In this document: piece after piece, positions 1 to 64,000 of the stretch | Layout: each line of letters starts with the position of its first letter | How positions within the stretch are numbered: the first letter of the stretch is position 1 | Sequence record: MK327931.1 | From: Escherichia phage vB_EcoM_G17 | DNA: 64,000 bases | Reading direction: 5' to 3' (one strand) | Translations under genes and position numbers: made by a program | Notes under the pieces: model-generated | Database searches by the model: none | The model's input: the letters and a program-made list of their open reading frames with translations, nothing else | Told to the model about the DNA's origin: nothing

Positions 1-182
1 AGATCAAATTCTTCAGTCCACCTTCTGTGCCCTTTGCTTTCATTGCAGATGATTTTATATTTTACATCTGGTTTAAAAGTTTCAGTACTGTCATCCCATG
101 CACCATAGTCAGTATATTCATCATTTTCATCTAACTCTGCTAGATGCCACATTAATTGTGGTAAAAAGATTTTAGATTTCAT
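1..182 (-). CDS. hypothetical protein, N-terminal part only (gene runs past window start)
   Basis: ATG at 182..180 with GGAG about 9 nt upstream; frame stays open to position 1. Confidence 0.4.
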   Translation of the reverse strand, partial: MKSKIFLPQLMWHLAELDENDEYTDYGAWDDSTETFKPDVKYKIICNESKGHRRWTEEFD

Positions 183-193
183 TTATTTTCTCC

Positions 194-221
194 AAAAAAA
201 AGGACTTGAATACTCAAGTCC
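194..221 (-). terminator. rho-independent terminator-like hairpin after HNH gene
   Basis: 8-bp stem GGACTTGA/TCAAGTCC (202-209 / 214-221) followed on minus strand by a T8 run (A-run 194-201 on plus). Confidence 0.5.
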
Positions 222-234
222 CTATAATATCATA

Positions 235-846
235 TCAATCATGTTTATTCAATTTCTTCTGTTCTTTTTTCAAAGCTTTCATATGACGACCAAACTCTCG
301 AACATGCCATAGATGATCGGTTTCCCATAATTCTTGACGTAACCTACGTTCTTCTAGTAGTTTCGACTTGTCAATGTTATTTTTCTTTTTTTGTACATTA
401 AAGAAATTATTCATATGTTCTTGGAGAAGATTACGACCTTTAACTTTCTCAAGAAACTCATCAACTGTTTCAGTTTTATTCGAACGTAGTTGATTACATC
501 TGGAGCACATAGTATTAAAGTTTGACTCTAAATCAGGTCCACCCTTAGATGCCAGATGATTATGGTCAACTGTCATTAAAACTTCATAAAGACCACATAC
601 AGCATATACATTTAAATGTGGTTTACCATATACTGGATCAGAACATAATGAACGTTCAATGCGTACTTCAGTAGCTTCAATCCCACATGCCACGCATTTT
701 GGATTCTTAACAAAAGTAAGAACTTTTTGTGGGAAATATCGAAAAGTAATACCATTTAAAGTGTAGCGTTTCATCTTAGTACTTCGTTGATTTAATTCGT
801 CAAGAAGTGATAATTTTGTCGTATAGTAAACATGATATTTGTTCAT
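235..846 (-). CDS. HNH-family endonuclease (free-standing, homing-endonuclease-like)
   Basis: Motif VDHNHLASKGGPDLESNFNTMCSRCNQ (D-H-N...N...C..C) plus upstream CxxC pair; start moved to Met16 of track ORF (AAGGAA SD, 1 nt after upstream stop); track start 891 overlaps the upstream gene. Confidence 0.6.
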   Translation of the reverse strand: MNKYHVYYTTKLSLLDELNQRSTKMKRYTLNGITFRYFPQKVLTFVKNPKCVACGIEATEVRIERSLCSDPVYGKPHLNVYAVCGLYEVLMTVDHNHLASKGGPDLESNFNTMCSRCNQLRSNKTETVDEFLEKVKGRNLLQEHMNNFFNVQKKKNNIDKSKLLEERRLRQELWETDHLWHVREFGRHMKALKKEQKKLNKHD

Positions 847-847
847 T

Positions 848-1156
848 TTATTCCTTGATATTGATTTTAATATCTTTACCTTGTAAATCACGAATAGTTT
901 TAATCAATGCGTCGTGTTTTAAAGCACATTCATTGTAGACTGCATCCCAACGAGTAAGTACTTTAAGAATTTCTGCACCATCATAACCTTTAAAACCATT
1001 TTTGTCAATCATAATTTTTTGTGGTAGAGGTGTATCATCATCACATCTTTCTAACAGAATTTCTTGTTTAATTGGTGCGGGGGATTGTAGTTTTACTTGC
1101 TCGGCACACCCACTTATAATTAAAAAAGAAATCATTGGAACTAATAATTTTTTCAT
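848..1156 (-). CDS. outer-membrane lipoprotein, putative o-spanin (Rz1-like)
   Basis: Signal peptide with lipobox IISGC; ATGA overlap with the upstream TM/coiled-coil gene; arrangement like T4 pseT.3/pseT.2 separated spanins. Confidence 0.5.
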   Translation of the reverse strand: MKKLLVPMISFLIISGCAEQVKLQSPAPIKQEILLERCDDDTPLPQKIMIDKNGFKGYDGAEILKVLTRWDAVYNECALKHDALIKTIRDLQGKDIKINIKE

Positions 1157-1527
1157 TTGAATTTATTCCTCGCTGCTTGAGAATTTTGTTTTAGTTCATT
1201 CAGTACTTTTACACCATCTTCATCTAAACATACATTCTTATAAACTTCACGTTCTACAATAAAAGGAACCTTTGTTTCAATAACTTTAGCATTATCTTCC
1301 ATGATTTTTTTAGTTTCAAGGTAATTTTTTGCATTTTCTTGTTGCATTTTATCCAAGGCGGTATCAACTTTTTTAGCTATTTGTTGCTCTATGCTTTGTT
1401 GATATCCACTGTAATAAGTATTAGCTTCCCAACCAGCATAAGCTGAACCGCCAATTAATAATACAAAAGAAATTGGTTTCCAAAATGGAATAAGAATTTT
1501 TGAAACAATTATTTCTAACATACTCAT
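1153..1527 (-). CDS. putative i-spanin (Rz-like), N-terminal TM anchor with charged helical periplasmic region
   Basis: Hydrophobic N-terminal segment (ILIPFWKPISFVLLIGGSAYAGW) then K/E/Q-rich region; immediately precedes lipoprotein gene. Confidence 0.5.
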   Translation of the reverse strand: MSMLEIIVSKILIPFWKPISFVLLIGGSAYAGWEANTYYSGYQQSIEQQIAKKVDTALDKMQQENAKNYLETKKIMEDNAKVIETKVPFIVEREVYKNVCLDEDGVKVLNELKQNSQAARNKFK

Positions 1528-1580
1528 AATAATATCTCCTATAGTTGATGATATTATTTAGAGTATACAATTGTATAGTT

Positions 1581-2000
1581 TTACAACATTTTTTGAATAT
1601 GTTCTACTAGTTCATACAGCTTCGTTTCATTATTCTCGAACTTTTCATCAACTTCAACATTGAATTTTTCTTCTAGTTCCATGACCATTTCAATCCAATC
1701 AAGCCAATCAAAATTGAATTTTTCTTCGACTTCCAATTTAGTAAGATTGAAGTTCGCTGATACCTCATTCTCTGATGTATCACAGTAACGAGTAGTGATG
1801 AATTTGACAATTTCTTTTTCAACATCGTTTAATTCACGAGTTTGATATTCGGGCTGAAGATACCACCATTCTCCCTTATTAATAGATTCCAATTCTTGTT
1901 TGATTTCATGCATTACTTTATAACGGTCAGTACTTTTATCAATAGAATTTACTTCTTGGTTCAATACATGTAGTGCATTTTTAATACGTTCATTTAACAT
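1581..2000 (-). CDS. hypothetical protein with acyl-carrier-protein-like C-terminal motif lacking the phosphopantetheine serine
   Basis: NFDWLDWIEMVMELEEKFNVEVDE resembles ACP helix-II motif (DSLDxVELVMALEEEF) with Ser replaced by Trp. Confidence 0.5.
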   Translation of the reverse strand: MLNERIKNALHVLNQEVNSIDKSTDRYKVMHEIKQELESINKGEWWYLQPEYQTRELNDVEKEIVKFITTRYCDTSENEVSANFNLTKLEVEEKFNFDWLDWIEMVMELEEKFNVEVDEKFENNETKLYELVEHIQKML

Positions 2001-2013
2001 TTTATCACCTTAT

Positions 2014-2043
2014 AAAAAAAGAGAACTCCATATGAAGTTCTCT
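2014..2043 (-). terminator. rho-independent terminator-like hairpin
   Basis: 8-bp stem AGAGAACT/AGTTCTCT with 8-nt loop, followed on minus strand by T7. Confidence 0.5.
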
Positions 2044-2074
2044 GATTATACATAATTACTTTTTCTATGTCAAG

Positions 2075-4864
2075 TTATAAATCACGGAAACGATTTGGTG
2101 TGTTTAAGCGGTACATTGAGTATAATCCCAATCCACGCATAATCTCACCTGCCCAGAAACCAAAAAACATACCATTATCAGTACCTTCTCTAACTGCTGG
2201 ACTCCATGAACCATTCATTGGAGAACCTGGACTTACAATAACATAGTTCTTTTGAAGTTCGAGAACTAAGTTATCAGCGAGTGTTGTTAGACCTTCTATT
2301 TTACATCCAGCCAATCCAGCAGCACAAGCCCCAGCTAACCACAACCCACACATATGACCTGTAAAGTCCCAATCTGGACCTTCAACTGTGCCATCTTTAT
2401 TGAAGATTGTTGGTGAACGACCATCATTATCTTTTTGAAATTGAATTAAAAAGTGAATCCAATTCTCACAAAATTCAACAAGATCTGCTGGTGGTTCAAT
2501 TCCTCTCTCTGCGAGTTCTTGCCATGCTCTGGCAGCCCCAAAGAACGCACGTGGTTCATACCCACTCCATGCTTGATCACCCCAATGTAGCATAGTAAAT
2601 GTATCTGGTTCACCATATTTTAAGTTATCCCAGCGGTTCCAAACATATGCTTGTGCACATGGACCAACAGTACCGAATTGTTGAGTAAACCATGTTTGAG
2701 AATCTTTCATAAAGCTTAACATGTTGCCTAAACGTGTGTTATCAACTGGTTGGTCTTTAAAACAATATATCACAGGATATTGATAACCTGGATACGGTAA
2801 ACCACGCCATCCTGAATACTGGTTCGCATACGGGTCAGTGATGTTAGAAAATGGTATTGTTCCTGGTGTGTAATGCAATGAGTTTAACAAATAATCCTTG
2901 ATTACACAATCCCCTAACTGTGCAGTATATGGTGATTCACCTGCAATTGTTATTGAAAATGTCATAGTATAGTCATCACCGTCAGCATCCGTGTATAATT
3001 CTGGAATGTCATTAATACAATACCAATCAATTATTGCAGCAACACCATCTACTGGGGTTGTATCAGGTAAAATAGTAATATCTTCTAGTTCACTATAAAC
3101 TGGTGCATCTGGTCTTGGGTCAGAACTTGGATGATTTGGCTGATACCCAGATAAACGTAATGTATCGGAACTTAGTGTGATTGTAGTCCATTCCCCGTGT
3201 GTTGCAGGAATCATCCACCACCATCTCCAACCATTATCATCTACAATTCTTATATTGTAATCATCTTCATATGAACGATAGGTAAAAGATTTAACTTCAG
3301 ACTTATTTGTTGCTAATAGCCAAAATCCAATAACAGCACCATCATCTTCACCACAAACTAACTGATTAATGGTATCGCGGCGTGTAACTAATATATCAGT
3401 ACTATATATCATTTCGGACGTAGCTGCACCATAAGGAACAACAATTCTACTATCAGCAATTATATAAGGGGAACCATCTGCTTTCTTTTCTCTAACAAAT
3501 GCACTTAAAGGTGTTAATGAATGTGTGATATTTTGGTCTTTACTTTCCGGTAAGCCACAACGATAACGAACAACATCATGGTCATTTTTTGTTTTTGACA
3601 ATTCCAGTACTGGTTTAAATGATAACGGCTTACCATCATCACATACACCACCATAGTCTACAAGTAATTTAGAATCAGCATTGACCCTGAACCAAATAGC
3701 TTGTTGTTCCATAGTACTTTGTGCACTTTGGTCTTGCCTGATAGTAATATATCCTAGAGAATTTCTACCAAACTTAGCAATAGCATCACTAGGATAAAAA
3801 TATTCATAGGAAATACCATCAGTGAATGGTGTGGTTACAATTGTACTTTGTCTGAAAAATTTATCTCTGGAGTCAATATCACCATAAGCATAACACGTTA
3901 GTAGTGAACATTTCCAACCCAAATAATGTTTTCTTTCTTTTGTTATTTTATATAACAAATAAGAAGCATCACTAAACCATAATTCTGCATCTGATGCGTT
4001 ATCAGCAAATTCCAAATCAATTGGAACATGAAGAGGGCGGTTGTGTTGCATTTCATTTCGTTGAATTATCACACCACCATATTCTACTGGTTGACGATTT
4101 GCAAAATTTAATTTATATACACCATTAATTGTTGTATTCTTTAATTGAACAGTTCCTTTTTCCGATTCGTCAAAACCTTCTGCTAAAATATTACCATCCC
4201 AGTCGATTTTTCTACCCATGAAATCGATAATCCAGTCAACATCATATTGTTCACCTGGTGTATCCCAATCAACACTACCATCTGGTAATAATGCTTTTAC
4301 TGACGCATTTATTTGGTTCCATGCTAAAGCACCTTTGAATGCAAATGTTACTTTATCCAAGAACTGACCATAATAAGGTGCACCATGTGGTATTTTACAT
4401 TGTCCATTTGTAAATGTAAATTCTACACCCTTGAAACCACCATGTGTAGGCCATCCATCATCAGCTAAAGGCCAGTTAGCCAATATAGGTTCTTTGGCAT
4501 TAACTATCCAGTTACATTGTAGTGGTGTAGGTGGATCTGGTAATTCACGTCCAGCATAAAAGTACTGATGATATGCGTCCCAATACCACTTTGCCTTATC
4601 TAAAAACATTGGATCATTTGTTGCCAGATACGCATAAATGTATCCTAAAATTAATAGACTTTGACCTTCTGTTGTCCCGTCACCGTTTGGTTGACCTTCC
4701 ATTGCAGAATAGTTAATAAAATGACGGTTGTTCGCCAAAACACCCTGATTATTCACCACATAATGTTGTACTGTTGGATCTATAGTATCACCAGTATTTC
4801 TTTCAATAAACTTATGATGCCCATAAAGAAGTTGTACTATATTATCAATATTATTGTTTAACAT
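2075..4864 (-). CDS. large Trp-rich protein (929 aa), possibly a virion-associated glycan-binding or glycan-degrading protein (tailspike/depolymerase-like)
   Basis: Uninterrupted 2.8 kb ORF adjacent to tail-fibre module; many aromatic/Trp motifs (WYWDAY, DGWPTHGG, HWGDQAWSGYEP) typical of carbohydrate-active domains; function inferred only. Confidence 0.7.
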   Translation of the reverse strand: MLNNNIDNIVQLLYGHHKFIERNTGDTIDPTVQHYVVNNQGVLANNRHFINYSAMEGQPNGDGTTEGQSLLILGYIYAYLATNDPMFLDKAKWYWDAYHQYFYAGRELPDPPTPLQCNWIVNAKEPILANWPLADDGWPTHGGFKGVEFTFTNGQCKIPHGAPYYGQFLDKVTFAFKGALAWNQINASVKALLPDGSVDWDTPGEQYDVDWIIDFMGRKIDWDGNILAEGFDESEKGTVQLKNTTINGVYKLNFANRQPVEYGGVIIQRNEMQHNRPLHVPIDLEFADNASDAELWFSDASYLLYKITKERKHYLGWKCSLLTCYAYGDIDSRDKFFRQSTIVTTPFTDGISYEYFYPSDAIAKFGRNSLGYITIRQDQSAQSTMEQQAIWFRVNADSKLLVDYGGVCDDGKPLSFKPVLELSKTKNDHDVVRYRCGLPESKDQNITHSLTPLSAFVREKKADGSPYIIADSRIVVPYGAATSEMIYSTDILVTRRDTINQLVCGEDDGAVIGFWLLATNKSEVKSFTYRSYEDDYNIRIVDDNGWRWWWMIPATHGEWTTITLSSDTLRLSGYQPNHPSSDPRPDAPVYSELEDITILPDTTPVDGVAAIIDWYCINDIPELYTDADGDDYTMTFSITIAGESPYTAQLGDCVIKDYLLNSLHYTPGTIPFSNITDPYANQYSGWRGLPYPGYQYPVIYCFKDQPVDNTRLGNMLSFMKDSQTWFTQQFGTVGPCAQAYVWNRWDNLKYGEPDTFTMLHWGDQAWSGYEPRAFFGAARAWQELAERGIEPPADLVEFCENWIHFLIQFQKDNDGRSPTIFNKDGTVEGPDWDFTGHMCGLWLAGACAAGLAGCKIEGLTTLADNLVLELQKNYVIVSPGSPMNGSWSPAVREGTDNGMFFGFWAGEIMRGLGLYSMYRLNTPNRFRDL

Positions 4865-4865
4865 G

Positions 4866-5402
4866 TCATACTCCTGCTCTAATCAATGCACCGTACCATG
4901 TAACTCCTTTATCGTATGTTTCTAATGAAATAATATCTTTTTCACCAATTTCATAAGAAAGAACAACTGGTCTATTATATGACCATTTAACATTAGATCC
5001 CCAATTAACGAGGTTAGACCCTGTTTGCTGAGTTAATAGGATAGTAATTGAATAAACTTCAGTAGGAGCAGCACCAATAGCAATAGTGGTATTTCTGTCA
5101 GATAAATTAATATTAAAAACTGTATTACCTGATAGGGGATTAATTAAAATATTATTAGAACTCAATACATTATATAATTTGTTACTAGCACTATCATACA
5201 ATGTTACCCATTCTGTTTCATGATTCTCATTAGTAGCTTTAGCTTTTATTTTTACATTATTTTCGGAAGAAGTCATTCCAGTCCAGCCAGAAATAATAAA
5301 AGAACTGTTTTTATTTGTTCCAAATGATGCAATTACTGAATCACTAAGAGAACTATCTTCACCGTCAATAGATCCGAGTACTGACAATGTTAAAACCATC
5401 AT
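4866..5402 (-). CDS. hypothetical beta-rich structural-type protein (possibly the 3' part of a frameshifted gene)
   Basis: ORF with Ser/Asn/Thr-rich composition; starts ATGATG inside the end of ORF 5365..5565 in another frame. Confidence 0.5.
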   Translation of the reverse strand: MMVLTLSVLGSIDGEDSSLSDSVIASFGTNKNSSFIISGWTGMTSSENNVKIKAKATNENHETEWVTLYDSASNKLYNVLSSNNILINPLSGNTVFNINLSDRNTTIAIGAAPTEVYSITILLTQQTGSNLVNWGSNVKWSYNRPVVLSYEIGEKDIISLETYDKGVTWYGALIRAGV

Positions 5403-5565
5403 TTTTAATGTCTACACCAGTTGCACCTGAAAAATTATTTTGAAATTTAATAACTCCGGTAGTGTGGATATCTGTGAAAATTTGTTGTGCCATACTTAAT
5501 CCTTGCGTTAATTTATATTGAGTATTTATTGAGTATAATGGCATTTTTAGTACCATTATACTCAT
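5365..5565 (-). CDS. hypothetical protein (possibly the 5' part of a frameshifted gene continuing in 4866..5402)
   Basis: 66-aa ORF whose last 38 nt overlap the start of the next ORF; overlap contains an A-rich AAAAATGATGG stretch. Confidence 0.4.
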   Translation of the reverse strand: MSIMVLKMPLYSINTQYKLTQGLSMAQQIFTDIHTTGVIKFQNNFSGATGVDIKNDGFNIVSTRIY

Positions 5566-5570
5566 GTATG

Positions 5571-6803
5571 TTACTTATACCATTGCATTTCTCTGATATC
5601 AATGATAATTTTTGATGCTAATTTAATGTTTGGTTTTTTGGGAAGTACTGATTTCTTATATAGAACATCACGAATGTATTGTACTTTATCATCGAAATAT
5701 TCTAATACTTCTTCATACTTCCACTTACCATTACGAATATCCATCAACATTTGTGCATCAGGTCGTTTAACTTGAATAATTCCACTCTGTAAAGCTTCTT
5801 CTGCACTATTCAAAAGTCTAATTGTGTGCATAGCATGTTTACAATCGTATCCGTGTTGTGATTCTAAAACAGCACGTTTGGCATTACGATTTTCTTTCCA
5901 TTTATGATAACTTTTCCTATTCTCACTATTCTCCTGATATTCTTTTTCGTTAAATTTTACAATTAGTTCTGGTTTGGTTTTCAACTCTTCAGTACTACGT
6001 TCTTTTGAAAAATAACGCAATGAACCATCATGGTTAATAGTGCTTTCATTAGGATTCTTAACAATCGCAAAAATGTTTTCTCCGTAATGAATTAGTTCAT
6101 AACCATTATTAAAATTCAATAAATTGAAATCACGATCAAGAATTTTTTCAGTAGTGTAGTTATGCACTAATCTTACGAAATGATATTGCTTTAATGGATT
6201 TTTCGAAACTAACTGCAATGATGTATCACGCATATATTTTTCAAAATCAATCTTTTTAGCATTAAATGGATGTAAGTTGGATGTATCTAAACGTTCAACA
6301 AGATACTGTGGGAATGAATCATACATCCACGCAAGAACCTCATCGACAGGGTGTTCTTCTAAAATCTCATTTAATCGTTTTTCAGCAATACGCTCTTTAT
6401 CCATCCAACCGTGATGATTTGTCATACGCTTAATCTGATTATATGCATATCCAGTGTATGAAAATGCAATCTTGGAACTAAGAAGTTTTTGGTTAAATGA
6501 ACGAAGATAGTCATAAATTTCAGTACTTTCCACAATGTGTTCAGGTTCAACCCAAAGTGATTCAAGAATATTAGGGTTAGCTTCAGTGTATAATTTTAAA
6601 TACTGATTCAACTCATAGAATTTAGTATCTTCTTCGCTTTTGTCAGCTACCTCTTTGACCTTATAGAAGGGTGTAAGAATAAATTCTTTATTAGCAAGAA
6701 AAATACCACGATAATCAGTATCACTTTCCGGTGTACTGGTTCCGTAGGCTTGTGACCCAGCCAAGTGTTTCACTATTGTTTGTTCAATATATTGGTTATT
6801 CAT
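5571..6803 (-). CDS. DNA polymerase beta-superfamily nucleotidyltransferase (predicted)
   Basis: N-terminal GSQAYGTSTPESDTDYRG matches the hG[GS]...DxD nucleotidyltransferase signature. Confidence 0.55.
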   Translation of the reverse strand: MNNQYIEQTIVKHLAGSQAYGTSTPESDTDYRGIFLANKEFILTPFYKVKEVADKSEEDTKFYELNQYLKLYTEANPNILESLWVEPEHIVESTEIYDYLRSFNQKLLSSKIAFSYTGYAYNQIKRMTNHHGWMDKERIAEKRLNEILEEHPVDEVLAWMYDSFPQYLVERLDTSNLHPFNAKKIDFEKYMRDTSLQLVSKNPLKQYHFVRLVHNYTTEKILDRDFNLLNFNNGYELIHYGENIFAIVKNPNESTINHDGSLRYFSKERSTEELKTKPELIVKFNEKEYQENSENRKSYHKWKENRNAKRAVLESQHGYDCKHAMHTIRLLNSAEEALQSGIIQVKRPDAQMLMDIRNGKWKYEEVLEYFDDKVQYIRDVLYKKSVLPKKPNIKLASKIIIDIREMQWYK

Positions 6804-7201
6804 AGATAAATTGTTAACTCCTTTAAGAAACCATTATAATAACGATTAAAGTCATGTTCTAATGTTTTATAATCATCAAAACTAAAACCTAAATTGATAA
6901 TTGTATCTTCTTGAAAGAAAGTTTCTTCATTCATACATTCAATAGGTTCGTAATTAATTCCACCTTTGAAAACTTTTGTAAAAAACATTCCATCATTATT
7001 AATTTCAACATACATAAAATTATTTTCTGGGTCACGAGGACAGACGATATTCAGTGAACTATTTCCACTTGTATTGTACTCATAAGAAATTATATCAAAA
7101 GAATCAATACCATAACACTTAGATTTTTCTTTATCGCCAAATACTTTTCTATCTGTACTCATATTGCGTATAGTGCTATAGATATCATCAACTGTAGTCA
7201 T
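6800..7201 (-). CDS. hypothetical protein
   Basis: ORF co-oriented with and overlapping flanking genes by 4 nt. Confidence 0.5.
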   Translation of the reverse strand: MTTVDDIYSTIRNMSTDRKVFGDKEKSKCYGIDSFDIISYEYNTSGNSSLNIVCPRDPENNFMYVEINNDGMFFTKVFKGGINYEPIECMNEETFFQEDTIINLGFSFDDYKTLEHDFNRYYNGFLKELTIYL

Positions 7202-7203
7202 AG

Positions 7204-7713
7204 TTAACCACCATACTTTGACTTGTATGTTTCAAGTGATAAAGATATACGATTTTGCTTTTTAATTCTTTCATCAATATCCTTTGAATTCTTCACACTT
7301 CGGTATACGTCAGCTAATAAATTATAATCTTCTTTATTTGAGCTATGCTGTGTCCAACCTATGTCTGTTTTAATACGAACATTTGCTTTATTTGACGAGT
7401 AAAAGAAACTGAAACCATTTGACCCATCAAAAATATCAAAAGTATCTACCCAATCACCATAAGGAAAACTCATCGGGACTGACTCGTGGTCGATTGTGAT
7501 ATCCGATAAATTTTTTGAACAGTACTTCGCAAAGTGATAAACAATTGGATCACATTTAGATAATTCATATTTGTATTCAATGATAGTTTTTCTATTAGCA
7601 TCATTGATAGCATATTCTTTCATCAATGGGCTTTTTTTGATGATAAGAGTCCACAGAAACGATTCTAATCCGGTTTCATCAACTTTTTGTTTCTTTTTGA
7701 AAAATGAAATCAT
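7204..7713 (-). CDS. hypothetical protein, member of a 3-gene tandem paralog set
   Basis: Shares motif KSPxxK..xxDxxRKxxIExKYxLSK with 7710..8231 and 8238..8804. Confidence 0.55.
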   Translation of the reverse strand: MISFFKKKQKVDETGLESFLWTLIIKKSPLMKEYAINDANRKTIIEYKYELSKCDPIVYHFAKYCSKNLSDITIDHESVPMSFPYGDWVDTFDIFDGSNGFSFFYSSNKANVRIKTDIGWTQHSSNKEDYNLLADVYRSVKNSKDIDERIKKQNRISLSLETYKSKYGG

Positions 7714-8231
7714 TTATATAAACCCTTAATTTTCTGTCTATTATGTATATCATTTTGCTGGATTTTCAATTTAGTAAGGTTGTTTCTTACACCTTCAACT
7801 CCACGCATTATTTGTAACATAATTAGTGATTCGTCATATGTTAGTACATTGCTATTATTATCGATATATACTTTCACTCCACTTTCAAGATAATCATTTT
7901 CTTTGGAGTTAAAGTTTCTAATAGCAAACTTAACGCCATTTGATGTATCACTGAAAACATATCGTTCCGCACCGTAGAATGTTTTTCCACGAAATAAACC
8001 GCCGTCTTCCCACTTCCAACGACTAGATTCATAATCATTAACGTAATCAATGATTAAAGAAAGTAAAGGGTGTTTGCTCAATTTATATTTTGCATCTAAC
8101 AGGATACGTCTATCATTATCTGTGGTGATAATATCCTTTAGTGAGTAGCTTTTAGATATAATTTTAAAGATAATTTCATGCCAAATTAAAGTACTGTTTT
8201 GTTTTCCAACTGATCCAAAAAACATATCCAT
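7710..8231 (-). CDS. hypothetical protein, tandem paralog
   Basis: Paralog motif KSYSLKDIITTDNDRRILLDAKYKLSK; 4-nt overlap with neighbour. Confidence 0.55.
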   Translation of the reverse strand: MDMFFGSVGKQNSTLIWHEIIFKIISKSYSLKDIITTDNDRRILLDAKYKLSKHPLLSLIIDYVNDYESSRWKWEDGGLFRGKTFYGAERYVFSDTSNGVKFAIRNFNSKENDYLESGVKVYIDNNSNVLTYDESLIMLQIMRGVEGVRNNLTKLKIQQNDIHNRQKIKGLYK

Positions 8232-8237
8232 TCCTCA

Positions 8238-8804
8238 TTAGTATAAATCAGTAATGTCTTTGTATGCATTAATCTGTTTTTGTTGTAATGAAAGTTCATT
8301 GAGTTTAGTTACCATTTTATCTACACCAACACGTGTATAGAAAATAATAAATGAATCTAAATTGCCTAGAGTAATTCTTGAACTGAAATTTGAAAGTTTT
8401 CTTGCATAAACATAAATTTCTTCTTCACTTGGTAAACGTTTCTCAATCGGCCAGCTTTCCACACCATTCGGCTCATAATCGATTTCAAATTCAACTCCCA
8501 TCACTGTGTCTTGAATGAGATCCGTATATGAACCACCGTAAAAATACTCTCTTGGTTTGGCTCTCCAACGAGGACTAAATGGGTCAGATGCGTATTCTTT
8601 TACAAATTTGTAAAAGGACATTTTACTGAGCATATACTTCATCTCAATTAGTGCTTTGCGGTCATCATCAGTTTTAAACTCTGCTTTGAGCGATGGACTT
8701 TTACACAGTAACTTAACTAAATTGATGTACATCTTTAATGTACGTTGTTCTTTCATTTCTTTGATTTTGTGACGTTTTGGTGGCGGTAATAAAGATTTGA
8801 CCAT
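8238..8804 (-). CDS. hypothetical protein, tandem paralog
   Basis: Paralog motif KSPSLKAEFKTDDDRKALIEMKYMLSK. Confidence 0.55.
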   Translation of the reverse strand: MVKSLLPPPKRHKIKEMKEQRTLKMYINLVKLLCKSPSLKAEFKTDDDRKALIEMKYMLSKMSFYKFVKEYASDPFSPRWRAKPREYFYGGSYTDLIQDTVMGVEFEIDYEPNGVESWPIEKRLPSEEEIYVYARKLSNFSSRITLGNLDSFIIFYTRVGVDKMVTKLNELSLQQKQINAYKDITDLY

Positions 8805-8836
8805 AATTTCCTCCTATTTTTATTCAATTATACACA

Positions 8837-8867
8837 TAAAAGAAAAGCCCGTCAATAGACGAGCTTT
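8837..8867 (-). terminator. terminator-like hairpin after tail-fibre genes (imperfect)
   Basis: Stem AAAGCCCGTC/GACGAGCTTT with one mismatch, followed on minus strand by a U-rich tract. Confidence 0.35.
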
Positions 8868-8871
8868 AAAT

Positions 8872-11601
8872 TTATTTCCAACGTGTACCTGGACCTGATG
8901 GTACACCAGTACTGGCAGGTATCGCTGAACCACGTTTCGTTGTACTTGGACGATATGTCAAAAAACGAGTTACTTTTTCTGTATCAATTGAAGTTATTCC
9001 TGAAGTTCCAGTAACTATCTTACCAATGTAAGTGCTAGTTAAAGATTCATCAATTGTTTCAGTACTAATAACATATGACGCTTTCTTAGTATTCCTGTTC
9101 ATTTGTATATACAAATAGAACGTAGTATTAGCTGGGTTACTTTTTACAGTACTTAAATCAACACTTTGTATAGGTAGTCTGTCGAAAATTCCACCTAAAA
9201 ACACCGGAACTTCACGTGTAAAGTACACTGAGAATCCTTGTGCAACGTCTTGTGATACTACCACAATCTTTTCTTTAACGCTACCATTTCCACTAATTAA
9301 ACCATCCATTTCAGCAGATGTTGTACCAAAAACGCTGAATACAGATTTGGTTTGATAGTCAGAATCTTGAAAATTGTAATATCCAAAACCAACACCAGGA
9401 ATAACACCATGTTGATATGCTGCACCAAGTTGGATGTAACTAGATGATAAAAAACGATTTGATGTTATGACACCATCTACTGTTTTAGCTATCATCATCT
9501 TAAATTGTGCATTACCTGGTTGTGAAAATTGATGAACAGCATCAACACCAATGTAACCAAATCCTGAATATTTTGCAACTGTTAGACCAGTACAACGTTT
9601 CATATATGCTTCAGTAATAATTCCTGTAACAGAACTAAGTGTCTCATATCTAGTACTTACCAATGTAGCTGAAGTTATGTTAGATCCAGATAATACAACA
9701 TCAACTTCGGCATAGATTGCATAACCTTGGTTATTGTTAAGATTATATGCTGAAACTACTGCAATGGATTTAGAAAAAGTATTATCAGGTACATAATATA
9801 ATACAATTTGTCCAGATAGTGTACCAACAATGCCAGAGTTTCCTAGATTAGCAAAAATATCTTGTTTTAATGATTCTAATACCGTTGGTTCTATTGTATA
9901 TGTTTCATCAAATTCTAAAGTATCTGGGTTTAATAATCCACCACTTGTTTTATATACACCTTCAATGAATGATGTTCCATAACATCTAACACTACCATCG
10001 GTATCAACAAGAGAAATCATAGCAGTGTATGTAAAATCATCACCTATTTGTTTACGATTAGATTGTGGTGCAAAACCATTTAATGTAGTATTATTTTGAA
10101 CTGAGTTATATTGATATGTTGGTTGTGAGCCTATTTCAGAAAAAACAGTATTATTATAATTATATGTTACATCATCATACGTACCAGAACATGCTAATAA
10201 TATTTTTCTATTATCGATGAAACGTACACCTAATAGGTTTGCACCAACAGCACTACCAAAAACTGGTAAAACGTTTGCATTTATAACGTTACTTGCGGAT
10301 CTAGTACTAGCAACCCATGAATCAAACGGTGTACCACTAACCTTATATCGTTGTAGACCATAAAATTCAGTTGAACTCCATCTAAATTTAGATGCAAATA
10401 CTAAACCATCTTTGGTTTGACATAAACCACCTGCGTTTCCTAATACACCAGCAGCAGTTGTCCCAGTAAAGTTGACCATATTGATTTCAAATGGGTTAGA
10501 AACTTGAAATCCATTATCATATGAAACTGTAGCAGGAGCACGAGCAGAACCATCTAGTGACATAGATTTTGAGTTTATATTATAAACAAAACTGATACCA
10601 GTACCATACACTGTTGAAATATATAAAGGTGTAACCATTCTATGGGTTGGGTATAAAGTTACACGTATTTTGGATAAATCAGTACTAACGTTTGCTTGTA
10701 TATTAAAGTCTGTATAATCCGAAAATTCTACACGTGAGACTGGTGATGTAACTTCGAATAATGAATCCGAGCTAGTACCAACACTATATAATCTATCAAA
10801 CACTCTTATGTTATTAGATGCAGAATAACTTGTATTTCGAACAGTTTGCCCTGATAATCCAGTAACTTTTGTTAATGATGCCATTGAGCTTGCTTTCACA
10901 TCACTTAGCTCTACTGTATAAATTGAAAGTGCTAATCCTAAATTAGAAACACTTTTATCTTTACACCAAATATATACTTTTGTTCCAACAATATGAGTAT
11001 ATATAGGCATATCATTACCAAAAGAAGTACTTGGTACTTTAGCATGAATATGTGATACTTCGTTGAATGTACCATTAGTTATAGTAAAAATATAATTATC
11101 TTCTGTACTTAAACATCCAAGCATTTCATAACCATTAGAGCCAATAAAATACTTAATATTCTCTGTACTACTCATAATTGAAGGTTTATACATTGAATTG
11201 GTTGAAATAACACTTTCTTGTGAAATCATGGTTATATTTCTGATTTCTCGTATAAATGAATAATAAAAACCTTTAGTACTACCATTGGTTCCGCTACGCA
11301 GAACAACGGCGGTTCCATCATCTTCAATAATTGTTGGCTGAACTACTTGGTCACTTGACATAGGTGTAGCACCTTCATACGACCCACTTACGTTTAATGG
11401 CAAGTAATCCATTTCTCCTACACGTGATATAGGCAACATATCTAAAATACTTTGAACTTCTGAACGCTTATATATTGGATATTGAACAATTCCAGTATTG
11501 GCATTCGGTGAGGTTCCATTAAAAGTACGCATAGCGTACCTTTGTCCAATTGCCAAGTTCCCAAGGATCTCGGCACTTCCTATAATTCGTTTTGATGACA
11601 T
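8872..11601 (-). CDS. tail fibre / receptor-binding protein, paralog 1
   Basis: About 910 aa, Ser/Thr/Gly/Asn-rich; N-terminus (PISxxGxxxYLPxxVSG) and C-terminal ~70 aa (VxRFxTYRPSxTxxGSxxPxSTGxPSxxGT) shared with 12217..14913; start set at Met31 of track ORF (AAGGA SD, 16 nt after upstream stop). Confidence 0.7.
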   Translation of the reverse strand: MSSKRIIGSAEILGNLAIGQRYAMRTFNGTSPNANTGIVQYPIYKRSEVQSILDMLPISRVGEMDYLPLNVSGSYEGATPMSSDQVVQPTIIEDDGTAVVLRSGTNGSTKGFYYSFIREIRNITMISQESVISTNSMYKPSIMSSTENIKYFIGSNGYEMLGCLSTEDNYIFTITNGTFNEVSHIHAKVPSTSFGNDMPIYTHIVGTKVYIWCKDKSVSNLGLALSIYTVELSDVKASSMASLTKVTGLSGQTVRNTSYSASNNIRVFDRLYSVGTSSDSLFEVTSPVSRVEFSDYTDFNIQANVSTDLSKIRVTLYPTHRMVTPLYISTVYGTGISFVYNINSKSMSLDGSARAPATVSYDNGFQVSNPFEINMVNFTGTTAAGVLGNAGGLCQTKDGLVFASKFRWSSTEFYGLQRYKVSGTPFDSWVASTRSASNVINANVLPVFGSAVGANLLGVRFIDNRKILLACSGTYDDVTYNYNNTVFSEIGSQPTYQYNSVQNNTTLNGFAPQSNRKQIGDDFTYTAMISLVDTDGSVRCYGTSFIEGVYKTSGGLLNPDTLEFDETYTIEPTVLESLKQDIFANLGNSGIVGTLSGQIVLYYVPDNTFSKSIAVVSAYNLNNNQGYAIYAEVDVVLSGSNITSATLVSTRYETLSSVTGIITEAYMKRCTGLTVAKYSGFGYIGVDAVHQFSQPGNAQFKMMIAKTVDGVITSNRFLSSSYIQLGAAYQHGVIPGVGFGYYNFQDSDYQTKSVFSVFGTTSAEMDGLISGNGSVKEKIVVVSQDVAQGFSVYFTREVPVFLGGIFDRLPIQSVDLSTVKSNPANTTFYLYIQMNRNTKKASYVISTETIDESLTSTYIGKIVTGTSGITSIDTEKVTRFLTYRPSTTKRGSAIPASTGVPSGPGTRWK

Positions 11602-11617
11602 CTTTCTTTTCCTTAAT

Positions 11618-12205
11618 TTACCAACCAATTGTACCAGTTTCTGATGGTTTTCCAGTACTGACTGGGAATGAAGAACCTTTTTGTGTAACACTAGGTCTAT
11701 ATGTACTAAATCTGGATACTTTATTAATGTTTATATTTGTAATACCACTTGTACCAACGGTCAGTGTTCCAATAAACATTATAATTTCAGATTCTTGTAT
11801 TTGTGTTGGTGATATTTTATAAATTGGTTCACCGAGAACTAACGTTGCATATACATATTGTGTTTGTGTTCCAGATGAAACAGTTGAAGCAAAAATAGAA
11901 ACTGCTGGAAATTTATAAAGATAACCACCAATAAATGATGGTATCTGTCTATTAAATGTAAGACTATAGCCTGATGAAGTAATATTTAGACTAGCGTCAT
12001 CATACAATTCTCCGTATTGTGTAAGTGGTAATCCATTGACAATAAAGTTAACTTCATCTTTGGTAATAGAGGGGAATGTACATTCCCCATTTGAATTTGT
12101 TGGGTAATAAGTCATATTATTACCTAATACACCAAGTCCAGTACTTTTACCCTGTACTGTAACTTGTTGCATTGCCTTAAGGTCTGCTCTTATTTTAAAT
12201 GCCAT
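11618..12205 (-). CDS. short tail-fibre-related protein sharing the conserved C-terminal domain
   Basis: 195 aa; C-terminus KVSRFSTYRPSVTQKGSSFPVSTGKPSETGTIGW aligns with the C-termini of both long fibre proteins. Confidence 0.6.
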   Translation of the reverse strand: MAFKIRADLKAMQQVTVQGKSTGLGVLGNNMTYYPTNSNGECTFPSITKDEVNFIVNGLPLTQYGELYDDASLNITSSGYSLTFNRQIPSFIGGYLYKFPAVSIFASTVSSGTQTQYVYATLVLGEPIYKISPTQIQESEIIMFIGTLTVGTSGITNININKVSRFSTYRPSVTQKGSSFPVSTGKPSETGTIGW

Positions 12206-12216
12206 TATGTAATCCT

Positions 12217-14913
12217 TTACCAGTTTATGGTTCCTGTTTGTGATGGTAGACCGTAGCTAACTGGGAACGATGAACCTGCTGATTCAAGTGAAGCACCAAA
12301 TATATCTAAACGTGAACGTTTTTGTATATTAATAGTTTCGATTTGAATTGCGTTAGTTTGAATAGTACCTATCCAAAAAATATTATATGCAGTTGTTCCT
12401 GTTTCGGAAATAACATCAGTAGTTATGTAGTAGTTTGCCAACCCTTGTTCTAATTTAACATATACATAAAATGTTGTATTTGCTGGATTAGATTTTATAG
12501 TTCTCAAATCAATATTTGAAACTGGTAGTGTAAAAGACTTACCTGATAGTATAACTGGTGTTTCCTCTGTAAAATAAACAATAAACCCTTGAGCAACGTC
12601 TTGTGATACTACGTTAATTGGGCTACCTTGTGGAGTCCAGTTATTATAGTCGGCTATCGTTGTTCCATATTTTTGAAATGACATTTTATTTGTATAATCC
12701 AGTGGATCAAAAATACCAAATCCAATACCAGGCAACGCAGTGGGTTGTCTTCCTTGTTCATAACTGGCATGAGAACCAGTAATAACAAAACTTGTAAATT
12801 GTGCAGTTGATTTAGTTACATATGCTCTAAATTGATGAGTTGCTGTATTTCCTATTGTTGGATGTGTTAATGGGTCAGAACCACCAATGAAGTAGAATGA
12901 ACCACCATCATAAATTGTTAACCCAACAGAAGAAGATGCAATCGAACCATTACCATTAGGTGTAAAGTTTTCACCATATGTATTTTCTAGTACTAAACGC
13001 TTAAAGGTAATAGATGTTATATTTCCAACTCTAGTATTAACGTTAACTTCAGCAATTCTAATATAGTTTTTATAGTCATTTGTTATAGTACTCAACATAA
13101 CAAAAGCCGGAATGTCAGTTTGTTGTGGAACAAATAATGTCATATCACGATAAGCTTGTGAAGATAAGTTCCAGTCACTTAGAACTTTAGCATATTCTGT
13201 ATTTCTAAAGTTATCTAGAACTGATTGTGTAACACTAATAACACCAGTACCATTTAAGTTTTTATCATATGAAAATGATTGTGAATAACGTTGACCAACC
13301 ATAAAAATACCGCCATTAGTTGTTACAGTTGAACCTGAAATACTACTAATGAAAATTCTATTATTGGCATTATCATCTACATAACCACGTTCAGTTGTAG
13401 GTTCATAACCTTGTATGGTTCCTAAAGATAATGATTTAAATGTAAAATTAGGAGTACTTTTATGAACTGCATATGATGGTCTAAACCCACCACTACCAGA
13501 CGCACGTGAATATTGTTTAGTACTATTATCTGGTAACAACTCCACACCATTAATAAATGAACCAACTGCTGAACCAAAGGATGGTCTAACAACTCCACCT
13601 TTAAAATCAGTTGATTGTACTGCACGAACGTTAATCATACTATAAACAATTTGTATAGGAAACTTTGCTTTTTGCATAAGTAATGGTTCTGCTAAGTTTG
13701 GACACACAGTACAAAAAGCTTCACCTGAACTTAAGTAAAAATAAGAACTATAAATGTTTCTTGCATTAGCATGATTATATAATGGATCATTATTTAAAAC
13801 GTTACCTGTAGGCACTAATGCAGAACCAGTATTGGTTATAACCAATGGTGCTTGATATGAACCTATGTCATTCCCAGCGTCTAGGGTGCATTGTTTAGTA
13901 CTCATATTAAATGCAAAGCTGTAGCTATGTTGTGGTCGGGCATTATATGTCGCCATTGTAAACCATGCATCACCATTCATTCTAAAACGAAAGTTCTGTG
14001 TTCCTGGTTGCTGTGCAACATACAAATCAATGGATGTCATATAAATCCCAATACCACGTAGGTTTTGTGGTACATACACATAAGGCTTATCTGCTATATT
14101 AGTTGAAGTTACTTGATTAGTAATAACCATGTTATTCTGTGCAGAATAAGTTGTATTATAGAATGTTTTTGTAGTCCATCCTGTAATACGAGTTGCCGTA
14201 TATGTTCCATTGCTAATATTATATACAACTCGGACAACAACTAACTGTAGTTGGTTATTTTCATTAAGAACACTAAAGACATAGATTGAACCATCTTCAG
14301 CCATCATTGCAAATTCTATACCACCTTCAGGGCAAATATCTGCTTGATTTACAAAAAAACCAGTATGTAATTTATCATCTAATGTACCATTAGTAATAGA
14401 AATAAACAATCCATTAGTACTGTTAGAAGTGTCTACATATCTACCGAGTAAAATATTTGGATCAGTATTGTATAAGCCAATTGCGACGCGATTTGAACCG
14501 AAAAAACCAGGCTTGTATTGACGACTGGTGTTAATTGTACGGCTCATGTCATCAACTGATAATGCGTTAGCCAAATATGAATAATATAATCCCTCAACAC
14601 TACCGTTTGTACCACTACGTAATAATACGAGTGTACCATCGTTTTCTAATAAAATTTTATTTCTACGTTGGGACTGGTTTTCAGATGCACCATTGAAATC
14701 ACCAGATACACCAGCAGGAAGATAGTTTTGTGACCCATAATGGGAAATTGGCATCATACTGACGATATCTAGTACTTCATCTCTTGAATAAGTATCTAGC
14801 TCCATATTGCCATTAGCATCAAATACTTGATCATTGATACCTTGTATTGTTCTTTTACCATTAACTGTCACATTATGTGTGACATCCAAGCCACCATATA
14901 TTTTCTTTGACAT
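12217..14913 (-). CDS. tail fibre / receptor-binding protein, paralog 2
   Basis: 898 aa; same composition and shared termini as paralog 1; AAGGGA SD upstream; TATAAATA motif 35 nt upstream. Confidence 0.7.
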   Translation of the reverse strand: MSKKIYGGLDVTHNVTVNGKRTIQGINDQVFDANGNMELDTYSRDEVLDIVSMMPISHYGSQNYLPAGVSGDFNGASENQSQRRNKILLENDGTLVLLRSGTNGSVEGLYYSYLANALSVDDMSRTINTSRQYKPGFFGSNRVAIGLYNTDPNILLGRYVDTSNSTNGLFISITNGTLDDKLHTGFFVNQADICPEGGIEFAMMAEDGSIYVFSVLNENNQLQLVVVRVVYNISNGTYTATRITGWTTKTFYNTTYSAQNNMVITNQVTSTNIADKPYVYVPQNLRGIGIYMTSIDLYVAQQPGTQNFRFRMNGDAWFTMATYNARPQHSYSFAFNMSTKQCTLDAGNDIGSYQAPLVITNTGSALVPTGNVLNNDPLYNHANARNIYSSYFYLSSGEAFCTVCPNLAEPLLMQKAKFPIQIVYSMINVRAVQSTDFKGGVVRPSFGSAVGSFINGVELLPDNSTKQYSRASGSGGFRPSYAVHKSTPNFTFKSLSLGTIQGYEPTTERGYVDDNANNRIFISSISGSTVTTNGGIFMVGQRYSQSFSYDKNLNGTGVISVTQSVLDNFRNTEYAKVLSDWNLSSQAYRDMTLFVPQQTDIPAFVMLSTITNDYKNYIRIAEVNVNTRVGNITSITFKRLVLENTYGENFTPNGNGSIASSSVGLTIYDGGSFYFIGGSDPLTHPTIGNTATHQFRAYVTKSTAQFTSFVITGSHASYEQGRQPTALPGIGFGIFDPLDYTNKMSFQKYGTTIADYNNWTPQGSPINVVSQDVAQGFIVYFTEETPVILSGKSFTLPVSNIDLRTIKSNPANTTFYVYVKLEQGLANYYITTDVISETGTTAYNIFWIGTIQTNAIQIETINIQKRSRLDIFGASLESAGSSFPVSYGLPSQTGTINW

Positions 14914-14947
14914 TATATATCCCTTATAAATTAGATATTAGTTAATG

Positions 14948-14955
14948 TATTTATA
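14948..14955 (-). promoter_or_regulatory. T4-type late-promoter-like TATAAATA element upstream of the tail-fibre operon
   Basis: Exact TATAAATA on coding strand about 35 nt upstream of the start at 14913, just after the nrdG terminator; only clear copy seen in the window. Confidence 0.4.
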
Positions 14956-14960
14956 TACAT

Positions 14961-14986
14961 AACAAAAAAGCACCCAATGGGTGCTT
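14961..14986 (-). terminator. rho-independent terminator after nrdG
   Basis: Stem AAGCACCCA/TGGGTGCTT (14968-14986) followed on minus strand by a T-rich run. Confidence 0.55.
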
Positions 14987-14989
14987 ATG

Positions 14990-15460
14990 TTAAAAATCTT
15001 TATTTTTATATAGTATTCTTTGATTATTTGAACCACGGAAAGGTAATTTTAAATTCTTTTCGGACTCGATAAACTTACCATCAACTAATACATCTAAGTA
15101 CTGAAGTATATCTTTAGCATGATTTTTCATAATCTCATCTAAAGTATACCCACTCCAGCACCAAATAGTTTTACTAGGATAAGTTTCTTTAACTACTTTG
15201 CATAGATTTAAAACTTCATCTATATTCTTTTTCATTAATGGATCGCCGCCTAGAAGTGACAAACCACTAACATATGGTTTTTTTAGTTCCTGTAGTATAA
15301 TCTCAACTGTTTCAGTACTGAACTCTTGTCCACTTCGGTAGTCCCATGCTTCTTCATTGAAGCAACCATCACATCCGTGCGAACACCCACTAACAAATAA
15401 AGAGCAGCGAACGCCCTCTCCATTTACTAAATCATCCTTGATTATCGTCTGGTAATTCAT
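14990..15460 (-). CDS. nrdG: anaerobic ribonucleoside-triphosphate reductase activating protein (radical SAM)
   Basis: Collinear with E. coli/T4 NrdG as recalled: VNGEGVRCSLFVSGCSHGCDGCFN, LSLLGGDPL, WCWSGYTLDE, VLVDGKF. Confidence 0.9.
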   Translation of the reverse strand: MNYQTIIKDDLVNGEGVRCSLFVSGCSHGCDGCFNEEAWDYRSGQEFSTETVEIILQELKKPYVSGLSLLGGDPLMKKNIDEVLNLCKVVKETYPSKTIWCWSGYTLDEIMKNHAKDILQYLDVLVDGKFIESEKNLKLPFRGSNNQRILYKNKDF

Positions 15461-15764
15461 CTAATATTGCACTCACTATTTCGACAAGAACATCGCCGTG
15501 ACATGATTTTGGTTTACAGAAACAACCAAGGCGTTTCCCTGCGAGTTCAAGTAATTCATCAATCTTAACTTCTCCACAAGAAATACGTTCAATAATGTAT
15601 TCTCTGAATTTTTCAATTGATTCTTCTCTTGTACTAACAATGAATTCGGCTTTAGTTTGTTTATCTTTAATATGGGTAAATGGGTTTCCCCATTTAGACC
15701 CACGTCCAATATACACATCATACGGTTCTTTGTATTTGTTAACCACAATTGGCTTTAAATCCAT
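15432..15764 (-). CDS. hypothetical protein with YIGRGSKWGNPF and CFCxPxxCHGD motifs
   Basis: 110-aa ORF between nrdD and nrdG; motifs as stated; family assignment not verified. Confidence 0.5.
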   Translation of the reverse strand: MDLKPIVVNKYKEPYDVYIGRGSKWGNPFTHIKDKQTKAEFIVSTREESIEKFREYIIERISCGEVKIDELLELAGKRLGCFCKPKSCHGDVLVEIVSAILDELPDDNQG

Positions 15765-15772
15765 AATTTACC

Positions 15773-17641
15773 TTATTTGTGCTGAATACGCTCACAACAC
15801 TCTTGTTGTTTGCCTTTATTGAATCCACGCGAAGAAGGATTACCCAAGTAACCAGAAACACGACGAATCACTGAGATTGTCTTCTCATTACGATTATCAC
15901 ATACCGGACAGTGGAAACCATGTTTATCTACACTGAACTCACCCTGGAAGCCACATTCATAACAATGGTCAACTGGTTGGTTAATACCAAAATATGGTAT
16001 CTTAGTGTACGCATAGTTAACTAATGTTTCAAGTGCTTGAATGTTGTTTGCTAAGTTTGGAGATTCAACATAACTGATGTTTCCACCGTTACTTAGGTAA
16101 GCAAACCCTTCTTCATAACTCCATTTATCAAATGGAGAACTTTCTACCCATACTGGTTGATGGAAGGAATTTGTGATGTAATCACGTTTTAGTACTGAAG
16201 GATATTTTGCTTCAATGCAACGTGCAAATTTATAACAAAGCGACTCTGCTGGAGTTCCATATAGACTAAAAGCAATATTACTTTCTTTTTTGAACTCATC
16301 ACATTTTACTTTCATATAATTCAGTACTGACATACAAAACTCCTTACTGATAGAACCAGTGAGGATTTCTGAACATTCAACAAGACCAACATAACCAATA
16401 CTAATACTAGCATAACCATTGTAAAATAGCTTGTCAATGGTTTCTTCTGCACCTAAACGTGCTAATGCACCTTCCATGAACAAAATTGGATTCTGCTTCG
16501 CTTTAGTGCCTTTTAAACGCTCCACACGGTTCATCTGAGCACGATATGCAATATTCATGTGCTCGTCTATCTTATCAAAAAACTCTCCATCAGAAGCACT
16601 CTCAAGAGCAATTAGAGGTAAATTGATAGAAACTACGCCTAAATTGAAACGACCGTTGTATTGTTCATTTCCATTTGAATCTTCCCATTTTCCTAAGAAT
16701 GAACGACAGCCCATCGGTGTTACAGCAGTACTACTACTTCCAGTCACTTTGTGATTTAATGGAACTGAAACAAAGTCTGGGTAGATTCGTTTTGATGCAC
16801 AACGCATAGCTAACTGTTTAAGGTCATAATTACTATCATTGGTATTCATGTTTATACCATCTTGTAAAAAGAAAATTACTTTAGGAAACACTGGAGTAAT
16901 CTTATCTTTACCTAAACCATTCTCATGAACTTTTAAGTACTGTTCAGTGATTAATTTACCAAATTTAGAAGTATTAAGCCCTAAACTAAGAGAAATGAAT
17001 GCAGCTTGTCCATTAGTGCTAATCATTGAATTAGTCTGGTAAAGTAATGTTTGACATCCATCGTATACTTCTTTTCGTAATTCTTCTTCAATGAACTCAT
17101 CACTTAGATTATATTTCTTTTGTTTTTCTAACAGCTTATCCCATGACTTTTGGACGTAAGGTTCAAGACCAACGTCAATATGAGCCAACGATTGTCCACC
17201 GTACTGGGAACTGGCAACAGCTTGGACAATTTGTGTCAGTACTGTGCAAGCTACACTGAAACTTTTTGGTTCTTCAATTTTAGCACAACCAATAGTGAAG
17301 CCGTTTTTAAGCATATCAGGATAGTTAACCAAGCAACAATTGGTCAATGGGCTAATATAGTAATCTAAATCATGAATATGACCATATCCATCATTATGCC
17401 ATTGCATTAACTCGGTGGGAATAACATCTTGTGAATAATGCTTAGATAGAATACCTGCTAGTAAATCTCTATGTGTATTGACGCATTTTGCATCTTTATT
17501 AGCGTTTTCATTAGTAAGATCAGTATTACTCTGATTTAGGAAATTTGTTACATCGGTATATAATTTATCTAATTGCATTGTACATTCCTTGTATTTTGAA
17601 ATCATCTGGGGGTGAAGATATTTAATATCACCAGACAACAT
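15773..17641 (-). CDS. nrdD: anaerobic ribonucleoside-triphosphate reductase (class III, glycyl-radical enzyme)
   Basis: 622 aa; C-terminal glycyl-radical motif RVSGYLG and Cys cluster (CYECGFQ...CPVCDN); directly upstream of nrdG. Confidence 0.9.
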   Translation of the reverse strand: MLSGDIKYLHPQMISKYKECTMQLDKLYTDVTNFLNQSNTDLTNENANKDAKCVNTHRDLLAGILSKHYSQDVIPTELMQWHNDGYGHIHDLDYYISPLTNCCLVNYPDMLKNGFTIGCAKIEEPKSFSVACTVLTQIVQAVASSQYGGQSLAHIDVGLEPYVQKSWDKLLEKQKKYNLSDEFIEEELRKEVYDGCQTLLYQTNSMISTNGQAAFISLSLGLNTSKFGKLITEQYLKVHENGLGKDKITPVFPKVIFFLQDGINMNTNDSNYDLKQLAMRCASKRIYPDFVSVPLNHKVTGSSSTAVTPMGCRSFLGKWEDSNGNEQYNGRFNLGVVSINLPLIALESASDGEFFDKIDEHMNIAYRAQMNRVERLKGTKAKQNPILFMEGALARLGAEETIDKLFYNGYASISIGYVGLVECSEILTGSISKEFCMSVLNYMKVKCDEFKKESNIAFSLYGTPAESLCYKFARCIEAKYPSVLKRDYITNSFHQPVWVESSPFDKWSYEEGFAYLSNGGNISYVESPNLANNIQALETLVNYAYTKIPYFGINQPVDHCYECGFQGEFSVDKHGFHCPVCDNRNEKTISVIRRVSGYLGNPSSRGFNKGKQQECCERIQHK

Positions 17642-17666
17642 TATAGCGTCAGAACAGGTTATTTCT

Positions 17667-17682
17667 CTTGACCTATATCAAG
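17667..17682 (-). promoter_or_regulatory. inverted repeat upstream of nrdD (possible operator or 5'-UTR hairpin)
   Basis: CTTGA-N6-TCAAG about 30 nt upstream of the nrdD start; core TTGAC-N4-ATCAA is one mismatch from the FNR half-site consensus TTGAT-N4-ATCAA. Confidence 0.2.
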
Positions 17683-17716
17683 GAAAAGTCACATTGCTTT
17701 TTATTTGCACAAATAG

Positions 17717-17744
17717 AAAAAGCACCACAAGGGTGCTTTTAAAG
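17717..17744. terminator. bidirectional terminator-like hairpin
   Basis: Stem AAAAGCACC/GGTGCTTTT with 5-nt loop, A-rich on one side and T-rich on the other. Confidence 0.5.
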
Positions 17745-17841
17745 TACTGCTAATATAACAACTGCCCAAATTAGCAGTAATACATTGGTTGGTGCGGAAA
17801 AAAGCATATATGCAGCAAGTGCACTGCAACCTATGACAAGT

Positions 17842-18078
17842 TTAGCTAGTCTCATCTGGACTCCATGTAATAGTTACTGTGAACGTCCCTTCTTGAAAAC
17901 CAAACTCATCTTGTGGGATTTGTTCAGCTAATGGGTTAAATCTTGAATCGAAGGCTTCATGCACATCTCTCTGAATATCATAGAGACTTTCACCATCGTA
18001 TTCTTTTTTAAAGATTTCATTCTGCATTGATACGTAACGACCCTCGTATTCTGTCTGGATAGCCATCAAATAGTTCAA
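17842..18078 (-). CDS. hypothetical protein (start probably internal)
   Basis: ORF; track start overlaps upstream gene by 62 nt. Confidence 0.4.
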   Translation of the reverse strand: MNYLMAIQTEYEGRYVSMQNEIFKKEYDGESLYDIQRDVHEAFDSRFNPLAEQIPQDEFGFQEGTFTVTITWSPDETS

Positions 18079-18427
18079 TAAGTTGGTTTAACGCATAAGA
18101 ACTGAAGAATGGATTATTCTTTGCAATTTCTATTCGTTTTTCAATATCCATTAATATAATCTCTGGTCTACTGAAATTACCTTTACGTCTATATGTTAGT
18201 AAACGCTCTTTGTGTCCGTTGAACTGAAATTCAAAATATGTTGATGATGTATAATCACTTCCATCAGGAATCGGAATTGAGAAATCAACATTGTACTTAT
18301 AACCAAATGCAAAAAAATAACCACCATCTTCGAACGGTATAGTTGTATCATTTAGGTGGAAATCTATTTCATCTCCTAATATATCAAATATCTTGGTACT
18401 TAGAGACATAAAATCATCGGCTAACAT
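18017..18427 (-). CDS. hypothetical protein
   Basis: ORF co-oriented in dense minus-strand array. Confidence 0.5.
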   Translation of the reverse strand: MLADDFMSLSTKIFDILGDEIDFHLNDTTIPFEDGGYFFAFGYKYNVDFSIPIPDGSDYTSSTYFEFQFNGHKERLLTYRRKGNFSRPEIILMDIEKRIEIAKNNPFFSSYALNQLIELFDGYPDRIRGSLRINAE

Positions 18428-18437
18428 TTTTTTTACC

Positions 18438-18656
18438 TTATTTTATAACTCGACAGTAGTACTGAATAATGTAAGGAAATAATGGATTATTCACGTATGT
18501 AGCGAAATTAGCTATTGTAACTTTTTTATAGTACGAATTATGAATTGTTATAAGAGTGTGGGGATCTATTGATTCTCTATTAGAGAGTTCAACATAACGC
18601 CCACACTTCATATAAGCCTTACCATAATAATCGTAAATTATGTCATATTTTTCCAT
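18438..18656 (-). CDS. hypothetical protein
   Basis: 72-aa ORF abutting neighbours. Confidence 0.4.
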   Translation of the reverse strand: MEKYDIIYDYYGKAYMKCGRYVELSNRESIDPHTLITIHNSYYKKVTIANFATYVNNPLFPYIIQYYCRVIK

Positions 18657-19016
18657 TTATTCTGGATCTTTGTTTTTATCAACTGTGTTGTTTTTATTTA
18701 AATCAATTTGTAAAGCCATTGCAGCTTCAGCATTTTCTTCATGTGTGCCATTGAATTTATACCCATTCTTAATGAGATTCACTGTGTAGTACTTATTGTA
18801 AAGAAATGCCCACACGACCATTGCAATTGTACCCACAATCCAAAATGACACTGCGTTGAGGATGAAGTAAATTACAAATGCACCGATGAACGTAATAAAG
18901 TCACCACGAAACAATGCAGGGAATGGTCCAAAGAATAGTGTTGTCCATGAGAATCCAAAGAAACCATCTTTGCGTTGTCCTACATTTTCATTTTTTAAAG
19001 AAATAGTTTTAGCCAT
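18657..19016 (-). CDS. membrane protein (two predicted TM segments)
   Basis: Hydrophobic stretches FFGFSWTTLFFGPFPALF and FITFIGAFVIYFILNAVSFWIVGTIAMVVWAFL. Confidence 0.5.
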   Translation of the reverse strand: MAKTISLKNENVGQRKDGFFGFSWTTLFFGPFPALFRGDFITFIGAFVIYFILNAVSFWIVGTIAMVVWAFLYNKYYTVNLIKNGYKFNGTHEENAEAAMALQIDLNKNNTVDKNKDPE

Positions 19017-19025
19017 TTTAATCTC

Positions 19026-19250
19026 CTACTTATTATTTGGGTTTGGTATACAGTACACATATACTAGATTACTAAAGTGTTCAGTACTGGAATATTTTGC
19101 TAACTCAGTAATGTGAAAGTTCTTGTCATAAAACCTTCCACTATTGAATGTTGTTATTTGGCAACAATGTATAGGTCTGAAAATATAATAATAAAATATA
19201 TCATTTTCAACTACAACAGTATGGTTTGTATAACGCTCGATTTTCTTCAT
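19026..19250 (-). CDS. hypothetical protein
   Basis: 74-aa ORF. Confidence 0.35.
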   Translation of the reverse strand: MKKIERYTNHTVVVENDIFYYYIFRPIHCCQITTFNSGRFYDKNFHITELAKYSSTEHFSNLVYVYCIPNPNNK

Positions 19251-19615
19251 GTGTGGATAATTTCCTTAACCCCGTATTCCATAATTGCTAATGTGCAAAT
19301 TTCACATGGTTTGGCAGGTACAGGAATTCCATCTTTACTTATCCGTGCAATCAGTAAAGTATGAACATCAGCACGAGCAGCCAGTAAACATGAAATTTCA
19401 GCATGAAGAAACTCACCTTGCGGTCGCCCAGCACGAATGGCGAAACCCTTCTGTACTGGGTGAGTCTGTGTATAAGAATTTGTGCGAGTTGCCAGTACTC
19501 GACCTTTTTTATCCAGTGCACGAGCAATCACACGATACCGCTTGTAGTTCCCTACTTGCTCAATAGGTGGCATCCGGCGTAATTCTTCAACAAGTTTCTC
19601 CAATTTACTATTCAT
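19247..19615 (-). CDS. cytidine/deoxycytidylate-deaminase-fold zinc-dependent deaminase (small)
   Basis: Zinc motifs HAE (FLHAEISCLL) and PCxxC (AKPCEICTLAI) with typical spacing; locally higher GC. Confidence 0.55.
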   Translation of the reverse strand: MNSKLEKLVEELRRMPPIEQVGNYKRYRVIARALDKKGRVLATRTNSYTQTHPVQKGFAIRAGRPQGEFLHAEISCLLAARADVHTLLIARISKDGIPVPAKPCEICTLAIMEYGVKEIIHT

Positions 19616-20238
19616 AAGTCTAAGTCTATACCCTTTTCAAGTGATTTTTCTAGAACCCAAAGTTTACATTCTTCACTCTCCAAATGTATCTTTGCCTCTT
19701 GCTGTTCTCCTATTGTACAAGACTTTATGAATGCACGCAAGGCTTGGATTGTATTTTTTAAATTTTTTATGTCATCGATGATTTTTTCTTTGGTTTCTTC
19801 ATCGATTACACATGAACTCCAACTGTGTCGTTCCTCCCAAACTGTTTTAGCGGGATTATATATTGATTGTGATGCATTGAATGAATGTATTTTATGAAAT
19901 TTATCATCTGCTTCCTGTTGGGTATAATCCCCATATGTGTTCAGAACATTTTTGTATAATTCATCAATGGCCTCTTCATACGTATCACCACCACAATCCA
20001 ATTGATAATCATGTGCTTGTACCCATTCGTCGTCTTGCTCAATATACATTGGTGAAAGAAATTCTACCCAAAATTGAGTCTTTGTATTCAATGCTTTGAA
20101 ATCTTCAATTCGATTTGTCATTGGACACACATCATGAGGTTCAATATCAATCCTAGCTGGAACCATATCTTTGTTTATGAATTTAGGATGACCCAAAATC
20201 CACCAGTACTTTTCCGATGTAGTCATAGTAATCTCCAA
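19612..20238 (-). CDS. hypothetical protein
   Basis: 208-aa ORF, 4-nt overlap with neighbour. Confidence 0.5.
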   Translation of the reverse strand: MEITMTTSEKYWWILGHPKFINKDMVPARIDIEPHDVCPMTNRIEDFKALNTKTQFWVEFLSPMYIEQDDEWVQAHDYQLDCGGDTYEEAIDELYKNVLNTYGDYTQQEADDKFHKIHSFNASQSIYNPAKTVWEERHSWSSCVIDEETKEKIIDDIKNLKNTIQALRAFIKSCTIGEQQEAKIHLESEECKLWVLEKSLEKGIDLDL

Positions 20239-20272
20239 TTAAAAAGTACTGCACACGATGGCAGTACTGATG

Positions 20273-20632
20273 TTAAACGTAACGTTTCTTTTTATAATCA
20301 TACCCTACTGCTTTGTAAAAGTCAAACAAAGAAGCATGTTCAAATGTAGGTAATAGATCATATGGGTGCTGATAGTTCGCAATACCAACAATAGCCATCA
20401 TTGATTCAGCAGTTCTTACGTTATCACTATCCCATTCATCTAAACGCCAAAGTGAGCAAAGTACCTCTCGTTCATGTTGCTTACCCAGAAAGAATCCAGC
20501 TTCACGGTCACGAAATGCACCTACACTGACAGTACTTTTGTACCAGTCTTTTTCACCATATAATGGCATACGGATAATATGTTTTTCTTTAGCTTCTCCA
20601 AAGCGATGAAGAAATGCTACATAATCACTCAT
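20273..20632 (-). CDS. hypothetical protein
   Basis: 119-aa ORF. Confidence 0.5.
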   Translation of the reverse strand: MSDYVAFLHRFGEAKEKHIIRMPLYGEKDWYKSTVSVGAFRDREAGFFLGKQHEREVLCSLWRLDEWDSDNVRTAESMMAIVGIANYQHPYDLLPTFEHASLFDFYKAVGYDYKKKRYV

Positions 20633-20799
20633 AATTTATAACCCATTACAGGTTTGGTATGATCCGGTTCGTAAGACTTTTCAGTACTGAACCCTCTGAA
20701 ATTTCCACGTCCTGGATTTGGACAAGCCATCCCTTGTATTGAATGCTTACCCTTATCTTTGCCACAATTTTTACATTTGTAGCCAATTACTTCTTTCAT
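20629..20799 (-). CDS. small zinc-ribbon-like protein (56 aa), not in ORF track
   Basis: Hand-translated MKEVIGYKCKNCGKDKGKHSIQGMACPNPG...; AAGGA SD 7 nt upstream; ATGA overlaps with both flanking genes. Confidence 0.45.
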   Translation of the reverse strand: MKEVIGYKCKNCGKDKGKHSIQGMACPNPGRGNFRGFSTEKSYEPDHTKPVMGYKL

Positions 20800-21044
20800 T
20801 GTGCATCCTTCGGAACAGTATTAAGACGTTTGCGATTCACAATCTTCCTGCACATGAGGTTAAGATCTTGCCCATGACGCATAGTATGACATGCGTATAG
20901 TGTTCCTTGATGATTTAGTTTTGTTAAACCTTGACGGATGATTTCAGCATCCATCTCATCAACTTTAGGAGCACAACCACAGAGAATAATGGATACAAAT
21001 ATTGTTAATGTAATGAATATATTTTTCATGATATTTTTTCTCAT
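20796..21044 (-). CDS. small lipoprotein
   Basis: Signal peptide with lipobox (IILCGC). Confidence 0.45.
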   Translation of the reverse strand: MRKNIMKNIFITLTIFVSIILCGCAPKVDEMDAEIIRQGLTKLNHQGTLYACHTMRHGQDLNLMCRKIVNRKRLNTVPKDAQ

Positions 21045-21421
21045 TTAGTAAAACACGAATTATTACTGATAAGTTCATCAAGTACTTTTTGTACTTCGAT
21101 AGAATTAATATCAACTTTGTAATAATTATAGTTTTTAACTCTAAAATGTTCTTTTGATATATCAACTTTAAATTCAATAATATCAAGATTACCAATAAAA
21201 TCAGACTTATCAGTTCTTAAATCCAAAATACCTAATTCCGGTTTTTGTGGTTTACATAAAATCAAACCAAATTTATTTTCTTCAAATGCCTGATTAAACA
21301 TATCATAATAATCACTAATAACAAATCTAATATTATCAGTGCTTAACTTTCCTGATTTTCCTTTTTTATAAACAGAAACAATGTTTAGTTCAAAGGTTTT
21401 ACCAAAGCGTGTGATTTTCAT
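21041..21421 (-). CDS. hypothetical protein
   Basis: 126-aa ORF, 4-nt overlaps. Confidence 0.5.
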   Translation of the reverse strand: MKITRFGKTFELNIVSVYKKGKSGKLSTDNIRFVISDYYDMFNQAFEENKFGLILCKPQKPELGILDLRTDKSDFIGNLDIIEFKVDISKEHFRVKNYNYYKVDINSIEVQKVLDELISNNSCFTK

Positions 21422-22389
21422 TTTGGGCTATAACCACTTTTAATTTTAGAAATTACTTTCTTCTCGAAGAACTTACGTGCTTCTTCAATAGTTTCGAATT
21501 CTTCACCATCTGTAGTACTGGTTTTACCAATAGCACCGTACTCAATAATTACTTCACACACTGGAGCATTCAATTCAATATTATAGAATTTGTTTGAAGA
21601 ACCGTGAACATATTCCAAATGTACATTATCAGGAATGTTCTGTACATAATCATAGTTCTTGAAGATAATATCAATCATATTTTCTTCGCCGCGATCAGGA
21701 AATAGTTCAGTATTATTCAGTACTAAACGCTGTGCAGCACGGAACATATCAAAATATTGTTCGCCTTTTTTCAGTTCTTTTGTATCAGAACAGAAATGAC
21801 CATAGTATTCTACATAATCATTCCAAGGATAAATTCCTTCATCAGCAGTTTCAGACACGTAAGTTTCATCTTGTGGAACTTTAAAACCACGAGTTTTTGG
21901 ATGAGAAATTAAGCACAGTGAAATATTATGACCGATATCTGAATCATCAGTAATACTACCACCAACCATATGAACAACATTTTTAATACTTTCAAAATCT
22001 ACATCTTCAATTTCATGATACATTAAATGTTCTTCAATATTACTTACTAGTAATGAATTACCATTTCCGGCATCGAATTCAAAAATGAAAAGTTCTACAC
22101 AATCTTCTTCTTTCATTTCAATAGTATCACTGAGTTTAATATACTCATTTTTTAATTGTTCAATATTTTCATGAGAACCAAAACTATAACGTGAACTGAT
22201 ATAACTACTACCGTCCAACCATCCCATATCCCAAGGTTCTTCTGACATGTATTCTGAGCTATAGAAATCAGTCAAATCATCTCTCTGAGTACAAACCGTA
22301 AGAGAACGAACATTACTAAGACCTTGAACTTCAAGATTCAGTACTGTAGTATTGCCAATTTTTTGTTCAGAAATAATTTTAGTTTTCAT
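21418..22389 (-). CDS. hypothetical protein with WGR-like C-terminal domain
   Basis: C-terminus SSNKFYNIELNAPVCEVIIEYGAIGKTSTTDGEEFETIEEARKFFEKKVISKIKSGY resembles the WGR fold pattern (motif recalled from memory). Confidence 0.5.
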   Translation of the reverse strand: MKTKIISEQKIGNTTVLNLEVQGLSNVRSLTVCTQRDDLTDFYSSEYMSEEPWDMGWLDGSSYISSRYSFGSHENIEQLKNEYIKLSDTIEMKEEDCVELFIFEFDAGNGNSLLVSNIEEHLMYHEIEDVDFESIKNVVHMVGGSITDDSDIGHNISLCLISHPKTRGFKVPQDETYVSETADEGIYPWNDYVEYYGHFCSDTKELKKGEQYFDMFRAAQRLVLNNTELFPDRGEENMIDIIFKNYDYVQNIPDNVHLEYVHGSSNKFYNIELNAPVCEVIIEYGAIGKTSTTDGEEFETIEEARKFFEKKVISKIKSGYSPK

Positions 22390-22602
22390 TTAAAATACCT
22401 ATTGAATTGATTTACGCCATTTGGCTAGTTTAACATTCATGTAAGTAACTCACGTTCCATCTCTTCTGAACTCATATTATCGCATTACAAAGCGAACATG
22501 TCAAGTGCACAAATGCAAAGATCTACAGCTTCACCTTTGACACCATCTTTACCTGCTTCTTTATATGATAACCCATCACGGATGTTCATATTTCATATCA
22601 TC

Positions 22603-23253
22603 CTACTTTTTCGATTGGAACAATGCAATCTGTACGCGTGTAATGAACTCACGCTCTACTTCTTCAGCACTGTGTCCTTCATATTGTGTCTTGAAAAGTT
22701 CCATTGCTTTTAGTGCCATCTGTACAGAAATGTCTGTAATACTTTCAGTACTGGTACTTTCAAATACATTTTTGAGGCTTAGTTCATCATCACTAACATC
22801 ATCAACTTCAACTGGGTTGTTGTTTTGTTCATCAATGTAACGTAAAGCTTTGTACTCTGCTTTTGTTAGATTTTCATACCAACGTGGGTGGTGGAACAAA
22901 TCATGCATTGTAACTTTTGCTGCTTCCATGAGAAGTAATAGCTCTTCATTTCTGCGAATATGTTTTTCTTCACCTTTATGATTTTTGTAAGTATATGCAC
23001 AACGCATAATGGCTAATCGAACTTCACCTGCTTTGGTGATAGTGTATGAATGTATTGCATTATCATAATCACTTTCCCATTTCTGACCAGCATATTCGTA
23101 CCAAAGTTCATTAGTTTCCCATTTAATGAAATCAAATTCTAACAAACTGTCAATCAACTTAGCCAAATTACCACTGTACTCACGGCTAATGATATTGAAA
23201 CCACCATTGTACTTTGCAAGGTACAGAATCTTTTCTTGAGTTACATTTTTCAT
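22603..23253 (-). CDS. hypothetical protein
   Basis: 216-aa ORF. Confidence 0.5.
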   Translation of the reverse strand: MKNVTQEKILYLAKYNGGFNIISREYSGNLAKLIDSLLEFDFIKWETNELWYEYAGQKWESDYDNAIHSYTITKAGEVRLAIMRCAYTYKNHKGEEKHIRRNEELLLLMEAAKVTMHDLFHHPRWYENLTKAEYKALRYIDEQNNNPVEVDDVSDDELSLKNVFESTSTESITDISVQMALKAMELFKTQYEGHSAEEVEREFITRVQIALFQSKK

Positions 23254-23591
23254 TACATGTAATCCTTGATGTATTTTAGCAGTTTAGATTTCTCTTCGGT
23301 ACTTAATGATTTCTTGTTCATTAAGTGTTTCATTTCTTGACGTTCAATTTCTTCACATCTTTTAGATTCAGCTTCAATTCGTGTATTATATTCTTCGTCA
23401 GTTTCTTCTCTGGTCCAAATTACATTGTATCCATGAAAACCGCCGTAACCACTGTCTGGTGAAAGACTAATGTGACCGTTATATTCAGCACGATACTTAT
23501 TAAGAGTGTCAATAAAGGTATCAATGCCACACGGTTCAATTTCAATATAACCAATCACTACAGTAACGTCAATTTTGTTCATAAAGTTCAC
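23253..23591 (-). CDS. hypothetical protein
   Basis: 112-aa ORF, start/stop overlap with neighbour. Confidence 0.5.
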   Translation of the reverse strand: MNFMNKIDVTVVIGYIEIEPCGIDTFIDTLNKYRAEYNGHISLSPDSGYGGFHGYNVIWTREETDEEYNTRIEAESKRCEEIERQEMKHLMNKKSLSTEEKSKLLKYIKDYM

Positions 23592-23609
23592 CTATAAAAT
23601 TAGGGAGCA

Positions 23610-24167
23610 TTAGCTCCCTTTGTATTGATGTTTACGTTTAGTACTGTATTTCCAGCCAGTACTATGTCTTGTTCTGATATCGTCCCAATACGATGGTAAT
23701 GAACGCATCTTACGTCTTCCACGTATATCAGGTTCCCCCTCATCCTTCAGTACTGCACAAGCCATACGACGCTCTTGTTGTGTCTTAGGACGCTTGTATC
23801 GGGAGTGGTTATGTTTGTACATATACGAACGCTTATGTCGCCATTCCGTATCACGAGCTTTACGTTTATGTTCCCAGTACTCATTATAGAGTATCATGTA
23901 TTCACCCATAAGTAAATCAGGAGATACAAGTAATCCTTTTTCAGTACAAAGATAATAACCCACAAACTTTTCTGGAAACATTTCGTAATAGAAACGGTTC
24001 TTCCAAAATGTTTCACGATTCTTTTTGTTGAATTCAGCTAAATCGAATTTCATCTTACTGTGGAAACGGTCTATACCGTCATGTTCCGCAATGTACTCTA
24101 ACAGATTATCAATAATCTCAACTTTACCAGAATCGTGATACAACGTAAATGTTTGGTCAAAAAACAT
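23610..24167 (-). CDS. hypothetical protein with strongly basic C-terminal tail
   Basis: 185 aa; C-terminal third rich in R/K/H; AAAGGAG SD upstream. Confidence 0.5.
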   Translation of the reverse strand: MFFDQTFTLYHDSGKVEIIDNLLEYIAEHDGIDRFHSKMKFDLAEFNKKNRETFWKNRFYYEMFPEKFVGYYLCTEKGLLVSPDLLMGEYMILYNEYWEHKRKARDTEWRHKRSYMYKHNHSRYKRPKTQQERRMACAVLKDEGEPDIRGRRKMRSLPSYWDDIRTRHSTGWKYSTKRKHQYKGS

Positions 24168-24261
24168 ATGAAATCTCCTTTAAGTTAAAATAACCTAATG
24201 GAAAGTCATTCTTCCTTTAATACATGTTCTCATGATTTGTTCCTTTTGTCAAGATATAGAT

Positions 24262-24289
24262 ATAAAAAATCCCTGCCAAAAGACAGGGA
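24262..24289 (-). terminator. rho-independent terminator-like hairpin
   Basis: Stem TCCCTG/CAGGGA with 8-nt loop, followed on minus strand by T6. Confidence 0.45.
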
Positions 24290-24393
24290 CGAAAAACTGA
24301 AATAACACATGGAGTTCTTTTTAATTTAATAAAAAGTATTATTATTCTTATAAAAGTATTTATTAAGAACTCCACAATATGTCTTCAAATGAA

Positions 24394-24582
24394 TCAAAAA
24401 CCTTTCTGAGCTACTAGTTCACGGTACTGTGCACGAGTTAGTACACCTTGTTTGCGTAGAGCTTGAAGACCGGATAGGGTTTCACTCTTACGTTGTTCGT
24501 ACATACGTTGTTCTTTAGATTGAATAACTTTCTCTTTCTTAACTTTTGCTACTGGTTCTTTTTTCTTAGGTTGTTTAGCCAT
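24394..24582 (-). CDS. small basic protein
   Basis: 62 aa, Lys-rich N-terminus. Confidence 0.4.
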   Translation of the reverse strand: MAKQPKKKEPVAKVKKEKVIQSKEQRMYEQRKSETLSGLQALRKQGVLTRAQYRELVAQKGF

Positions 24583-24650
24583 TTTATATCTCCTTCTGTA
24601 TTATGATAACAACATTATATCATGTATGGGACATAATGTCCCATACAATA

Positions 24651-26090
24651 TTACATATTTTCTTCAGCAAATTCTGCAAGTGGTGAACGAACAACACCTT
24701 CTAGTTCGATGACACGACAACCTGCCCAATCTTTAAACTTCTCAGTTACATATGTCAAACCACTGTTAACAGGACTAATAAACTTACTGTCAATCTGACT
24801 CAAGTTACCCATAATTACTACTTTACAGTTTAATCCTGCTCGTGTCAAGATTGTTTTGGCTTGTGCAGGTGTAATGTTTTGGAATTCATCAACTACTAGA
24901 ATAGTGTTGGTGAATGAACGTCCACGTACAAAGTTTAGTGCTTTAAATTGAATAACATTACGTTTCATAATCTCTTCAATACTACCTTGAGGGTTAGCAT
25001 CATCTTTATGAAGAAACTCTAACGCGTCAATTGCGGCTCCACAGAATGGAATCACTTTTTCTGCTTCTGAACCTGGCAAGAAACCAATATCTTCAAACTG
25101 TGAGTCTTGAGTTTTAGAGAAGATGATTCGGTCGTATTTACGTTTTTCCAGTACTAATTCTAATGCAGTCGCAATCGTAATTAGTGTTTTACCAGTACCA
25201 GCAGAACCTAGCAGTACTGTTAGATGTACATCAGGATCGAGAATACTGTTGATGGCGAGTGCTTGTTGGATATTCTTTGCTTTAATATCCCATACTTTAG
25301 CACGTAAAGCTACTGATTGTCCAATATCTTGGAATACCAAAATATCTTCTGGTGTTAGTGTTCCATCATCTTCCTCAATTGCTGATTGACCTTCGTACAC
25401 AAATAATACGTCTGCATCATCATATAGATAATCCCCGATGCATAGATTTTGTGGGAGCAAATGCTCAATCAAGCTTTTGGAAATGTAATGATACAAACGA
25501 CGACCAACTTGTTCGGATTGAATATTAGTATTGGTTAAGTTGCTATATACTTCCCAAAAATTGATTTCCAAATGGTGTTGACCAATGTGAATCAAATCAC
25601 TATCACCAATAACAATATCATGGCGATAATCTTGTACCTCGACACCATAACTTAGTGCTTTGATACGCATGTTGATATCACGAGTTACCAGTACTGATTC
25701 TGTTGCTAAAGCTACCAGAATGATTTTATCATCAGGTACTGTGCTTTTGAGAAGGGTTTGAACTTTCTCTTCTGAACCTTTAGTACGAATTAGTGCTTCA
25801 GCTTCTTCGTTTGTAATAACAAACAATTTGCTATCAGGATTCATATTGGTATGAACATCAGCAATATTAACACCAGTACTACTAATCTCATCATGTGATG
25901 CATCTGCAATAATTGCTTCAATGTTACGAATAGCAACACGAGCATCGCGTGAAACATCTACATTACGACTCTTAATTGAATCCAATTCTTCCAGTACTGT
26001 AAATGGTAGAATGATTGCAGCACCATCAAAAGCAATAGATGCATTAGGGTCAGATAGTAGTACGTTTGTGTCAATTGTATATTTTTTCAT
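24651..26090 (-). CDS. phoH: PhoH-like ATPase with N-terminal PIN-like domain
   Basis: Walker A LLGSAGTGKTLITIA; overall PhoH/YlaK-type architecture. Confidence 0.85.
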   Translation of the reverse strand: MKKYTIDTNVLLSDPNASIAFDGAAIILPFTVLEELDSIKSRNVDVSRDARVAIRNIEAIIADASHDEISSTGVNIADVHTNMNPDSKLFVITNEEAEALIRTKGSEEKVQTLLKSTVPDDKIILVALATESVLVTRDINMRIKALSYGVEVQDYRHDIVIGDSDLIHIGQHHLEINFWEVYSNLTNTNIQSEQVGRRLYHYISKSLIEHLLPQNLCIGDYLYDDADVLFVYEGQSAIEEDDGTLTPEDILVFQDIGQSVALRAKVWDIKAKNIQQALAINSILDPDVHLTVLLGSAGTGKTLITIATALELVLEKRKYDRIIFSKTQDSQFEDIGFLPGSEAEKVIPFCGAAIDALEFLHKDDANPQGSIEEIMKRNVIQFKALNFVRGRSFTNTILVVDEFQNITPAQAKTILTRAGLNCKVVIMGNLSQIDSKFISPVNSGLTYVTEKFKDWAGCRVIELEGVVRSPLAEFAEENM

Positions 26091-26150
26091 AAAACATCCT
26101 TGAGTTATGAGTACATCCTTGTACTCGACTAATGTTATTGACTCGGATTA

Positions 26151-26453
26151 TTACATATTTGGTTCGTATTCAACATAGCAACGTGAACCTCGAACCTTTT
26201 CTTCCCAGCACTCCTGGTAAACAAGTTGACCAATTGAAACTGGTTCTCTTGATAGTCCATTACGTACTTCACCATTTTGGGTTTTATACATAAATGAACA
26301 TTTGGACTCGCTACATTGTCCTAAACTAACAACTTCTGCGGTATTGTAGTGAATGTTGGTACGCTTAGTGTTCTCGTGATACTGTCCGAACCAAAGAACT
26401 CCTGCACCTAACAGAACAGTACAAATAAGACTTTTGATGTGTGTTTGAATCAT
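26151..26453 (-). CDS. membrane-anchored Cys-rich small protein
   Basis: N-terminal hydrophobic helix (LICTVLLGAGVLWF) then soluble domain with five Cys. Confidence 0.45.
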   Translation of the reverse strand: MIQTHIKSLICTVLLGAGVLWFGQYHENTKRTNIHYNTAEVVSLGQCSESKCSFMYKTQNGEVRNGLSREPVSIGQLVYQECWEEKVRGSRCYVEYEPNM

Positions 26454-26770
26454 AATGAGTTAAATCCATTGTTTAAGTATGTTTCAATATTAATTTTACC
26501 AACAGGATTACTACTGTGAACAAAGTACTCAAACGGTTCTTTAATATTATTATCAAACATATAATCAATAAGAAACTTAGCAAAAGAATATCCAGTCTTT
26601 TCGTCTTCGCTCACATCACCCAAGTCATGGTCGAATGATACAAATGCTGGAATTCCATTTTCAATAACATATTCACATGCACTTTTAAAGTCACGACATA
26701 CCACCATATCTTGGTTTGGATAATATAGATTTGCATCACGAATATCATCCAAAAACATTGAGTAAGACAT
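26450..26770 (-). CDS. stand-alone receiver (REC)-like domain protein
   Basis: Acidic residues spaced as in CheY-type receivers: FLDDIRD ... FVSFDHDLGD ... FVHSSNPVGK; ATGA-coupled to Nudix gene. Confidence 0.4.
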   Translation of the reverse strand: MSYSMFLDDIRDANLYYPNQDMVVCRDFKSACEYVIENGIPAFVSFDHDLGDVSEDEKTGYSFAKFLIDYMFDNNIKEPFEYFVHSSNPVGKINIETYLNNGFNSL

Positions 26771-26779
26771 GTTAAACTC

Positions 26780-27331
26780 CTATAGATAACTAATTAGTAA
26801 GTTTTCTTTTTGAACCAGATACTCCAATTCTTGTTTTGCTGTACCGATGAAGTTCTGTGTCATAAGATTATTATATCCCGCTTCTCGATTTTGTCCCTTA
26901 GAATAACGAGAAATATGACATAAATTTACACCAGCAACTTCTGCACTTGCATGTTTAGCATTAGTGTATCCATCTCTAATGTGTTTCAACTCGTCATAGG
27001 TTACTTCATAGCTAAAACTGTGACTGTTTGCACCTGGGTAAATTTCAAAAGTTTTGAGTGGTCGAAGATGGGAAACAAAAATATTGTAATCCATTTCTTC
27101 TTGAACTTCACGACGCAACGCATCTTCTAGTGAGATATCAGTACTTTCTACGGTTCCACCACATCCACCAAGAAGACCATCCCATCGTAATTGCAGTAAT
27201 ACTAAATTTACTTCTGGTATATCATTCAACTCATAGTTTTTGTAAGGGTTGCATTTTCTTGCAAAGAAATAACAAAATACAAAATTTGCACGTGTGCCAT
27301 ATTCACCAAAGGGAACTTCTTTAACACTCAT
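26780..27331 (-). CDS. Nudix hydrolase
   Basis: Nudix box GGCGGTVESTDISLEDALRREVQEEMDY (Gx5Ex7REUxEExGU pattern). Confidence 0.75.
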   Translation of the reverse strand: MSVKEVPFGEYGTRANFVFCYFFARKCNPYKNYELNDIPEVNLVLLQLRWDGLLGGCGGTVESTDISLEDALRREVQEEMDYNIFVSHLRPLKTFEIYPGANSHSFSYEVTYDELKHIRDGYTNAKHASAEVAGVNLCHISRYSKGQNREAGYNNLMTQNFIGTAKQELEYLVQKENLLISYL

Positions 27332-28086
27332 TTCATACGTTCCTTAATTATAGTCTCTAGATGCGGTATTGCTTTGGTTGCTGGCTTGATAACTTTTTCA
27401 TTAAACAAAAAATCATTATCATTTTTACGAATGTTAACATTAACACTATAACATGGTAATGCTGCTGCTAATCTCGACCATACCAGTACTGTATCGCTAC
27501 TACCAATTACAATAACTGTATCATTTTCATTAAGAGATTTCAACACATTATTTCGTTCTTCGTAAATTGGTAAGCGAATACCATCAACATAACGATGATA
27601 TTCTCCAATCATTACTACATTTGGTTTAGCAAAAACATCATGTTTTGGTATGTATGGTTCGTATCCGCAGTTAATAACATTATAATCATCGGAATTGATA
27701 CTATAATTTTCAATAACTTCGCACAAGTTTCCATGAAGTTTAAGCTCATGACCACCAATACGAGTATAAAGATCGTCCATGTTAGAAGTCATATGAAGGA
27801 AGCAATCACCATATTGATCTTCTAACGATTTTATAAAATAATGCATTGCATTCGGTTCGCATTGTCCCAATTTTACACGTAATGTATTATAGAAAGAATG
27901 AACAACATGATATTTTGTAGTTAAACTAGCAATGTTACATACATCATTAATTTTAAATGTATCCCACAAACCATCATCAAATCGAAAAGGTTCCATACCA
28001 CTTTCAACAGAAAGTCCTGCACCTGATATAATCAGTAATCGCTTTTTACCTTCATTGCTTATAAATTTTTCTGATATCATATTCAA
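27328..28086 (-). CDS. Sir2-family (sirtuin-like) NAD-dependent enzyme
   Basis: Rossmann motif ISGAGLSVESGMEPFR and TSNMDDLYTRIGGHELKLHG, matching sirtuin GAGIS...GIPxFR and TQNIDxLH...LHG. Confidence 0.75.
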   Translation of the reverse strand: MNMISEKFISNEGKKRLLIISGAGLSVESGMEPFRFDDGLWDTFKINDVCNIASLTTKYHVVHSFYNTLRVKLGQCEPNAMHYFIKSLEDQYGDCFLHMTSNMDDLYTRIGGHELKLHGNLCEVIENYSINSDDYNVINCGYEPYIPKHDVFAKPNVVMIGEYHRYVDGIRLPIYEERNNVLKSLNENDTVIVIGSSDTVLVWSRLAAALPCYSVNVNIRKNDNDFLFNEKVIKPATKAIPHLETIIKERMK

Positions 28087-28283
28087 TCCTTATAAAAAAC
28101 AATTAAATATATTGATAATAACAGAATGATTCCAATATGATAGGCATACATAAAATTATTATCTTTGTGATAACCATTGGATTTCAAGTCCCTATATAAG
28201 CATTTAGCATTGTTATAAATTACAACAATAGAAAAAACTATAAAAAAACTCAAAACCCATTCATAAATTGTGTATGCCATCAT
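28083..28283 (-). CDS. small membrane protein (two TM helices)
   Basis: 66 aa, two hydrophobic segments; ATGA overlap with Sir2 gene. Confidence 0.45.
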   Translation of the reverse strand: MMAYTIYEWVLSFFIVFSIVVIYNNAKCLYRDLKSNGYHKDNNFMYAYHIGIILLLSIYLIVFYKD

Positions 28284-28310
28284 CTATTCTCTCTTATAAT
28301 ATTAGTACTT

Positions 28311-28904
28311 TTAATATTTTAAAACATCAAACTCTTCGCTTACGCTTGTTACATTATCACTAACAATTTTAAAAATTGATTTGATACGTTCGTGTAGTGG
28401 TTTTTTAGATTCGTTCTCAACTTCAATATATGCTTGCATTGCTGCAATTGCATGATATGTCCCACTACCTACTGCGGTAATTCTTGTTTTAGGTTGTAGT
28501 ACTGAAAAGTCTTCTTGAACTTCATAGATTGTATGATTGTGGAGAATGATAAATTGTCCACCTCCTACATCTTGTGATGCATCTCGTGCACCCCATTCTT
28601 CTTTAAACATTTGACGAATAATTGGAATAACTTTAAGAACCAAATATTGTGAAAATGTTTGACTAGCATCTTGTTCAGGTAAATTAAGGTTATAATTTAA
28701 CAACTGACCCATACGAAATGATGTAGTATAACCCAATGCCATTACTTCTTTAGTTCTAGTTAGTCCATCATCATGTAACTTGATAAATTCTTTCTCGAAT
28801 ACCTTTGGCTCAGTTTGAACAGTTTTTGTAAATCCATTGCTTCCTAACTTATCCCCAGCAATAAAAGAACTTACTCCGTCAGTGTGTGCAATAATACAGG
28901 TCAT
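28311..28904 (-). CDS. HslV/proteasome-beta-like Ntn-hydrolase peptidase
   Basis: Start at Met24 of track ORF gives MTCIIAHTDGVSSFIAGDKLGSNG (Thr after Met, as in HslV TTIVSV...IAGDGQ) and ITAVGSGTYHAIAAMQA (HslV AIGSGGxYAxAAA); GGAG SD and ATGA overlap with upstream gene. Confidence 0.65.
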   Translation of the reverse strand: MTCIIAHTDGVSSFIAGDKLGSNGFTKTVQTEPKVFEKEFIKLHDDGLTRTKEVMALGYTTSFRMGQLLNYNLNLPEQDASQTFSQYLVLKVIPIIRQMFKEEWGARDASQDVGGGQFIILHNHTIYEVQEDFSVLQPKTRITAVGSGTYHAIAAMQAYIEVENESKKPLHERIKSIFKIVSDNVTSVSEEFDVLKY

Positions 28905-29161
28905 AAAATAGCTCCAATTGCAAATAATGTTGTGTATAAGATATAAATTAGTGCTCCTAACAACATTAGGCACACCAAGTATGAAGTTGATAGTACATAA
29001 TAAATTATTGCTTCGAATTTTGAATTGAACTTCATTGTAGTTGAATCAATAAAGCCATTACGATAATCTTTGTAAATGAAAACTGTTAGAAAAATAACTG
29101 TAGCATACATTACTACAGTAGCATAAAAAATAATAGATGTCAAGTTTTGGATGTTTGTCAT
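28901..29161 (-). CDS. small membrane protein
   Basis: 86 aa, three hydrophobic segments. Confidence 0.45.
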   Translation of the reverse strand: MTNIQNLTSIIFYATVVMYATVIFLTVFIYKDYRNGFIDSTTMKFNSKFEAIIYYVLSTSYLVCLMLLGALIYILYTTLFAIGAIL

Positions 29162-29231
29162 AGTTATATAATCTCAATATAATTAATAACAAAGGAAGTA
29201 CATCATAATCATCCTGTTATTTTAATTATTT

Positions 29232-29855
29232 TTATTGTTTGACTGAACCGTAAAAAACCAGTTCTGGTTTTGTTAATATTACAACATCTTCACCACGAGA
29301 ACGACTAACTCTAAATAGAACTTCTGGTGGGATTCCATTTGCTGCATATAGTGAAAAAAGGAAACCTACCTTTGTTGCCATTTCTTCGGTAAAAGTTGAT
29401 AACTGTCTTACAGACACAAATGAATTATCACCATCAGTAACATTACTTTTAATCGAAATGTTATGAAGACCCAGTACTGAGCGATTTGTCATATATCGCT
29501 TTTCGGGAGATACACTAAAGAATACCACAGTACATGCTGAATTGCAATACCTAGAAACAATTAAATTTATCCCATTGTCTCTAACAAAGTTTGCCATTCG
29601 AATACCTGCATCAAAATCACCACCAGGAGATGTAATTGTGATGGTATCATAGTGTTCTTTATCATACAACTCTATCATACGCTTGAGTGACCCATCTGTA
29701 ATATCTGATATGAAATATACATTTCGGGTTTCAGGATTATACTTTATCACATTTTTACTTTCAATACCAGCACTGGCTGGAAAATTTATTAACAATAGAA
29801 ACATTGCTGCTTGTATCACTTCAAGCCATAGTCTTTTCATATAACAAGTCCTCAA
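29232..29855 (-). CDS. secreted ClpP/S49-fold serine peptidase-like protein
   Basis: N-terminal signal peptide (LLLINFPASAG); ITSPGGDFDAGIRMANF...NSACTVVF parallels ClpP INSPGGxVxAG...AASMGA. Confidence 0.55.
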   Translation of the reverse strand: MRTCYMKRLWLEVIQAAMFLLLINFPASAGIESKNVIKYNPETRNVYFISDITDGSLKRMIELYDKEHYDTITITSPGGDFDAGIRMANFVRDNGINLIVSRYCNSACTVVFFSVSPEKRYMTNRSVLGLHNISIKSNVTDGDNSFVSVRQLSTFTEEMATKVGFLFSLYAANGIPPEVLFRVSRSRGEDVVILTKPELVFYGSVKQ

Positions 29856-30065
29856 TTTTGTTTAGGAAGATATAAATAATATAGTACTTAAACACTTAAG
29901 TCAAACTTTTTCTGTACTTAACTCAAATTTTTAAAAATAAAACTTAAGGTGTACAGTTTATAACAGATCATATCATACCACTGATGTTTTGTCAACTAGT
30001 TCATGGTGCATCTGATGTAAAAAACAAATATATTTCATACTTATATTTAAAAAAGGAAATAAAAT

Positions 30066-30443
30066 ATGAAAGCTATCGCAGCACAAGGTAAACTACCATT
30101 CAATATCGGCGGGTTTTGTGTAACCGCAGCTAATATAAACGGTGAATTGAAATATAACTTGAACATCTTTAATCAACGTTCTAGTTGTGTTTACGATCTC
30201 ATTGATACTGATTTTAATGTTTATCGTTTTGTAACTATCACTAGTTATGATAAAGATAAAATTAGATTAGATGCATCTAAAACAGCATTGGAAATTGCAC
30301 CAACTCTAGCCAAAAATACTTTTTGTATTAAGATTGACGATAGTGCATTTGCTGAATCATTCCAGTTTCATAAAATTAAATTGAGTACTGGGGCGATGAA
30401 ATATCACCCTTGGGATTTGTATTATTGCAACCTCCCAGGTTAA
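30066..30443 (+). CDS. hypothetical protein (only convincing plus-strand gene)
   Basis: AGGAAA SD 8 nt upstream; 210-bp AT-rich upstream region; strong terminator immediately downstream. Confidence 0.6.
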   Translation: MKAIAAQGKLPFNIGGFCVTAANINGELKYNLNIFNQRSSCVYDLIDTDFNVYRFVTITSYDKDKIRLDASKTALEIAPTLAKNTFCIKIDDSAFAESFQFHKIKLSTGAMKYHPWDLYYCNLPG

Positions 30444-30444
30444 C

Positions 30445-30476
30445 AAAAAAGGAGCCTTGTGGCTCCTTTTTTTATT
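30445..30476. terminator. bidirectional rho-independent terminator
   Basis: Stem AAAAAAGGAGCC/GGCTCCTTTTTT with TTGT loop, A-run and T-run flanks. Confidence 0.75.
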
Positions 30477-30729
30477 CTACAGTATTAAGCTTCTGACAAA
30501 TCATATCAGCTTCTACTCGGTCTTTATAATAAATGGTAAATCCAAATCTACTTGTTACCCTTTTCTCACTACGGTGTATACAGTTTACAATATAGTACTT
30601 ATTATTTTGTGCAGAAAAACGAACTTCATAATTTCGAAAAGAAGTATTAGGTTCATCCATAGCAACTATATATAACATAAAAATAAAAAACACTGTTATT
30701 AGAAAAGCAATAATAATTATTACTGTCAT
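30472..30729 (-). CDS. small membrane protein
   Basis: 85 aa, N-terminal hydrophobic helix. Confidence 0.45.
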   Translation of the reverse strand: MTVIIIIAFLITVFFIFMLYIVAMDEPNTSFRNYEVRFSAQNNKYYIVNCIHRSEKRVTSRFGFTIYYKDRVEADMICQKLNTVE

Positions 30730-31217
30730 TTATCAAGACCCTTATCATAAATGCAATTAACAATAATTCCAGCATCTTCCAGTACTTTAATAGCTTCTGG
30801 TGGTGTACGAGGATAATTTTTGAGATAAATTACACGTGAAATCCCACTACCTGCGATCAACTTAGAACAAGTATAACATGGTTGTAGTGTTGTGTAAAGA
30901 GTAGCACCTTGACGTTCAGTAGGAGAACTATAGAGTAAAGCGTTCATTTCAGCATGGATTTCATGAATATTACTCCACTCATGATGTTCATGCTTTGCTT
31001 CATCACTAACCCAGTCTTGAAAACGTCCATCATTGACTAAGTGTTGATTCACATCACAACAATTTGGTTGTTTTGATGGAGTACCATTGTATCCAGTACT
31101 CAATACTCGGTTATTTTTAACAATAACACAACCAACTTTTTGTGAAATACATTTACTTTCCTCAGCAACTACTTCTGCTATCTTCAACCAAGTCGTATGT
31201 TTCATTATAAGCTCCAA
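30726..31217 (-). CDS. cd: dCMP deaminase
   Basis: Zinc motifs HAEMNAL and PCYTCSKLI; T4 cd-like length. Confidence 0.85.
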   Translation of the reverse strand: MELIMKHTTWLKIAEVVAEESKCISQKVGCVIVKNNRVLSTGYNGTPSKQPNCCDVNQHLVNDGRFQDWVSDEAKHEHHEWSNIHEIHAEMNALLYSSPTERQGATLYTTLQPCYTCSKLIAGSGISRVIYLKNYPRTPPEAIKVLEDAGIIVNCIYDKGLDK

Positions 31218-31686
31218 TACTTAACAATGCGTTTTTACACAAATCATGAATTTTCATAACTCGAATATAGTTTAACACATCTGTTTCATTAATTTCAAAT
31301 GGTTTATCTGCATATGTAGACCACGTTTGATTTAATTCAATAACAAATGTAATTTTATCTGTATCCATAATATTATCACAAAATCTACGAAAATCTTGCT
31401 CTTCATCGGAAAGTCTGAAATTTAAATCATTTTTTAAACCATTAACTGTGAAGCAAATACCAGTACTGTAACCGATGCAAATATCTTCAATATCATATAA
31501 TCCATAAATTAATTTAGAGATAAACGTGCTATATTTGTTTCTATGATAATAGTTTAATATTTCTTGTTTAATATTAATTTCAATATCAGTAGTTTTTTGT
31601 AATGTAAGTTTAATTAATTCTAATGTCTTGATTATGTTATCTAACCAGATATTAGTATCATCTATACTTAGGTGTGTGTATTTCAT
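31162..31686 (-). CDS. hypothetical protein
   Basis: 174-aa ORF. Confidence 0.5.
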   Translation of the reverse strand: MKYTHLSIDDTNIWLDNIIKTLELIKLTLQKTTDIEINIKQEILNYYHRNKYSTFISKLIYGLYDIEDICIGYSTGICFTVNGLKNDLNFRLSDEEQDFRRFCDNIMDTDKITFVIELNQTWSTYADKPFEINETDVLNYIRVMKIHDLCKNALLSIGAYNETYDLVEDSRSSC

Positions 31687-32212
31687 TATGTCCCTCTAGA
31701 TTCCAATCATCAACGAGTTTAGAACAAACTTCCATATGATTATAGTACTTTTCATCCAATACATACGGTTTATTATGATATTGTCGTACATCAGTGAATA
31801 TATCATAATTTCTATATATGAATGACATATTTTTATGCATTAATTCTATAGTTTTCCAAATTTTCTCAATATCATATAGAATTGTTTCTAATGACAAACC
31901 TGTTAACTTGGAAATTCTTTCAACTTTAAACCCTGATAACATCATAGTACTGTTGTGTTTAGTTAAGTAACTATATCCAATAGAACTATGTATTAACTCA
32001 ATACTATCAGTGTATGTGATTGTTTTTAGAAATGATTTTATATTTCTATTAAACCAATACCACTTTTTGTTTTTATTATAACAACTATACCATTTCTTCA
32101 ATATATCAATTGCTTCAGAATTAATTTTTAAAGCAAATTCATCAATTAAAAACATATGATGGTAAAAAATATCACTTTGTTCTTCAGTTAAATTATATTG
32201 CTGCATATTCAC
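31658..32212 (-). CDS. hypothetical protein
   Basis: 184-aa ORF. Confidence 0.5.
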   Translation of the reverse strand: MNMQQYNLTEEQSDIFYHHMFLIDEFALKINSEAIDILKKWYSCYNKNKKWYWFNRNIKSFLKTITYTDSIELIHSSIGYSYLTKHNSTMMLSGFKVERISKLTGLSLETILYDIEKIWKTIELMHKNMSFIYRNYDIFTDVRQYHNKPYVLDEKYYNHMEVCSKLVDDWNLEGHNEIHTPKYR

Positions 32213-32290
32213 CTACCCTAGTAACAATGATTCCTTGGGTATTTAGCTCATATAGATCAAAATATGATCAATGGAAAATTGATATACAGC

Positions 32291-32322
32291 AATAAAAATA
32301 GGAATCCCATGATAGGATTCCT
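32291..32322 (-). terminator. rho-independent terminator-like hairpin
   Basis: Stem AGGAATCC/GGATTCCT with 7-nt loop, followed on minus strand by a T-rich tract. Confidence 0.5.
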
Positions 32323-32332
32323 TTTCACAATA

Positions 32333-32779
32333 TTATTTTTGATATGGGGTGTACTGATATTTTTCACAATCAGAAACAGTTAGAACACCTTCATCATAAC
32401 CATATTGAAGTACAAGGTCAAATGCTTTATCAACCATAGCAACAACATCTTTATAACGAACAATCTTATGAGATTGATTCTCAACTGCTTTCATAATCCC
32501 CATTAGCAACCAGCGACCTTCATCGGTGTGTAATTTAGCAAAGCGTGGACGCTTTGTCGCTGCCATAATATCAGTCCATTCAGCTTTAAAAATGTGTGGA
32601 CGTTTTGGAATATCATATAGTGTAGTAGGGAAAGTTACATTATTTTTCTTCATTGCTTCTGCTTGTGCTGCACGATAGCCCTGACGATATAATGGATGCT
32701 GCATTTTTAGCTGTTCAGCACTTAGAACTACTTTTGCTTTGTATGCGTCATAACCATCTTTATATTGTGCATTGGACAT
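32333..32779 (-). CDS. hypothetical protein
   Basis: 148-aa ORF. Confidence 0.5.
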   Translation of the reverse strand: MSNAQYKDGYDAYKAKVVLSAEQLKMQHPLYRQGYRAAQAEAMKKNNVTFPTTLYDIPKRPHIFKAEWTDIMAATKRPRFAKLHTDEGRWLLMGIMKAVENQSHKIVRYKDVVAMVDKAFDLVLQYGYDEGVLTVSDCEKYQYTPYQK

Positions 32780-32780
32780 A

Positions 32781-33098
32781 TTATTCTTTTACCTCATCAG
32801 TTTGAATGTATTTTTTGTCAGAGAATGTACCGTGTTCTTTACGCACAGCTTCTGCATGTTGAACCGCATCAACTGGATTAATGTTCTTTTTAATTAGTAC
32901 TTCATTCATTAATTCAAGTACAATTGCAAAACCATTCAGCACACGCTCAGATTCATCTACATTTTTTAATTCAAGTGCTACTGCACTAATTTGATCGAAC
33001 GCAACATTAATAAAATCGGAATCTTCTAATACATTTGCTACTTCCGTATTATTACGTACTAGTACTTTCATATAATCTCCACAAAGATGATGCCCCAT
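32781..33098 (-). CDS. hypothetical protein
   Basis: 105-aa ORF. Confidence 0.45.
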   Translation of the reverse strand: MGHHLCGDYMKVLVRNNTEVANVLEDSDFINVAFDQISAVALELKNVDESERVLNGFAIVLELMNEVLIKKNINPVDAVQHAEAVRKEHGTFSDKKYIQTDEVKE

Positions 33099-33119
33099 AT
33101 TGAGGCATCAAAATCTATC

Positions 33120-33815
33120 TTACACCCACTCTTCTACACCACCGCGACGCTTAACTAAGTACTTGCCTTCTTCGTTACGTGGACCAAGAATAATACCATC
33201 AATGAAACCATGTTCACCATATTCAAGTGCTTCTTCTGCATTTAACCACAAATCGCGGTCAGCATCTTTTAGTAATTGTTCATGTGATACACCTACAGCT
33301 TCTGCAATTTCTTTGGTCAACAATGTATTCAGTGCATCAGAATGTTGTAGGGAAATCTTCTGGTCTGTAATTAGACCTTGTGTACCAGAACTTACTTGGT
33401 GACACATGAAGTATGAGCGTTTACCACCTAAACGGAAACCTTTAGTCCCAATAACAGATTGTGTATAGCAACCCATTGATGCTGCATAGCCCATTACTAC
33501 AGTGCGAATTGGCGAAATACAAGACTTAGCAACATCTGCAATACCCAAACCTGCGTGTACTGAACCACCCGGTGAACTAATGTAGAATGTAATAGGGGAA
33601 TCACCTTGTGAGTCTAACCATACCAATTGTTGTTTGATGATATGTGCCATTTGATCATTGAAATCAGTATCAAGGAAAATGATACGGTCTTGCATCATAC
33701 GAGATGCTAGATCATATGTACGTTCTGAACCATTAACTTTCTCAACTACGTAAGGAATAGAAATGTTACGTACTTCGCCATTAGCATAACCACCAAACAT
33801 GAATTGTTCAACCAT
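33120..33815 (-). CDS. clpP: ATP-dependent Clp protease proteolytic subunit
   Basis: Collinear with ClpP: ISSPGGSVHAG, catalytic Ser in GYAASMG, His in MCHQ. Confidence 0.85.
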   Translation of the reverse strand: MVEQFMFGGYANGEVRNISIPYVVEKVNGSERTYDLASRMMQDRIIFLDTDFNDQMAHIIKQQLVWLDSQGDSPITFYISSPGGSVHAGLGIADVAKSCISPIRTVVMGYAASMGCYTQSVIGTKGFRLGGKRSYFMCHQVSSGTQGLITDQKISLQHSDALNTLLTKEIAEAVGVSHEQLLKDADRDLWLNAEEALEYGEHGFIDGIILGPRNEEGKYLVKRRGGVEEWV

Positions 33816-33879
33816 TATTAATTTCCTCTATTATTTCGTTGTTGTGAGTATTATATCACTAAGATTTAAAATGTCCAAA

Positions 33880-34320
33880 CTATTTTACTGGAATATTTGA
33901 AAAGAAATCAGTCATCCAATACGCCGTCTCTTTGTTGAATAATACTGGATCAAACTTAAGTAACTCAACATGACTTGTATCATACACGCTTGTATCGGTA
34001 ATGTCAAACAAAGTTTTAGTACTGAATAGTGGATTACTCACTAGAAAGTAGTAATCAGCAGTAGTGCTAATGTCATCATAAAACACACCGTCATACCATC
34101 CATCATCATATACATAAACAGAATCGTCATGAAGATAGTAAACTTCTATATGTAAACTCAAGTTCTTCATGGTTTCAATCATTTTTGCCGTATGAGGATT
34201 TAACTTATTGACATTTTCAAACACATAAGAGTGTTTTTTATTCATATCAACAAATGAAAATATTCGTACTGAACGTATATTCATATTACTCCAAATAAAC
34301 AAGTGAATTAATGAAATCAT
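33880..34320 (-). CDS. hypothetical protein
   Basis: 146-aa ORF. Confidence 0.5.
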   Translation of the reverse strand: MISLIHLFIWSNMNIRSVRIFSFVDMNKKHSYVFENVNKLNPHTAKMIETMKNLSLHIEVYYLHDDSVYVYDDGWYDGVFYDDISTTADYYFLVSNPLFSTKTLFDITDTSVYDTSHVELLKFDPVLFNKETAYWMTDFFSNIPVK

Positions 34321-34669
34321 ATTTCAATTTATCATCAACATAATTCAAATCAACTTTAATCATCGGAGCATGGGAACGTATAGACAGTGTTTCCATAAAG
34401 TACTGATTAAGTTTGTATGTATGGAAAAGATGAATATCTCGTTTCAATACCACCATTACTTCCCCGAACAGATCACAGAGTTCAACTTCAGTGTTAGTTG
34501 GGTCAAACCCATAACGATTCTTTAATGTACGTGGTTCTTTATTTCGATAATAATGCACAGCTTTATTACTATTCACTAACAAGTGATGATATGCATTACT
34601 ATAAACTGAGCAAATAACTCGGCTTGGATAATTGGTATATTCTGGCAGTTCAAAATAAATTAATGACAC
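34286..34669 (-). CDS. hypothetical protein
   Basis: 127-aa ORF. Confidence 0.45.
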   Translation of the reverse strand: MSLIYFELPEYTNYPSRVICSVYSNAYHHLLVNSNKAVHYYRNKEPRTLKNRYGFDPTNTEVELCDLFGEVMVVLKRDIHLFHTYKLNQYFMETLSIRSHAPMIKVDLNYVDDKLKYDFINSLVYLE

Positions 34670-34681
34670 AATATCCTCTCA

Positions 34682-35485
34682 TTAAATTTCAAATACAAAT
34701 TTAGGATTGTAATCAAAATTCTCACAAGCTCCACTGTATGATTCATAGCCTCGTGGATTACAAATGATACGTGTCTTACCAATGTGGTAGTCAAAACTAC
34801 TATGAACATGACCATGAATCCAAACATCAGCACCCAAATCTTCAATGTACTGATCCATATCGGAACAGTAACAACCATTCAGTGAATCATTTTTATATTT
34901 TGGTGAAACACTTTGATAACTTGGTGCGTGATGGGTAACCACGATGACCTTGAAATCATTATCATGCATAAAGCGAACTGTGTCAATAGAATTTTTGATA
35001 AATTGTTTATCTTTGTGATGCATAAACTCAGTATCATCTGGTGTCAGTTTCTTACGCCAAGGCTCTGATGTTGTTCCATGACGGATATGTTTGTAATCGT
35101 TCATCTTCAGACGAGCATCAAACTTCGTCAAAGAATTACCTTTATCGAAGTCTGTCCACAGAGTACTACCAACAAGCAGTACTCCGTCCAGCCATACAAA
35201 TTTGTTTTGCAAAAAGATGAAATTTGGAATCTCATCTTGCATATCGGACAGTACTTTATGCGTTTTGTGGATATTGGAACCATAATATTCATGATTGCCA
35301 GGAACCAGTACTACATTCTTAAACTGCTTACATAGTGATTCTATACCAGTACGGTAACGACTGCGTTTAACTTCATCGAAGTCCCCAGCAATAATCAGTA
35401 CTGTATCACTGTAATCACCACTATGGAGGTAATCAGTCCCACCGTGTACATCAGATGTTACAACAAATTTCATAATCACCTCCAA
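34682..35485 (-). CDS. calcineurin-like metallophosphoesterase
   Basis: Motifs VTSDVHGG, IIAGDFD, VPGNHEYYG, VVTHHAP, HGHVH. Confidence 0.75.
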   Translation of the reverse strand: MEVIMKFVVTSDVHGGTDYLHSGDYSDTVLIIAGDFDEVKRSRYRTGIESLCKQFKNVVLVPGNHEYYGSNIHKTHKVLSDMQDEIPNFIFLQNKFVWLDGVLLVGSTLWTDFDKGNSLTKFDARLKMNDYKHIRHGTTSEPWRKKLTPDDTEFMHHKDKQFIKNSIDTVRFMHDNDFKVIVVTHHAPSYQSVSPKYKNDSLNGCYCSDMDQYIEDLGADVWIHGHVHSSFDYHIGKTRIICNPRGYESYSGACENFDYNPKFVFEI

Positions 35486-35492
35486 TAAATGG

Positions 35493-36911
35493 TTAACCTA
35501 ATGCGTCAATAATACTGTTTGAGAACACTTCAACAGCACTCTCACGAATTTCTAAGATACGAGTATAATCATCACAAGTGTTTTTGTCAAATCTAAATTC
35601 AATAAACACTGGTAAGAACAGTGATGGCTCACCAGTACGCTTGTCGAATACAATGTCATTACACTCAACTGTAACCACTTTACCAATAAGTTCTTGCATT
35701 CTTTCCCAAATGGTTTTAAATGTCCATTCAGCATCTTTCTCTTTGATACCAGTACCCACATTAACTTTCAATGAACCACAAGCACTTTCCAGTTGTAAAG
35801 AACCTAGGCTTCCTTTACGTTTACCTTCACCTTCATTGAAACCAACAATACGTAAGTCCAGTTGCATTTTCAATTTCATTTTCAACTGCTTAGGTGAAGT
35901 ATGAGATTTCCAGATACCATCTTCACATTTCAGTACTGAACCCTCTTCACCTTCGTTCATTAGTTCACTATTGTACTCAAATGCTTCTTTGATGTTTAGA
36001 ACTTTACGGAATCCAACCATACGAACAAAATCACTATTGAGTTCGTTAATTGCATCTACTAAGATCTCGCGACGTTCTTTACGTTTTACATCCCATACAC
36101 CTTCACAAAATGCATCATATGGAACAACATCCCATAGAACGAATACAGTACGCATTGCTTCATTCTGACTGATGCTATCTTTACCAGCTTTCTGAATTAT
36201 ACCGTTGCCAGTAGTGCGTGGGAGAATGGTTTCTCCATCATTGTCCAGTACTACACCTTCCCCCATAAAGACTACACCACTACTAAAACGTTCATCTTTA
36301 CTTTGGATGATGTGAGCAAGACCTGCCATCTCACCATCACGACAACCCAGGAAGTCGTATAGTTTACCATTACGGGATGTAGAAGTTAATGAACCATTAA
36401 TGACAACGTGGTTTAAGTACTGACCATCCATTTTCACTTCTGATATAGCGTAACCATAATCTTTGAAGTTGATGTTCTTTGCAGTCTTTTTGTCAATCAA
36501 AGAACAACGCATATATGGTTCGTCTTTGATGAATCCTTTACCAAACACATCATTGCAGTTCTTCTCCTGAATACCACAATCAAGGTTCTTAGTGAGCATT
36601 CTACGTAGAACTTCCTGATCATCTTCAGATACAGAACCCAGTACTGAAGCAATGAAATCACGCCCCGCATTTCCTGTCACATCACGCTTGTAAATGCATT
36701 CTAGCTTATCAATTGCTTCATCTAACGTCATATGTTGATATACGTCATCAGCGGCAGGGAGCTTCTTATAGCCACTAACGATAGAAGGGTCTAGAGTATA
36801 TTTCAGTACTTTTTGTAAAGTTACATTATCTTTATTTTGTTCAAGAATAGCCTTTTTGCCCAGAGTACTGCTAGTATTTTTAATGCTTTCAAGAATTGCT
36901 AAAATGCTCAT
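35493..36911 (-). CDS. ATP-dependent DNA ligase (T4 gp30-like)
   Basis: Adenylation motif I KMDGQ; N-terminus and DQEVLRRMLTKNLDCG resemble T4 DNA ligase as recalled. Confidence 0.85.
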   Translation of the reverse strand: MSILAILESIKNTSSTLGKKAILEQNKDNVTLQKVLKYTLDPSIVSGYKKLPAADDVYQHMTLDEAIDKLECIYKRDVTGNAGRDFIASVLGSVSEDDQEVLRRMLTKNLDCGIQEKNCNDVFGKGFIKDEPYMRCSLIDKKTAKNINFKDYGYAISEVKMDGQYLNHVVINGSLTSTSRNGKLYDFLGCRDGEMAGLAHIIQSKDERFSSGVVFMGEGVVLDNDGETILPRTTGNGIIQKAGKDSISQNEAMRTVFVLWDVVPYDAFCEGVWDVKRKERREILVDAINELNSDFVRMVGFRKVLNIKEAFEYNSELMNEGEEGSVLKCEDGIWKSHTSPKQLKMKLKMQLDLRIVGFNEGEGKRKGSLGSLQLESACGSLKVNVGTGIKEKDAEWTFKTIWERMQELIGKVVTVECNDIVFDKRTGEPSLFLPVFIEFRFDKNTCDDYTRILEIRESAVEVFSNSIIDALG

Positions 36912-36922
36912 TGTATATTCCT

Positions 36923-38125
36923 TTATAGATAATACTTTCCAATATAAAGTGGATTACTAATTGATAGTTGAACGTGACATGGTTTGTCTTGGTAGTAACG
37001 AGTGCTTGATGTTTTGCGTTCATTTGGTGGGAAGAATGGGGAACGATAGCCATTCCATGTACTAAATGATGAGTGTTCATTAATATCAACATCCATTACC
37101 ATAATCCCATTATCATCAATTTGAACTGGATATGCACTAAAGCGTTCAAATTTATCATTATAATGGATATTATAATCTCCACTACGCCCATAATAACTAC
37201 GCGTTGTATTATTACTTACACCAAAAAATACGCGATATGTTTGTTCATTATCTTTAGTCATAAATGGTACGTTCTCGTTGAAACGTCCATTATTCATAAG
37301 ATCATCAACATTTATTTCTTCGTATTTAATTTTAAGGTCTTTTGCTTTAAATGATTTATTGTGTACCAGTACTGGAATGTTAGATTCACCTAATGGGTTA
37401 TGTCTGTTTGTTCTATAGCTTTGCCAAAATTCATTAGCAAGTTTAATTTCTTCATCTGCCGTAGTCTTCTTATTCAAGAGTGCACGAGGTTCAAGATTGT
37501 AATTATCCAAACGTTGATTCAATGCATAAGTTCCACGAGTACTGTTAAAAAGTAAATGATAAACTGAACTTTTGTCGGGATATGCAAATTCTTTAGTTTT
37601 CTTTATACAAATTGCATGTACTTTACCGCAGTAATAGTAATCTTCTTTAAGATAAGTGAAACCATCACCAACTTTAAGACCTGCTACAGTTTCTTTTTGT
37701 TGTTCTTTTTTATTTTCTTTTTCAACTAACTTAGCAAACGTTTTTGTTTTACCATTAATTAATTCTAAGTTATTGTTGAAAAACATTGGGTCTACAAAAA
37801 CACCTTTGATTATATCGTTATTGATAATTAAATCATTCATGTTTTTTGCACTAATCATAAATTCAAATCCTTCTGGGTGACGGATCGTGAAATATGTTTC
37901 TCGTGCATGAGTTGTTAATTTATCAACTACACAAAATCCCGTAGTTGGAACGTTGTCAATATATAACGATGGAAGATTGTTCTTCTTTGCCCAGTACTCT
38001 GCTCTCTCTTTCTTTGTTTCAAACGCTTTTGTATGTGATTTTGTTGCATCGATAATAAAACCATCAACTTGGTTGTGGTTTACATAGGAACGTGCAACAA
38101 ATAACTTCTCTGGAAAATCCATCAA
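36923..38125 (-). CDS. hypothetical protein
   Basis: 400-aa ORF. Confidence 0.55.
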   Translation of the reverse strand: MMDFPEKLFVARSYVNHNQVDGFIIDATKSHTKAFETKKERAEYWAKKNNLPSLYIDNVPTTGFCVVDKLTTHARETYFTIRHPEGFEFMISAKNMNDLIINNDIIKGVFVDPMFFNNNLELINGKTKTFAKLVEKENKKEQQKETVAGLKVGDGFTYLKEDYYYCGKVHAICIKKTKEFAYPDKSSVYHLLFNSTRGTYALNQRLDNYNLEPRALLNKKTTADEEIKLANEFWQSYRTNRHNPLGESNIPVLVHNKSFKAKDLKIKYEEINVDDLMNNGRFNENVPFMTKDNEQTYRVFFGVSNNTTRSYYGRSGDYNIHYNDKFERFSAYPVQIDDNGIMVMDVDINEHSSFSTWNGYRSPFFPPNERKTSSTRYYQDKPCHVQLSISNPLYIGKYYL

Positions 38126-38541
38126 ATTGTCCTCATTGTGCTGATTGCTTTTAATGTGTCAAACAATGCACCATATTTTACTTGCATTAGTTGATCACCA
38201 GCAGGAAGATTCATACGCATAACAGCCATGTCTTCAATCATTTCAGACGTACACAGTACTGCTACACAGGTAATAGCATCATTCAATCCAGCTTCATTGA
38301 ATTTGGCAAACGGAACTTTTCCCTGTTTGCTAAGGTTGTTATAATAAGAATTTAACTTATCATGTCCACCAGCATTTAGTACTACAATAGTTTCGTGTTC
38401 ATAGTACCATTCATCAATAATAGTACTGAAAGCAGTACCTTCATATTCTTTAATTAGTTTAACACCAGCATGGAATGCTTGAATACCAGCTTGGACACCT
38501 TGGCAGTACATATTAGTTAAGCAATACAATTTCATTTCCAT
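38122..38541 (-). CDS. hypothetical protein
   Basis: 139-aa ORF. Confidence 0.5.
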   Translation of the reverse strand: MEMKLYCLTNMYCQGVQAGIQAFHAGVKLIKEYEGTAFSTIIDEWYYEHETIVVLNAGGHDKLNSYYNNLSKQGKVPFAKFNEAGLNDAITCVAVLCTSEMIEDMAVMRMNLPAGDQLMQVKYGALFDTLKAISTMRTI

Positions 38542-38759
38542 ACCTCTTGTTTTTCTACGTAGCCTTTCCCATCACAGTGTGGACAAGCATAAAAGCTGCG
38601 GTAATCTTCTGACGGTACTTGTTGTGTTCCATTACATGTAGGACATACTTTACGTGCACCAGAAATAATACGTTCATGGTGTTCAGCTTGTTTAGCTGAA
38701 TCAAAAATACGACCATCTTCAGTTTGGTATTTTTCTACCATAACTTGAATTACTTTCAT
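38532..38759 (-). CDS. zinc-ribbon protein
   Basis: CPTCNG ... CPHCDG (two CxxC pairs). Confidence 0.5.
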   Translation of the reverse strand: MKVIQVMVEKYQTEDGRIFDSAKQAEHHERIISGARKVCPTCNGTQQVPSEDYRSFYACPHCDGKGYVEKQEVWK

Positions 38760-38769
38760 TTCTATTTCC

Positions 38770-39039
38770 TTATAAAAATGTTAAATCTTCAGTACTTAAT
38801 TGTGATAATTTACCATCATATTCTATTTCAACATATACATCTTGGTCATAAACAGCAACTACACGTTTAATAACTCCAACCTTCACGACATTCTTTTTGT
38901 AGTTGAACTCAACTGAACAACCAATAAGTTTATTTGATAGAATCTCACGTATTTGATTTGCATGGTCTTTTAGGATAGAATTAATAGATTTTTTCATAAT
39001 ATATCTATCATTCAAATATTTTTTAACTACATCATGCAT
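38770..39039 (-). CDS. hypothetical protein (small dispersed paralog family)
   Basis: 89 aa; internal LIGCSVEF motif resembling other ~90-aa ORFs here. Confidence 0.45.
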   Translation of the reverse strand: MHDVVKKYLNDRYIMKKSINSILKDHANQIREILSNKLIGCSVEFNYKKNVVKVGVIKRVVAVYDQDVYVEIEYDGKLSQLSTEDLTFL

Positions 39040-39044
39040 AATTA

Positions 39045-39803
39045 TTACCTTTTGAAACGATTGAATGAGTACTCATCTTTTTCTTTACGTAAGTATCTCA
39101 TCCCACCACTTTGTGGAGTAGCGAGAGTTAAGTCACCCGTCAAGAACTGACTATCAATCCAAATGCGATTACCGTAAATGAGTGGGTCTGTAACTGCTGT
39201 ATGTCCACTAAAGACACAATGCACTCCATCTAACTTAGGTGCATAATATGTATTATTAGTTCTACAATAATCGAATGTTTTTCTATCCCACAAGCACTTA
39301 TCAATTATATCAGCACTAAGTGATTTTGTCCCATTAACAAATCGTTCCCATGTTGTATATTCCAACGGAACTCCAGCATGAACTAACCCAATCTTCAATC
39401 CTCGGTGATTGATTTGGATAATCATAGGGAGATCCTTTAAGTACTGACGAAAGAATTGAATGCCTGTTCCTCCAACTTCATCAAGGAATTTATCACCACC
39501 ATTACTTATCCAACAATGATACCAATCTCGAAGTGTTTCCGAATCAACGCACATCATCTCATGATTACCCGCAATCATGTAACGATTTTCTCCGAACAAA
39601 AATTCAAAAAGGAGCTTTGAATTTTGTTCTCCACGGTCGATAATATCACCTACACTGAAAACATAATCATTGTGTGTAATACCAAATTCTTTCACTGTAG
39701 CATCCCATAGTTTACCATTACCATGCAAATCACCTACAATGTATAAATCTTTATCATCAGGTACAGTTACTTCTAAGAAGTGTTTCATTATTACTCCAAC
39801 CAT
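39045..39803 (-). CDS. Ser/Thr protein phosphatase (lambda-PPase-like metallophosphatase)
   Basis: Motifs GDLHGNG, VGDIIDRGEQ, AGNHEMM. Confidence 0.8.
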   Translation of the reverse strand: MVGVIMKHFLEVTVPDDKDLYIVGDLHGNGKLWDATVKEFGITHNDYVFSVGDIIDRGEQNSKLLFEFLFGENRYMIAGNHEMMCVDSETLRDWYHCWISNGGDKFLDEVGGTGIQFFRQYLKDLPMIIQINHRGLKIGLVHAGVPLEYTTWERFVNGTKSLSADIIDKCLWDRKTFDYCRTNNTYYAPKLDGVHCVFSGHTAVTDPLIYGNRIWIDSQFLTGDLTLATPQSGGMRYLRKEKDEYSFNRFKR

Positions 39804-40042
39804 ATAATATTAGTGTGTTTAGTAACTTGTGTTCCAGCAAAAGAACCATCTTTAAGATAAGTATTAATTTTAAAACGCCATTCACCACCACTAATATACA
39901 TATCAGTAATAATATACTTTCCATACCCTCTGGAGTTTATTAATCGTACTTCTTGACCAATATATTTTGGCTTCAGATCATTTATAAAATCATCAGCCAA
40001 AGACATAAGATATCGCAAATGTGATAAGTCAGTGTTGAACAT
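39791..40042 (-). CDS. hypothetical protein (small paralog family)
   Basis: 83 aa; LKPKYIGQEVRLI motif. Confidence 0.45.
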   Translation of the reverse strand: MFNTDLSHLRYLMSLADDFINDLKPKYIGQEVRLINSRGYGKYIITDMYISGGEWRFKINTYLKDGSFAGTQVTKHTNIIWLE

Positions 40043-40257
40043 TATTTCTTTCTCTTATATTTGTTAATAATATCTTGGGTAAGTGAAATAAAAATATATA
40101 CTAATGTTACAGGCCAAATAATAGCCATCAGTGCTGCTGTTTGGAGATTCATGATAATCATGATTTCATCTTTAAAACAACCCCAATTAAGTACTAGAAA
40201 GTTGGTTATAAATGTAACAAATGCTACAAAACCATATATTGCAAAAAATGTTATCAT
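40042..40257 (-). CDS. small membrane protein
   Basis: 71 aa, two hydrophobic segments. Confidence 0.4.
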   Translation of the reverse strand: MITFFAIYGFVAFVTFITNFLVLNWGCFKDEIMIIMNLQTAALMAIIWPVTLVYIFISLTQDIINKYKRKK

Positions 40258-40259
40258 AA

Positions 40260-40589
40260 TTATTCCTCATCATCCACTAAAACAAGATAATCCAAACTTA
40301 ACTCGGTATCTATGTAACAATCACAATTCAAGTACTCAATTTCAGCACCTATAGTTCTCCCATTCTTAAATATCTCAATGATTTTCATTCTAGTATTGGG
40401 ATTAATGTGTTCAATGTCGTATTCGTATTCAGGGTCAATATACTCACTTGTCATACGTTTGATGTATTGTTCCGAATATCGTACAGTTTTACCTATAAGA
40501 TCATTACTCAACGTCTGATAAAAATCATCTTGAATTTTGAATAATGACCTATAAAAAATATTATGTTGAATTAGTGGTTTCATTGACAT
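40260..40589 (-). CDS. hypothetical protein (small paralog family)
   Basis: 109 aa; LIGKTVRY motif. Confidence 0.45.
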   Translation of the reverse strand: MSMKPLIQHNIFYRSLFKIQDDFYQTLSNDLIGKTVRYSEQYIKRMTSEYIDPEYEYDIEHINPNTRMKIIEIFKNGRTIGAEIEYLNCDCYIDTELSLDYLVLVDDEE

Positions 40590-41230
40590 TAATCACAACT
40601 TCCAGACGATGAACTTGAATCAGAACTAGAGCTATCATAGGAACAAGAATCAGAGGAAGAACTGCTGTGACGGCTATAATCACTGTAATCATCATTGTTG
40701 TAGATTGGTGATGTTACGATTGCTGCTGCGGTCGCTGCCGTTGCAATTTGTGCAGTATGGTCATGAACACCTAGTTGTGGTTCATCCTTAGATTTACCTT
40801 TGTTCTTACCTTTAGTGTAACGAGCTTTCTTTGCAGTTTTAGTATTTTTCTGTACTTTAGGAGCTTTTGGTTTCACATCTTCAACGACTGGAACTACATT
40901 CACTACAACTTTAGGATCAGTTTCTTCAAGTGTATTATACACTTTAACTTGCATTTGAACTTCAACTTCTTTAACTTCTTCTTTAACTTCTTCTTTAACT
41001 TCTGGAATAACTGTTTCTGGTGCTGGAGTGATTTTATCAAGTTCTTTAGTAATAAAGAAGCTTGTATTTTTCTCACCTAGCATAACAAGAAGACCAATGG
41101 CAATCACTGGACTTAGTACTGTACCAAGTACTACATAACCTAGAACACTTCGGTTATAGTTATATGCAAGCATACCAGAAATAATAATACCGATTACATA
41201 TGCACTGCTAAGAATAATTGGGGTTAACAT
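40589..41230 (-). CDS. membrane protein with EVKEE repeats and Ser/Asp-rich C-terminal tail
   Basis: Two N-terminal TM segments; tandem 15-nt DNA repeats near 40960-41010; C-terminal SSSSSDSCSYDSSSSDSSSSSGSCD. Confidence 0.5.
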   Translation of the reverse strand: MLTPIILSSAYVIGIIISGMLAYNYNRSVLGYVVLGTVLSPVIAIGLLVMLGEKNTSFFITKELDKITPAPETVIPEVKEEVKEEVKEVEVQMQVKVYNTLEETDPKVVVNVVPVVEDVKPKAPKVQKNTKTAKKARYTKGKNKGKSKDEPQLGVHDHTAQIATAATAAAIVTSPIYNNDDYSDYSRHSSSSSDSCSYDSSSSDSSSSSGSCD

Positions 41231-41534
41231 ATTCTACTCCTTTGTATATAAATTTACTAACTTCTTCGATGTATAAAGACAACCCTGAACGTTCATTTAG
41301 AACTAACCAAGCACCAAAACCACATCGAATCTCGGATATATGAAACTCTTCTACACTATAAATTGAATACGCGTTAAATGGACATATTTCATCAGATATA
41401 CTTACCACATAGTTATTATTAATTGAATCTAACACCTGGGTATTGTATAAATTATTAGTACTGAAAATCTGCATTAACGAGCTAGAAAGCATCTCGGTTG
41501 TCTTTTCTAATATTGTTAAAAACGAACCATTCAC
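41208..41534 (-). CDS. hypothetical protein
   Basis: 108-aa ORF. Confidence 0.4.
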   Translation of the reverse strand: MNGSFLTILEKTTEMLSSSLMQIFSTNNLYNTQVLDSINNNYVVSISDEICPFNAYSIYSVEEFHISEIRCGFGAWLVLNERSGLSLYIEEVSKFIYKGVEYVNPNYS

Positions 41535-41591
41535 TTCAACTTCTCCCTATTGGTGATGTAATCAAATTATATCACCGAATTCTGATACGTC

Positions 41592-41897
41592 TCATGATAT
41601 TCGCATTTCATCTATATATAATGAACATGATTCAGAATTATCGTCTAAACTTAAACCTAAATCGACCATCAAACCGCAATGCGTTCCCCAGAATTTCTTT
41701 ATGTATAGTTTTTTGCTATTATTACCTAAATCATAAACATATTCATTTTTAAATATACTTTTTAATTCTTCACATATACATTTTATTATCTTCATTACTT
41801 GATTATGATATTCGTATGGTATTCCATCAAGTTCGTTAATTATTAATGCAAAACCATCATCATAGTACTTAAGTTTATTGAATGTTTGTATATCCAT
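41592..41897 (-). CDS. hypothetical protein
   Basis: 101-aa ORF. Confidence 0.45.
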   Translation of the reverse strand: MDIQTFNKLKYYDDGFALIINELDGIPYEYHNQVMKIIKCICEELKSIFKNEYVYDLGNNSKKLYIKKFWGTHCGLMVDLGLSLDDNSESCSLYIDEMRIS

Positions 41898-42194
41898 TTA
41901 ATATATAATCTCACTAGCTTCTATTGTGTAGACACCATCATCAGTCATTAATCTAACTGCAACTTTAATATTATTAGACATTCGTGTAACTATCAATCCA
42001 ATAATTACACCATTCTTTAAAGTACCGTTATGGTATCTTACTTGTACTTTAGTTTTGTTATCAATTAGGTATCTTCGAATTTGATGAATTTCAGTTCTAA
42101 ACAGTTCTAAATAAACTTCACTATATTCCTTATCTGAACCGTCTGAACACCAGTACAATAAATTTACTTGTTCAAATAATTTTTTTATATTCAT
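41898..42194 (-). CDS. hypothetical protein (small paralog family)
   Basis: 98-aa ORF. Confidence 0.45.
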   Translation of the reverse strand: MNIKKLFEQVNLLYWCSDGSDKEYSEVYLELFRTEIHQIRRYLIDNKTKVQVRYHNGTLKNGVIIGLIVTRMSNNIKVAVRLMTDDGVYTIEASEIIY

Positions 42195-42550
42195 AAAAAT
42201 CTCACAGATTTAATATTACTGGTTACATGATTTACCCAAGTGTTATCGAACTTGTAAACAATTGTATTAAGTGATTTATGAAAATTAACCTCGCACACTA
42301 ATGCCTTGGAACCATTGATTGTACAGACCGTGGATGGTAAGTTGTTTGCTAATATCTCTTTTTCATCTAAACATAGTGAACTAATACAATCATAATAGAG
42401 AGGTTCAAGAACTTTTTCAGTACTGAGAAATTCAAAAGAAAGATCATCTATTAGTTTTATGTAATCGAATAAATTATGATAATATTCATTCATTGCAGAT
42501 CCTTTTAAATTTAGCATTATTAGAATATGTATATGAATGACCGAAATCAT
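42191..42550 (-). CDS. hypothetical protein
   Basis: 119-aa ORF. Confidence 0.4.
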   Translation of the reverse strand: MISVIHIHILIMLNLKGSAMNEYYHNLFDYIKLIDDLSFEFLSTEKVLEPLYYDCISSLCLDEKEILANNLPSTVCTINGSKALVCEVNFHKSLNTIVYKFDNTWVNHVTSNIKSVRFL

Positions 42551-42740
42551 TTACACCATGTACATTTAGTACACCGTCACTGAAATAAATTCGATCAATA
42601 GTGAGTTCACGTTTATAATCCCAATCATCATACCAGCACAGAACACGAATACCTTTGTACTTTGTAGTTAAATCATTTTCTAATATAGTCAAGTAATCAA
42701 TATGACTTTTGAATATCTCTAAGTCCTGCTCAAACATCAT
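42486..42740 (-). CDS. hypothetical protein (small paralog family)
   Basis: 84 aa; LTTKYKGIRVLCW motif. Confidence 0.4.
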   Translation of the reverse strand: MMFEQDLEIFKSHIDYLTILENDLTTKYKGIRVLCWYDDWDYKRELTIDRIYFSDGVLNVHGVNDFGHSYTYSNNAKFKRICNE

Positions 42741-42997
42741 TGTTCCTCGTATAATTCTATATCATCAACACCAACTTGGCGAATTGCAGTACTTCTGTTG
42801 AATGTATTTTTTTCAAACAAACATACTGTTAAACGTATTTCACACTTCAATGCACTATAATAAATCATATCAATAACACCATATGTTTCATACATTTCTA
42901 CGTATACATTTCGACCTAAATACTTTTCTTCTAAATCAGTAATTAGACTATTGATAAGATTACCTATCTGTGTTATATCTGTGTGAAATTTATCCAT
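42737..42997 (-). CDS. hypothetical protein (small paralog family)
   Basis: 86 aa; LEEKYLGRNVYV motif. Confidence 0.45.
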   Translation of the reverse strand: MDKFHTDITQIGNLINSLITDLEEKYLGRNVYVEMYETYGVIDMIYYSALKCEIRLTVCLFEKNTFNRSTAIRQVGVDDIELYEEQ

Positions 42998-43184
42998 TAT
43001 AATAAACCTCTCACATAAAACATTGATGAAAATAGATAATCATCAGTACTGGAATTTAGTAGTTTATCAAAACTATAATTTTTATGCTTATTTTCATACA
43101 AAGACAATCTATAGTATCGTTCTATATTTTCTAAGTAGTCTTTTTGTAATAACATCTGTGTTGTTACATTCACTATAATGTACC

Positions 43185-43219
43185 TTAAAAGAAAAAGGGA
43201 CCAATATATGATCCCTTTT
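43185..43219 (-). terminator. weak terminator-like hairpin after polynucleotide kinase gene
   Basis: AT-rich stem AAAAGGGA/TCCCTTTT with 11-nt loop and U-rich flank. Confidence 0.3.
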
Positions 43220-43222
43220 GTA

Positions 43223-44155
43223 TTAGAAATTTCCTTCAGCCACTTGGAAAACTTTCAACCCAAGTAGCTTACGCCACATGAATACAACTTGATCGCGGTC
43301 ATCATATACCTTTTTAACATCGTAATGATCAACCACATTTTTCATGTACAGGTCGAATTTTACAACATCATCAGGACGTTTATCATCGATATCTCGCATA
43401 AACAATGCATCGTAAGGAACACCCCAATTCTTAAGCCACTGTTCGGTATCAGCACGACACCCTTCAGTACGCCCACTCATGACGATAATCTTGCGTTTAT
43501 GAAAAACTGCTTCAGCGATAATAGACAAAATAACTTCTTCATCAGGTGTATCCTGAAGAACAGTACTTTCATCGTAAGGATTACGACCCCATTTATGAGC
43601 AAGAGTTCCATCGATATCAACGATGATAGCAGCTTCGCGTGAATTACCATAGTAACCAATGTGTAATGCCTTACTATAATAGTACGTATCTGCCATTGTG
43701 TCAATGATATCATCTTGTACTGAACGCTCACGCTGGAGGTTATATTTCTTACAAAGTTTTACGAACTCTTTAATCTTAAAGAATTCATGAACATCTGCAC
43801 CACGGTCTTCATTAGGTACAAAATCATCATAGAAGTTCTTTTCTTTGTAATCATAACCATTATCTTTAGCCCATACTTTCCAGAGATTACGGAAATGTTG
43901 TTTAAGGTTTGTATCGGATATGATGATGTTCCAACCATTCTCTGCTGCTGAATTTGCTGCACTGAACTGTAAATTAGTTACGTACTGCTCATTAGCATCG
44001 TTGAATTTGTAAGCATCATGTGACCCAGCCATAGATTCACGAATATCATCACGGTTGATGTTGATAGTCTTGGATTTGGCATTTTTAATTTCTTGAACTG
44101 CCCATGTGGTTTTACCACACCCAGGTAATCCAACTGTTAGTGTAATAGTTGGCAT
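43223..44155 (-). CDS. pseT: polynucleotide 5'-kinase / 3'-phosphatase (T4 Pnk-like)
   Basis: N-terminal P-loop LTVGLPGCGKTTWA and C-terminal HAD-type phosphatase motif IVDIDGTLA. Confidence 0.85.
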   Translation of the reverse strand: MPTITLTVGLPGCGKTTWAVQEIKNAKSKTININRDDIRESMAGSHDAYKFNDANEQYVTNLQFSAANSAAENGWNIIISDTNLKQHFRNLWKVWAKDNGYDYKEKNFYDDFVPNEDRGADVHEFFKIKEFVKLCKKYNLQRERSVQDDIIDTMADTYYYSKALHIGYYGNSREAAIIVDIDGTLAHKWGRNPYDESTVLQDTPDEEVILSIIAEAVFHKRKIIVMSGRTEGCRADTEQWLKNWGVPYDALFMRDIDDKRPDDVVKFDLYMKNVVDHYDVKKVYDDRDQVVFMWRKLLGLKVFQVAEGNF

Positions 44156-44167
44156 TATTACTCCTTG

Positions 44168-44482
44168 TTACTCAATGAATTCTACATCTTCGAGTTTGTG
44201 CCATCCTCTTGAAAGGTTTCTTGTTCCGTTATTGTATTCAGTGTATACAAAGCATTCACCATTTACTAAATTACCAATAGCAGTACGCGATACTTTAACA
44301 TCAAGAATTATAGTACTGAACCATTCTCTGATTGTATGATCCCAGCATTTAACTTTACATCCAATCAATGTTTTCTTAAAATCGAAAACGTAATCTTCGA
44401 CCATTGATTCGACAGATTCTATTAGTTCCTTTTCAATGTACTTTAACTTTTCGATCCTCTCAAATGCAAGTTCTTTATTCAT
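44168..44482 (-). CDS. hypothetical protein (small paralog family)
   Basis: 104 aa; LIGCKVKCW motif. Confidence 0.45.
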   Translation of the reverse strand: MNKELAFERIEKLKYIEKELIESVESMVEDYVFDFKKTLIGCKVKCWDHTIREWFSTIILDVKVSRTAIGNLVNGECFVYTEYNNGTRNLSRGWHKLEDVEFIE

Positions 44483-44488
44483 ATGTCC

Positions 44489-44743
44489 TCAATTATCTAG
44501 AACATCCACTATCAAACAAGCTTCAATAACGAAACAATCATCTAATTCAAAGAGTAATTGATAGTCATCAGAAAACTTCACTTTAGTAATGTAAGCACTT
44601 TCAATTCCACCACTATGATAAGAACTATATAAAATACATTTACCTGTATATTCCTTACGGATACGACTAAATTCTTCATATAAATGAGTAATAAACGTAT
44701 CCGCAGTTTTGTTGTAGTATTTTAGGTCACTTACTGTGCTCAT
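44489..44743 (-). CDS. hypothetical protein
   Basis: 84-aa ORF. Confidence 0.4.
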   Translation of the reverse strand: MSTVSDLKYYNKTADTFITHLYEEFSRIRKEYTGKCILYSSYHSGGIESAYITKVKFSDDYQLLFELDDCFVIEACLIVDVLDN

Positions 44744-44957
44744 TAACTTTTCCTACTCCAAATCGTTTGGAGATTTTCACAAGTACAGATTCATCACAAC
44801 GAATACTAGCAGTATCATTGGATGAACTGTACTTTAATGGGGTCCACTGTAATTGAGATTCTTCTAGGAACTTGATACATCTGAAGTAATCTTTCAGAGA
44901 AAGAAATTTAACTACTGACATATCCTGAACAATACTATGCTGAACTTCAACTTTCAT
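44727..44957 (-). CDS. hypothetical protein
   Basis: 76-aa ORF. Confidence 0.35.
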   Translation of the reverse strand: MKVEVQHSIVQDMSVVKFLSLKDYFRCIKFLEESQLQWTPLKYSSSNDTASIRCDESVLVKISKRFGVGKVNEHSK

Positions 44958-44966
44958 ATGAACTCC

Positions 44967-45224
44967 TTATAGTGGATCAAATTTATTTTCACGTTTCGAT
45001 GTATAGCGAGTTACATCATGTATTCTCGGCTTAACACCTTTTGGTTTCCTTTTCTTCTTGTATTCAGTACTACTACATCCGAAGGTATTCTCGATTCGTT
45101 TCTTACTTATCTTCACACCTTTCATTGAGCGTTTGTGCTGTAATTCATCGATTTCTTCTTGTATTTTCCTGAACTCAGTCGGAGAAAGGGAACCGTCATT
45201 TTTATACTTAGGTTTAGCCATCAC
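44967..45224 (-). CDS. small basic protein
   Basis: 85 aa with KKKRKPKGVKP stretch. Confidence 0.4.
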   Translation of the reverse strand: MMAKPKYKNDGSLSPTEFRKIQEEIDELQHKRSMKGVKISKKRIENTFGCSSTEYKKKRKPKGVKPRIHDVTRYTSKRENKFDPL

Positions 45225-45251
45225 TTCTCCTTGTGCTTAGGCTAGATAGTA

Positions 45252-46394
45252 CTAAAAATCCTTTAGTACAATTTTCATGTATTTTATAAGAGTCTCTTTG
45301 TAATCAACTTTCTTATTGTTATACATTGCAAAGGCCAAGCCCTGACGATTCAGTTCATTAGTTAAACACTCCTGAACCTTCATTGCGAATTCCTTTCGCT
45401 CCAAGTGCTTGTGTTCCTTGACGAAGCTTTCTACTTCATCTTGTAATGCATTATAGCACGAAAATACCAATTGTTCCATTCTTAATATCTTTTGCATAGC
45501 ATATTCATCAGTACTGAACAATTGTTTTAAATCATCACTTGAACCATTTAATACTGCTTCATATAAATGAGAATCAATAATAATACTATCTTTTGTAAGA
45601 TGTAATGAACTGTACCAGTCAGTCTTTATTTTACACATTGTCCCATTATTTAGGATGCACACAAAACCCTCAATATCAAGCATTTTATGAACTTCCTCCA
45701 CGCTTTCACGGAAGGTATTTCGTACCGGAAAAGTGTGATGAATATCTTTTCCAGTCATATTAGTACTGTACTGTGCAAGACATGGAAACTTATCACGTAG
45801 TGCTTTACCACATAGCAACTCACCACTCACACGATGACGAACGTTCAGTACAAACAGTTGTTCTACCTGATATGGTAATACAATTCGGTACTCTGGGCTT
45901 GTATACTCCATATTAACTGTGTAACCTAAACGTTCCGCTTCGTCGATGTACTGATACAAATTCTGGTTCTCGTTAATAAGTCGAGTACTGTTAATCGCAT
46001 GGTCAGAATACAATGCAGTATGTGATTTACAACGAATCTCACCATCATTATCACGGTAAGTACTGATAATCGAACCATCCAACTTAGGCATCACTACCGC
46101 AATGTCATCGCATGTGGTGTTAGCAGGGAACATTGTAGCAGGATTCTCGTAAGCATTGAAGAACTTTTTCATTGTACGTGCTGCACAACGTATCATTTCA
46201 CCTTCTTCATCAATTTCCCACATAGAGCCACGGGTTTCCAACGCATTTGGTTGCATGAAATCAGTGTATGATGCTAGACGATAACTGAATACACGATACG
46301 TGCCACCAGCAGGACTTTTATGATCCACATAAAAGAATGCATCGTTTGTATTACATAAGTGCATTAAATCTTCATATATTTGCAAAAGGGTCAT
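45252..46394 (-). CDS. rnlA: RNA ligase 1 (T4 Rnl1-like)
   Basis: Closely parallels T4 Rnl1 as recalled: FFYVDHKSPAGGTYRVFSYRLASYTDF, ALETRGSMWEI, KKFFNAYENP, lysine motif PKLDGSI. Confidence 0.85.
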   Translation of the reverse strand: MTLLQIYEDLMHLCNTNDAFFYVDHKSPAGGTYRVFSYRLASYTDFMQPNALETRGSMWEIDEEGEMIRCAARTMKKFFNAYENPATMFPANTTCDDIAVVMPKLDGSIISTYRDNDGEIRCKSHTALYSDHAINSTRLINENQNLYQYIDEAERLGYTVNMEYTSPEYRIVLPYQVEQLFVLNVRHRVSGELLCGKALRDKFPCLAQYSTNMTGKDIHHTFPVRNTFRESVEEVHKMLDIEGFVCILNNGTMCKIKTDWYSSLHLTKDSIIIDSHLYEAVLNGSSDDLKQLFSTDEYAMQKILRMEQLVFSCYNALQDEVESFVKEHKHLERKEFAMKVQECLTNELNRQGLAFAMYNNKKVDYKETLIKYMKIVLKDF

Positions 46395-46699
46395 TTTATT
46401 ACCTCTATATCTACATCAGTTCCATAATATGATATTAATCCATCATCAGATTCACACTGAATAGACAACTCAGATTCATAGTATGTTACTTTATTCACTG
46501 TTAGTACTTGTTCTTCAATTACTCCAGAAAAATAATTCATCTCACGTACACGAACTTTAGTTCCTTTAGGTAGTTCATCTGAGATTTTTCGAACAAGATC
46601 ATAAGCAGCCTGTTCAAGTGTGTACAGTAATTGTAATCTATCTTGAATATTCATATTATTTCCACCAACTGGTATCACGTCCATTAGACAAAGATTCAT
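46391..46699 (-). CDS. hypothetical protein
   Basis: 102-aa ORF, ATGA overlap with rnlA. Confidence 0.45.
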   Translation of the reverse strand: MNLCLMDVIPVGGNNMNIQDRLQLLYTLEQAAYDLVRKISDELPKGTKVRVREMNYFSGVIEEQVLTVNKVTYYESELSIQCESDDGLISYYGTDVDIEVIK

Positions 46700-47345
46700 T
46701 GTACTGATGCCTAAAATTAGTTTTTGGATTATTGTTCATAGTACTAATAAAATCAAATTTAACATTCTCTTGAATATATTTTTTAACACTATCTTTAAAT
46801 TTAATAGTACTGAAGTCTAAATCTAGATGTTCATACAATACCGGATGACAAAACTCATGTGTACGCAACGCTGGCATGGTATCCTTAATGTATTGCACAG
46901 TGTTAATCATTGCATTGTATTCCGGCATAGCACGCATCATCATTAGCTGAAAGTGTTCTTCCTCTGACATTGACTCATCCAAATCAATAACGACTTCATC
47001 ATTTTTAGAGTCATAAACTTTAATGGTACTCTTGGTTGGATCAAGCATAGCCCACTCTGGATACAGGCATGTTTTCCAAAAAGGATTATTGCACTGAAAC
47101 ATACTAATGAGATTTTGATCTTTATCAAAAATAGCAAATCCAAGATCCGAACTTGGTTGTACTTCACATACACAAATATCGTAAGACGAGTCTTCAGTAC
47201 TGAGTGAACCAACTACATTTGATATATGTGAATATGGAGTTTCTCTTGACTCCAACTGAAATGTACTTTCAATTCGATTGATTTGTGGATGTAATGTAAT
47301 TACACCCCTTAGTACATATAAAATTCTATCTAAATCTTTAATCAA
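46656..47345 (-). CDS. hypothetical protein
   Basis: 229-aa ORF. Confidence 0.5.
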   Translation of the reverse strand: MIKDLDRILYVLRGVITLHPQINRIESTFQLESRETPYSHISNVVGSLSTEDSSYDICVCEVQPSSDLGFAIFDKDQNLISMFQCNNPFWKTCLYPEWAMLDPTKSTIKVYDSKNDEVVIDLDESMSEEEHFQLMMMRAMPEYNAMINTVQYIKDTMPALRTHEFCHPVLYEHLDLDFSTIKFKDSVKKYIQENVKFDFISTMNNNPKTNFRHQYNESLSNGRDTSWWK

Positions 47346-47920
47346 AATTCTATCCCCGTATCAGTTAATTTCGTTCCGTCCATGTACTTAACAGTTATTT
47401 CAATGCGTCGATCAGTACTCAATTTTTGAAGATCATTGTAGTACAATTTAAATTCTTCAAAGAACTCAAGTGGTGGAATATCGTATAAAGTACTAATCTG
47501 GAAGTGCTCAGGTAATCCAAATTCCAATATATCAATCTTAGGCATAAGTCCATCGGCTGCTGCACCTTCTGGAGTACTGCTATCTGCTACATAAAACATA
47601 GAATTACCATGACGCTGGATAACGAATATGCAATCATCTTCACTTACATAAATCATATTTCCAAGGTATGGATCGTTATCACACCAATTATCATGGACGA
47701 GTTGTTCAACTTGAAGTAAATCTTTTATAATTCCCTGACCACTATCGTCAACTAGAATATGTAAACCAGAACAATCTTTGCTCAACCAGCGGTATCTTGC
47801 ATCACATCCTGATTCCATAAATGGATATTTTGAAAAATCCATATCAGTACCATTATAAAACCAATCGTACCACTCATTACGCATACTAATCAGCTTAGTA
47901 CTTAATTCTAATACATTCAT
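47342..47920 (-). CDS. hypothetical protein, FQxSTLxD-motif paralog family
   Basis: C-terminal HFQISTLYDIPPLEFF shared with 62456..63007 and 63069..63650. Confidence 0.5.
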   Translation of the reverse strand: MNVLELSTKLISMRNEWYDWFYNGTDMDFSKYPFMESGCDARYRWLSKDCSGLHILVDDSGQGIIKDLLQVEQLVHDNWCDNDPYLGNMIYVSEDDCIFVIQRHGNSMFYVADSSTPEGAAADGLMPKIDILEFGLPEHFQISTLYDIPPLEFFEEFKLYYNDLQKLSTDRRIEITVKYMDGTKLTDTGIEF

Positions 47921-47927
47921 TTTAGTT

Positions 47928-48230
47928 TTATCCTCTTAATTTAATAGTACTGGCTGGATATTCTACAAAAGTATTATCTGGTAATCCTATACAGTAATAA
48001 GGTAAATACCCCATCTTTATATTAATACCAATTAAAATTCCTGTTTTATATGAAGTATTAATTCCATAGTAATCGTCTATATCAACAGCAAGTCCATATA
48101 ATGATATGTTACAATCCTTGATGTATCGGTCAAACATTTTATACATTGATGGATATAAAGTTCCATTGGATTGTCTCACCAAATCAGCCAACATTTTGAT
48201 AGTACTGTTAATTAAATCTATACTGAACAT
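47928..48230 (-). CDS. hypothetical protein
   Basis: 100-aa ORF. Confidence 0.45.
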   Translation of the reverse strand: MFSIDLINSTIKMLADLVRQSNGTLYPSMYKMFDRYIKDCNISLYGLAVDIDDYYGINTSYKTGILIGINIKMGYLPYYCIGLPDNTFVEYPASTIKLRG

Positions 48231-48274
48231 CTTTGTACCTGCGAAAAAAGACCAGCAAACGCTGGCCTAAGAAT

Positions 48275-48556
48275 TTAAATTATTTCATAAAGACAATATA
48301 CACCATCAACGCCAGCATCAGGAAAATCAACATAGAAATTCACACTAACAGTGTCGTAATCTATATCAGTGATTCGTCCGGTTTTACCTACACTTTTTAC
48401 AAATATATCAGACCCAAGATACACAAACTCGAACTCGTCAGCATACTCTTTTATGATATCTGCGAACCTACAACCACACCTAGGTTCTGTGTTAATAATT
48501 TCAAGATATAATGTAATATATTGTTCGTATGTCCATGTGTGTAGATAAAAATCCAT
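48275..48556 (-). CDS. hypothetical protein
   Basis: 93-aa ORF. Confidence 0.45.
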   Translation of the reverse strand: MDFYLHTWTYEQYITLYLEIINTEPRCGCRFADIIKEYADEFEFVYLGSDIFVKSVGKTGRITDIDYDTVSVNFYVDFPDAGVDGVYCLYEII

Positions 48557-48566
48557 AGAAGTTTCC

Positions 48567-49304
48567 TTAGAAATATATCATACCCATCAATTCAGAATCG
48601 GCGGGGCGAGTATAACCTTGCTTCTTAACTTTAAAATAGAATGATTCATGCTCTTCTAAATTATAACGTTTTTTCAAGCAACGAGTGTATGTCTGACAAT
48701 TTGGGTGAACCCATTCATAAATGTGAATGCCATTTTCGTCATAACCATTTATACTACAACGATTTCCTTCATGCTTCATGAAGTTTTTACTTTTTTCAGT
48801 AAATTCTTTCACTGTAGTTGTATATGGGGATTTGTATTCAAAAGGAACTTCAGTCATACGAAAATAATAGTATTCTTCGTCTTCATCATATCCCAAGAGC
48901 ACTGTGTTAGTTTCACGTACATTGTAATGATTCTTACTTTTTAATTCATTTTCGTATATATCTTTCAGTACTTCTGCAAAAACTTCCTCGCTTGATGCAT
49001 TAGGATTAGATACACCTGATACTCGGCGTTCAATAATAAAATCAGTGAATTTACGGTCTTCGGCAATATCTTCGTTCATATAAAGACTAACAAACTTATC
49101 CTTATATGTCTTTACACTATATTGCTTACTTTGCACTTCACTATAAACATCTGCTAACATATTCTCCTGACCACACTGCACACCACTTACAGAATAAGCA
49201 CATGCATGTTCAGCCATTACTGATGTTAACATTTGGAAATTTGCCATGTTTAATTCATTCGCCATCTCTGTAGCGAAACGGATACGGTCAAGCATTTCAC
49301 ACAC
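48567..49304 (-). CDS. hypothetical protein
   Basis: 245-aa ORF. Confidence 0.5.
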   Translation of the reverse strand: MCEMLDRIRFATEMANELNMANFQMLTSVMAEHACAYSVSGVQCGQENMLADVYSEVQSKQYSVKTYKDKFVSLYMNEDIAEDRKFTDFIIERRVSGVSNPNASSEEVFAEVLKDIYENELKSKNHYNVRETNTVLLGYDEDEEYYYFRMTEVPFEYKSPYTTTVKEFTEKSKNFMKHEGNRCSINGYDENGIHIYEWVHPNCQTYTRCLKKRYNLEEHESFYFKVKKQGYTRPADSELMGMIYF

Positions 49305-49353
49305 TCCTTGTGTTAATTATTGTTCCTTACCCATTATTATATCATGAATTAAA

Positions 49354-49650
49354 CTATTGTCCCTGTTTATAGCAATAAAGATTCTCTAATTTAAAATCTA
49401 CTAGATCACATTCAGAACGTACTCGATTCTTGTTCCAGAATAAAATACGAATCCTTTCATAATCACGATAAACACTAATAATGCTTCTGTGCTTGGATTT
49501 GTAGTAATCCTGTACTATCCCCAGATACACAGTCCTCAATAAAGACTTAGTTGGATAGGGCATATTCTGTGCTGACGTGATATCGTAAATCATCTTCATT
49601 GTTTCAGCAACAAGTACTTCATTTGTTCTCATTGTAATCCTTACATACAC
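49354..49650 (-). CDS. hypothetical protein (track start is GTG; true start probably an internal ATG)
   Basis: 98-aa ORF. Confidence 0.4.
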   Translation of the reverse strand: MYVRITMRTNEVLVAETMKMIYDITSAQNMPYPTKSLLRTVYLGIVQDYYKSKHRSIISVYRDYERIRILFWNKNRVRSECDLVDFKLENLYCYKQGQ

Positions 49651-49795
49651 TATGTAAAGTAAATCCTAATCCAACACCGACAAATGGAAATAGTAAATTG
49701 ATATACCAAGTATTAATTGATGAAAGTAAACAAATCCCACATACTGTCAGTACTGCCAATGAAAAAAGACTCCAGATAAAAAATACTGCTCTCAT
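49619..49795 (-). CDS. small hydrophobic protein (58 aa, two TM segments), not in ORF track
   Basis: Hand-translated MRAVFFIWSLFSLAVLTVCGICLLSSINTWYINLLFPFVGVGLGFTLHSVCKDYNENK; GAGGT SD about 10 nt upstream; ATGA overlap with upstream gene stop. Confidence 0.4.
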   Translation of the reverse strand: MRAVFFIWSLFSLAVLTVCGICLLSSINTWYINLLFPFVGVGLGFTLHSVCKDYNENK

Positions 49796-50082
49796 AAAAA
49801 TGTTACCTCATCAAATGAAAAGTTTAAGTACGTTGTTGAATCTTGGTCTAAAGTATGAATAGTAATATGACCATTGAAATAAAAAGAAACATCAACTATT
49901 TGAAGTTTTGGGTATTTTCTAGTACTGAAATACCTTCCTACTACTAAGTCAGAAAACATATTTCTGTATTCTTGTGTTACGTTTTTGTATAGGTTATGTA
50001 GAGCACTTTCTTGTGAATCGAAAGTAATGGAATAATCTTTCACCAATATAGCATATGTTTTCTGCATTAAAATGATATTCAT
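49792..50082 (-). CDS. hypothetical protein, tandem ~90-aa paralog array
   Basis: 96 aa; similar size and composition to 50079..51937 ORFs. Confidence 0.45.
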   Translation of the reverse strand: MNIILMQKTYAILVKDYSITFDSQESALHNLYKNVTQEYRNMFSDLVVGRYFSTRKYPKLQIVDVSFYFNGHITIHTLDQDSTTYLNFSFDEVTFL

Positions 50083-50342
50083 AAATCTCCTAATATCTCA
50101 AAAATTATTGATATTGGGTATACTGGGTTATCAGATGAAGTAACACATACTATTAGTACGTTTTTTCCAGGTGCTACATCCTTTACCGTGAAATTAATAT
50201 TATTAAGAATCAGTGATTTACCAATATAATGCTCTTTCAATAATTCAACAAAATAATCCAGTACTGGATTATCTGCACTATATGATAACTCAGTACTTGA
50301 TATCATTTTATATGTATGAACTATTAGTTCAGCTTTAGTCAT
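50079..50342 (-). CDS. hypothetical protein, tandem ~90-aa paralog array
   Basis: Start moved to Met42 of track ORF (avoids swallowing the zinc-ribbon ORF); LKEHYIGKSLIL motif. Confidence 0.45.
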   Translation of the reverse strand: MTKAELIVHTYKMISSTELSYSADNPVLDYFVELLKEHYIGKSLILNNINFTVKDVAPGKNVLIVCVTSSDNPVYPISIIFEILGDL

Positions 50343-50535
50343 GAACACGCTCACAATTAAGGCAATAAATGCACTCAATGTCAGGTCGCCATGATTTATC
50401 AAAATCTTTGTGTTGTTCTTCGGTGTATTCCGCATCATCATTAATAGGGAAGAAATCACCAGCACCAGTCGCCCAGTCTGAATCTAAACGGAAACGAGCT
50501 AATTGAGTACTGTTACAATATGGACATTTATTCAA
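50335..50535 (-). CDS. zinc-ribbon protein
   Basis: 66 aa; CPYC ... CIYCLNC. Confidence 0.45.
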   Translation of the reverse strand: MNKCPYCNSTQLARFRLDSDWATGAGDFFPINDDAEYTEEQHKDFDKSWRPDIECIYCLNCERVHD

Positions 50536-50812
50536 AATTTATTCCTTCTAACTGATATACGTTTAATGAAAATGACCCACTATTATTATCGCATCTGAAA
50601 CACAGTGTTAAAGAACCATTAAAACTAACTACATCCGTACAGATACATTTTTCACCATTGGATATGATAGATTTTCCTATATATAAATCTCTTACTATAG
50701 TACGGTAATGTTGCCATAAAAAATAATACACACTTTCATAGTACTCATCTTTTACATATGATAAGTATAAGAATTTATAAAATACTTGTATTTCCTTTAA
50801 GTTGTTTTTCAT
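50528..50812 (-). CDS. hypothetical protein, tandem ~90-aa paralog array
   Basis: N-terminal EIQVFYKFLYLSY and DLYIGKSIIS motifs. Confidence 0.5.
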   Translation of the reverse strand: MKNNLKEIQVFYKFLYLSYVKDEYYESVYYFLWQHYRTIVRDLYIGKSIISNGEKCICTDVVSFNGSLTLCFRCDNNSGSFSLNVYQLEGINFE

Positions 50813-51086
50813 TCTTCAATTCCAGTAAATTTACACCAATCCAATCAACATCACTATCAGTACTTAATTCCAATCGTAGCTTACCGCTATGACTAACAAT
50901 ATCGCGGAATTTGTATATTTTATTATCACGAACTATACACAAATCATGGTAATATTCATGTAATTCATCCAAAAACTTTATCCATACCGAACGATAGATT
51001 TCACTGTAGAGATATTCTCCAGCATCAACCGTAGCGTATTGGATATACAAAAATTTGTATGTGAATTGTATATCATTTAATAACAT
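50775..51086 (-). CDS. hypothetical protein, tandem ~90-aa paralog array
   Basis: N-terminal LNDIQFTYKFLYIQY. Confidence 0.5.
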   Translation of the reverse strand: MLLNDIQFTYKFLYIQYATVDAGEYLYSEIYRSVWIKFLDELHEYYHDLCIVRDNKIYKFRDIVSHSGKLRLELSTDSDVDWIGVNLLELKNEKQLKGNTSIL

Positions 51087-51096
51087 ATGTAACCTC

Positions 51097-51408
51097 TTAT
51101 AAATTCACCAACTTCACAACTTTAATCTCGATAAATCCCCTATCGGTTATTTCCTGAAATTGAACATGGATTATACCATTATATGATTGCACACCATAGA
51201 AATCGAATTTATCATTTCCATCGATAAAAGTACTGTAATTCTTTTTTATATATTCACCTACTGAATCTAAGTACTCAATATATAAATCAATAAATGGTTG
51301 TTCTTTGGATCGGTTATGTGAACCTATGTTGTTACTAACAAGGTATACATCATACAAATCATATAGGATCTTATAAGTGAATTGTATATCATTTAAATTT
51401 AATCCCAA
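51097..51408 (-). CDS. hypothetical protein, tandem ~90-aa paralog array
   Basis: N-terminal LNDIQFTYKILYDLY. Confidence 0.5.
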   Translation of the reverse strand: MGLNLNDIQFTYKILYDLYDVYLVSNNIGSHNRSKEQPFIDLYIEYLDSVGEYIKKNYSTFIDGNDKFDFYGVQSYNGIIHVQFQEITDRGFIEIKVVKLVNL

Positions 51409-51665
51409 GGGAATATCTCCAACGGAATACTGGTAAATCCAAAATCAGTGTAGTACTGAACCTCAACTTTACCATCACGTCTAATGATTATATCAGAAAA
51501 TTCTGCATGGTCATCACCAATAATAACAGTACTGAATTTTTTTTTAATCTTACCACGAATCGTATGAATCATTTCAGTGCATGTGTCTTCTAGACTAGGG
51601 CTATCATTGTCGTGTGCTAAATCTCGAATAATCTTGTATGTTAGTAGGAAATCTTTATAATTCAT
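51399..51665 (-). CDS. hypothetical protein, tandem ~90-aa paralog array
   Basis: N-terminal DFLLTYKIIRDL. Confidence 0.5.
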   Translation of the reverse strand: MNYKDFLLTYKIIRDLAHDNDSPSLEDTCTEMIHTIRGKIKKKFSTVIIGDDHAEFSDIIIRRDGKVEVQYYTDFGFTSIPLEIFPWD

Positions 51666-51937
51666 ATGTCCACCAAATCTATACTATATCTTTCATTAGT
51701 ATTACTATCTATAAATGATAGTACTAATTTACCACCAAAACTATTAACTTGTTCTATCTTCTGTTTTTTACCACGAATGATTATCTCACTATTAACAAAA
51801 TATTCACGTATCATTATTAAGTGATTAATCCAGATAGTATGAGTGAATGTGTTTTCTCGTATTGTATTGAGATATCTTCCATTGTGATGTAAATCAAACA
51901 AAACACTGTATGTATATTGTAGAACTTTATAATTCAT
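51662..51937 (-). CDS. hypothetical protein, tandem ~90-aa paralog array
   Basis: N-terminal YKVLQYTYSVLFDL. Confidence 0.5.
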   Translation of the reverse strand: MNYKVLQYTYSVLFDLHHNGRYLNTIRENTFTHTIWINHLIMIREYFVNSEIIIRGKKQKIEQVNSFGGKLVLSFIDSNTNERYSIDLVDI

Positions 51938-51983
51938 ATATCCCCTTACAAAAATAGCCCGAACTTATGTCGGGCTATGTACA

Positions 51984-52598
51984 TTATTCATCGTCGTCAT
52001 CGTCATCTAGATCGATATAGATACTATCATCACCATCATCAAAGTACTCCACAATAACTCCTGGAATATTAAGGGCAGTAAACATTGCATCATATTTCTC
52101 ATCAGATGGAATCAAAACAAATTCGTCAATGTTTTGAACTTCTGGCATTTTATCTTCGGGGATACCCATATCAACAAGTGACTGAATAATCTTTTCTTTG
52201 AATTCTAAAAACTTCTCTTCAGATTCAAAATCCATAATAAGCTGTGCAACATATCCTTCATCGTTACCGAATGAAATTGACATTTGTGCATCAGTACCGA
52301 CATAGCACCAAACACGTTTACCTGTGTGCTGCTCAATAAAGTTTTGAATCTGTAACACAATGTCATGGCGAGAACTGTTAGCAATGTTGTTAAGATTTTC
52401 TACACCAGCATTAATTCCAGTACTGTCATTTGTTTCTTCAAATTCACCATAATCACCCAATACATACTGTACACCTTCATGATGTAATGCATATGCATAG
52501 TCAAGGTCAGCGAGTGAATCGCACTTTCCACGGATCGGACGTAGGGAAAGACCTAAGCGAAGATAACGGAAGTATGTATTAGTATTTGTATTTGTCAA
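51984..52598 (-). CDS. acidic protein with poly-Asp C-terminus
   Basis: Start set at TTG (AAGGAG SD 7 nt upstream) after upstream gene stop; C-terminus YFDDGDDSIYIDLDDDDDDE. Confidence 0.45.
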   Translation of the reverse strand: MTNTNTNTYFRYLRLGLSLRPIRGKCDSLADLDYAYALHHEGVQYVLGDYGEFEETNDSTGINAGVENLNNIANSSRHDIVLQIQNFIEQHTGKRVWCYVGTDAQMSISFGNDEGYVAQLIMDFESEEKFLEFKEKIIQSLVDMGIPEDKMPEVQNIDEFVLIPSDEKYDAMFTALNIPGVIVEYFDDGDDSIYIDLDDDDDDE

Positions 52599-52878
52599 CG
52601 TAATGCTCCTTAACAATATAAAAGTAGTTGCTGTTATTGTCAAAAAAGATAACCATCCCTTTATAGACATTTACACCAATTTTGATTTCACATATGTTAT
52701 TTGATTTACTCGCTTCAGTCAATAACATTTTGTGCTCTTTACTGAAAGTGTGGAACAGTGGTTTGACATGCCACATTTCGATACCATCCAGTACTGAAAA
52801 TTTTTCACTAAATTTAATCATTGATTCTTGTAAAAAATATCCTGTAAGATTTATTTCATCACACATGCAAGTTTCCAA
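52579..52878 (-). CDS. hypothetical protein
   Basis: 99-aa ORF. Confidence 0.45.
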   Translation of the reverse strand: METCMCDEINLTGYFLQESMIKFSEKFSVLDGIEMWHVKPLFHTFSKEHKMLLTEASKSNNICEIKIGVNVYKGMVIFFDNNSNYFYIVKEHYVDKYKY

Positions 52879-53152
52879 GAAAATTAATCACATCTGCATG
52901 TGATAATGTATCATTACCTTCTAGTACATTAATGATAAACGGCACTTGACGATATAGTTCAGCCAGGAATTGTACCTCATCAGATGTGTAAGAATATCCC
53001 ATAGGAACAACCTGTGCAGTCCAGTTTCCTAGAGTTTTGTTAGCAATAATTGCAACTACAGTATTACCTTTGTATTCAACATGGATGGAACGAAATCCTG
53101 ATTGCTCATTTTGATCCCAAAGTACTGGATTGGTTTTGAACAGTACTGACAT
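52859..53152 (-). CDS. hypothetical protein
   Basis: 97-aa ORF. Confidence 0.45.
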   Translation of the reverse strand: MSVLFKTNPVLWDQNEQSGFRSIHVEYKGNTVVAIIANKTLGNWTAQVVPMGYSYTSDEVQFLAELYRQVPFIINVLEGNDTLSHADVINFLGNLHV

Positions 53153-53154
53153 AA

Positions 53155-53688
53155 TTATTTCCTCATGTATTTTATAACGTCTTCAAATAATTGTATTTTT
53201 AAGTCCTCGTCATTTCCAGGTAAAAACTCACGAAAACTATCAAAATCTTCATTTTTTGCGAAGTTACGCATTTGTGTTGAGCTATATTGACTTACATTAC
53301 GGTCAATACCTGCCTGAATTGCTTTTATACTACAAAAATTATACAACTTACCATTGTACATGTCAAGAGTTTTTTGAAAAGAATCAATACGGTCAGAACC
53401 ACAAATGAAAAGAACATCTAAGTACTTTCCATCCAGTTCTCTCATTATATCAAATAGATTGTCTTCTGTGTAGATGTTCTCTTGCACTGAAGGATAGAAT
53501 CCCTCTGTATAATACATTTTTAGTTCAGGTGGGAGTGGGTTTTTTATATTGTCAGTACTGGTGCTTAGATATATTTTTAAATCAGCATTGTACTGTTCTT
53601 GTAATGTTTTGGCCTTTTCAAAAACTAAACCATGTCCACGATGTACAGGATTAATACGACCAAACGTTAATACACATGTTTCTTTCAT
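53155..53688 (-). CDS. HxGH-type nucleotidyltransferase (cytidylyltransferase superfamily; NMN adenylyltransferase- or PPAT-like)
   Basis: N-terminal FGRINPVHRGH (HxGH) and downstream SSTQMR (ISSTxxR-like). Confidence 0.65.
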   Translation of the reverse strand: MKETCVLTFGRINPVHRGHGLVFEKAKTLQEQYNADLKIYLSTSTDNIKNPLPPELKMYYTEGFYPSVQENIYTEDNLFDIMRELDGKYLDVLFICGSDRIDSFQKTLDMYNGKLYNFCSIKAIQAGIDRNVSQYSSTQMRNFAKNEDFDSFREFLPGNDEDLKIQLFEDVIKYMRK

Positions 53689-54206
53689 AAATTCTTCATC
53701 ACCAATCCGAGAGATTTAAGATAATTAATTTTAGCAGTGGTTAAGTACTTATCCAGTACTATCAGACACGAAGGAAATGGTGCTGAATCTGTTTTCTTAT
53801 CGGGTTCTTCTGGTATACCAAATCGTAATCTTCCCTTAATAAAACAAATACAATCACATATTTTAGCAGCATAATCCTGAAAAGCAATTGTGTCGGTTCT
53901 TGAGGGTACAAGAATAACTACAGTTGCCCCGTTATTATATGCATCTACTGCTTTAGATAACCAAGTTTTCAAATCACTGTATGGTGGATTCAACCAAACT
54001 ATATTATTTCCCCAATCCTGTGATAGTGAATCATCTTCTGGAGTGAAAAAATTATCACACAATGCAGTCTCATCAACACAAGCAGCATCAAGTGTAAATC
54101 CCCATAACTCATCCAAATCTTCAAAGAAATCTTTGGGAGTTGTCCAGTTATCTTTTCCAGTACTGAAATGTACTGAATGTTTTTTCGAAGCATCCTTCTT
54201 CGACAT
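53685..54206 (-). CDS. DNA N6-adenine methyltransferase (phage Dam-like family)
   Basis: Catalytic NPPYS motif with WTTP, LDAA and TVVILVPSRTDT context. Confidence 0.7.
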   Translation of the reverse strand: MSKKDASKKHSVHFSTGKDNWTTPKDFFEDLDELWGFTLDAACVDETALCDNFFTPEDDSLSQDWGNNIVWLNPPYSDLKTWLSKAVDAYNNGATVVILVPSRTDTIAFQDYAAKICDCICFIKGRLRFGIPEEPDKKTDSAPFPSCLIVLDKYLTTAKINYLKSLGLVMKNL

Positions 54207-54222
54207 TATATAATTCCTTTTG

Positions 54223-54843
54223 TTAGAGACAGTTGTGTACTATCTTATCAAAAGTACTACTGTCAATGTTATATTCATATAAAAATTTAAAATGTGAACC
54301 GTAACGCATCATCAGATTAAACTCTTCTTCAGTATTGAACTTGTAATCATGAATAGTCTCAGGGGTACATTTTAAACCCAAGAACTCTATAATTTCAGAT
54401 GTTACATCATATCCTGAATTGAAGTATTTAACCCAAACACATTTTCCTTGTGGGTTGTATTTTCTATATTCTCCTTCTAGTTCTCCTTTAATAATATGAG
54501 CCTTAACACTTATTGAATTATTACTATATCTTTCTTCAAAATAATTACCATACTGGGCTTTTGATATTGTTGGTTTTTGAGTAGGAAGTAATTTAACTGA
54601 AGTTACTTCAATTCCATTTTGTAATTCCTTTATATAAGAAATGCATCCTTTTTCTTTAATAACCACATATCCAGTAAAGATATCTTCGTCTTGTGATTGA
54701 TTAATGCAATCATCAAAATTCAAAGTTTTATAAGTAACAGTTTTTTCTTTTCTAATAAATGCCATCATTATTCCTATGGAAACATCAATGAATATACGTG
54801 ACGTTGATTGCATCAACATCAGTAGAATTATCATGCTACGCAT
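54223..54843 (-). CDS. hypothetical protein (true start probably an internal Met)
   Basis: 206-aa ORF with Met-rich hydrophobic N-terminal extension. Confidence 0.5.
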   Translation of the reverse strand: MRSMIILLMLMQSTSRIFIDVSIGIMMAFIRKEKTVTYKTLNFDDCINQSQDEDIFTGYVVIKEKGCISYIKELQNGIEVTSVKLLPTQKPTISKAQYGNYFEERYSNNSISVKAHIIKGELEGEYRKYNPQGKCVWVKYFNSGYDVTSEIIEFLGLKCTPETIHDYKFNTEEEFNLMMRYGSHFKFLYEYNIDSSTFDKIVHNCL

Positions 54844-55384
54844 GTCTAATTCTACACAAGTACTATTTTCTTTTAATTAATATTGACGGGGTTTGCTTGA
54901 GCATATTTCATCCCCCCGCAGGGGAAAGAACAAAAAAATTTGACGCTGGTGGCCTTCACATAGTTCATATCACGAATTCTCTTACGAGACGAAAGCGGGT
55001 TGCTCTGTTTCTCTCTATCGCGGTTCTTGTAGCAACGGTCGTCGGTCTTAAACATCCCGACACATAATACAAATACCATATGACCAGTACTTGTATTTGA
55101 TTTCACAAAATTTGGACGCAACTATATTGTATAATTCCGACCGCATATTTCTTATGAAATCTCCCTTAGATAATTGGTAAGGTGCGATCCTTATATGTCT
55201 ATCGAGGAACTCTCTTTATCCTATTGGAGTTCTTTATACAGCCGCATTGCCGTGAGTGGTTCAAACTATGCCATCATCTAACGGGTTTCATCTGCTGTTC
55301 GTACTGAAAGGACTACTCATCTACCCTCTACATTTTCGAGTGGATTAGGCTTTTAATCATTTCCTTATGGGAACCTTTCAGGAT

Positions 55385-55420
55385 TAAAAAAAGGTGACTA
55401 ACATATTATGTTGTCACCTT
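55385..55420 (-). terminator. rho-independent terminator
   Basis: Long stem AAGGTGAC(t)AACAT/ATGTTGTCACCTT followed on minus strand by T7. Confidence 0.65.
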
Positions 55421-55448
55421 ATATTATATCATTAACTTATCATTTGTC

Positions 55449-56303
55449 TCAGTTATATTCGGTTTTTTCTGTGAAATTTGTTAGTATATCAACACTAAAA
55501 CTTCGAATAACCTCAATCCTGCTTGGCATGAAACGATGTTTATTTTTAATATACAACTCATCATCTTCAATAAAAGACGTAAAAATAAATGTCATATCTT
55601 CACGTGGAATTTGTAAAATATCACACATTTCATTTGCCGATGCTACTGGTGAATCGTTGTAGTACTGAGAGTATGCACTAGATTGGCGACCGATTATAAT
55701 AGAATTTCTGATTAGAAAATTACTACAGTACTGAAAATCTTTGTAGTACTTTTCAATAATGTAAGGCATAAGTGCTTCTTTCACGTCTTCATAACCATTA
55801 GTACTATCAATTGCTATACAGTAATCTTCACGTTCTTTTTTCTCATGATGGTAATCATAAACATACTCAAAGAATGAATTTTTATTTAATGAATCATTTA
55901 AACCAACTGACCCACTATAGTATGATTTTCTATCATTCATTCGATCATCTGGGCATGATGCATACATAGAAGTGTCATGTGATGATGTACCAATATAAAT
56001 TTTCTTAGTAATATGATTATACGCTATGTAATCATAATCTTGAACTCCAGTCAGCATTAACTGGAACATTAAATCATCAGGAACATCAATTAACGGGTAC
56101 TCAAACTTCGAATATCTACTGCGGCAGAAGTTCTTTTCAAATGCTCGGTATGCGATAAAATCTTTTAGATTTTTACAAGATTCATGTTCATGAGCACTAC
56201 TGCTACGTACATTGACATTAGTCGATGTGCAATATCCATCCGAATCTTCGGTGAAGTTACCAGCATAATCCTTATTGTAGTCAACGATTAGATAAAGTTT
56301 CAT
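55449..56303 (-). CDS. hypothetical protein
   Basis: 284-aa ORF. Confidence 0.55.
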   Translation of the reverse strand: MKLYLIVDYNKDYAGNFTEDSDGYCTSTNVNVRSSSAHEHESCKNLKDFIAYRAFEKNFCRSRYSKFEYPLIDVPDDLMFQLMLTGVQDYDYIAYNHITKKIYIGTSSHDTSMYASCPDDRMNDRKSYYSGSVGLNDSLNKNSFFEYVYDYHHEKKEREDYCIAIDSTNGYEDVKEALMPYIIEKYYKDFQYCSNFLIRNSIIIGRQSSAYSQYYNDSPVASANEMCDILQIPREDMTFIFTSFIEDDELYIKNKHRFMPSRIEVIRSFSVDILTNFTEKTEYN

Positions 56304-56355
56304 ACATCTCCAGACAAAAAAAAGGACGAGATAACAAATCCCGTCCTTTGGTTTA

Positions 56356-56661
56356 TTAGTGACTTGCCCAGCAGTAAACAGGACGTAGATTTTCCATTGG
56401 ATTTACTTCAGGCTTCAGTACTGTTACACGTACTTCATATGGAGTTCCATCTGCGTGATGGAATGTTTCATAATGAATACTTTCAATAAATGTTTCGTAT
56501 TCTTCTTGTGAACGTGAACGTACTGATGATGAATATTTCTTTTTAGAATCTGCTTTAAGTGTAACACTAACTAGTTCTGATTCCTCACCTTCTTCAAGTT
56601 TGTTGAAATCGAACTCTGGTACACCTTCAAACATATCAAATTTCATTCCATTGTCTTCCAT
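56356..56661 (-). CDS. hypothetical acidic protein
   Basis: 101-aa ORF, Glu/Asp-rich. Confidence 0.45.
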   Translation of the reverse strand: MEDNGMKFDMFEGVPEFDFNKLEEGEESELVSVTLKADSKKKYSSSVRSRSQEEYETFIESIHYETFHHADGTPYEVRVTVLKPEVNPMENLRPVYCWASH

Positions 56662-56710
56662 TTTTAAATTCCTTTTATATAATGTTAATTAGATATTTTT
56701 AATAAGCAGA

Positions 56711-57097
56711 TTAGATTGTGTCATACTGTAGTGTTCCGTGACGGAATTTTTCAAGTCGTGCTAGAACTTCTTTTCGTTCAACAATTTCTGGAACATCTTC
56801 TTGTAGTTGATCACAAACTTCAACAATGAAGTCCCAATCACTCTCACAACTTTGTCGTACCGCCTCAATTGTTTTCCAATCAGTACTGATATCACCATCA
56901 GCATTTTGATATACAGGCCAAACTTTTCCATAATCAGCAATGGATTTGTCATTTAGAATACGAATGGCATTGAAAATCTGACCAGTACTGAAGTGTTTTG
57001 TATTCTTCATATCTTCTAAACAGCATAGCTTTGGCTCACCTTTTACTTCAATGAGTAAAACACCACCAATTGCTTTTAGGACTGAACTTGTATTCAT
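56711..57097 (-). CDS. hypothetical protein
   Basis: 128-aa ORF. Confidence 0.5.
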   Translation of the reverse strand: MNTSSVLKAIGGVLLIEVKGEPKLCCLEDMKNTKHFSTGQIFNAIRILNDKSIADYGKVWPVYQNADGDISTDWKTIEAVRQSCESDWDFIVEVCDQLQEDVPEIVERKEVLARLEKFRHGTLQYDTI

Positions 57098-57169
57098 CTA
57101 TATCTCCGTTATCAAAAAAAAGATGTGAACATTATATCACAAGAATCTAATATGTTCACATTATTTTCA

Positions 57170-57463
57170 TTAGATTTTAATAATATTGTACCAGTTATCA
57201 AAATCCTCAATTGCTAGAATGAACATATTTTCATCATTGAAATCTAAAATATGTTCATTGTATAGGTAACTAATGTACTTGTTTTTGCATAGTCTAGCAT
57301 TCATTAGTAACATTTCTACTGCACGTTCATAAGAACAAGGAACAAGGTATAACTTAGTACCATCTTGGTGAATAATTTCCTCAGCACCATGTGGTATAAA
57401 ACGTTCTGCTGTATGTGGAATATACGGCTTAGTTTTAAAAATAATTTTGAATTTAGTATCCAT
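57170..57463 (-). CDS. hypothetical protein
   Basis: 97-aa ORF. Confidence 0.45.
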   Translation of the reverse strand: MDTKFKIIFKTKPYIPHTAERFIPHGAEEIIHQDGTKLYLVPCSYERAVEMLLMNARLCKNKYISYLYNEHILDFNDENMFILAIEDFDNWYNIIKI

Positions 57464-57479
57464 ACCAAATCCTCCAGAT

Positions 57480-58328
57480 TTATAATGTTTCTTTTATGTT
57501 ATGTAACATAGTATTAACTATGCACATCTTACCACCTAACTTGTAGTAATATTCTAACTTATTAATAATATTACTTTTTAATATATCAAATATTTGATAT
57601 TCATTTGGATCGAAACTAAGTTCGAATTGGAATGTATATAAATTGTTAAAGAGGTGAACTAATGATGCATCTGGTGATTCCATTGTAACTGTATATTTTT
57701 CACGATAACCAGTACTAATCACTACTTCGGATATATCACCTTTCATGTATATGTCAATATTGTACATCATTGGTCTGCCTGTGGCAATATCTTTCATGCG
57801 AAAGAATGCAGTACTACGATATACAATGCCTTCTGAAACCTGTTCTTGTATAGTGATATTTGAAACTTCACTCTCTTGGAATTTGGACTCGAATGAATGA
57901 GTGTAATTTGTTTTTTCATTATCCGTGTGCATAGTACATGTGTATTTTCCAAAATCATCTCTAGATGTATATGATTTATCACTGCTAGTTTTATAGAACG
58001 AAACACCATTAATATGTTGTTCTTTATACATCATCGTGTCATGGGATTTGTAGTATGAACAATTAGGTGTTGAAAGAGATTCAAACTTGTTCACGTCATG
58101 ACAGTAAGAAATAGAAGAATCGCTATACATTACTACATCACGAATTGCAACTTCTTTTGTAAAACCTTTTTTGACGGAAATTTGAAAGTCATTGTATGGG
58201 AAGATTGTATATCCATCGTATGCATCTGATGTACTGATACCAAATGGTGTAGTAGAATTCAGAAATTCGTTGATATGTTCAAGTACTGAATACTTTTTAA
58301 AATTAAGAAAATCTGAAATATCTAACAT
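57480..58328 (-). CDS. hypothetical protein
   Basis: Track start is TTG at 58334; ATG two codons in has GAGGA SD 8 nt upstream. Confidence 0.55.
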   Translation of the reverse strand: MLDISDFLNFKKYSVLEHINEFLNSTTPFGISTSDAYDGYTIFPYNDFQISVKKGFTKEVAIRDVVMYSDSSISYCHDVNKFESLSTPNCSYYKSHDTMMYKEQHINGVSFYKTSSDKSYTSRDDFGKYTCTMHTDNEKTNYTHSFESKFQESEVSNITIQEQVSEGIVYRSTAFFRMKDIATGRPMMYNIDIYMKGDISEVVISTGYREKYTVTMESPDASLVHLFNNLYTFQFELSFDPNEYQIFDILKSNIINKLEYYYKLGGKMCIVNTMLHNIKETL

Positions 58329-58350
58329 ATACAATCCTCATAAATTTAGA

Positions 58351-58379
58351 CAAAAAATTAGTCGAGAATAAATCTCGAC
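58351..58379 (-). terminator. rho-independent terminator-like hairpin
   Basis: Stem GTCGAGA/TCTCGAC with 5-nt loop, followed on minus strand by T6. Confidence 0.45.
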
Positions 58380-58489
58380 TTGTGTTTTACTTTACCATTT
58401 TTCATTTCTTTTTTACGATCCACATGTGTCTGAGGCTTGTTAAACTCATTCATGTGTTTCTGTACGAAATTGTTTACTTTCTTAGCCAT
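58358..58489 (-). CDS. small basic protein (43 aa), not in ORF track
   Basis: Hand-translated MAKKVNNFVQKHMNEFNKPQTHVDRKKEMKNGKVKHKSRFILD; GGAG SD 8 nt upstream; starts 3 nt after upstream stop. Confidence 0.4.
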   Translation of the reverse strand: MAKKVNNFVQKHMNEFNKPQTHVDRKKEMKNGKVKHKSRFILD

Positions 58490-58491
58490 AC

Positions 58492-58965
58492 TTACTCCAA
58501 ACTGGGATCTTTAACTGTTAGACTTTCTATGTCACTCGCATAAAGAACTACATTGGATTGATTTTCAGACACTTTAAAGTCGTGATAACTGTCTTTGACG
58601 ATAAAATTATCTAATATAAACCCTTTACTACAGCACATCATAATTTTATCATCTTTGATTGTGTAGGTGTTTTTCTTTTTACGTACTTCAGATTGTGGCG
58701 TAATACTATCGTTATTACGAATAACACAATCAATATATTGTTCATTTGTACTCATAGGCATACCCATGATAAACGAGTTTTCAGTACTGATTGTTAGTAT
58801 AAAAACGTTAGTATTTGGGTTGTGAAAAAAATCATGCATTGTCTTGCTACACAAAAATAGACATTGAATAATGTCCTTCACATTAAACATTATATCATGA
58901 ACTTTGAATGCGTCCAACTCTAAAATGTCATCAATTTTCCCATTTTCAACAGTTTTAATCTCCAT
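58492..58965 (-). CDS. hypothetical protein
   Basis: 157-aa ORF. Confidence 0.5.
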   Translation of the reverse strand: MEIKTVENGKIDDILELDAFKVHDIMFNVKDIIQCLFLCSKTMHDFFHNPNTNVFILTISTENSFIMGMPMSTNEQYIDCVIRNNDSITPQSEVRKKKNTYTIKDDKIMMCCSKGFILDNFIVKDSYHDFKVSENQSNVVLYASDIESLTVKDPSLE

Positions 58966-59007
58966 GATCTATCCTTGATCTTCTAATGCACTCCATGTGC
59001 GTTTTTA

Positions 59008-59505
59008 TTAAGTCACTGCATTATACTTCTCTATAGCATTAGTAATATTTAATATAGCTTCAGGAACCATTTCTTTATTGTATTCACGTTTTAAATTTTC
59101 CATTTTCTTAATAATTTCCAAGAAAAATGGCAAAATACATGAAGTATCTGTAAAATTACATGAGTACAAAGTACTCATTTGAAATAATTCACCTGAATCA
59201 ATATTAAGAGATTTGTATTCCTTAACAATGTTTTCGTTTGTATTGAAAATATGAAATACTGTTCCCATGTGATGAAGATATACACCATTCTCATTTTGAA
59301 TATGGCATGGTGTGATTACAATAGCAGTGTTGTCAATATTATTTACTATTGATAAACGTAGACTATGTAAACCTAAAATAACAGTACAATCACTTGAACT
59401 GCTTTGAATTTGGTCAGCAGTTTGTGTAACACTTGTAATATTTTCCCCATCAAGACAACTCTTGATTTTATCAAATGAATTTTTCATTGATTTAGTTAGA
59501 TACAT
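59008..59505 (-). CDS. hypothetical protein
   Basis: 165-aa ORF. Confidence 0.5.
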   Translation of the reverse strand: MYLTKSMKNSFDKIKSCLDGENITSVTQTADQIQSSSSDCTVILGLHSLRLSIVNNIDNTAIVITPCHIQNENGVYLHHMGTVFHIFNTNENIVKEYKSLNIDSGELFQMSTLYSCNFTDTSCILPFFLEIIKKMENLKREYNKEMVPEAILNITNAIEKYNAVT

Positions 59506-59909
59506 TTATGAACACCTTCGAAATATTTGATTAATGATTTTATCATATCGCTACTAATGCCATGTAAGTCAACACCTAAACACTCGTATTGAAAAAAATC
59601 AATATCCTCCAGTGTGTTTAGATCAATTTCCACCTTATCATGACCCAACGAATTCATAATAACGTTTTTATCATTAATTGTCAAGAAAGTTTTTTTATCT
59701 GAACCTAAAAAGATTTTTACATGTTTTTTTGGCATTACATCATAAGATAAAGATTGTGAACCATAAATGTATATGCCTTCCATTGAACCAATATCTATAA
59801 AATATAGACGAATCCCTTTGTGGTATTTTGACTCCTTAGTGATCGCCTCTATTAGTTCATCTGTGGTTGTTAACCTTGTTTCTTTCTTCTCTAAATTGCT
59901 CAAATGCAT
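59496..59909 (-). CDS. hypothetical protein
   Basis: 137-aa ORF. Confidence 0.5.
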   Translation of the reverse strand: MHLSNLEKKETRLTTTDELIEAITKESKYHKGIRLYFIDIGSMEGIYIYGSQSLSYDVMPKKHVKIFLGSDKKTFLTINDKNVIMNSLGHDKVEIDLNTLEDIDFFQYECLGVDLHGISSDMIKSLIKYFEGVHKCI

Positions 59910-60330
59910 AAAATAATACCTTGATCATTTGTAATGTTTCTGACATTACATCAGCAGAAAATTGAACATCAGTGTATTTTACCATAGTACTTTGAGTAAA
60001 GAAAGTAGCTTCAATATCTTCAAGGTCAAATGGTTCATCAAATAAATTAGTACTGAACATATCAGTTTTTTTCTTATAAGTCAACATAAACTTAGCACTG
60101 TATCTCAATACAATTTCATCTTTACTTACTAAAATTCGTGCAATGTTCTGTCTACCCAGTGTTGTAATGTTAACATTAAACGTATTCTTTCGTGCCTCAA
60201 CAATATCAACGAAATAACCATCACCTTGGTAAACGTTATGACGAACTTCTAATCCTTGTTGAACTGTATTGAACAGTGCGTCCTGGATAAAATAATTTGC
60301 AGTATCGATGTTTCCTAAAATATCTAACAT
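59857..60330 (-). CDS. hypothetical protein
   Basis: 157-aa ORF. Confidence 0.45.
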   Translation of the reverse strand: MLDILGNIDTANYFIQDALFNTVQQGLEVRHNVYQGDGYFVDIVEARKNTFNVNITTLGRQNIARILVSKDEIVLRYSAKFMLTYKKKTDMFSTNLFDEPFDLEDIEATFFTQSTMVKYTDVQFSADVMSETLQMIKVLFYAFEQFREERNKVNNHR

Positions 60331-60860
60331 AACTTCTCCTTTATAGCTGTCATATTTAGAAGAAATTCAGTAAGCAATTCCTCCGTAACATGCTCTGTAT
60401 ACCAGAATATCACAATATCTTTTGAAAGTCGTGTATTCATAAAAATATCTACTAACTCTTTGTAGAACTCTAGTGTTTCGAGATTTGTGAGAATTAACGA
60501 GTACTGAAAGAGTAATTCTTCCGTTAGATTAAATTCTGGATAAAGTAAATCATTGAACTCATGTGATGCAGTTTGAACTTTAATTTCTTTGAAGTTATTG
60601 GTTATACAACCGGAATAAATATTTCGGTGCAACTCTCTGTACAACGCAGCATAATCTATGAATTTTGCTTTAGGGTTAAAATCAAGAACACTTTCACCTT
60701 TATATGACAATCGGTGGAACGCCGAGAACATAGTCACTTCCCACGGTTGCTTAATATCTAGCTCAGTAATATCAATATTATTGGACAGAAGAACCGTAAA
60801 AATCTCACCAATCTTTAATAGTAACTTAGTACGTGCCAGTGCTACCATCGGGTCAGTCAT
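60324..60860 (-). CDS. hypothetical protein
   Basis: 178-aa ORF. Confidence 0.5.
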   Translation of the reverse strand: MTDPMVALARTKLLLKIGEIFTVLLSNNIDITELDIKQPWEVTMFSAFHRLSYKGESVLDFNPKAKFIDYAALYRELHRNIYSGCITNNFKEIKVQTASHEFNDLLYPEFNLTEELLFQYSLILTNLETLEFYKELVDIFMNTRLSKDIVIFWYTEHVTEELLTEFLLNMTAIKEKLC

Positions 60861-61273
60861 TATACACCTTCATATTCATCAAGAAAATCTTCGATAATCA
60901 TTTCAGCTTCATCCATATGCATAGCATCAACTTCAATGATGCGAACTTTAGATGCATCCCAAATCATAAAGCTAGGAACATTATCAGGCTCGTAGTCATT
61001 TTTGTACTGAACAGCATCATAACCTTGAGCAGTGCAATTCTCAATAAGTGAACGCCACTCATCATCACTGCCTAAATCTTCACACAGAAGCACGTTATCA
61101 ACATCAACTTCTAAGGTATGCAAGTATACTGTACATGCGTCTACTACGTTCAGTGGGCTTCTCAGCTTGCGTAATGCAGCTTCCAAAGCACTGTGTTTAC
61201 CTCCCATATGAAGACCACCATACGGGATATAAAAGTTATCAATTTTTACAGTACTCGCATGATACAGTTTCAT
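60860..61273 (-). CDS. hypothetical protein
   Basis: 137-aa ORF. Confidence 0.5.
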   Translation of the reverse strand: MKLYHASTVKIDNFYIPYGGLHMGGKHSALEAALRKLRSPLNVVDACTVYLHTLEVDVDNVLLCEDLGSDDEWRSLIENCTAQGYDAVQYKNDYEPDNVPSFMIWDASKVRIIEVDAMHMDEAEMIIEDFLDEYEGV

Positions 61274-61282
61274 ATTTCATTC

Positions 61283-61867
61283 CTATTTCAGTACTTTAGT
61301 CAATGCTTTCACAGCGGTTTCGAGTTGAGCATAGTCGTTAATTGTAAGGTAATGAATACCATGTGCCTTCATTTCAGCATCTATTTTACTATATAAATCA
61401 AACATGTCAAGGATATGATTGTATGCATATGAAGTATTTGAAACACACAATTCTTGGAACAAACGTTCTTCCAAGTCATTCACAACTTCTCCATGAATGT
61501 CAAGTACTACACCATCTTTGTAAGTGTAGTACTCTTCACTCCACTCTTCAGAAAGTCGGAACAGTAACGGATTCCCGCCGAACACTTCCATGTCATAGGA
61601 ATTTATCTCACTAAGTAGTGTTTCACCTGGTTCTGGTGTGAAGTCAAAATATGCGAGTGTTGTACCATCATAGTCCTTGAGTGATATACCAGTATGATTT
61701 AAGGTTACTTCACCATAATTATTATTCTTGAACTTGATTTTGATATTAATCTCAATGTATTTTATTGTCTCATCATCACTGAAATTGTAATCAACTTTAT
61801 ACTTTTTCCAAAGAAGTTTGATATCTTTGAAGTACTTTAATTTACTTTCAATTTCTTTAAAGTCCAT
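61283..61867 (-). CDS. hypothetical protein
   Basis: 194-aa ORF. Confidence 0.5.
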   Translation of the reverse strand: MDFKEIESKLKYFKDIKLLWKKYKVDYNFSDDETIKYIEINIKIKFKNNNYGEVTLNHTGISLKDYDGTTLAYFDFTPEPGETLLSEINSYDMEVFGGNPLLFRLSEEWSEEYYTYKDGVVLDIHGEVVNDLEERLFQELCVSNTSYAYNHILDMFDLYSKIDAEMKAHGIHYLTINDYAQLETAVKALTKVLK

Positions 61868-62459
61868 CTGGAACCACCATTTCTTGAATGTGCTTACATT
61901 TTATATTTGCCATATTGGTATGTAATATAATGCTGTGTTTACGCAATGATTTTACTTTGTAGCACTCATTGAGTACTGAAATAATTCCCCATAACTCTTC
62001 TACACTAATAGTGATAGGTTCACTTGTACTCAGTTGCATCAGTGCTGCTTGAACATCATCTTTGTTATTAATAGTGAACTGGATTCCTCTTTTGAGAATT
62101 TTAGTTTTTGGATTGTACTCAGCTAATACATCACCTTCTGGATAACCCTCATGAAGTAATAATGTTGTTTCAAAATCACCGCAGTTGAAGTTAATTTCAT
62201 CATAATCAGGTACACAAATGTTCCCTTCCCCGTACTCATTAGGTTCAGATTCTAGTGTTAAAATACGCTGAGTCTCATTGCTCAGGATGATAGAATCATT
62301 CCAGTACTGGGTAGTGAATGCTCTACGTTTCTTTTGAAAGCACATACTCGACATTGAACCATACTTCTTGTATATGGACTTCTTGAACTCAATAGCAGCA
62401 GGAGCCACCTTGATAACTTCACGAATTAAGTCAATAGCTTCTTGATAACTTTTTCTCAT
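61857..62459 (-). CDS. hypothetical protein
   Basis: 200-aa ORF. Confidence 0.5.
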   Translation of the reverse strand: MRKSYQEAIDLIREVIKVAPAAIEFKKSIYKKYGSMSSMCFQKKRRAFTTQYWNDSIILSNETQRILTLESEPNEYGEGNICVPDYDEINFNCGDFETTLLLHEGYPEGDVLAEYNPKTKILKRGIQFTINNKDDVQAALMQLSTSEPITISVEELWGIISVLNECYKVKSLRKHSIILHTNMANIKCKHIQEMVVPDGL

Positions 62460-63007
62460 TTATCGTATCCATATAAAATATGATCTAGTGTACTTTGTAC
62501 TTCTTCATGAAAGAATGAAGGGTAAACTTGTATCAATTTATCTTTAAGTTCAAGGGAATGGCATAGTTCTAATGTTTTGTAACAATCCTCGTACTGTGCC
62601 AGATCATGTAATGTACTTAACTGAAAATGTTGTTCTTCGGAGTACAATAAATCATAAACCATATTATCGGATAAAAGATTAGATTTGATTGAAGGATCAA
62701 GTACTGTCTGGTGGTGACCAACCCAAAAGATAGCTTTTGAGTTAATGTTATTACAACCCCATCCTTTCCCCATCTTTTGGTGAATAGCAAATACACAGGA
62801 ATCATACAAATTAATGCTCAGACGTTCTTCGTCTGCATGGATAGTTACACCATCAATAGATAGTGTATATTTGAAATCCATAGCCCCCTCACTTCGTGCA
62901 CGAGAACTAAAGACCAGATATCGATGAATTATGGTATTGATTTTATCTGTCCATCCATCAACACATTTGGATGCACATAATGTAAAAAGATCATGATTGT
63001 AGTTCAT
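62456..63007 (-). CDS. hypothetical protein, FQxSTLxD-motif paralog family
   Basis: C-terminal HFQLSTLHDLAQYED. Confidence 0.5.
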   Translation of the reverse strand: MNYNHDLFTLCASKCVDGWTDKINTIIHRYLVFSSRARSEGAMDFKYTLSIDGVTIHADEERLSINLYDSCVFAIHQKMGKGWGCNNINSKAIFWVGHHQTVLDPSIKSNLLSDNMVYDLLYSEEQHFQLSTLHDLAQYEDCYKTLELCHSLELKDKLIQVYPSFFHEEVQSTLDHILYGYDK

Positions 63008-63068
63008 AAAATTCTCCTTTAGGACAATGTATCATACAAAAATACCAGAGTCAACCCCTGGTACGAAT

Positions 63069-63650
63069 TTAATCCATCATAAGTGGGATAATTGCCCATA
63101 TCTTTTTCATAATCATATCTTCAGTAAAAACAAATGTTTTAGGAGCAGTATATGATATTGACACACCAAATGGAAGTTTGATTGCATCATCAATTATATT
63201 ATGAATATCAAACCATGTTTTAACATAATCATACGGTGGAAGTTCATGAATTGTACTTAACTGAAAGTAATTCTCTTCACCAAAATCACTATATTCAATT
63301 TCACAAATTTTAGTGAATTGATGATTCCATTTAGATATAATACTATTTTTATTATTGTACATAGTAGTTCTATGCATAAAACCATTTTTGCTAGTATGAT
63401 TTGATATTACGTTTTCTTCAATGTCAGTATCTATTTTAAAATTCATATCAAAGTTGTAGTACGGACTTGACGATTCTTTGAATTTTAAATGTAAATTGCG
63501 ATTGTTATTAATTTCAATTTCAATACAAAACACATCTGAATCAAAACGATTAAACTTGTAATCGTTATCTTCCGGTAGATTCTGTATTTTTTTCATAATA
63601 CTAAGCATAGGGTGTACTACACTTTTAATAAAATCATTTGTTATTTTCAT
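63069..63650 (-). CDS. hypothetical protein, FQxSTLxD-motif paralog family
   Basis: C-terminal YFQLSTIHELPPYDY. Confidence 0.5.
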   Translation of the reverse strand: MKITNDFIKSVVHPMLSIMKKIQNLPEDNDYKFNRFDSDVFCIEIEINNNRNLHLKFKESSSPYYNFDMNFKIDTDIEENVISNHTSKNGFMHRTTMYNNKNSIISKWNHQFTKICEIEYSDFGEENYFQLSTIHELPPYDYVKTWFDIHNIIDDAIKLPFGVSISYTAPKTFVFTEDMIMKKIWAIIPLMMD

Positions 63651-63966
63651 AGTATTCCTTTAGAACTTTATATGATTCAACAATACTATCTTGTGTATAA
63701 TTTGAACTATATACAACAGCACTTGTTTTAGTTGACCATAGATATGACATAAAGGTTATAACACTACTACATGGACTTAATGTATTGTTTTGAAATTCAA
63801 TTTCTTCAATGTTATCAGTACTGGTATAGATGAATTGGAAAGTACCCATTGATTTATTGGACAGCGATACTATAGTAGAATCCGTACCAGGACTATACAT
63901 GAATGTCTCATTACTAATTGAACTATCATTAGTATATGATGGTTTGGGAATATAAATCAAACGCAT
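63634..63966 (-). CDS. hypothetical protein
   Basis: 110-aa ORF. Confidence 0.45.
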   Translation of the reverse strand: MRLIYIPKPSYTNDSSISNETFMYSPGTDSTIVSLSNKSMGTFQFIYTSTDNIEEIEFQNNTLSPCSSVITFMSYLWSTKTSAVVYSSNYTQDSIVESYKVLKEYYENNK

Positions 63967-64000
63967 GATATCGCGTTCAAGACCTGACTTATTACTTTCC

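Follow-up and report, generated by a model that had tools for sequence, protein, structure and literature searches.

The repair of broken tRNA by a polynucleotide kinase/phosphatase (Pnk) and RNA ligase 1 (Rnl1) is known from phage T4 (Amitsur et al. 1987, as cited in PMC12409363). Few phage counter-defences are better known than this widespread pair, and earlier work has described it in the clade of RaK2-like jumbo phages, so one more instance adds little by itself. The 2013 paper on phage RaK2 names the pair a tRNA-repair pathway (PMC3622015). For jumbo phages in general the pathway is described in the review of Iyer et al. 2021 (PMC7824862), which covers Rnl1, PNK-HAD, RlaP and CCA-adding enzymes. 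In the literature on RaK2-like phages we found no mention of the gp519/gp520 pair, the gp519-pnk cassette or the motif Ia substitution that are described below.

Is the pair in the present locus the same system, and what are the small genes that lie between its two members? The locus was analysed in a stretch of 64,000 nucleotides (the window) from Escherichia phage vB_EcoM_G17 (MK327931.1), which is an Asteriusvirus, that is, a RaK2-like jumbo phage. Gene products are numbered as in Escherichia phage Sharanji (GenBank OR545507.1).

Organization of the locus

The preliminary description had placed six open reading frames between 43223 and 46394, and the ORF list holds all six at these positions, every one on the minus strand (Table 1). 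The four small ones, gp517-gp520, are real genes, for a Shine-Dalgarno sequence precedes every one of them and their dN/dS values against phage ph0011 lie within 0.07-0.25. For gp520 there are two alternative starts, GTG 45224 (85 aa, ORF 44967-45224) and ATG 45221 (84 aa). The ATG is most likely the true one, since it stands 5 nt after AAGGAG and GenBank annotates the gene from there.

Table 1. Features of the rnl-pnk region, in positions of the window
Feature	Position	Strand	Remarks
gp522	46391..46699	-	102 aa; ORF list; PHROG 28139
Rnl1 (gp521; T4 RnlA / gene 63 orthologue)	45252..46394	-	380 aa
gp520	44967..45221	-	84 aa
gp519	44727..44957	-	76 aa
gp518	44489..44743	-	84 aa, acidic
gp517	44168..44482	-	104 aa; PHROG 31355
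Pnk (gp516; T4 PseT orthologue)	43223..44155	-	310 aa
Intrinsic-terminator-like hairpin	43193..43219	-	11 pairs, then U tract; terminator scan

From rnl to pnk the gene starts overlap or are closely spaced, with Shine-Dalgarno sites, and rnl, gp520, gp519, gp518, gp517 and pnk appear to be co-transcribed as one tight unit that would end at the terminator behind pnk. The hairpin found there begins 4 nt past the pnk stop codon and probably ends the transcription unit. A hairpin with a U tract, of other sequence, is found at the same position in ph0011, PBECO4, Yen9-04, RaK2, GAP32 and contig L009. At the other end, the stop of gp522 overlaps the rnl start by 4 nt, so the two genes are likely to be co-translated. 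gp522, the small gene just upstream of rnl, and RaK2 gp072 are members of one small-protein family (phmmer, 2.7e-5), and jackhmmer and phmmer link gp517, as a distant relative, to both.

The two repair enzymes

Pnk has two domains, a P-loop kinase at the N-terminus and a HAD (DxDGT) phosphatase at the C-terminus. It matches Pfam HAD_PNKP with 8.6e-44 (149.6 bits, cut-off 27.6) and AAA_33 with 3.6e-13, and in PHROG it falls into family 505 (polynucleotide kinase, 1e-95). Its residues 2-310 are collinear with residues 2-301 of the T4 Pnk structure 1ltq_A (phmmer, E 2.7e-40), and by this alignment it is a full-length orthologue of T4 Pnk. The kinase residues K15, T16, D36, R39 and R142 correspond to T4 K15, S16, D35, R38 and R126, where T16 is a conservative GKT variant of the P-loop, and the phosphatase residues D180, D182, R191, R229, D262 and D286 correspond to T4 D165, D167, R176, R213, D254 and D278. 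Thus 11/11 catalytic residues of T4 Pnk (5 kinase and 6 phosphatase) are kept, and the same holds for essentially all of the 17 RaK2-like and 37 other Pnk sequences compared. The 17 RaK2-like loci have, in addition, an insertion of 17-20 residues in the kinase domain. The dN/dS of pnk is 0.094.

The same ORF is labelled as zeta toxin in GenBank OR545507.1, and the Sharanji genome paper states it to be one (PMC11895373). A weak match to Pfam Zeta_toxin over residues 2-102 (E 4e-4) speaks for the label. However, its 20.2 bits are below the Pfam cut-off of 22.3, to be compared with the 149.6 bits of HAD_PNKP, and it covers only the generic P-loop kinase part of a protein that, with its C-terminal HAD phosphatase, is not a single-domain kinase. 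The whole of gp516 aligns with T4 Pnk, the catalytic residues of both activities included, and the records of PBECO4, BF17 and others give the name polynucleotide kinase to proteins 99-100% identical to it. That ORF 43223-44155 encodes a zeta toxin acting in lysis is therefore hardly conceivable; the sub-threshold score and the full alignment refute it, and the published mis-annotation of a "zeta toxin" lysis protein in Sharanji is here corrected to polynucleotide kinase/phosphatase.

Rnl1 matches Pfam RNA_lig_T4_1 (1e-15) and, at residues 268-379, T4_Rnl1_C (6.6e-17), the C-terminal domain that confers tRNA specificity on T4 Rnl1 (PMC6379707). It scores 293.2 bits with the NCBIfam equivalog TIGR02308, above the cut-off of 242.25, and matches the T4 Rnl1 structure 2c5u with 1e-56. 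By these matches, which like those of Pnk are far stronger than chance would give, gp521 is a ligase of the T4 RnlA family. K104 of motif I (KLDG) is predicted to be the nucleophile, and the residues specific to the N-terminal subdomain of Rnl1 as well as motifs IV and V are present. R55, K77, F79, K104, D106 and G107 correspond to T4 R54, K75, F77, K99, D101 and G102, and E163, E242, G243, K255, K257 and Y261 to T4 E159, E227, G228, K240, K242 and Y246. These 12 active-site positions, from which motif Ia is excepted, are invariant across the 80 loci compared. The dN/dS of rnl is 0.067.

The exception is motif Ia, which reads K123-S124-H125 in gp521 instead of K-S-K (the T4 counterpart being S118-K119), so the lysine that is otherwise invariant in this motif is missing. 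At the position of T4 K119, 11/17 RaK2-like ligases have His and 6/17 have Gln; all 63 of the other 63 Rnl1 homologues have Lys. K119 of T4 Rnl1 is reportedly essential, a result that is attributed to Wang, Ho and Shuman in JBC in 2003. In the related fungal ligase Trl1-LIG the equivalent lysine contacts the beta-gamma/gamma phosphates of ATP, and a part in binding the RNA 5'-phosphate has been proposed for it (PMC6379707). Given these roles elsewhere, its replacement may have altered or weakened the chemistry of the RaK2-like ligases. The change is treated here as a clade-specific variant of the active site and not as an exclusion from the Rnl1 family by descent.

The preliminary description was thus right about both gene identities and about the analogy with T4. 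The two proteins are orthologues of the T4 enzymes with their domain architecture, the C-terminal domain of Rnl1 included; the catalytic residues are kept with the one exception in Rnl1, and the genes are syntenic and under purifying selection.

The genes between rnl and pnk

The four intervening genes fall into two pairs of different history. gp519 and gp520 are present in 17/17 RaK2-like Rnl1 loci and in 0/63 others (gp520 by HMM), and the order rnl, gp520, gp519, pnk is found in every RaK2-like isolate and metagenomic contig examined. gp519 is the most conserved component of the module, exceeding both enzymes across genera, with a dN/dS of 0.07; its fold is a small ACT-like alpha/beta sandwich (strand-strand-helix-strand-strand-helix), and in GAP32, Yen9-04 and contig L009 its stop and the start of pnk overlap. 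gp520 is very basic (pI 10.1, 24 K+R), with a dN/dS of 0.12. Its AF2 model (pLDDT 80, pTM 0.46) has a long helix at 14-45, a short one at 51-58 and unstructured ends, and 0/56 members of its family have a Pfam domain. The gp520 of RaK2 is truncated and only 32% identical. No recognisable RNA-binding or catalytic domain was found in gp519 or gp520, and their fold matches are generic.

The pair gp517 and gp518, on the other hand, forms a replaceable cassette restricted to Asteriusvirus (121Q/Sharanji-type). Its boundaries lie at 44156 and 44739, with flanks 98-99.5% identical to PBECO4-type genomes, in which the whole cassette is swapped for a single allele 34% identical to gp517. Two allele classes of gp517 are seen, one comprising 12 records with 89-100% identity and the other 19 records with 34-38%. 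For gp518 tblastn gave matches in only 12 phage records; PBECO4-type genomes lack it, and it has no match in PHROG, Pfam, NCBIfam or PADLOC. In RaK2 three different small ORFs occupy the slot. The family of gp517 consists of small proteins dispersed along this arm of the genome; links of paralogy for gp518 are weak (E about 0.015 in a small database). The dN/dS values of 0.18 for gp517 and 0.25 for gp518 indicate purifying selection that is less strict.

It had been suggested that the small ORFs could be accessory factors. For gp519 and gp520, constrained and present throughout the clade, the suggestion is reasonable; for gp517 and gp518, a genus-specific swappable cassette, no link to RNA repair is evident. 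Position alone is weak evidence, because the corresponding interval of T4-like phages holds alc and the spanin genes Rz/Rz1, which are unrelated to repair.

A proposed repair pathway and its alternatives

We consider the module a T4-type "heal and seal" RNA repair system of a RaK2-like jumbo phage, with a probability of about 0.7. Enzymatic activity, a tRNA substrate and a role in counter-defence are what we infer for the pair. The substrate would be a tRNA cut in the anticodon loop, with a 2',3'-cyclic phosphate or 3'-phosphate at one end and a 5'-OH at the other. The C-terminal HAD phosphatase of Pnk would strip the phosphate on the 3' side and its N-terminal P-loop kinase would phosphorylate the 5'-OH; Rnl1 would then adenylylate itself on K104, pass the AMP to the 5'-phosphate and seal the break. 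The pathway probably serves to reverse cleavage by the host's anticodon nucleases (PrrC, RloC or colicin E5/D type). gp519 and gp520 would be conserved members of the unit throughout the clade, and gp517 and gp518 are probably unrelated to repair. Sharanji has seven tRNAs, with no tRNA-Lys among them (PMC11895373), and tRNA-Lys is the target of PrrC (PMC12409363). Repair would thus be the only evident route of this phage against an attack of the PrrC type.

Could the two enzymes have been kept for something else? T4 gene 63 has a tail-fibre-attachment activity that is independent of the ligase. The rnl gene might be retained mainly for tail-fibre attachment, or for housekeeping repair of the RNA ends of phage or host and not as a counter-defence, with Pnk acting in general end-healing, including as a DNA 3'-phosphatase. 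PHROG 562 is named "RNA ligase and tail fiber protein attachment catalyst", the tail-fibre apparatus of RaK2-like phages is elaborate (PMC7824862), the phage encodes nucleases of its own such as a PIN-PhoH fusion, and the loss of the motif Ia lysine throughout the clade points the same way. But strong purifying selection keeps all the other adenylyltransferase residues as well as the tRNA-specificity domain strictly conserved, which would be unexpected if ligase catalysis were dispensable, and healing followed by sealing agrees with the conserved linkage of rnl to the gene of an intact Pnk and with the likely co-transcription of the two. We consider such a non-ligase or housekeeping role very unlikely. 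For gp517 and gp518 the question is a different one, whether a recombination hot spot has here taken up cargo genes for anti-defence or host takeover that have nothing to do with the repair of RNA. The wholesale replacement of the cassette between nearly unchanged flanks, the other ORFs in the RaK2 slot, the less strict purifying selection and the kin of gp517 scattered over the genome arm are consistent with cargo. Neither protein, however, matches a known anti-defence or defence family in Pfam, PHROG, PADLOC or NCBIfam, and the paralogy of gp518 is weak. The proposal is a possible but tentative one.

There is a further question, whether the module has four components, with gp519, gp520 or both serving the repair enzymes as dedicated subunits or regulators. 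Their task might be to recruit tRNA or to provide in trans the phosphate binding lost with the lysine of motif Ia, and the RaK2-like system would then be a mechanistic variant of the T4 pathway. Their co-occurrence with the motif Ia His/Gln and the Pnk insertion is perfect. The low dN/dS of gp519 and its conservation above that of the enzymes, the overlap of its stop with the pnk start, the constant gene order, and the basicity and long helix of gp520, which would fit nucleic-acid binding, all agree with such a role. On the other side, all 17 loci come from one clade; common descent confounds the co-occurrence, which counts as one evolutionary event only, and RaK2-like genomes are broadly syntenic anyway. 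The repair-unrelated genes in the same interval of T4-like phages, the lack of a recognisable RNA-binding or catalytic domain in either protein, and the truncated gp520 of RaK2 weigh against it as well. We regard dedicated subunits or regulators as rather doubtful. A modified four-protein T4 pathway in RaK2-like phages, with an altered Rnl1, an insertion in Pnk and gp519 and gp520 as obligate partners with a possible part in recruiting broken tRNA or in complementing or regulating the ligase, is an unlikely reading too. There is a testable oddity, that ligases of a whole clade are without the lysine reportedly essential in T4 and the same clade always carries gp519 and gp520. If these two prove to be repair cofactors, the textbook pathway of two enzymes would be extended, and there would be a handle on jumbo phages against tRNA-targeting defences (PrrC, RloC, PARIS, Retron-Eco7, Cas13a).

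Distribution and host range

Homologues of Rnl1 were found in 1,586 phage records and those of Pnk in 1,966; the pair is present in about 1,600-2,000 phage genomes. Among the 75 Rnl1 loci with enough flanking sequence, 55 have pnk downstream on the same strand within 4 kb of rnl. The pair is found in every RaK2-like jumbo phage examined, with hosts in Escherichia, Klebsiella, Cronobacter, Yersinia, Serratia, Erwinia, Pectobacterium, Salmonella and Xanthomonas. The close linkage of rnl and pnk is ancestral synteny that they share with T4-like phages.

Does the pair tell anything about the hosts of the source phage? The preliminary description took it to imply a host range that includes strains with tRNA-cleaving defences. 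This is unsupported, since a widespread pair that is inherited across the clade is uninformative on the host range of Sharanji itself, which was isolated on E. coli K-12 MG1655. No anticodon nuclease is known in this isolation host, which speaks against a role of the pair in counter-defence. The linkage, as inherited synteny, gives no evidence about the host range of the source phage.

Comparison with known systems

The closest described relatives are rnlA/pseT of RaK2, GAP32, 121Q, PBECO4, CBB and Yen9-04, which are the same module; identity is 99-100% in the closest Asteriusvirus phages (PBECO4, BF17) and 58-64% in other RaK2-like genera. Bacterial Pnkp/Hen1 and Pnkp1-Rnl-Hen1 systems share the logic of healing and then sealing, and Pnkp1 (PDB 4xrp) is the second-best structure match to Pnk (1.2e-31); in contrast to them, this module has no Hen1 methyltransferase, and its ligase is a separate protein of the Rnl1 family. 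With T4 PseT and RnlA, which counter PrrC, the likeness covers both proteins, orthologous over their full length at about 35% identity with the same domain architectures, all catalytic residues of Pnk and all but one of Rnl1, and the same order and strand, with rnl upstream, pnk downstream and small genes between them. The differences from T4 are motif Ia, K-S-H or K-S-Q in the RaK2-like phages and K-S-K in T4; T4 Q126, replaced by His throughout the RaK2-like clade; the insertion of 17-20 residues in the kinase domain of Pnk; and the intervening genes, which in T4 are alc, Rz, Rz1 and pseT.1, non-homologous to gp520, gp519, gp518 and gp517. On the whole, the locus is a known system with what may be a modest clade-specific twist.

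Results

The 5 kb around the kinase and ligase genes match Escherichia phage Sharanji (OR545507.1, Asteriusvirus, 350 kb), whose isolation host is E. coli K-12 MG1655, at 100% identity, and about 30 further Asteriusvirus genomes, including 121Q and PBECO4, at 90-99.7%. Gene numbers used here (gp516 to gp525) are those of Sharanji, and a window position equals the OR545507.1 position minus 271,630. The window has a GC content of about 33%, and nearly all of its genes are encoded by the minus strand. The preliminary description placed six ORFs here, a kinase and a ligase with four small ORFs between them, and every one of them appears in the ORF list with exactly the same limits. Each of the six genes is preceded by a Shine-Dalgarno sequence, and neighbouring genes lie 6-30 nt apart or overlap. 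The last small ORF, gp520, probably starts, as in GenBank, at ATG 45221 after AAGGAG, rather than at GTG 45224. Searches of the entire window for tRNA genes and Rfam families gave no match.

Coordinates of the repair locus and of other features in the window
Position	Strand	Feature	Details
5571-6803	-	RlaP-family nucleotidyltransferase ("RNA ligase-associating Pol-beta")	410 aa; PF10127, 4.9e-16; 38 kb from rnl
8872-11691	-	large paralogue	939 aa
12217-14913	-	large paralogue	898 aa
24651-26090	-	PIN-domain nuclease fused to PhoH-like ATPase	Pfam PIN_4, 7e-20; PhoH, 7e-44
30726-31205	-	deaminase	PF00383, 5e-22
42997-43173	-	small ORF	58 aa; PHROG 38284, 1e-40
43193-43219	-	hairpin and U tract	GC-rich, strong
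43223-44155	-	gp516, pnk	polynucleotide kinase/phosphatase
44156-44739		mosaic segment with gp517 and gp518	584 bp
44168-44482	-	gp517	104 aa
44489-44743	-	gp518	84 aa
44727-44957	-	gp519	
44967-45221	-	gp520	pI 10.1
45252-46394	-	gp521, rnl	RNA ligase 1 (Rnl1)
46391-46699	-	gp522	
48268-48249		second terminator-like hairpin	
48275-48556		small ORF	
48567-49304	-	protein upstream of the rnl unit	245 aa
49792-50082		small ORF	
50528-51937	-	five tandem small ORFs	88-103 aa each

Is gp516 a polynucleotide kinase or a toxin? It is labelled "zeta toxin" in the Sharanji GenBank record (WNN14797.1), and the genome paper puts it under that name among the lysis proteins (PMC11895373). This label is wrong: the match scores 20.2 bits, below the 22.3-bit cut-off, and covers the generic P-loop part alone. 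The ORF matches Pfam HAD_PNKP (8.6e-44), a P-loop kinase domain and PHROG 505 "polynucleotide kinase" (1e-95), and the T4 Pnk crystal structure aligns to its residues 2-310 (2.7e-40). All catalytic residues of T4 Pnk, five of the kinase and six of the phosphatase (K15, T16, D36, R39, R142, D180, D182, R191, R229, D262 and D286), are kept, and they are conserved in essentially all of the 54 Pnk sequences compared. In PBECO4, BF17 and other close relatives, proteins of 99-100% identity are annotated as polynucleotide kinase. Judged from its sequence, gp516 is a T4-type polynucleotide kinase/phosphatase. Both repair genes are under strong purifying selection, with dN/dS against phage ph0011 of 0.094 for pnk and 0.067 for rnl.

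Similarly, gp521 matches both Rnl1 Pfam domains, the C-terminal one included, reaches 293 bits with the NCBIfam equivalog model of T4 RnlA (curated cut-off 242) and matches T4 Rnl1 structures at about 1e-56. It keeps the lysine nucleophile K104 (KLDG), motifs IV and V and the residues of the N-terminal subdomain. Domains, structures and catalytic residues thus give good support by homology to the T4-type RNA-repair pair of the preliminary description. A weak BLAST match of the Rnl1 C-terminal region to the 939-aa ORF (20% identity, E 9e-4) is probably spurious. That ORF and the 898-aa one are paralogues of each other (27% identity over about 950 residues, E 4e-60), and no Pfam match was found for either.

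One catalytic position differs in the RaK2-like jumbo phages, the clade of Asteriusvirus, RaK2, GAP32 and Yen9-04. At the motif Ia lysine (T4 K119) Sharanji has H125, and among 80 Rnl1 loci sampled from IMG/VR all 17 RaK2-like ones carry His (11) or Gln (6), against Lys in 63/63 of the others. No other basic residue of Rnl1 conserved to at least 90% outside the clade has been lost within it; the position of T4 Q126 is His throughout the clade. Wang, Ho and Shuman are said to have found in 2003 that K119 is essential in T4 Rnl1. In Trl1-LIG, a related ligase of fungi, the lysine of motif Ia makes contact with the beta-gamma and gamma phosphates of ATP, and it has been proposed as the binder of the RNA 5'-phosphate (PMC6379707). 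Since all other catalytic residues are intact and strongly constrained, we think that the RaK2-like Rnl1 would still be a ligase, in which His or Gln forms a hydrogen bond to the phosphate. Clade-specific compensation in cis by Arg at T4 position 115 was considered and rejected: this Arg is fixed in the clade, yet common elsewhere (18/63). Basic gains specific to the clade occur at T4 positions 184 and 290, unplaced relative to the active site. Pnk also has a feature of its own in this clade, 17-20 extra residues inserted into the kinase domain (about residues 100-125), so that 57-60 residues separate T4 positions 86 and 126, compared with 39-42 in nearly all other Pnk sequences.

A terminator scan found the hairpin and U tract beginning 4 nt past the pnk stop. 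A hairpin of different sequence stands at the same place in six relatives belonging to four additional genera (comparison sequences L002, L003, L004, L005, L009 and L012), making five RaK2-like genera overall; none was found after pseT in T4-like RB3 and JEC. We infer one transcription unit from about 48.2 kb to this terminator, in the order gp525, gp524, gp523, gp522, rnl, gp520, gp519, gp518, gp517, pnk. Matches to sigma-70-type promoters did not exceed those in shuffled sequence (41 vs 48 ± 7), and no promoter is claimed. The small ORF just past the terminator is annotated in PBECO4 and not in the Sharanji record.

Could the four small ORFs be one group of accessory factors or inhibitors, as the preliminary description suggested? 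They fall into two sets: gp519 and gp520 are fixed in the module, and gp517 and gp518 are tied to nothing in RNA repair. The latter two are a replaceable cassette of Asteriusvirus only. Their segment is without DNA similarity to PBECO4-type genomes, and its flanks are 98-99.5% identical, with a sharp mosaic boundary. PBECO4-type genomes fill the slot with one protein of 104 aa that shares 34% identity with gp517, and RaK2 has three unrelated small ORFs; in GAP32 and Yen9-04 the slot is empty and an extra ORF lies between the gp520 and gp519 homologues. RaK2 gp072 provides a distant link between gp517 and the small gene directly upstream of rnl, and gp518 shows marginal paralogy links alone to neighbouring small ORFs (E about 0.015). 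Both are real genes, because they are under purifying selection (dN/dS 0.18 and 0.25). Neither matched a known defence or anti-defence family in Pfam, PHROG, PADLOC or NCBIfam, and the PADLOC defence and anti-defence models matched none of the ten proteins of the rnl-pnk unit. A GAP32-like metagenomic contig carries, some 3 kb upstream of rnl, a gene matching Gad2 (L009:1-913; PF26128, anti-Gabija family); no homologue was found in the window.

By tblastn, gp519 (76 aa) and gp520 (84 aa) occur in RaK2-like phages of Escherichia, Klebsiella, Cronobacter, Yersinia, Serratia, Erwinia, Pectobacterium, Salmonella and Xanthomonas. At every locus with gene context examined they lie between rnl and pnk, and the order rnl, gp520, gp519, pnk recurs in three metagenomic contigs. 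HMM searches found both at 17/17 RaK2-like Rnl1 loci and at 0/63 others. Across genera gp519 is 66-70% identical, compared with 58-64% for Rnl1 or Pnk, and a dN/dS of 0.07 puts it level with the ligase; in GAP32, Yen9-04 and contig L009 the start of pnk overlaps the gp519 stop. This family is tiny, with 30 clusters at 90% identity. When 1.84 billion cluster representatives were searched with a gp519 profile, 3 clusters matched convincingly and no distant relatives were detected; five further matches, long proteins hit in several short stretches, were judged spurious.

Other genes of the window

The RlaP-family gene is likely a further part of the phage RNA-repair toolkit; no ligase was found beside it. 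The deaminase is annotated as "tRNA-specific adenosine deaminase" and matches the generic cytidine/dCMP deaminase zinc-binding family and MafB19-like deaminases alone. The 245-aa protein is without Pfam match; in RaK2, GAP32 and Yen9-04 its counterparts occupy the corresponding place and share 61-83% identity among themselves. The five tandem small ORFs are weakly paralogous (24-30% identity), and relaxed thresholds tie them to the two small ORFs at 48-50 kb listed in the table and to RaK2 gp066 and gp067; this arm of the genome seems rich in expanded small-protein families.

Discussion

What, then, are gp519 and gp520? The motif Ia change, the Pnk insertion and these two genes all occur in the RaK2-like clade and in that clade alone. 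This is suggestive; it amounts to a single evolutionary event and is therefore not statistical evidence. Our estimate of the probability that the two proteins truly serve as repair cofactors is about 0.2. An origin as remnants of LAGLIDADG homing endonucleases is hinted at by weak Pfam LAGLIDADG_3 matches of three gp520 homologues and weak fold matches of gp519 to WhiA and LAGLIDADG proteins; it is rejected on account of strong purifying selection and cross-genus conservation. The very basic gp520 also has a stretch, GVSSTMYKK, similar to a recognition-helix motif. A small helix-turn-helix regulator is not supported: the AF2 model gives one continuous long helix and a short one with unstructured ends, and no Pfam HTH matches even at E <= 5. 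T4 PseT.1 has the size of gp519 and its place just upstream of pnk; homology was rejected, with no BLAST or HMM similarity and a PseT.1 that looks all-helical.

The preliminary description also read the pair as a sign that the host range includes strains with tRNA-cleaving defences. This does not follow, since all RaK2-like phages have inherited the pair, irrespective of host genus, and it therefore makes no statement about Sharanji's particular hosts. The seven tRNAs of Sharanji (Thr, Asn, Met, Arg, Gly and two Ser) do not include tRNA-Lys (PMC11895373), a small point that fits a repair strategy.

In T4, cleavage of tRNA-Lys by PrrC is reversed by Pnk and Rnl1 (Amitsur et al. 1987, as cited in PMC12409363). 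In the RaK2-like clade the system is already known: the 2013 RaK2 genome paper suggested that its kinase and ligase may form a tRNA-repair pathway (PMC3622015), and a review by Iyer et al. (2021) covers the Rnl1, PNK-HAD, RlaP and CCA-adding enzymes of jumbo phages (PMC7824862). Homologues of Rnl1 occur in 1,586 phage records and those of Pnk in 1,966, and among the 75 sampled loci with enough flank, 55 have Pnk downstream of Rnl1 on the same strand within 4 kb. T4-like RB3 and JEC share the layout, with the order rnlA, alc, pseT.3 (Rz), pseT.2 (Rz1), pseT.1, one more ORF, pseT; thus ligase and kinase with small ORFs between them is an ancestral synteny, and in T4-like phages the genes in between are unconnected with RNA repair. 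From all of these the pair is very ordinary in phages. What the present analysis adds to it is the corrected annotation of gp516, the distinction between a conserved pair (gp519 and gp520) and a variable cassette (gp517 and gp518) among the small ORFs, and the motif Ia substitution found throughout the clade.

Follow-up and report, generated by a model that had tools for sequence, protein, structure and literature searches.

The window analyzed here, a stretch of 64,000 nucleotides from Escherichia phage Sharanji, a 350-kb Asteriusvirus jumbo phage, contains a tandem array of small genes, most of which belong to a multigene family specific to this lineage of RaK2-like jumbo phage; the products could quite possibly act as small binding proteins on host or phage targets. 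The array occupies positions 49792-51937 of the minus strand, which carries every gene of the region, and consists of eight genes arranged back to back with overlapping or abutting ends (Sharanji gp530-gp537, Table 1). These boundaries are exactly those of the original prediction, which had described a tandem array of at least seven paralogous genes and, more generally, an expanded family of small proteins. The general claim is supported. As for the array itself, five genes are clear paralogues and two more are probable members, whereas gp532, which lies inside the row, is unrelated and had been missed. The products of the other seven genes are roughly 90-100 residues long and lack a catalytic motif.

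Table 1. Members of the array, dispersed relatives and an associated terminator-like hit (window positions)
Feature	Position	Strand	Length	Description
gp504	38770..39039	-	89 aa	Remote relative; second modelled protein; LIGCSV motif
gp506	39791..40042	-	83 aa	Remote relative; hub of dispersed set
gp508	40260..40589	-	109 aa	Remote relative
gp512	41898..42194	-	98 aa	Dispersed relative, direct link to core
gp513	42191..42493	-	100 aa	Dispersed relative, direct link to core; absent from original list
gp514	42486..42737	-	83 aa	Remote relative, weakest link
gp515	42737..42997	-	86 aa	Remote relative
gp517	44168..44482	-	104 aa	Remote relative
gp526	48275..48556	-	93 aa	Remote relative; YLGSDI motif; absent from original list
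gp530	49792..50082	-	96 aa	Probable divergent member; N-terminal motif present
gp531	50079..50342	-	87 aa	Probable divergent member; YIGKSL and N-terminal TYK motifs
gp532	50335..50535	-	66 aa	CxxC...CxxC zinc-ribbon protein inside array, non-member
gp533	50528..50812	-	94 aa	Core member with YIGKSI motif
gp534	50775..51086	-	103 aa	Core member; AlphaFold2-modelled protein
gp535	51097..51408	-	103 aa	Core member
gp536	51399..51665	-	88 aa	Core member
gp537	51662..51937	-	91 aa	Core member, first gene of array
GC-rich hairpin, then T-run	51954..51978	-		Terminator-like hit in 46-nt gap just upstream of gp537

Core members of the family

Judged from their sequences, the five consecutive genes gp533-gp537 (50528-51937) are unambiguously paralogous, as indicated by BLASTP, HMM and PHROG cross-hits. 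Composition-corrected BLASTP searches in a database of 115 proteins linked gp534 to both gp533 (6.6e-6) and gp535 (6.2e-6), gp533 to gp537 (2.2e-5) and gp535 to gp536 (1.7e-4). PHROG families 21004, 32291 and 35943 cross-hit one another among these proteins: gp534 and gp535 both belong to 21004, and gp537 belongs to 32291 with a cross-hit to 21004. The score of gp537 against the core HMM is 101 bits, gp536 matches the gp533/gp534/gp537 cluster with an hhalign probability of 92%, and all five genes show full-length pairwise or profile similarity to the array family. An origin of the array by tandem duplication is suggested by the adjacency of the paralogues, by leftover DNA repeats at their 5′ ends (54 nt at 70% identity between gp536 and gp537; 26 nt at 92% identity between gp535 and gp534), and by Salmonella phage SD-6_S16, in which a fusion of gp536 and gp535 into one protein points to deletion between paralogues.

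Divergent members and the embedded zinc-ribbon gene

The genes gp530 and gp531 (49792-50342) are probably divergent members of the family, based on several individually weak but concordant lines of sequence comparison. A five-sequence HMM placed both at decoy level (12.2-12.4 bits versus a decoy maximum of 13.2) and could not separate them from decoys, so that broader profiles were needed. With a broad core HMM, gp530 and all five of its orthologues scored 15-16.4 bits and gp531 scored 12.8 bits, compared with 12.2 bits for the best of 5050 shuffled sequences. When 31 other families were compared with the core profile by hhalign, gp531 (25.7, the best non-core match) and gp530 (24.1, in register over 73 columns) ranked highest, and the best reversed control reached 18.6. 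In iterative searches, gp531 joins from the core at E<1e-4, and gp530 joins only from another seed (gp526). A Foldseek match between the gp534 model and a 96-aa protein of phage slurp01 (E 1.8e-4, TM 0.69) would add to this picture if that protein, as its length suggests, is the gp530 orthologue.

The zinc-ribbon gene gp532 shows no HMM or hhalign similarity to the array family and follows a different evolutionary course. Comparison across seven Asteriusvirus genomes gave amino acid identities of 97-100% in six and 87% in JNE01; its dN/dS is 0.02-0.12, and it is nearly invariant while all surrounding genes turn over. Its place within the array varies between lineages. A homologue search found only three clusters; contig L022 has a homologue with 77% identity, and a clear homologue in RaK2, ORF454, is about 70% identical as estimated from printed sequences. 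Assignment of gp532 to the Lar restriction-alleviation proteins (PF14354) was rejected (12.4 bits versus a cutoff of 28.6, E 0.19).

Dispersed relatives

Similar proteins had also been reported at seven loci between 38770 and 44168, and all of these fall into a remote-homology network with the array. The link is direct for 41898 (gp512): when an iterative HMM was started from the core with E<1e-4, gp512 orthologues joined and then gp512 itself, with a final score of 41.9 bits against at most 14 for decoys. A neighbouring gene, gp513, joined the same search at iteration 3. The six other loci (38770, 39791, 40260, 42486, 42737 and 44168) are tied to the core only transitively, through iterative searches, the position of a common motif and one AlphaFold topology that matches. 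Searches seeded with gp506 reach gp534, those seeded with gp517 reach gp533, gp534, gp535, gp537 and gp531, and those seeded with gp526 reach all five core genes as well as gp530, gp504 and gp506. Within the dispersed set, gp506 matches gp517 and gp508 with hhalign probabilities of 77-82% (82% for gp508) and gp515 with 54% (BLASTP 0.007). Recruitment of gp515 is mutual with gp506 and gp517, both of which also recruit gp508, and gp504 is recruited by gp506, gp517 and gp526. The remaining gene, gp514, is recruited by gp515 only, and its profile ranks gp530 next (16.2 bits). Pairwise hhalign probabilities between the core and the seed genes gp506, gp517 and gp526 are only 22-28% (22% for gp506), and the direct comparison of bulk core (A3) and bulk dispersed (A6) profiles was not significant (probability 1.5%).

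Control seeds of similar size and composition behaved differently: 15 of the 16 stayed within their own orthologues, and the sixteenth, gp511, gained three members of the extended family, but the core genes of the array were not reached from any control. Beyond the window, 114 kb of the Sharanji genome were scanned (with about 172 kb left aside) and yielded only one further relative, gp583 (record positions 345924-346232, 23.7 bits). Taken together, about nine genes at 38.7-48.6 kb appear to be older and more diverged offshoots of the array family, and at least 16 Sharanji genes, assigned to unrelated families in PHROGs, probably form one superfamily with a predicted fold.

Conserved motifs and predicted structure

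Two shared motifs had been proposed for the array. The N-terminal one is present in all seven genes as x-Q-x-T-Y-K-x-L in the first helix and occurs in only one other of the 116 window ORFs. In a generalized form, [TF]Y[KSA].[LIVM] within the first 22 residues, it is found in eight of these 116 ORFs, seven of which are the array family genes (shuffles: mean 0.66, maximum 4; the pattern was defined after the data were seen). The tyrosine is invariant in the seven-way alignment, and G68 of an S-[YF]-x-G turn is invariant in alignments of 26 and of 67 sequences. The internal motif Y-x-G-[KR]-x-[VI], by contrast, is limited among the seven to gp533 (YIGKSI, residue 44), gp531 (YIGKSL) and, loosely, gp530; in other phages, as well as among the dispersed genes, it represents the consensus of the family.

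The AlphaFold2 model of gp534 (pLDDT 84.6, pTM 0.72) has two N-terminal helices followed by strands 50-53, 56-66, 69-75 and 82-86, a short helix and strand 94-96, and this predicted five-strand small beta-domain after a helical part may be read as SH3-like. The model of gp504 (pLDDT 91), with a long helix (2-38) and strands 42-47, 51-63, 68-74, 77-82 and 86-88, has the same strand order but one N-terminal helix instead of two. Foldseek searches against BFVD returned chiefly orthologues and weak small-barrel hits, among which A0A1C3S6P8, L7TK39 and A0A411BGH0 were identified by length only and not by sequence. In BFVD, the gp504 model is matched best by a PBECO4 protein of 103 aa (E 1.8e-3), which is either the gp534 orthologue or a gp517 allele.

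The original prediction had been unable to name this family, and databases likewise provide no name. Members are split in PHROGs into separate families, all of unknown function, and searches of Pfam, NCBIfam, PADLOC and PDB sequences with single proteins and alignments found nothing significant. Among the small SH3-like barrels, no named member gave a significant sequence or structure match. Two specific candidates were rejected: the KOW domain (PF00467), which was matched by two of 25 dispersed-set sequences at E 0.1, below the Pfam threshold, and by none of the core sequences; and the Sm/Hfq (LSM) fold, for which no LSM or Hfq Pfam hit appeared at E up to 1. Signature motifs of neither Sm nor KOW proteins were detected. 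Rfam and tRNA scans of the window were empty, and the family is not mentioned in the papers on Sharanji, UE-S1, phAPEC6 and RaK2 or in a comparative review of jumbo phages.

Distribution and evolutionary trends

The array family has a narrow distribution. A tblastn search identified 35 phage records (31 Escherichia and four Salmonella phages), and all of those inspected were Asteriusvirus-type jumbo phages. Larger searches detected 33 clusters among 5.8 billion proteins and 19 hits among 1.84 billion representatives, and every genomic context that was checked is syntenic with the array region. The family is confined to Asteriusvirus-type contigs, apart from faint relatives in Klebsiella phage RaK2, in which ORF453, ORF456 and ORF478 score above all decoys. 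These genes occupy the same array position and accompany the same zinc-ribbon gene, implying an old origin of the array.

The dN/dS values of the array genes are 0.17-0.7, versus 0.02-0.18 in larger and annotated genes nearby (phosphatase, kinase, RNA ligase, Dam methylase, cytidylyltransferase, gp527, gp538 and the zinc-ribbon gene). Every informative gene-wide comparison gave a value below 1; the single value above 1, gp534 versus PBECO4, rests on a near-zero dS. The array genes are under purifying but relaxed selection. Alleles are mosaic: in WPEC5, gp533 is 100% identical, gp534 64% and gp531 29%. Copy number also differs between lineages (5+2, 3+1, 1+about 6 and 4+3), contig L022 has four close paralogues, and parts of the array are deleted in the Salmonella SD phages (coverage 79-95%). 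Reading frames and lengths are nevertheless kept across lineages at less than 40% identity, and into RaK2. The family had been proposed to evolve rapidly, which agrees with the elevated dN/dS, the mosaic alleles and the variable copy number. On the other hand, gene-wide dN/dS below 1 and the stable five-gene order in the closest clade (121Q, PBECO4, Sharanji and ph0011) argue against a strong arms race. No recent near-identical copies marking ongoing amplification were seen in Sharanji.

Expression signals and genomic neighbourhood

The gap upstream of gp537 has a conserved organization, in which a GCCCGA...TCGGGC hairpin, a T-run and a ribosome-binding site are kept in A4, ph0011, JNE01, Turkey5, WPEC5, EC.P1 and L010. 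A sigma-70 promoter scan showed no enrichment over shuffles and is therefore uninformative about early expression, and no Asteriusvirus transcriptome was found in the literature. The genes adjoining the array encode nucleic-acid enzymes and small unknown proteins rather than a structural gene cluster; they include RNA ligase, polynucleotide kinase, Dam methylase and Ser/Thr phosphatase, to which the ph0011 annotation adds an ADP-ribosyltransferase. The virion proteome of phAPEC6 comprises 62 proteins, among which the six annotated array orthologues (gp384c-gp389c) were not detected (PMC7247149), and a role as virion proteins was rejected on this basis; the gp533 orthologue lacks annotation in the phAPEC6 record.

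Paralogues arranged in tandem occur frequently in this genome, and the present array is one of several expansions. Others are a 32-member family of proteins of about 72 aa and, at 40.8-49.3 kb, a set of eight paralogues measuring roughly 380-440 aa; tail-fibre-like paralogues are also present in the window.

Possible functions and alternative explanations

In the preferred reading, the array arose by repeated tandem duplication, followed by strong divergence and by allele exchange through recombination. From the size, predicted fold, genomic context and evolutionary pattern of these proteins, we infer that each paralogue would be a small non-enzymatic binding protein, in which the invariant turn glycine and conserved hydrophobic residues of the core would hold the scaffold, whereas variable surfaces may recognize differing host or phage macromolecules. 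The array, presumably co-transcribed with the embedded conserved zinc-ribbon gene, could then supply a varied set of proteins for taking over the host or counteracting its defences.

Several other explanations have to be considered. The proteins might be small factors that bind nucleic acids through a KOW-, Tudor- or Sm-like barrel and regulate phage transcription or translation or aid the neighbouring RNA-repair enzymes, instead of acting on host proteins. Their helix and five-strand barrel follow an order that we take to resemble Sm and KOW-type small barrels, a few dispersed members have sub-threshold Pfam matches (KOW, RimM PRC barrel and Spt6 S1), Foldseek hits of the gp504 model are labelled 'transcriptional regulator' and 'putative RNA binding protein' (E about 0.02-0.05), and RNA ligase and polynucleotide kinase genes adjoin. 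However, a generic nucleic-acid binder is hard to reconcile with the acidic to neutral character of most members (pI 4.1-5.8, net charge down to -11), no Pfam hit reaches the threshold, and fast divergence with allele replacement is unusual in core regulators; we consider such a role unlikely. It is somewhat less probable still that the family serves the phage itself, its members helping the many paralogous fibre, hair or DNA-condensation proteins to assemble as dedicated chaperones or adaptors and its diversification tracking the phage's own paralogues. The absence of the annotated orthologues from the phAPEC6 virion weighs against this idea, although assembly chaperones may be missing from virions, and the genome does carry other large paralogue sets, i.e., the eight longer and the tail-fibre-like proteins. 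The array is nevertheless located apart from structural gene clusters, and the structural genes, as far as examined, show no changes matching the mosaic allele replacement.

The elevated dN/dS (several-fold above neighbours), the variable copy number and the deletions and fusion gene in Salmonella SD phages could also be expected if most array genes were duplicates that the phage can do without, having hardly any function today or none at all, and tolerated by a 350-kb genome. We regard this as improbable, considering that dN/dS, at 0.2-0.6, is not about 1, that frames and lengths persist at low identity and in RaK2, and that the upstream hairpin and ribosome-binding site are conserved. By far the least probable explanation is that AT-rich small ORFs resemble one another by composition or chance. 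It would account for the decoy-level scores of gp530 and gp531 in the five-sequence HMM and for the non-significant comparison of bulk profiles, but not for motifs at fixed positions, for confident and similar structural models, or for control seeds that never reached the core. The original prediction had named compositional similarity as the result that would overturn it, and for the five core genes this is ruled out by composition-corrected BLASTP, in which core pairs are significant, and by composition-preserving shuffles, which never match member scores.

The preferred reading of a family of small binding proteins has a more specific version, which we advance as a long shot. The array and gp532 might form one module predating the split between Asteriusvirus and Alcyoneusvirus, with the zinc ribbon as hub or effector and the paralogues as interchangeable specificity adaptors toward host targets such as defence proteins. 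If true, such a hub-and-adaptor module would give the phage a diversified set of recognition proteins of its own, kept up by duplication and inter-phage allele exchange.

Comparison with known systems

In phAPEC6, 83% of the predicted proteins have no assigned function (PMC7247149). More than 80% of the genes of 350-kb coliphages of this kind are in this situation, and the array family is an undescribed group among them, which provides a compact candidate set for toxicity, interaction and anti-defence screens and a natural case for how phage multigene families diversify. Its existence is unsurprising in kind, as RaK2-like phages are already noted for paralogue arrays and larger ones occur in the same genome. 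Like other lineage-specific paralogue expansions of jumbo phages, it occurs, in a genome of about 350 kb, as tandem runs of small, phage-restricted and unannotated proteins; the zinc ribbon of phage G has a different fold.

With regard to structure, the models show an N-terminal helix and then five strands, the last of which is preceded by a short turn of helix, an arrangement that may be compared with SH3, Tudor, KOW, Sm/Hfq and PRC barrels, but the family has its own motifs, the N-terminal Q-x-T-Y-K and an h-h-G-[KR]-x-[VI] at the helix-to-strand junction. In T4-like phages, small early genes that function in host takeover or anti-defence are grouped in blocks. The array resembles these blocks in its dense small ORFs on one strand, overlapping gene ends, adjoining polynucleotide kinase and RNA ligase genes and variable content, although its proteins have no sequence similarity to any named T4 protein. 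The multigene families of large eukaryotic DNA viruses such as poxviruses and African swine fever virus, known as 'genomic accordions', have an established role in host range or immune evasion. Although the Sharanji array differs from them in lacking near-identical recent copies, and its gene-wide dN/dS does not exceed 1 in informative comparisons, it shares with these accordion families the tandem arrangement of paralogues, copy-number variation between strains, recombination between paralogues and evolution faster than that of core genes.

Tandem Core Family

The interval 49792-51937 corresponds exactly to gp530-gp537 of Escherichia phage Sharanji (OR545507.1, Asteriusvirus, 350 kb), and all eight genes are annotated as 'hypothetical protein'. 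The surrounding region (49300-52700; window position 1 is record position 271631) is 100% identical to Sharanji and 95-99.8% identical to 121Q, PBECO4, phAPEC6, and other jumbo coliphages. Tandem paralogues had been predicted here with exact coordinates, and five of the genes (gp533, gp534, gp535, gp536, and gp537) are clear paralogues as judged from their sequences. In the all-against-all BLASTP comparison proposed in the original prediction (115 minus-strand ORFs), these core genes form a chain at E 6e-6 to 2e-4; their orthologue-group profiles match each other with 87-97% probability (hhalign), and an HMM of the core detects 33 members in seven Asteriusvirus genomes (E <1e-22), with shuffled decoys remaining below 14.3 bits. 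PHROG 21004 contains both gp534 and gp535 and is matched by gp537 (3.5e-5), gp533 (1.6e-4), and, more weakly, gp536 (0.011). At the DNA level, the 5′ ends of gp534 and gp535 match over 26 nt (92% identity) and those of gp536 and gp537 over 54 nt (70% identity). The alternative that the similarity is compositional is thus refuted for the core, whose genes are homologous.

Probable Divergent Members and the Embedded Zinc-Ribbon Gene

At least seven paralogues had been claimed; beyond the five clear ones, gp531 and gp530 are probable, very divergent family members. The five-sequence HMM did not separate them (12.4 and 12.2 bits, respectively) from the best of 2300 shuffles (13.2). When the profile was broadened with phage and metagenome relatives, all five gp530 orthologues reached 15-16.4 bits and gp531 12.8, the maximum of 5050 shuffles being 12.2 bits. 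Among 31 other small-protein families from this part of the genome, gp531 (25.7) and gp530 (24.1) were the top two hhalign matches to the core profile (best reversed profile, 18.6), with alignments in register that cover the N-terminal motif in gp530 and the Y-I-G-K-S motif in gp531. Iterative search recruited gp531 from the core at E<1e-4 and gp530 from a different seed, not from the core. The pattern [TF]Y[KSA].[LIVM] occurs within the first 22 residues of 8 of 116 window ORFs, seven of which are exactly gp530, gp531, and gp533-gp537 (shuffles: mean 0.66, maximum 4 in 1000), although this pattern was chosen post hoc on data already seen. Moreover, other lineages have clear core-family members on the gp530/gp531 side of the zinc-ribbon gene (see table). 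The internal motif, which had been ascribed to the consecutive ORFs, is found among the seven only in gp533, gp531, and, loosely, gp530, but it is the consensus of members elsewhere (FIGKSI, FVGKSV).

The array is interrupted by gp532, which the original prediction did not mention. This eighth gene does not belong to the family; it encodes a CxxC...CxxC zinc-ribbon protein, and the sole hint of its function is a weak Lar-like Pfam match. Its identity is 97-100% in six of seven Asteriusvirus genomes compared, 87% in JNE01, and 77% in contig L022, and Klebsiella phage RaK2 has a clear homologue, ORF454 (about 70% by our estimate). It is almost invariant (dN/dS 0.02-0.12), whereas the array genes around it diverge beyond recognition, and its place within the array varies by lineage (5|Zn|2, 3|Zn|..., 1|Zn|about 6, 4|Zn|3).

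Features located in and around the array and in related phages
Feature	Coordinates	Strand	Remarks
gp532, 66-residue CxxC...CxxC zinc-ribbon protein	50335-50535	-	inside array
Terminator-like GC-rich hairpin and T-run	51954-51978	-	in 46-nt gap immediately upstream of first array gene
Second terminator-like hairpin	48249-48268	-	after gp526
Core-family member	JNE01 13012-13302		gp530/gp531 side of zinc-ribbon gene; 74 bits
Core-family member	L009 (locus of a relative) 4796-5119		gp530/gp531 side of zinc-ribbon gene; 80 bits
32-member family of ~72 residues	Sharanji record 7.5-15.7 kb (L021) and 344.6-345.0 kb (L020)		outside window

Probable Dispersed Relatives

Seven dispersed genes had also been listed as similar. 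One of them, gp512 (41898), joins from the core: iteration recruits its orthologues, then gp512 itself, and then gp513 (42191), with decoys at 14 bits or less. The other six (38770, 39791, 40260, 42486, 42737, and 44168) are linked to one another in a separate network (hhalign probabilities, 30-82%), and iterative searches from gp506 (39791), gp517 (44168), and gp526 (48275), the last of which was absent from the original list, converge on the core array genes. By comparison, of 16 control seeds of comparable size drawn from this region, all but one recovered only their own orthologues; the exception, gp511 (41592), may be one further member. Ten of 60 small ORFs carry the internal motif, written as [YFLV][IVLKT]G[KRQCSL].[VILF] (shuffles: mean 2.2, maximum 7), always at residues 26-47 and only within 38.7-50.8 kb. 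Because the bulk core and bulk dispersed profiles did not match significantly when compared directly (probability 1.5%, E 0.035; a short alignment positioned at the internal motif), a superfamily uniting core and dispersed genes is considered probable rather than proven. Only one further relative, gp583, was found in the 114 kb of Sharanji scanned outside the window (record positions before 50 kb and after 221.6 kb), so the expansion is local within the sequence scanned.

Genomic Neighbourhood

The genes of the region are all on the minus strand and densely packed, with ends that overlap or abut. The array lies in a one-strand accessory block together with genes for RNA ligase, polynucleotide kinase, Dam methylase, Ser/Thr phosphatase, and, according to the ph0011 annotation, an ADP-ribosyltransferase. 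Seven further Asteriusvirus-type loci, when examined, had the hairpin preceding the array in the same place, with variable loop and flanks; since it leaves no promoter space before the start codon, transcription probably reaches the array by read-through.

Several other observations were made nearby. A gap of ~600 nt without annotated gene in Sharanji (54844-55448), also present in relatives, showed no Rfam match, tRNA match, or notable repeats. The sole ORF within it (54873-55121) starts with TTG and encodes 82 aa; its conservation is 82-93% in five of the six genomes with which Sharanji was compared, over part of its length in JNE01 and Turkey5, and it was undetected in A4. Between the gp528 and gp527 orthologues, ph0011 (L003 16781-18265, 494 aa) and EC.P1 (L007 16798-17721, 307 aa) have an extra gene that is absent from Sharanji. 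Orthologues of the gene at 53155-53688 (-) are named 'ribonucleotide reductase A' (121Q), cytidylyltransferase (several phages), or phosphopantetheine adenylyltransferase (Turkey5), and not all of these names can be right.

Distribution and Evolution

The range of the core family is very narrow. It was found by tblastn in 35 phage records (31 Escherichia and 4 Salmonella phages), all those inspected being Asteriusvirus-type jumbo phages, in 33 clusters among 5.8 billion proteins by profile search, and in 19 of 1.84 billion representatives by exhaustive HMMER search; every metagenomic context inspected was syntenic with the array region. In RaK2, which belongs to a different genus, a run of ORF452, ORF453, the zinc-ribbon gene, ORF455, and ORF456 occupies the same position after Dam, cytidylyltransferase, and a gp538-like gene, and ORF453, ORF456, and the dispersed ORF478 score 15-22 bits (decoy maximum 11-12.5). 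In L022, four close paralogues are followed by the zinc-ribbon gene and three more genes. The locus is therefore older than the genus split. The four L022 paralogues (3029-4045, M-I-D-P-V-L-A-Y-Y...) barely match the Sharanji core profile, which suggests that this position underwent a separate and more recent expansion.

As anticipated, the array evolves faster than its neighbours: its dN/dS is 0.17-0.7, compared with 0.02-0.18 for phosphatase, kinase, RNA ligase, Dam, cytidylyltransferase, gp527, gp538, and gp532, which means that selection is purifying but the pressure is clearly relaxed or diversifying. Gene order within the 121Q/PBECO4/Sharanji/ph0011 clade is constant (537-536-535-534-533); orthology becomes blurred (28-50% identity) in A4, JNE01/Turkey5, and the L009/L014 lineage, where both member count and placement relative to the zinc-ribbon gene differ. 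Alleles are mosaic, as they are in many of the region's other small genes: in WPEC5 and EC.P1, gp533 is 100% identical, gp534 64% and 97%, and gp531 29%. A sharp allele replacement affects gp517 and gp518 (44168-44743, -), adjoining polynucleotide kinase: both are identical in 121Q and show 90-94% identity in the otherwise distant JNE01 and Turkey5 (gp517, 92-94%), gp517 shows 32-38% in PBECO4, WPEC5, EC.P1, and A4, and a gp518 orthologue was not detected in PBECO4, WPEC5, and EC.P1 and has 32% identity in A4. In Salmonella phage SD-6_S16, a 96-aa protein (P0025) fuses a gp536-like N-terminus to a gp535-like C-terminus, which implies deletion through recombination between paralogues and is consistent with the way in which the four Salmonella SD phages match the array region in 2-5 pieces (coverage 79-95%).

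Predicted Structure and Function

Structure prediction gave confident models for gp534 (AlphaFold2, 26-sequence alignment; pLDDT 84.6, pTM 0.72) and gp504 (pLDDT 91). The former has helices 3-18 and 25-45, strands 50-53, 56-66, 69-75, and 82-86, a short helix, and strand 94-96; the latter has a single long helix (2-38) and strands 42-47, 51-63, 68-74, 77-82, and 86-88, a helical turn preceding the last. The beta part, which we interpret as a small SH3-like barrel, has an identical element order in both models. Foldseek searches of viral models with gp534 returned orthologues, a 96-residue slurp01 protein (E 1.8e-4, TM 0.69) that is probably a gp530 orthologue, and an 89-residue RaK2 protein (E 0.026), while gp504 retrieved a PBECO4 protein of 103 residues, either the gp534 orthologue or the gp517 allele.

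The array proteins are small, lack a catalytic motif, and are mostly acidic (pI 4.1-5.8). The phAPEC6 virion proteome determined by mass spectrometry (62 proteins; PMC7247149) does not include the six annotated array orthologues of that phage (gp384c-gp389c; the gp533 orthologue is unannotated in its record). We tentatively propose, at somewhat less than even confidence, that the array proteins may be non-enzymatic binding proteins sharing one scaffold, whose paralogues would have diversified to recognize different host or phage macromolecules, giving a repertoire of the type used in host takeover or counter-defence. A role as nucleic-acid-binding regulators is unlikely and is disfavoured by the acidic charge. 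Nearly neutral duplicates are more doubtful still, considering that dN/dS is well below 1 and that the family is conserved into RaK2, and a function as phage-internal assembly helpers appears equally doubtful. That the similarity arose by chance is extremely improbable; confidence in the family itself far exceeds that in the proposed binding function.

Comparison with Other Paralogue Expansions

Other paralogue sets are present in Sharanji, including a tandem family much larger than that of the array (32 related proteins of ~52-96 aa, mostly ~72, 30 of them within 8 kb), a run of eight paralogues, each of about 380-440 aa (record 40.8-49.3 kb), and two further families with seven members each. 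The window also contains three consecutive related proteins of 169-188 aa (7204-8804, -; 7710 vs 8238, E 9e-14) and three tail-fibre-like proteins (8872-14913, -; 939, 195, and 898 aa) with a common C-terminal region (E 1.6e-59 to 2.7e-15). No published description of the array family, its probable superfamily, or its predicted fold was found in the literature consulted. Given the expansions in Sharanji itself, in RaK2, where ~10% of gene products are paralogues (PMC3622015), and in phage G, whose ~35 zinc-ribbon copies exemplify the lineage-specific expansions of jumbo phages (PMC7824862), the array represents a kind of feature that is already known.

Follow-up and report, generated by a model that had tools for sequence, protein, structure and literature searches.

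A Dam-family adenine methyltransferase gene and an overlapping HIGH-signature nucleotidyltransferase gene in an Asteriusvirus: conserved neighbours that probably act independently

Layout of the gene pair

The window analysed here, a stretch of 64,000 nucleotides, is matched at 100% identity by phage Sharanji (OR545507.1), an Asteriusvirus of the 121Q/PBECO4/phAPEC6 group, with window position 52000 corresponding to position 323630 of that record. It contains two adjacent genes on the minus strand, coding for a DNA adenine methyltransferase and, downstream of it, for a small nucleotidyltransferase, in the following arrangement:

52859–53152, minus strand: phrog_14956 protein of 97 aa (g97), syntenic downstream of the nucleotidyltransferase in RaK2 and CBB
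53155–53688, minus strand: single-domain nucleotidyltransferase with the HIGH signature, 177 aa, downstream gene of the pair
53266–53283, minus strand: SSTQMR, the SxTxxR motif of the nucleotidyltransferase (residues 136–141), with S136 and R141 invariant
53632–53643, minus strand: HRGH, the (H/T)xGH nucleotide-binding motif of the nucleotidyltransferase (residues 16–19), with H19 invariant in homologue alignments
53685–53688, minus strand: ATGA, overlap of the methyltransferase TGA stop and the nucleotidyltransferase ATG start
53685–54206, minus strand: upstream partner, a 173-aa Dam-family DNA adenine methyltransferase (PF05869 / phage N6A)
53979–53990, minus strand: codons of the NPPY catalytic motif, methyltransferase residues 73–76
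54223–54843, minus strand: phrog_16210 protein of 206 aa (g206), syntenic upstream of the methyltransferase in Asteriusvirus, RaK2, CBB and XaC1

Both ORFs are genuine, as their homologues number from hundreds into the thousands. A preliminary description of this DNA had recognized in the first an HxGH/SxTxxR nucleotidyltransferase of 177 aa, and the ORF is indeed present with its HRGH and SSTQMR motifs; the assignment of its neighbour to the Dam-family N6-adenine methyltransferases is likewise confirmed by a PF05869 match and by the NPPY motif. The four-nucleotide stop/start overlap also exists, but the order of the genes is the reverse of that first described: the coding strand at the junction reads …GTG ATG AAG AAT TTA TGA AAG…, where the TGA of the methyltransferase overlaps the ATG of the nucleotidyltransferase. 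Since the methyltransferase is the upstream gene, the overlap does not lie at its start.

Both genes are ordinary and have been annotated before, and the pair is already known. In Sharanji they are labelled gp542 ‘DNA N-6-adenine-methyltransferase’ and gp541 ‘hypothetical protein’, in 121Q gp417 ‘DNA methyltransferase’ and gp418 ‘cytidyltransferase’, and the same pair is annotated in PBECO4 and phAPEC6. Promoter, terminator and Rfam scans of the region returned nothing relevant to it.

The methyltransferase

The methyltransferase passes the gathering cut-off of the Pfam Dam family PF05869 by a wide margin (7.4e-32, 110.8 bits against 28.1) and matches phrog_111 (7e-57), while its 91.5 bits lie narrowly below the equivalog cut-off of 97.05 for the NCBIfam model TIGR01712, ‘phage N-6-adenine-methyltransferase’. 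A tblastn search gave 2125 phage records with a member of the family, those of T1-like and Stx phages among them. The nearest relatives beyond RaK2-like phages come from Staphylococcus, Lactococcus, Acinetobacter and Bacillus phages (39–47% identity). With T1 Dam and M.EcoVT2Dam-type enzymes it shares family, size (~170 aa), the NPPY motif and the status of an orphan phage-encoded enzyme; it differs from the T1-like and Stx-phage enzymes in that identity is only ~30–35%, over 60–85% of the length, and in its position just under the TIGR01712 cut-off.

Several relatives have been characterized. GATC is methylated by M.EcoT1Dam and by a 35%-identical relative, which also has off-target activity, M.EcoT1Dam and M.Btr190III being the relatives characterized as GATC-targeting (PMC4996451); M.EcoVT2Dam is GATC-specific (PMC6602927). 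From these relatives, GATC or a GATC-like site would be the default guess for the target of the enzyme studied here. GATC itself is twofold depleted in the genome, a depletion that methylation protection alone would not predict.

DNA of the Asteriusvirus fEgEco12 was digested with ten enzymes, a set without ScaI or GTAC cutters that included the m6A-sensitive EcoRI and HindIII, and gave the patterns expected in silico (PMC13070987). Because m6A-sensitive enzymes cut this DNA normally, the methyltransferase is likely site-specific and not a promiscuous adenine methylase. For RaK2, only methylation-insensitive enzymes were stated to cut (authors’ data not shown), and gp447, the orthologue of our methyltransferase, is one of two methylases proposed by the RaK2 authors (PMC3622015). 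We found no methylome data for these phages in the literature. In phrog_33262 a Dam domain is fused to a PAPS-reductase-like domain.

Two candidates were set aside. The non-specific adenine methylase Hia5 was considered as a member of PF05869 and dropped, as the original paper relates it to EcoKDam, DpnM and T4Dam (PMC3299994). A second protein called ‘methyltransferase’ in the Sharanji paper (WNN14829.1, window positions 57480–58334) matches no methyltransferase family in Pfam or PHROG.

The nucleotidyltransferase and its family

The small nucleotidyltransferase matches phrog_3041 ‘cytidyltransferase’ (8.5e-58) and stays below the Pfam thresholds, scoring 17.3 bits on CTP_transf_like (PF01467), whose cut-off is 21, and likewise 17.3 on FAD_syn; CTP_transf_like is nevertheless found at E≤0.001 in 60 of the 80 homologues sampled below. 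The protein has the (H/T)xGH and SxTxxR motifs of the HIGH superfamily, and an AlphaFold2 model (pLDDT 86.9) displays the Rossmann-like HIGH-nucleotidyltransferase fold. SxTxxR is the form of the motif found in adenylyltransferases (PPAT, NadD, NMNAT), cytidylyltransferases having the RTEGISTT form. As the protein carries SxTxxR rather than RTEGISTT, we infer that it transfers AMP from ATP; the label ‘cytidyltransferase’ is a superfamily name only.

It does not reach the cut-off of any curated family model. The NCBIfam model TIGR00482 (NadD/NMNAT) scores 19.8 bits where 112.45 are needed, and NF000840 scores 15.3 where 150 are needed, the HxGH region alone being aligned in both cases; no PPAT appears among the NCBIfam models with E≤0.1. 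Foldseek comparison of the structural model with the PDB returned PPATs as the 17 best matches (E ~1e-4, TM ~0.6, ~15% identity), the protein being structurally equidistant from PPAT and NMNAT. When a profile of the family was compared with PDB sequences, H. pylori PPAT came out best and over its full length (7.6e-6), followed by the MJ0541 NMNAT (4e-4) and NadM (7.8e-3), these two over the first 60–70 residues only; phmmer with the single sequence found no match in the PDB. The family profile, compared by hhalign with CBB_113, a NadM-type NMNAT, aligned over 60 N-terminal columns with a probability of 75%, and an N-terminal GRxxPxHxGH…KNP(L/F) pattern is common to our protein and to archaeal and NadM-type NMNATs.

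CoaD (PPAT) shares with it the minimal HIGH fold, the size and a KNP(M/L) motif, and is the best full-length match of both profile and structure, but the likeness stops at ~15% identity and a TM of 0.6, with neither a curated-model match nor a CoaE partner. NadM/NatV and the archaeal NMNATs are alike over ~60 N-terminal residues, whereas the protein studied here has no Nudix fusion and no Nampt linkage.

A word-indexed search for homologues recovered close relatives only, while an exhaustive HMMER search with a limit of E≤0.001 gave 3419 representative clusters. In many of these the protein is 500–1200 aa long and has the domain at its N-terminus. By tblastn, the gene is present in 565 phage records, ~460 of which are Synechococcus and Prochlorococcus myoviruses where it is labelled ‘cytitidyltransferase’; the remainder includes RaK2-like jumbo phages and PA5oct-like phages. 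The cyanomyovirus protein (phrog_3041/phrog_395; Syn9 gp184, P-SSM4 PSSM4_155) is a clade-mate, 31–39% identical over the full domain, and G10, R11, P14, H19, N50, R100, Y111, N112, R130, S136 and R141 are invariant across our protein and that clade. The nucleotidyltransferase is a distinct branch of the superfamily, a virus-specific clade whose substrate is given neither by sequence nor by fold.

Genomic partners of the nucleotidyltransferase homologues

We surveyed 80 IMG/VR loci outside the RaK2-like clade whose homologues are 31–39% identical to the nucleotidyltransferase. Standalone homologues of 177–198 aa occur in only about 8 of the 80; the rest, of 375–1060 aa, are extended or fused. 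The cyanophage and marine-virus homologues are usually of this longer kind and follow DUF6267, whereas Sharanji has the bare 177-aa domain. Fused domains are DUF5824 (29/80), Pol-beta-type nucleotidyltransferases (6), P-loop kinases (5) and DUF6267 (1). A Pfam scan of the two upstream ORFs of each locus (150 ORFs) gave DUF6267 in 39, followed by AAA_33 (16), AAA_17 (12), Zeta_toxin (12) and ADK (5), and an HMM search placed DUF6267 at most 4 kb from the nucleotidyltransferase homologue in 62 of the 80 loci. The downstream neighbours were uninformative.

DNA methylases are absent from the 25 most frequent upstream Pfam families of these loci, no NAPRTase, SIR2, Nudix, Nampt or PnuC family recurs beside the 80 homologues, and the dephospho-CoA kinase CoaE is found among neither their neighbours nor their fusions. 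In the cyanophage and related records S-RIM8, S-RSM4 and Melnitz, DUF6267 lies directly upstream of the nucleotidyltransferase and no methylase accompanies it. Methylases of families other than that of the Dam enzyme do occur in two unrelated cyanophages: an N6_N4_Mtase directly upstream in P-TIM68, and Eco57I-like and D12 methylases 1–2 kb upstream in ACG-2014f. This hints mildly at an association, though the three methylase families are unrelated.

The Asteriusvirus genome itself has no DUF6267 (HMM search). The invariant residues of DUF6267 include KWDG near 51, QGD near 120, EGxV (EGYV) near 369 and KxV near 381, which resemble the motifs numbered I, III, IV and V in covalent nucleotidyltransferases such as ligases and capping enzymes. 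A DUF6267 profile gave nothing significant against the PDB, hhalign with the DNA ligase and the RNA ligase 1 of the window was not significant, and the AlphaFold2 model is poor (pLDDT 59, built from sequences all at least 84% identical). A ligase assignment, suggested by these sequence motifs, is not statistically supported. Were DUF6267 a ligase, the usual module of ligase, kinase and HIGH nucleotidyltransferase would suggest a role in processing the ends of nucleic acids or in recycling ligase products, and an NMNAT-like role would stay alive as a minority hypothesis. Our literature search found nothing on ‘cytitidyltransferase’, DUF6267 or DUF5824.

Overlap, adjacency and synteny

The preliminary description had taken the two genes to be translationally coupled. 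The same four-nucleotide overlap occurs at about 18 of the 103 minus-strand junctions of the window, and an overlap of any kind at 37, counts that rest on crude gene calls. The ATGA overlap is kept in RaK2. In CBB the genes are separated by a gap of 21 nt, and in XaC1 by four small genes; in the complete genome of the Asteriusvirus ECO103 4-12-1, a gene for a 257-aa phrog_681 (homing) endonuclease is inserted between intact copies of the two, and EC22.5-2, with an identical two-piece pattern of matching, apparently has the same insertion. An overlap so common in the window, and missing from CBB, XaC1 and ECO103 4-12-1, argues against a meaningful coupling.

Adjacency is another matter: the two genes are still neighbours in CBB, although amino-acid identity to Asteriusvirus is down to 40% there. 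Gene order over the entire block g206–methyltransferase–nucleotidyltransferase–g97–…–g228 is the same in Asteriusvirus, RaK2 and CBB. Since the whole block is syntenic, descent explains the adjacency of the pair.

The NAD-salvage question

It had been proposed that the nucleotidyltransferase might be an NMNAT which, together with Nudix and Sir2 genes of the same phage, takes part in NAD salvage against NAD-depleting defences. The Nudix (Nudt16-like, 26780–27331) and Sir2 (27328–28086) genes do exist, 26 kb from the pair, and it is correct that the window has no Nampt-like gene. The search was extended beyond the window to the complete 352-kb genome of ECO103 4-12-1, where Nampt had no tblastn match up to E=10 and NatV none below E=5. 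This genome holds Sir2, Nudix and both genes of the pair, the latter at 93–95% amino-acid identity to those of the window. The absence of Nampt and NatV indicates that the canonical salvage pair was lost from the Asteriusvirus genome examined, and nothing identifies the small nucleotidyltransferase as its replacement. As a side observation, this one complete Asteriusvirus genome is without the NadV and NatV of the RaK2-like relatives examined, yet keeps Sir2.

Those relatives carry NatV and NadV as well as the small nucleotidyltransferase. In CBB the nucleotidyltransferase orthologue gp073 adjoins the methyltransferase gp072 at 34 kb, while a bifunctional NadM–Nudix NMNAT (CBB_113), a Nampt (CBB_115) and a Sir2 (CBB_120) lie at 55–61 kb (PMC5259590). 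With CBB_115 and CBB_113 as queries, tblastn found both in RaK2, K64-1, Muenster, Munch, 7t3, EJP2, GAP32, XaC1, Hallingskeid and others, and all NatV and NadV carriers thus found also encode the small nucleotidyltransferase. The distance between them is 21–26 kb in sister phages; in RaK2, the nucleotidyltransferase is at 281.5 kb and NatV and NadV at 305–309 kb. An enzyme that fails the curated NMNAT models and whose orthologues coexist with NatV and NadV gives no support to the NAD-salvage reading.

The AGTACT palindrome

The reported enrichment of AGTACT is real: the window has 180 copies, where 21.9 are expected from base composition. They are evenly spread, 165 of them inside ORFs, in frames 80/53/32, and their flanks are biased to CAGTACTG. 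The palindrome is 7.7-fold enriched over the whole genome of ECO103 4-12-1 and 8–15-fold in samples of RaK2, CBB and XaC1, and shows no enrichment in the PA5oct-like phage PAC2 (a very small sample, 6.5 kb), where the nucleotidyltransferase has no methyltransferase beside it. The palindrome, (C)AGTACT(G), is 5–15-fold enriched in exactly those sampled phages that carry the pair. This co-distribution, which rests on clade membership and one small outgroup sample, is compatible with the methyltransferase being the ‘writer’ of the palindrome, as had been suggested, although enrichment is not what is expected of a mere methylation target.

As an observation in its own right, the genomes of this clade have an extreme oligonucleotide signature, in which AGTACT is enriched about eightfold and GCGC does not occur once in 359 kb; no gene in the region explains it so far.

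Functional interpretation

The alternative that keeps the nucleotidyltransferase in NAD metabolism would make it an NMN or NaMN adenylyltransferase, providing NAD+ for Sir2, recycling the NMN released by the NAD-dependent host ligase or countering NAD-depleting defences. The GRxxPxHxGH…KNP(L/F) pattern speaks for such a role, as it is that of archaeal and NadM-type NMNATs, but the resemblance ends after the first 60–70 residues, the best full-length match is a PPAT, and the scores on the curated models fall far short (19.8 where 112 bits are required, 15.3 where 150 are). Moreover, true NatV and NadV are found far from the orthologue in every sister genus, Nampt, Nudix, SIR2 and PnuC do not recur beside the 80 homologues, and the ligase assignment of DUF6267 has no statistical support. 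We consider this role unlikely. The full-length similarity to PPATs could also suggest an enzyme making dephospho-CoA and boosting CoA for an acyl-carrier-protein pathway of the phage. This is very unlikely: ~15% identity and a TM of 0.6 are a superfamily-level likeness, neither an NCBIfam PPAT model (E≤0.1) nor a CoaE among neighbours or fusions accompanies them, and the ACP-like gene lies 51 kb away.

A different kind of alternative would have both enzymes act jointly on DNA, through a two-step hypermodification of adenine or a marking of AGTACT, with the overlap as the sign of a functional unit. It could draw on the adjacency conserved across RaK2-like genera, on the palindrome enriched in Asteriusvirus, RaK2, CBB and XaC1, all of which have the pair, on the methylases of the two cyanophages, on the PAPS-reductase-like fusion of phrog_33262, and on the reported resistance of RaK2 DNA to many restriction enzymes (PMC3622015). 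Against it, the whole block is syntenic and descent explains the adjacency, XaC1 and ECO103 4-12-1 have other genes between the two, the methylases of the cyanophages fall into three families and no DNA methylase family recurs beside the 80 homologues, the PAC2 sample is very small, and the digests of fEgEco12 DNA with ten enzymes came out as predicted (PMC13070987). Such joint action appears extremely improbable to us. Its more specific version, a two-enzyme DNA-marking system of RaK2-like phages that places a plain or hypermodified adenine mark at the GTAC core of (C)AGTACT(G), is highly improbable; if it were true, the palindrome would be a dense signal of self-identity or of protein binding.

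What we favour as the probable explanation is that the pair consists of two independently acting, vertically inherited genes within a collinear block of RaK2-like jumbo phages, and that the nucleotidyltransferase is not the canonical NAD-salvage NMNAT of the phage. The methyltransferase would be a small T1-Dam-like enzyme that carries out SAM-dependent N6-adenine methylation of a short specific site in replicating phage DNA, likely for anti-restriction or epigenetic marking. The ATGA overlap would reflect compact genome packing and may permit re-initiation, with no sign of a shared pathway. The nucleotidyltransferase would be a minimal member of the virus-specific HIGH-signature clade that, judging from its motifs, most likely moves AMP from ATP onto a phosphorylated acceptor with release of PPi.

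The gene pair in itself matters little, being already annotated and with a NAD-salvage link that fails to hold. The wider clade is of more interest: the ‘cytitidyltransferase’ that cyanomyoviruses share with RaK2-like jumbo phages represents a large (>3000 clusters) uncharacterized group of enzymes. A testable module is defined by the partners that recur with it, namely DUF6267, P-loop kinases, DUF5824 and Pol-beta nucleotidyltransferases.

Sequence motifs in the window and in related phages

The palindrome AGTACT occurs 180 times in the window, an 8-fold enrichment. Its copies are evenly spaced and mostly lie within ORFs, where all three frames are used, and the motif extends to CAGTACTG, of which we counted 43 copies in the window against 0.6 expected. 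Several examples lie in or near the gene pair formed by the HIGH-signature nucleotidyltransferase (NTase) and the Dam-family methyltransferase (Dam):

53124, 53145, 53553, 53742, 53755 and 54159: AGTACT

Across the whole RaK2-like phage clade, AGTACT is enriched 5-15-fold. Despite the presence of the Dam-family methylase gene, GATC is about 2-fold depleted in the window (91 copies, with 197-221 expected), and its genome-wide ratio is 0.54 in the Asteriusvirus ECO103 4-12-1.

GCGC is totally absent from the 64-kb window, where about 47-49 copies are expected, as well as from the related complete genome of ECO103 4-12-1 (0 over 359 kb, about 299 expected) and from the RaK2, CBB and XaC1 samples; other GC-rich 4-mers are far more mildly depleted. 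GCGC is present in the sample of the PA5oct-like phage PAC2 (11 copies, 7 expected).

Organization of the Dam/NTase locus

A perfect sigma-70 consensus (TTGACA and TATAAT separated by 17 nt, 12/12 match) lies inside the NTase ORF:

53338-53366, minus strand: sigma-70 consensus, oriented toward the downstream 97-aa gene

In ECO103 4-12-1, a gene coding for a 257-aa phrog_681 endonuclease, apparently a homing endonuclease, sits exactly at the junction between Dam and NTase, both of which are intact:

L020 (a segment of ECO103 4-12-1), 14543-15323: phrog_681 endonuclease gene, corresponding to window position ~53688

EC22.5-2 matches the window in two pieces, as does ECO103 4-12-1, and probably carries the same insertion.

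DUF6267 nearly always precedes the NTase domain of marine and T4-like viruses, as it does at 62 of the 80 IMG/VR loci with NTase homologues (L023-L102); the comparison also took in the loci L009, L010, L012 and L013. The sequence of DUF6267 contains ligase-like motifs, KxDG and EGYV. The NTase domain is often part of a larger fusion protein (500-1200 aa, with linkers that are basic and of low complexity) whose other domain is DUF5824, a Pol-beta NTase or an AAA_33/Zeta-toxin kinase; one such fusion, P0039, has an additional HEWMH zincin-like motif.

NAD-related genes in Asteriusvirus

The genes for Nampt (NadV) and NadM-Nudix (NatV) are missing from the complete Asteriusvirus genome examined (ECO103 4-12-1) and present in the other RaK2-like phages checked. 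Asteriusvirus retains Sir2, which in the window overlaps a Nudix gene:

26780-28086: overlapping Nudt16-like Nudix and Sir2 genes, near PhoH

Annotation in public records

The naming of NTase varies among records, including those of 121Q (KM507819.1), Ecwhy_1, fEgEco12, 7t3 and S-MbCM25/100. Several GenBank records call it 'ribonucleotide reductase A', a mis-annotation that apparently arose by transitive annotation, and others PPAT or cytidyltransferase. The Sharanji paper describes WNN14829.1 (57480-58334, minus strand) as a 'methyltransferase'; this protein has no methyltransferase match in Pfam, and its sole PHROG match is to phrog_27741, a family of unknown function. Another gene of the window resembles acyl carrier proteins, and is annotated as ACP in phAPEC6:

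~1580-2000, minus strand: acyl-carrier-protein-like gene (phrog_5934 and phrog_4154, E 1e-7 to 3e-6)
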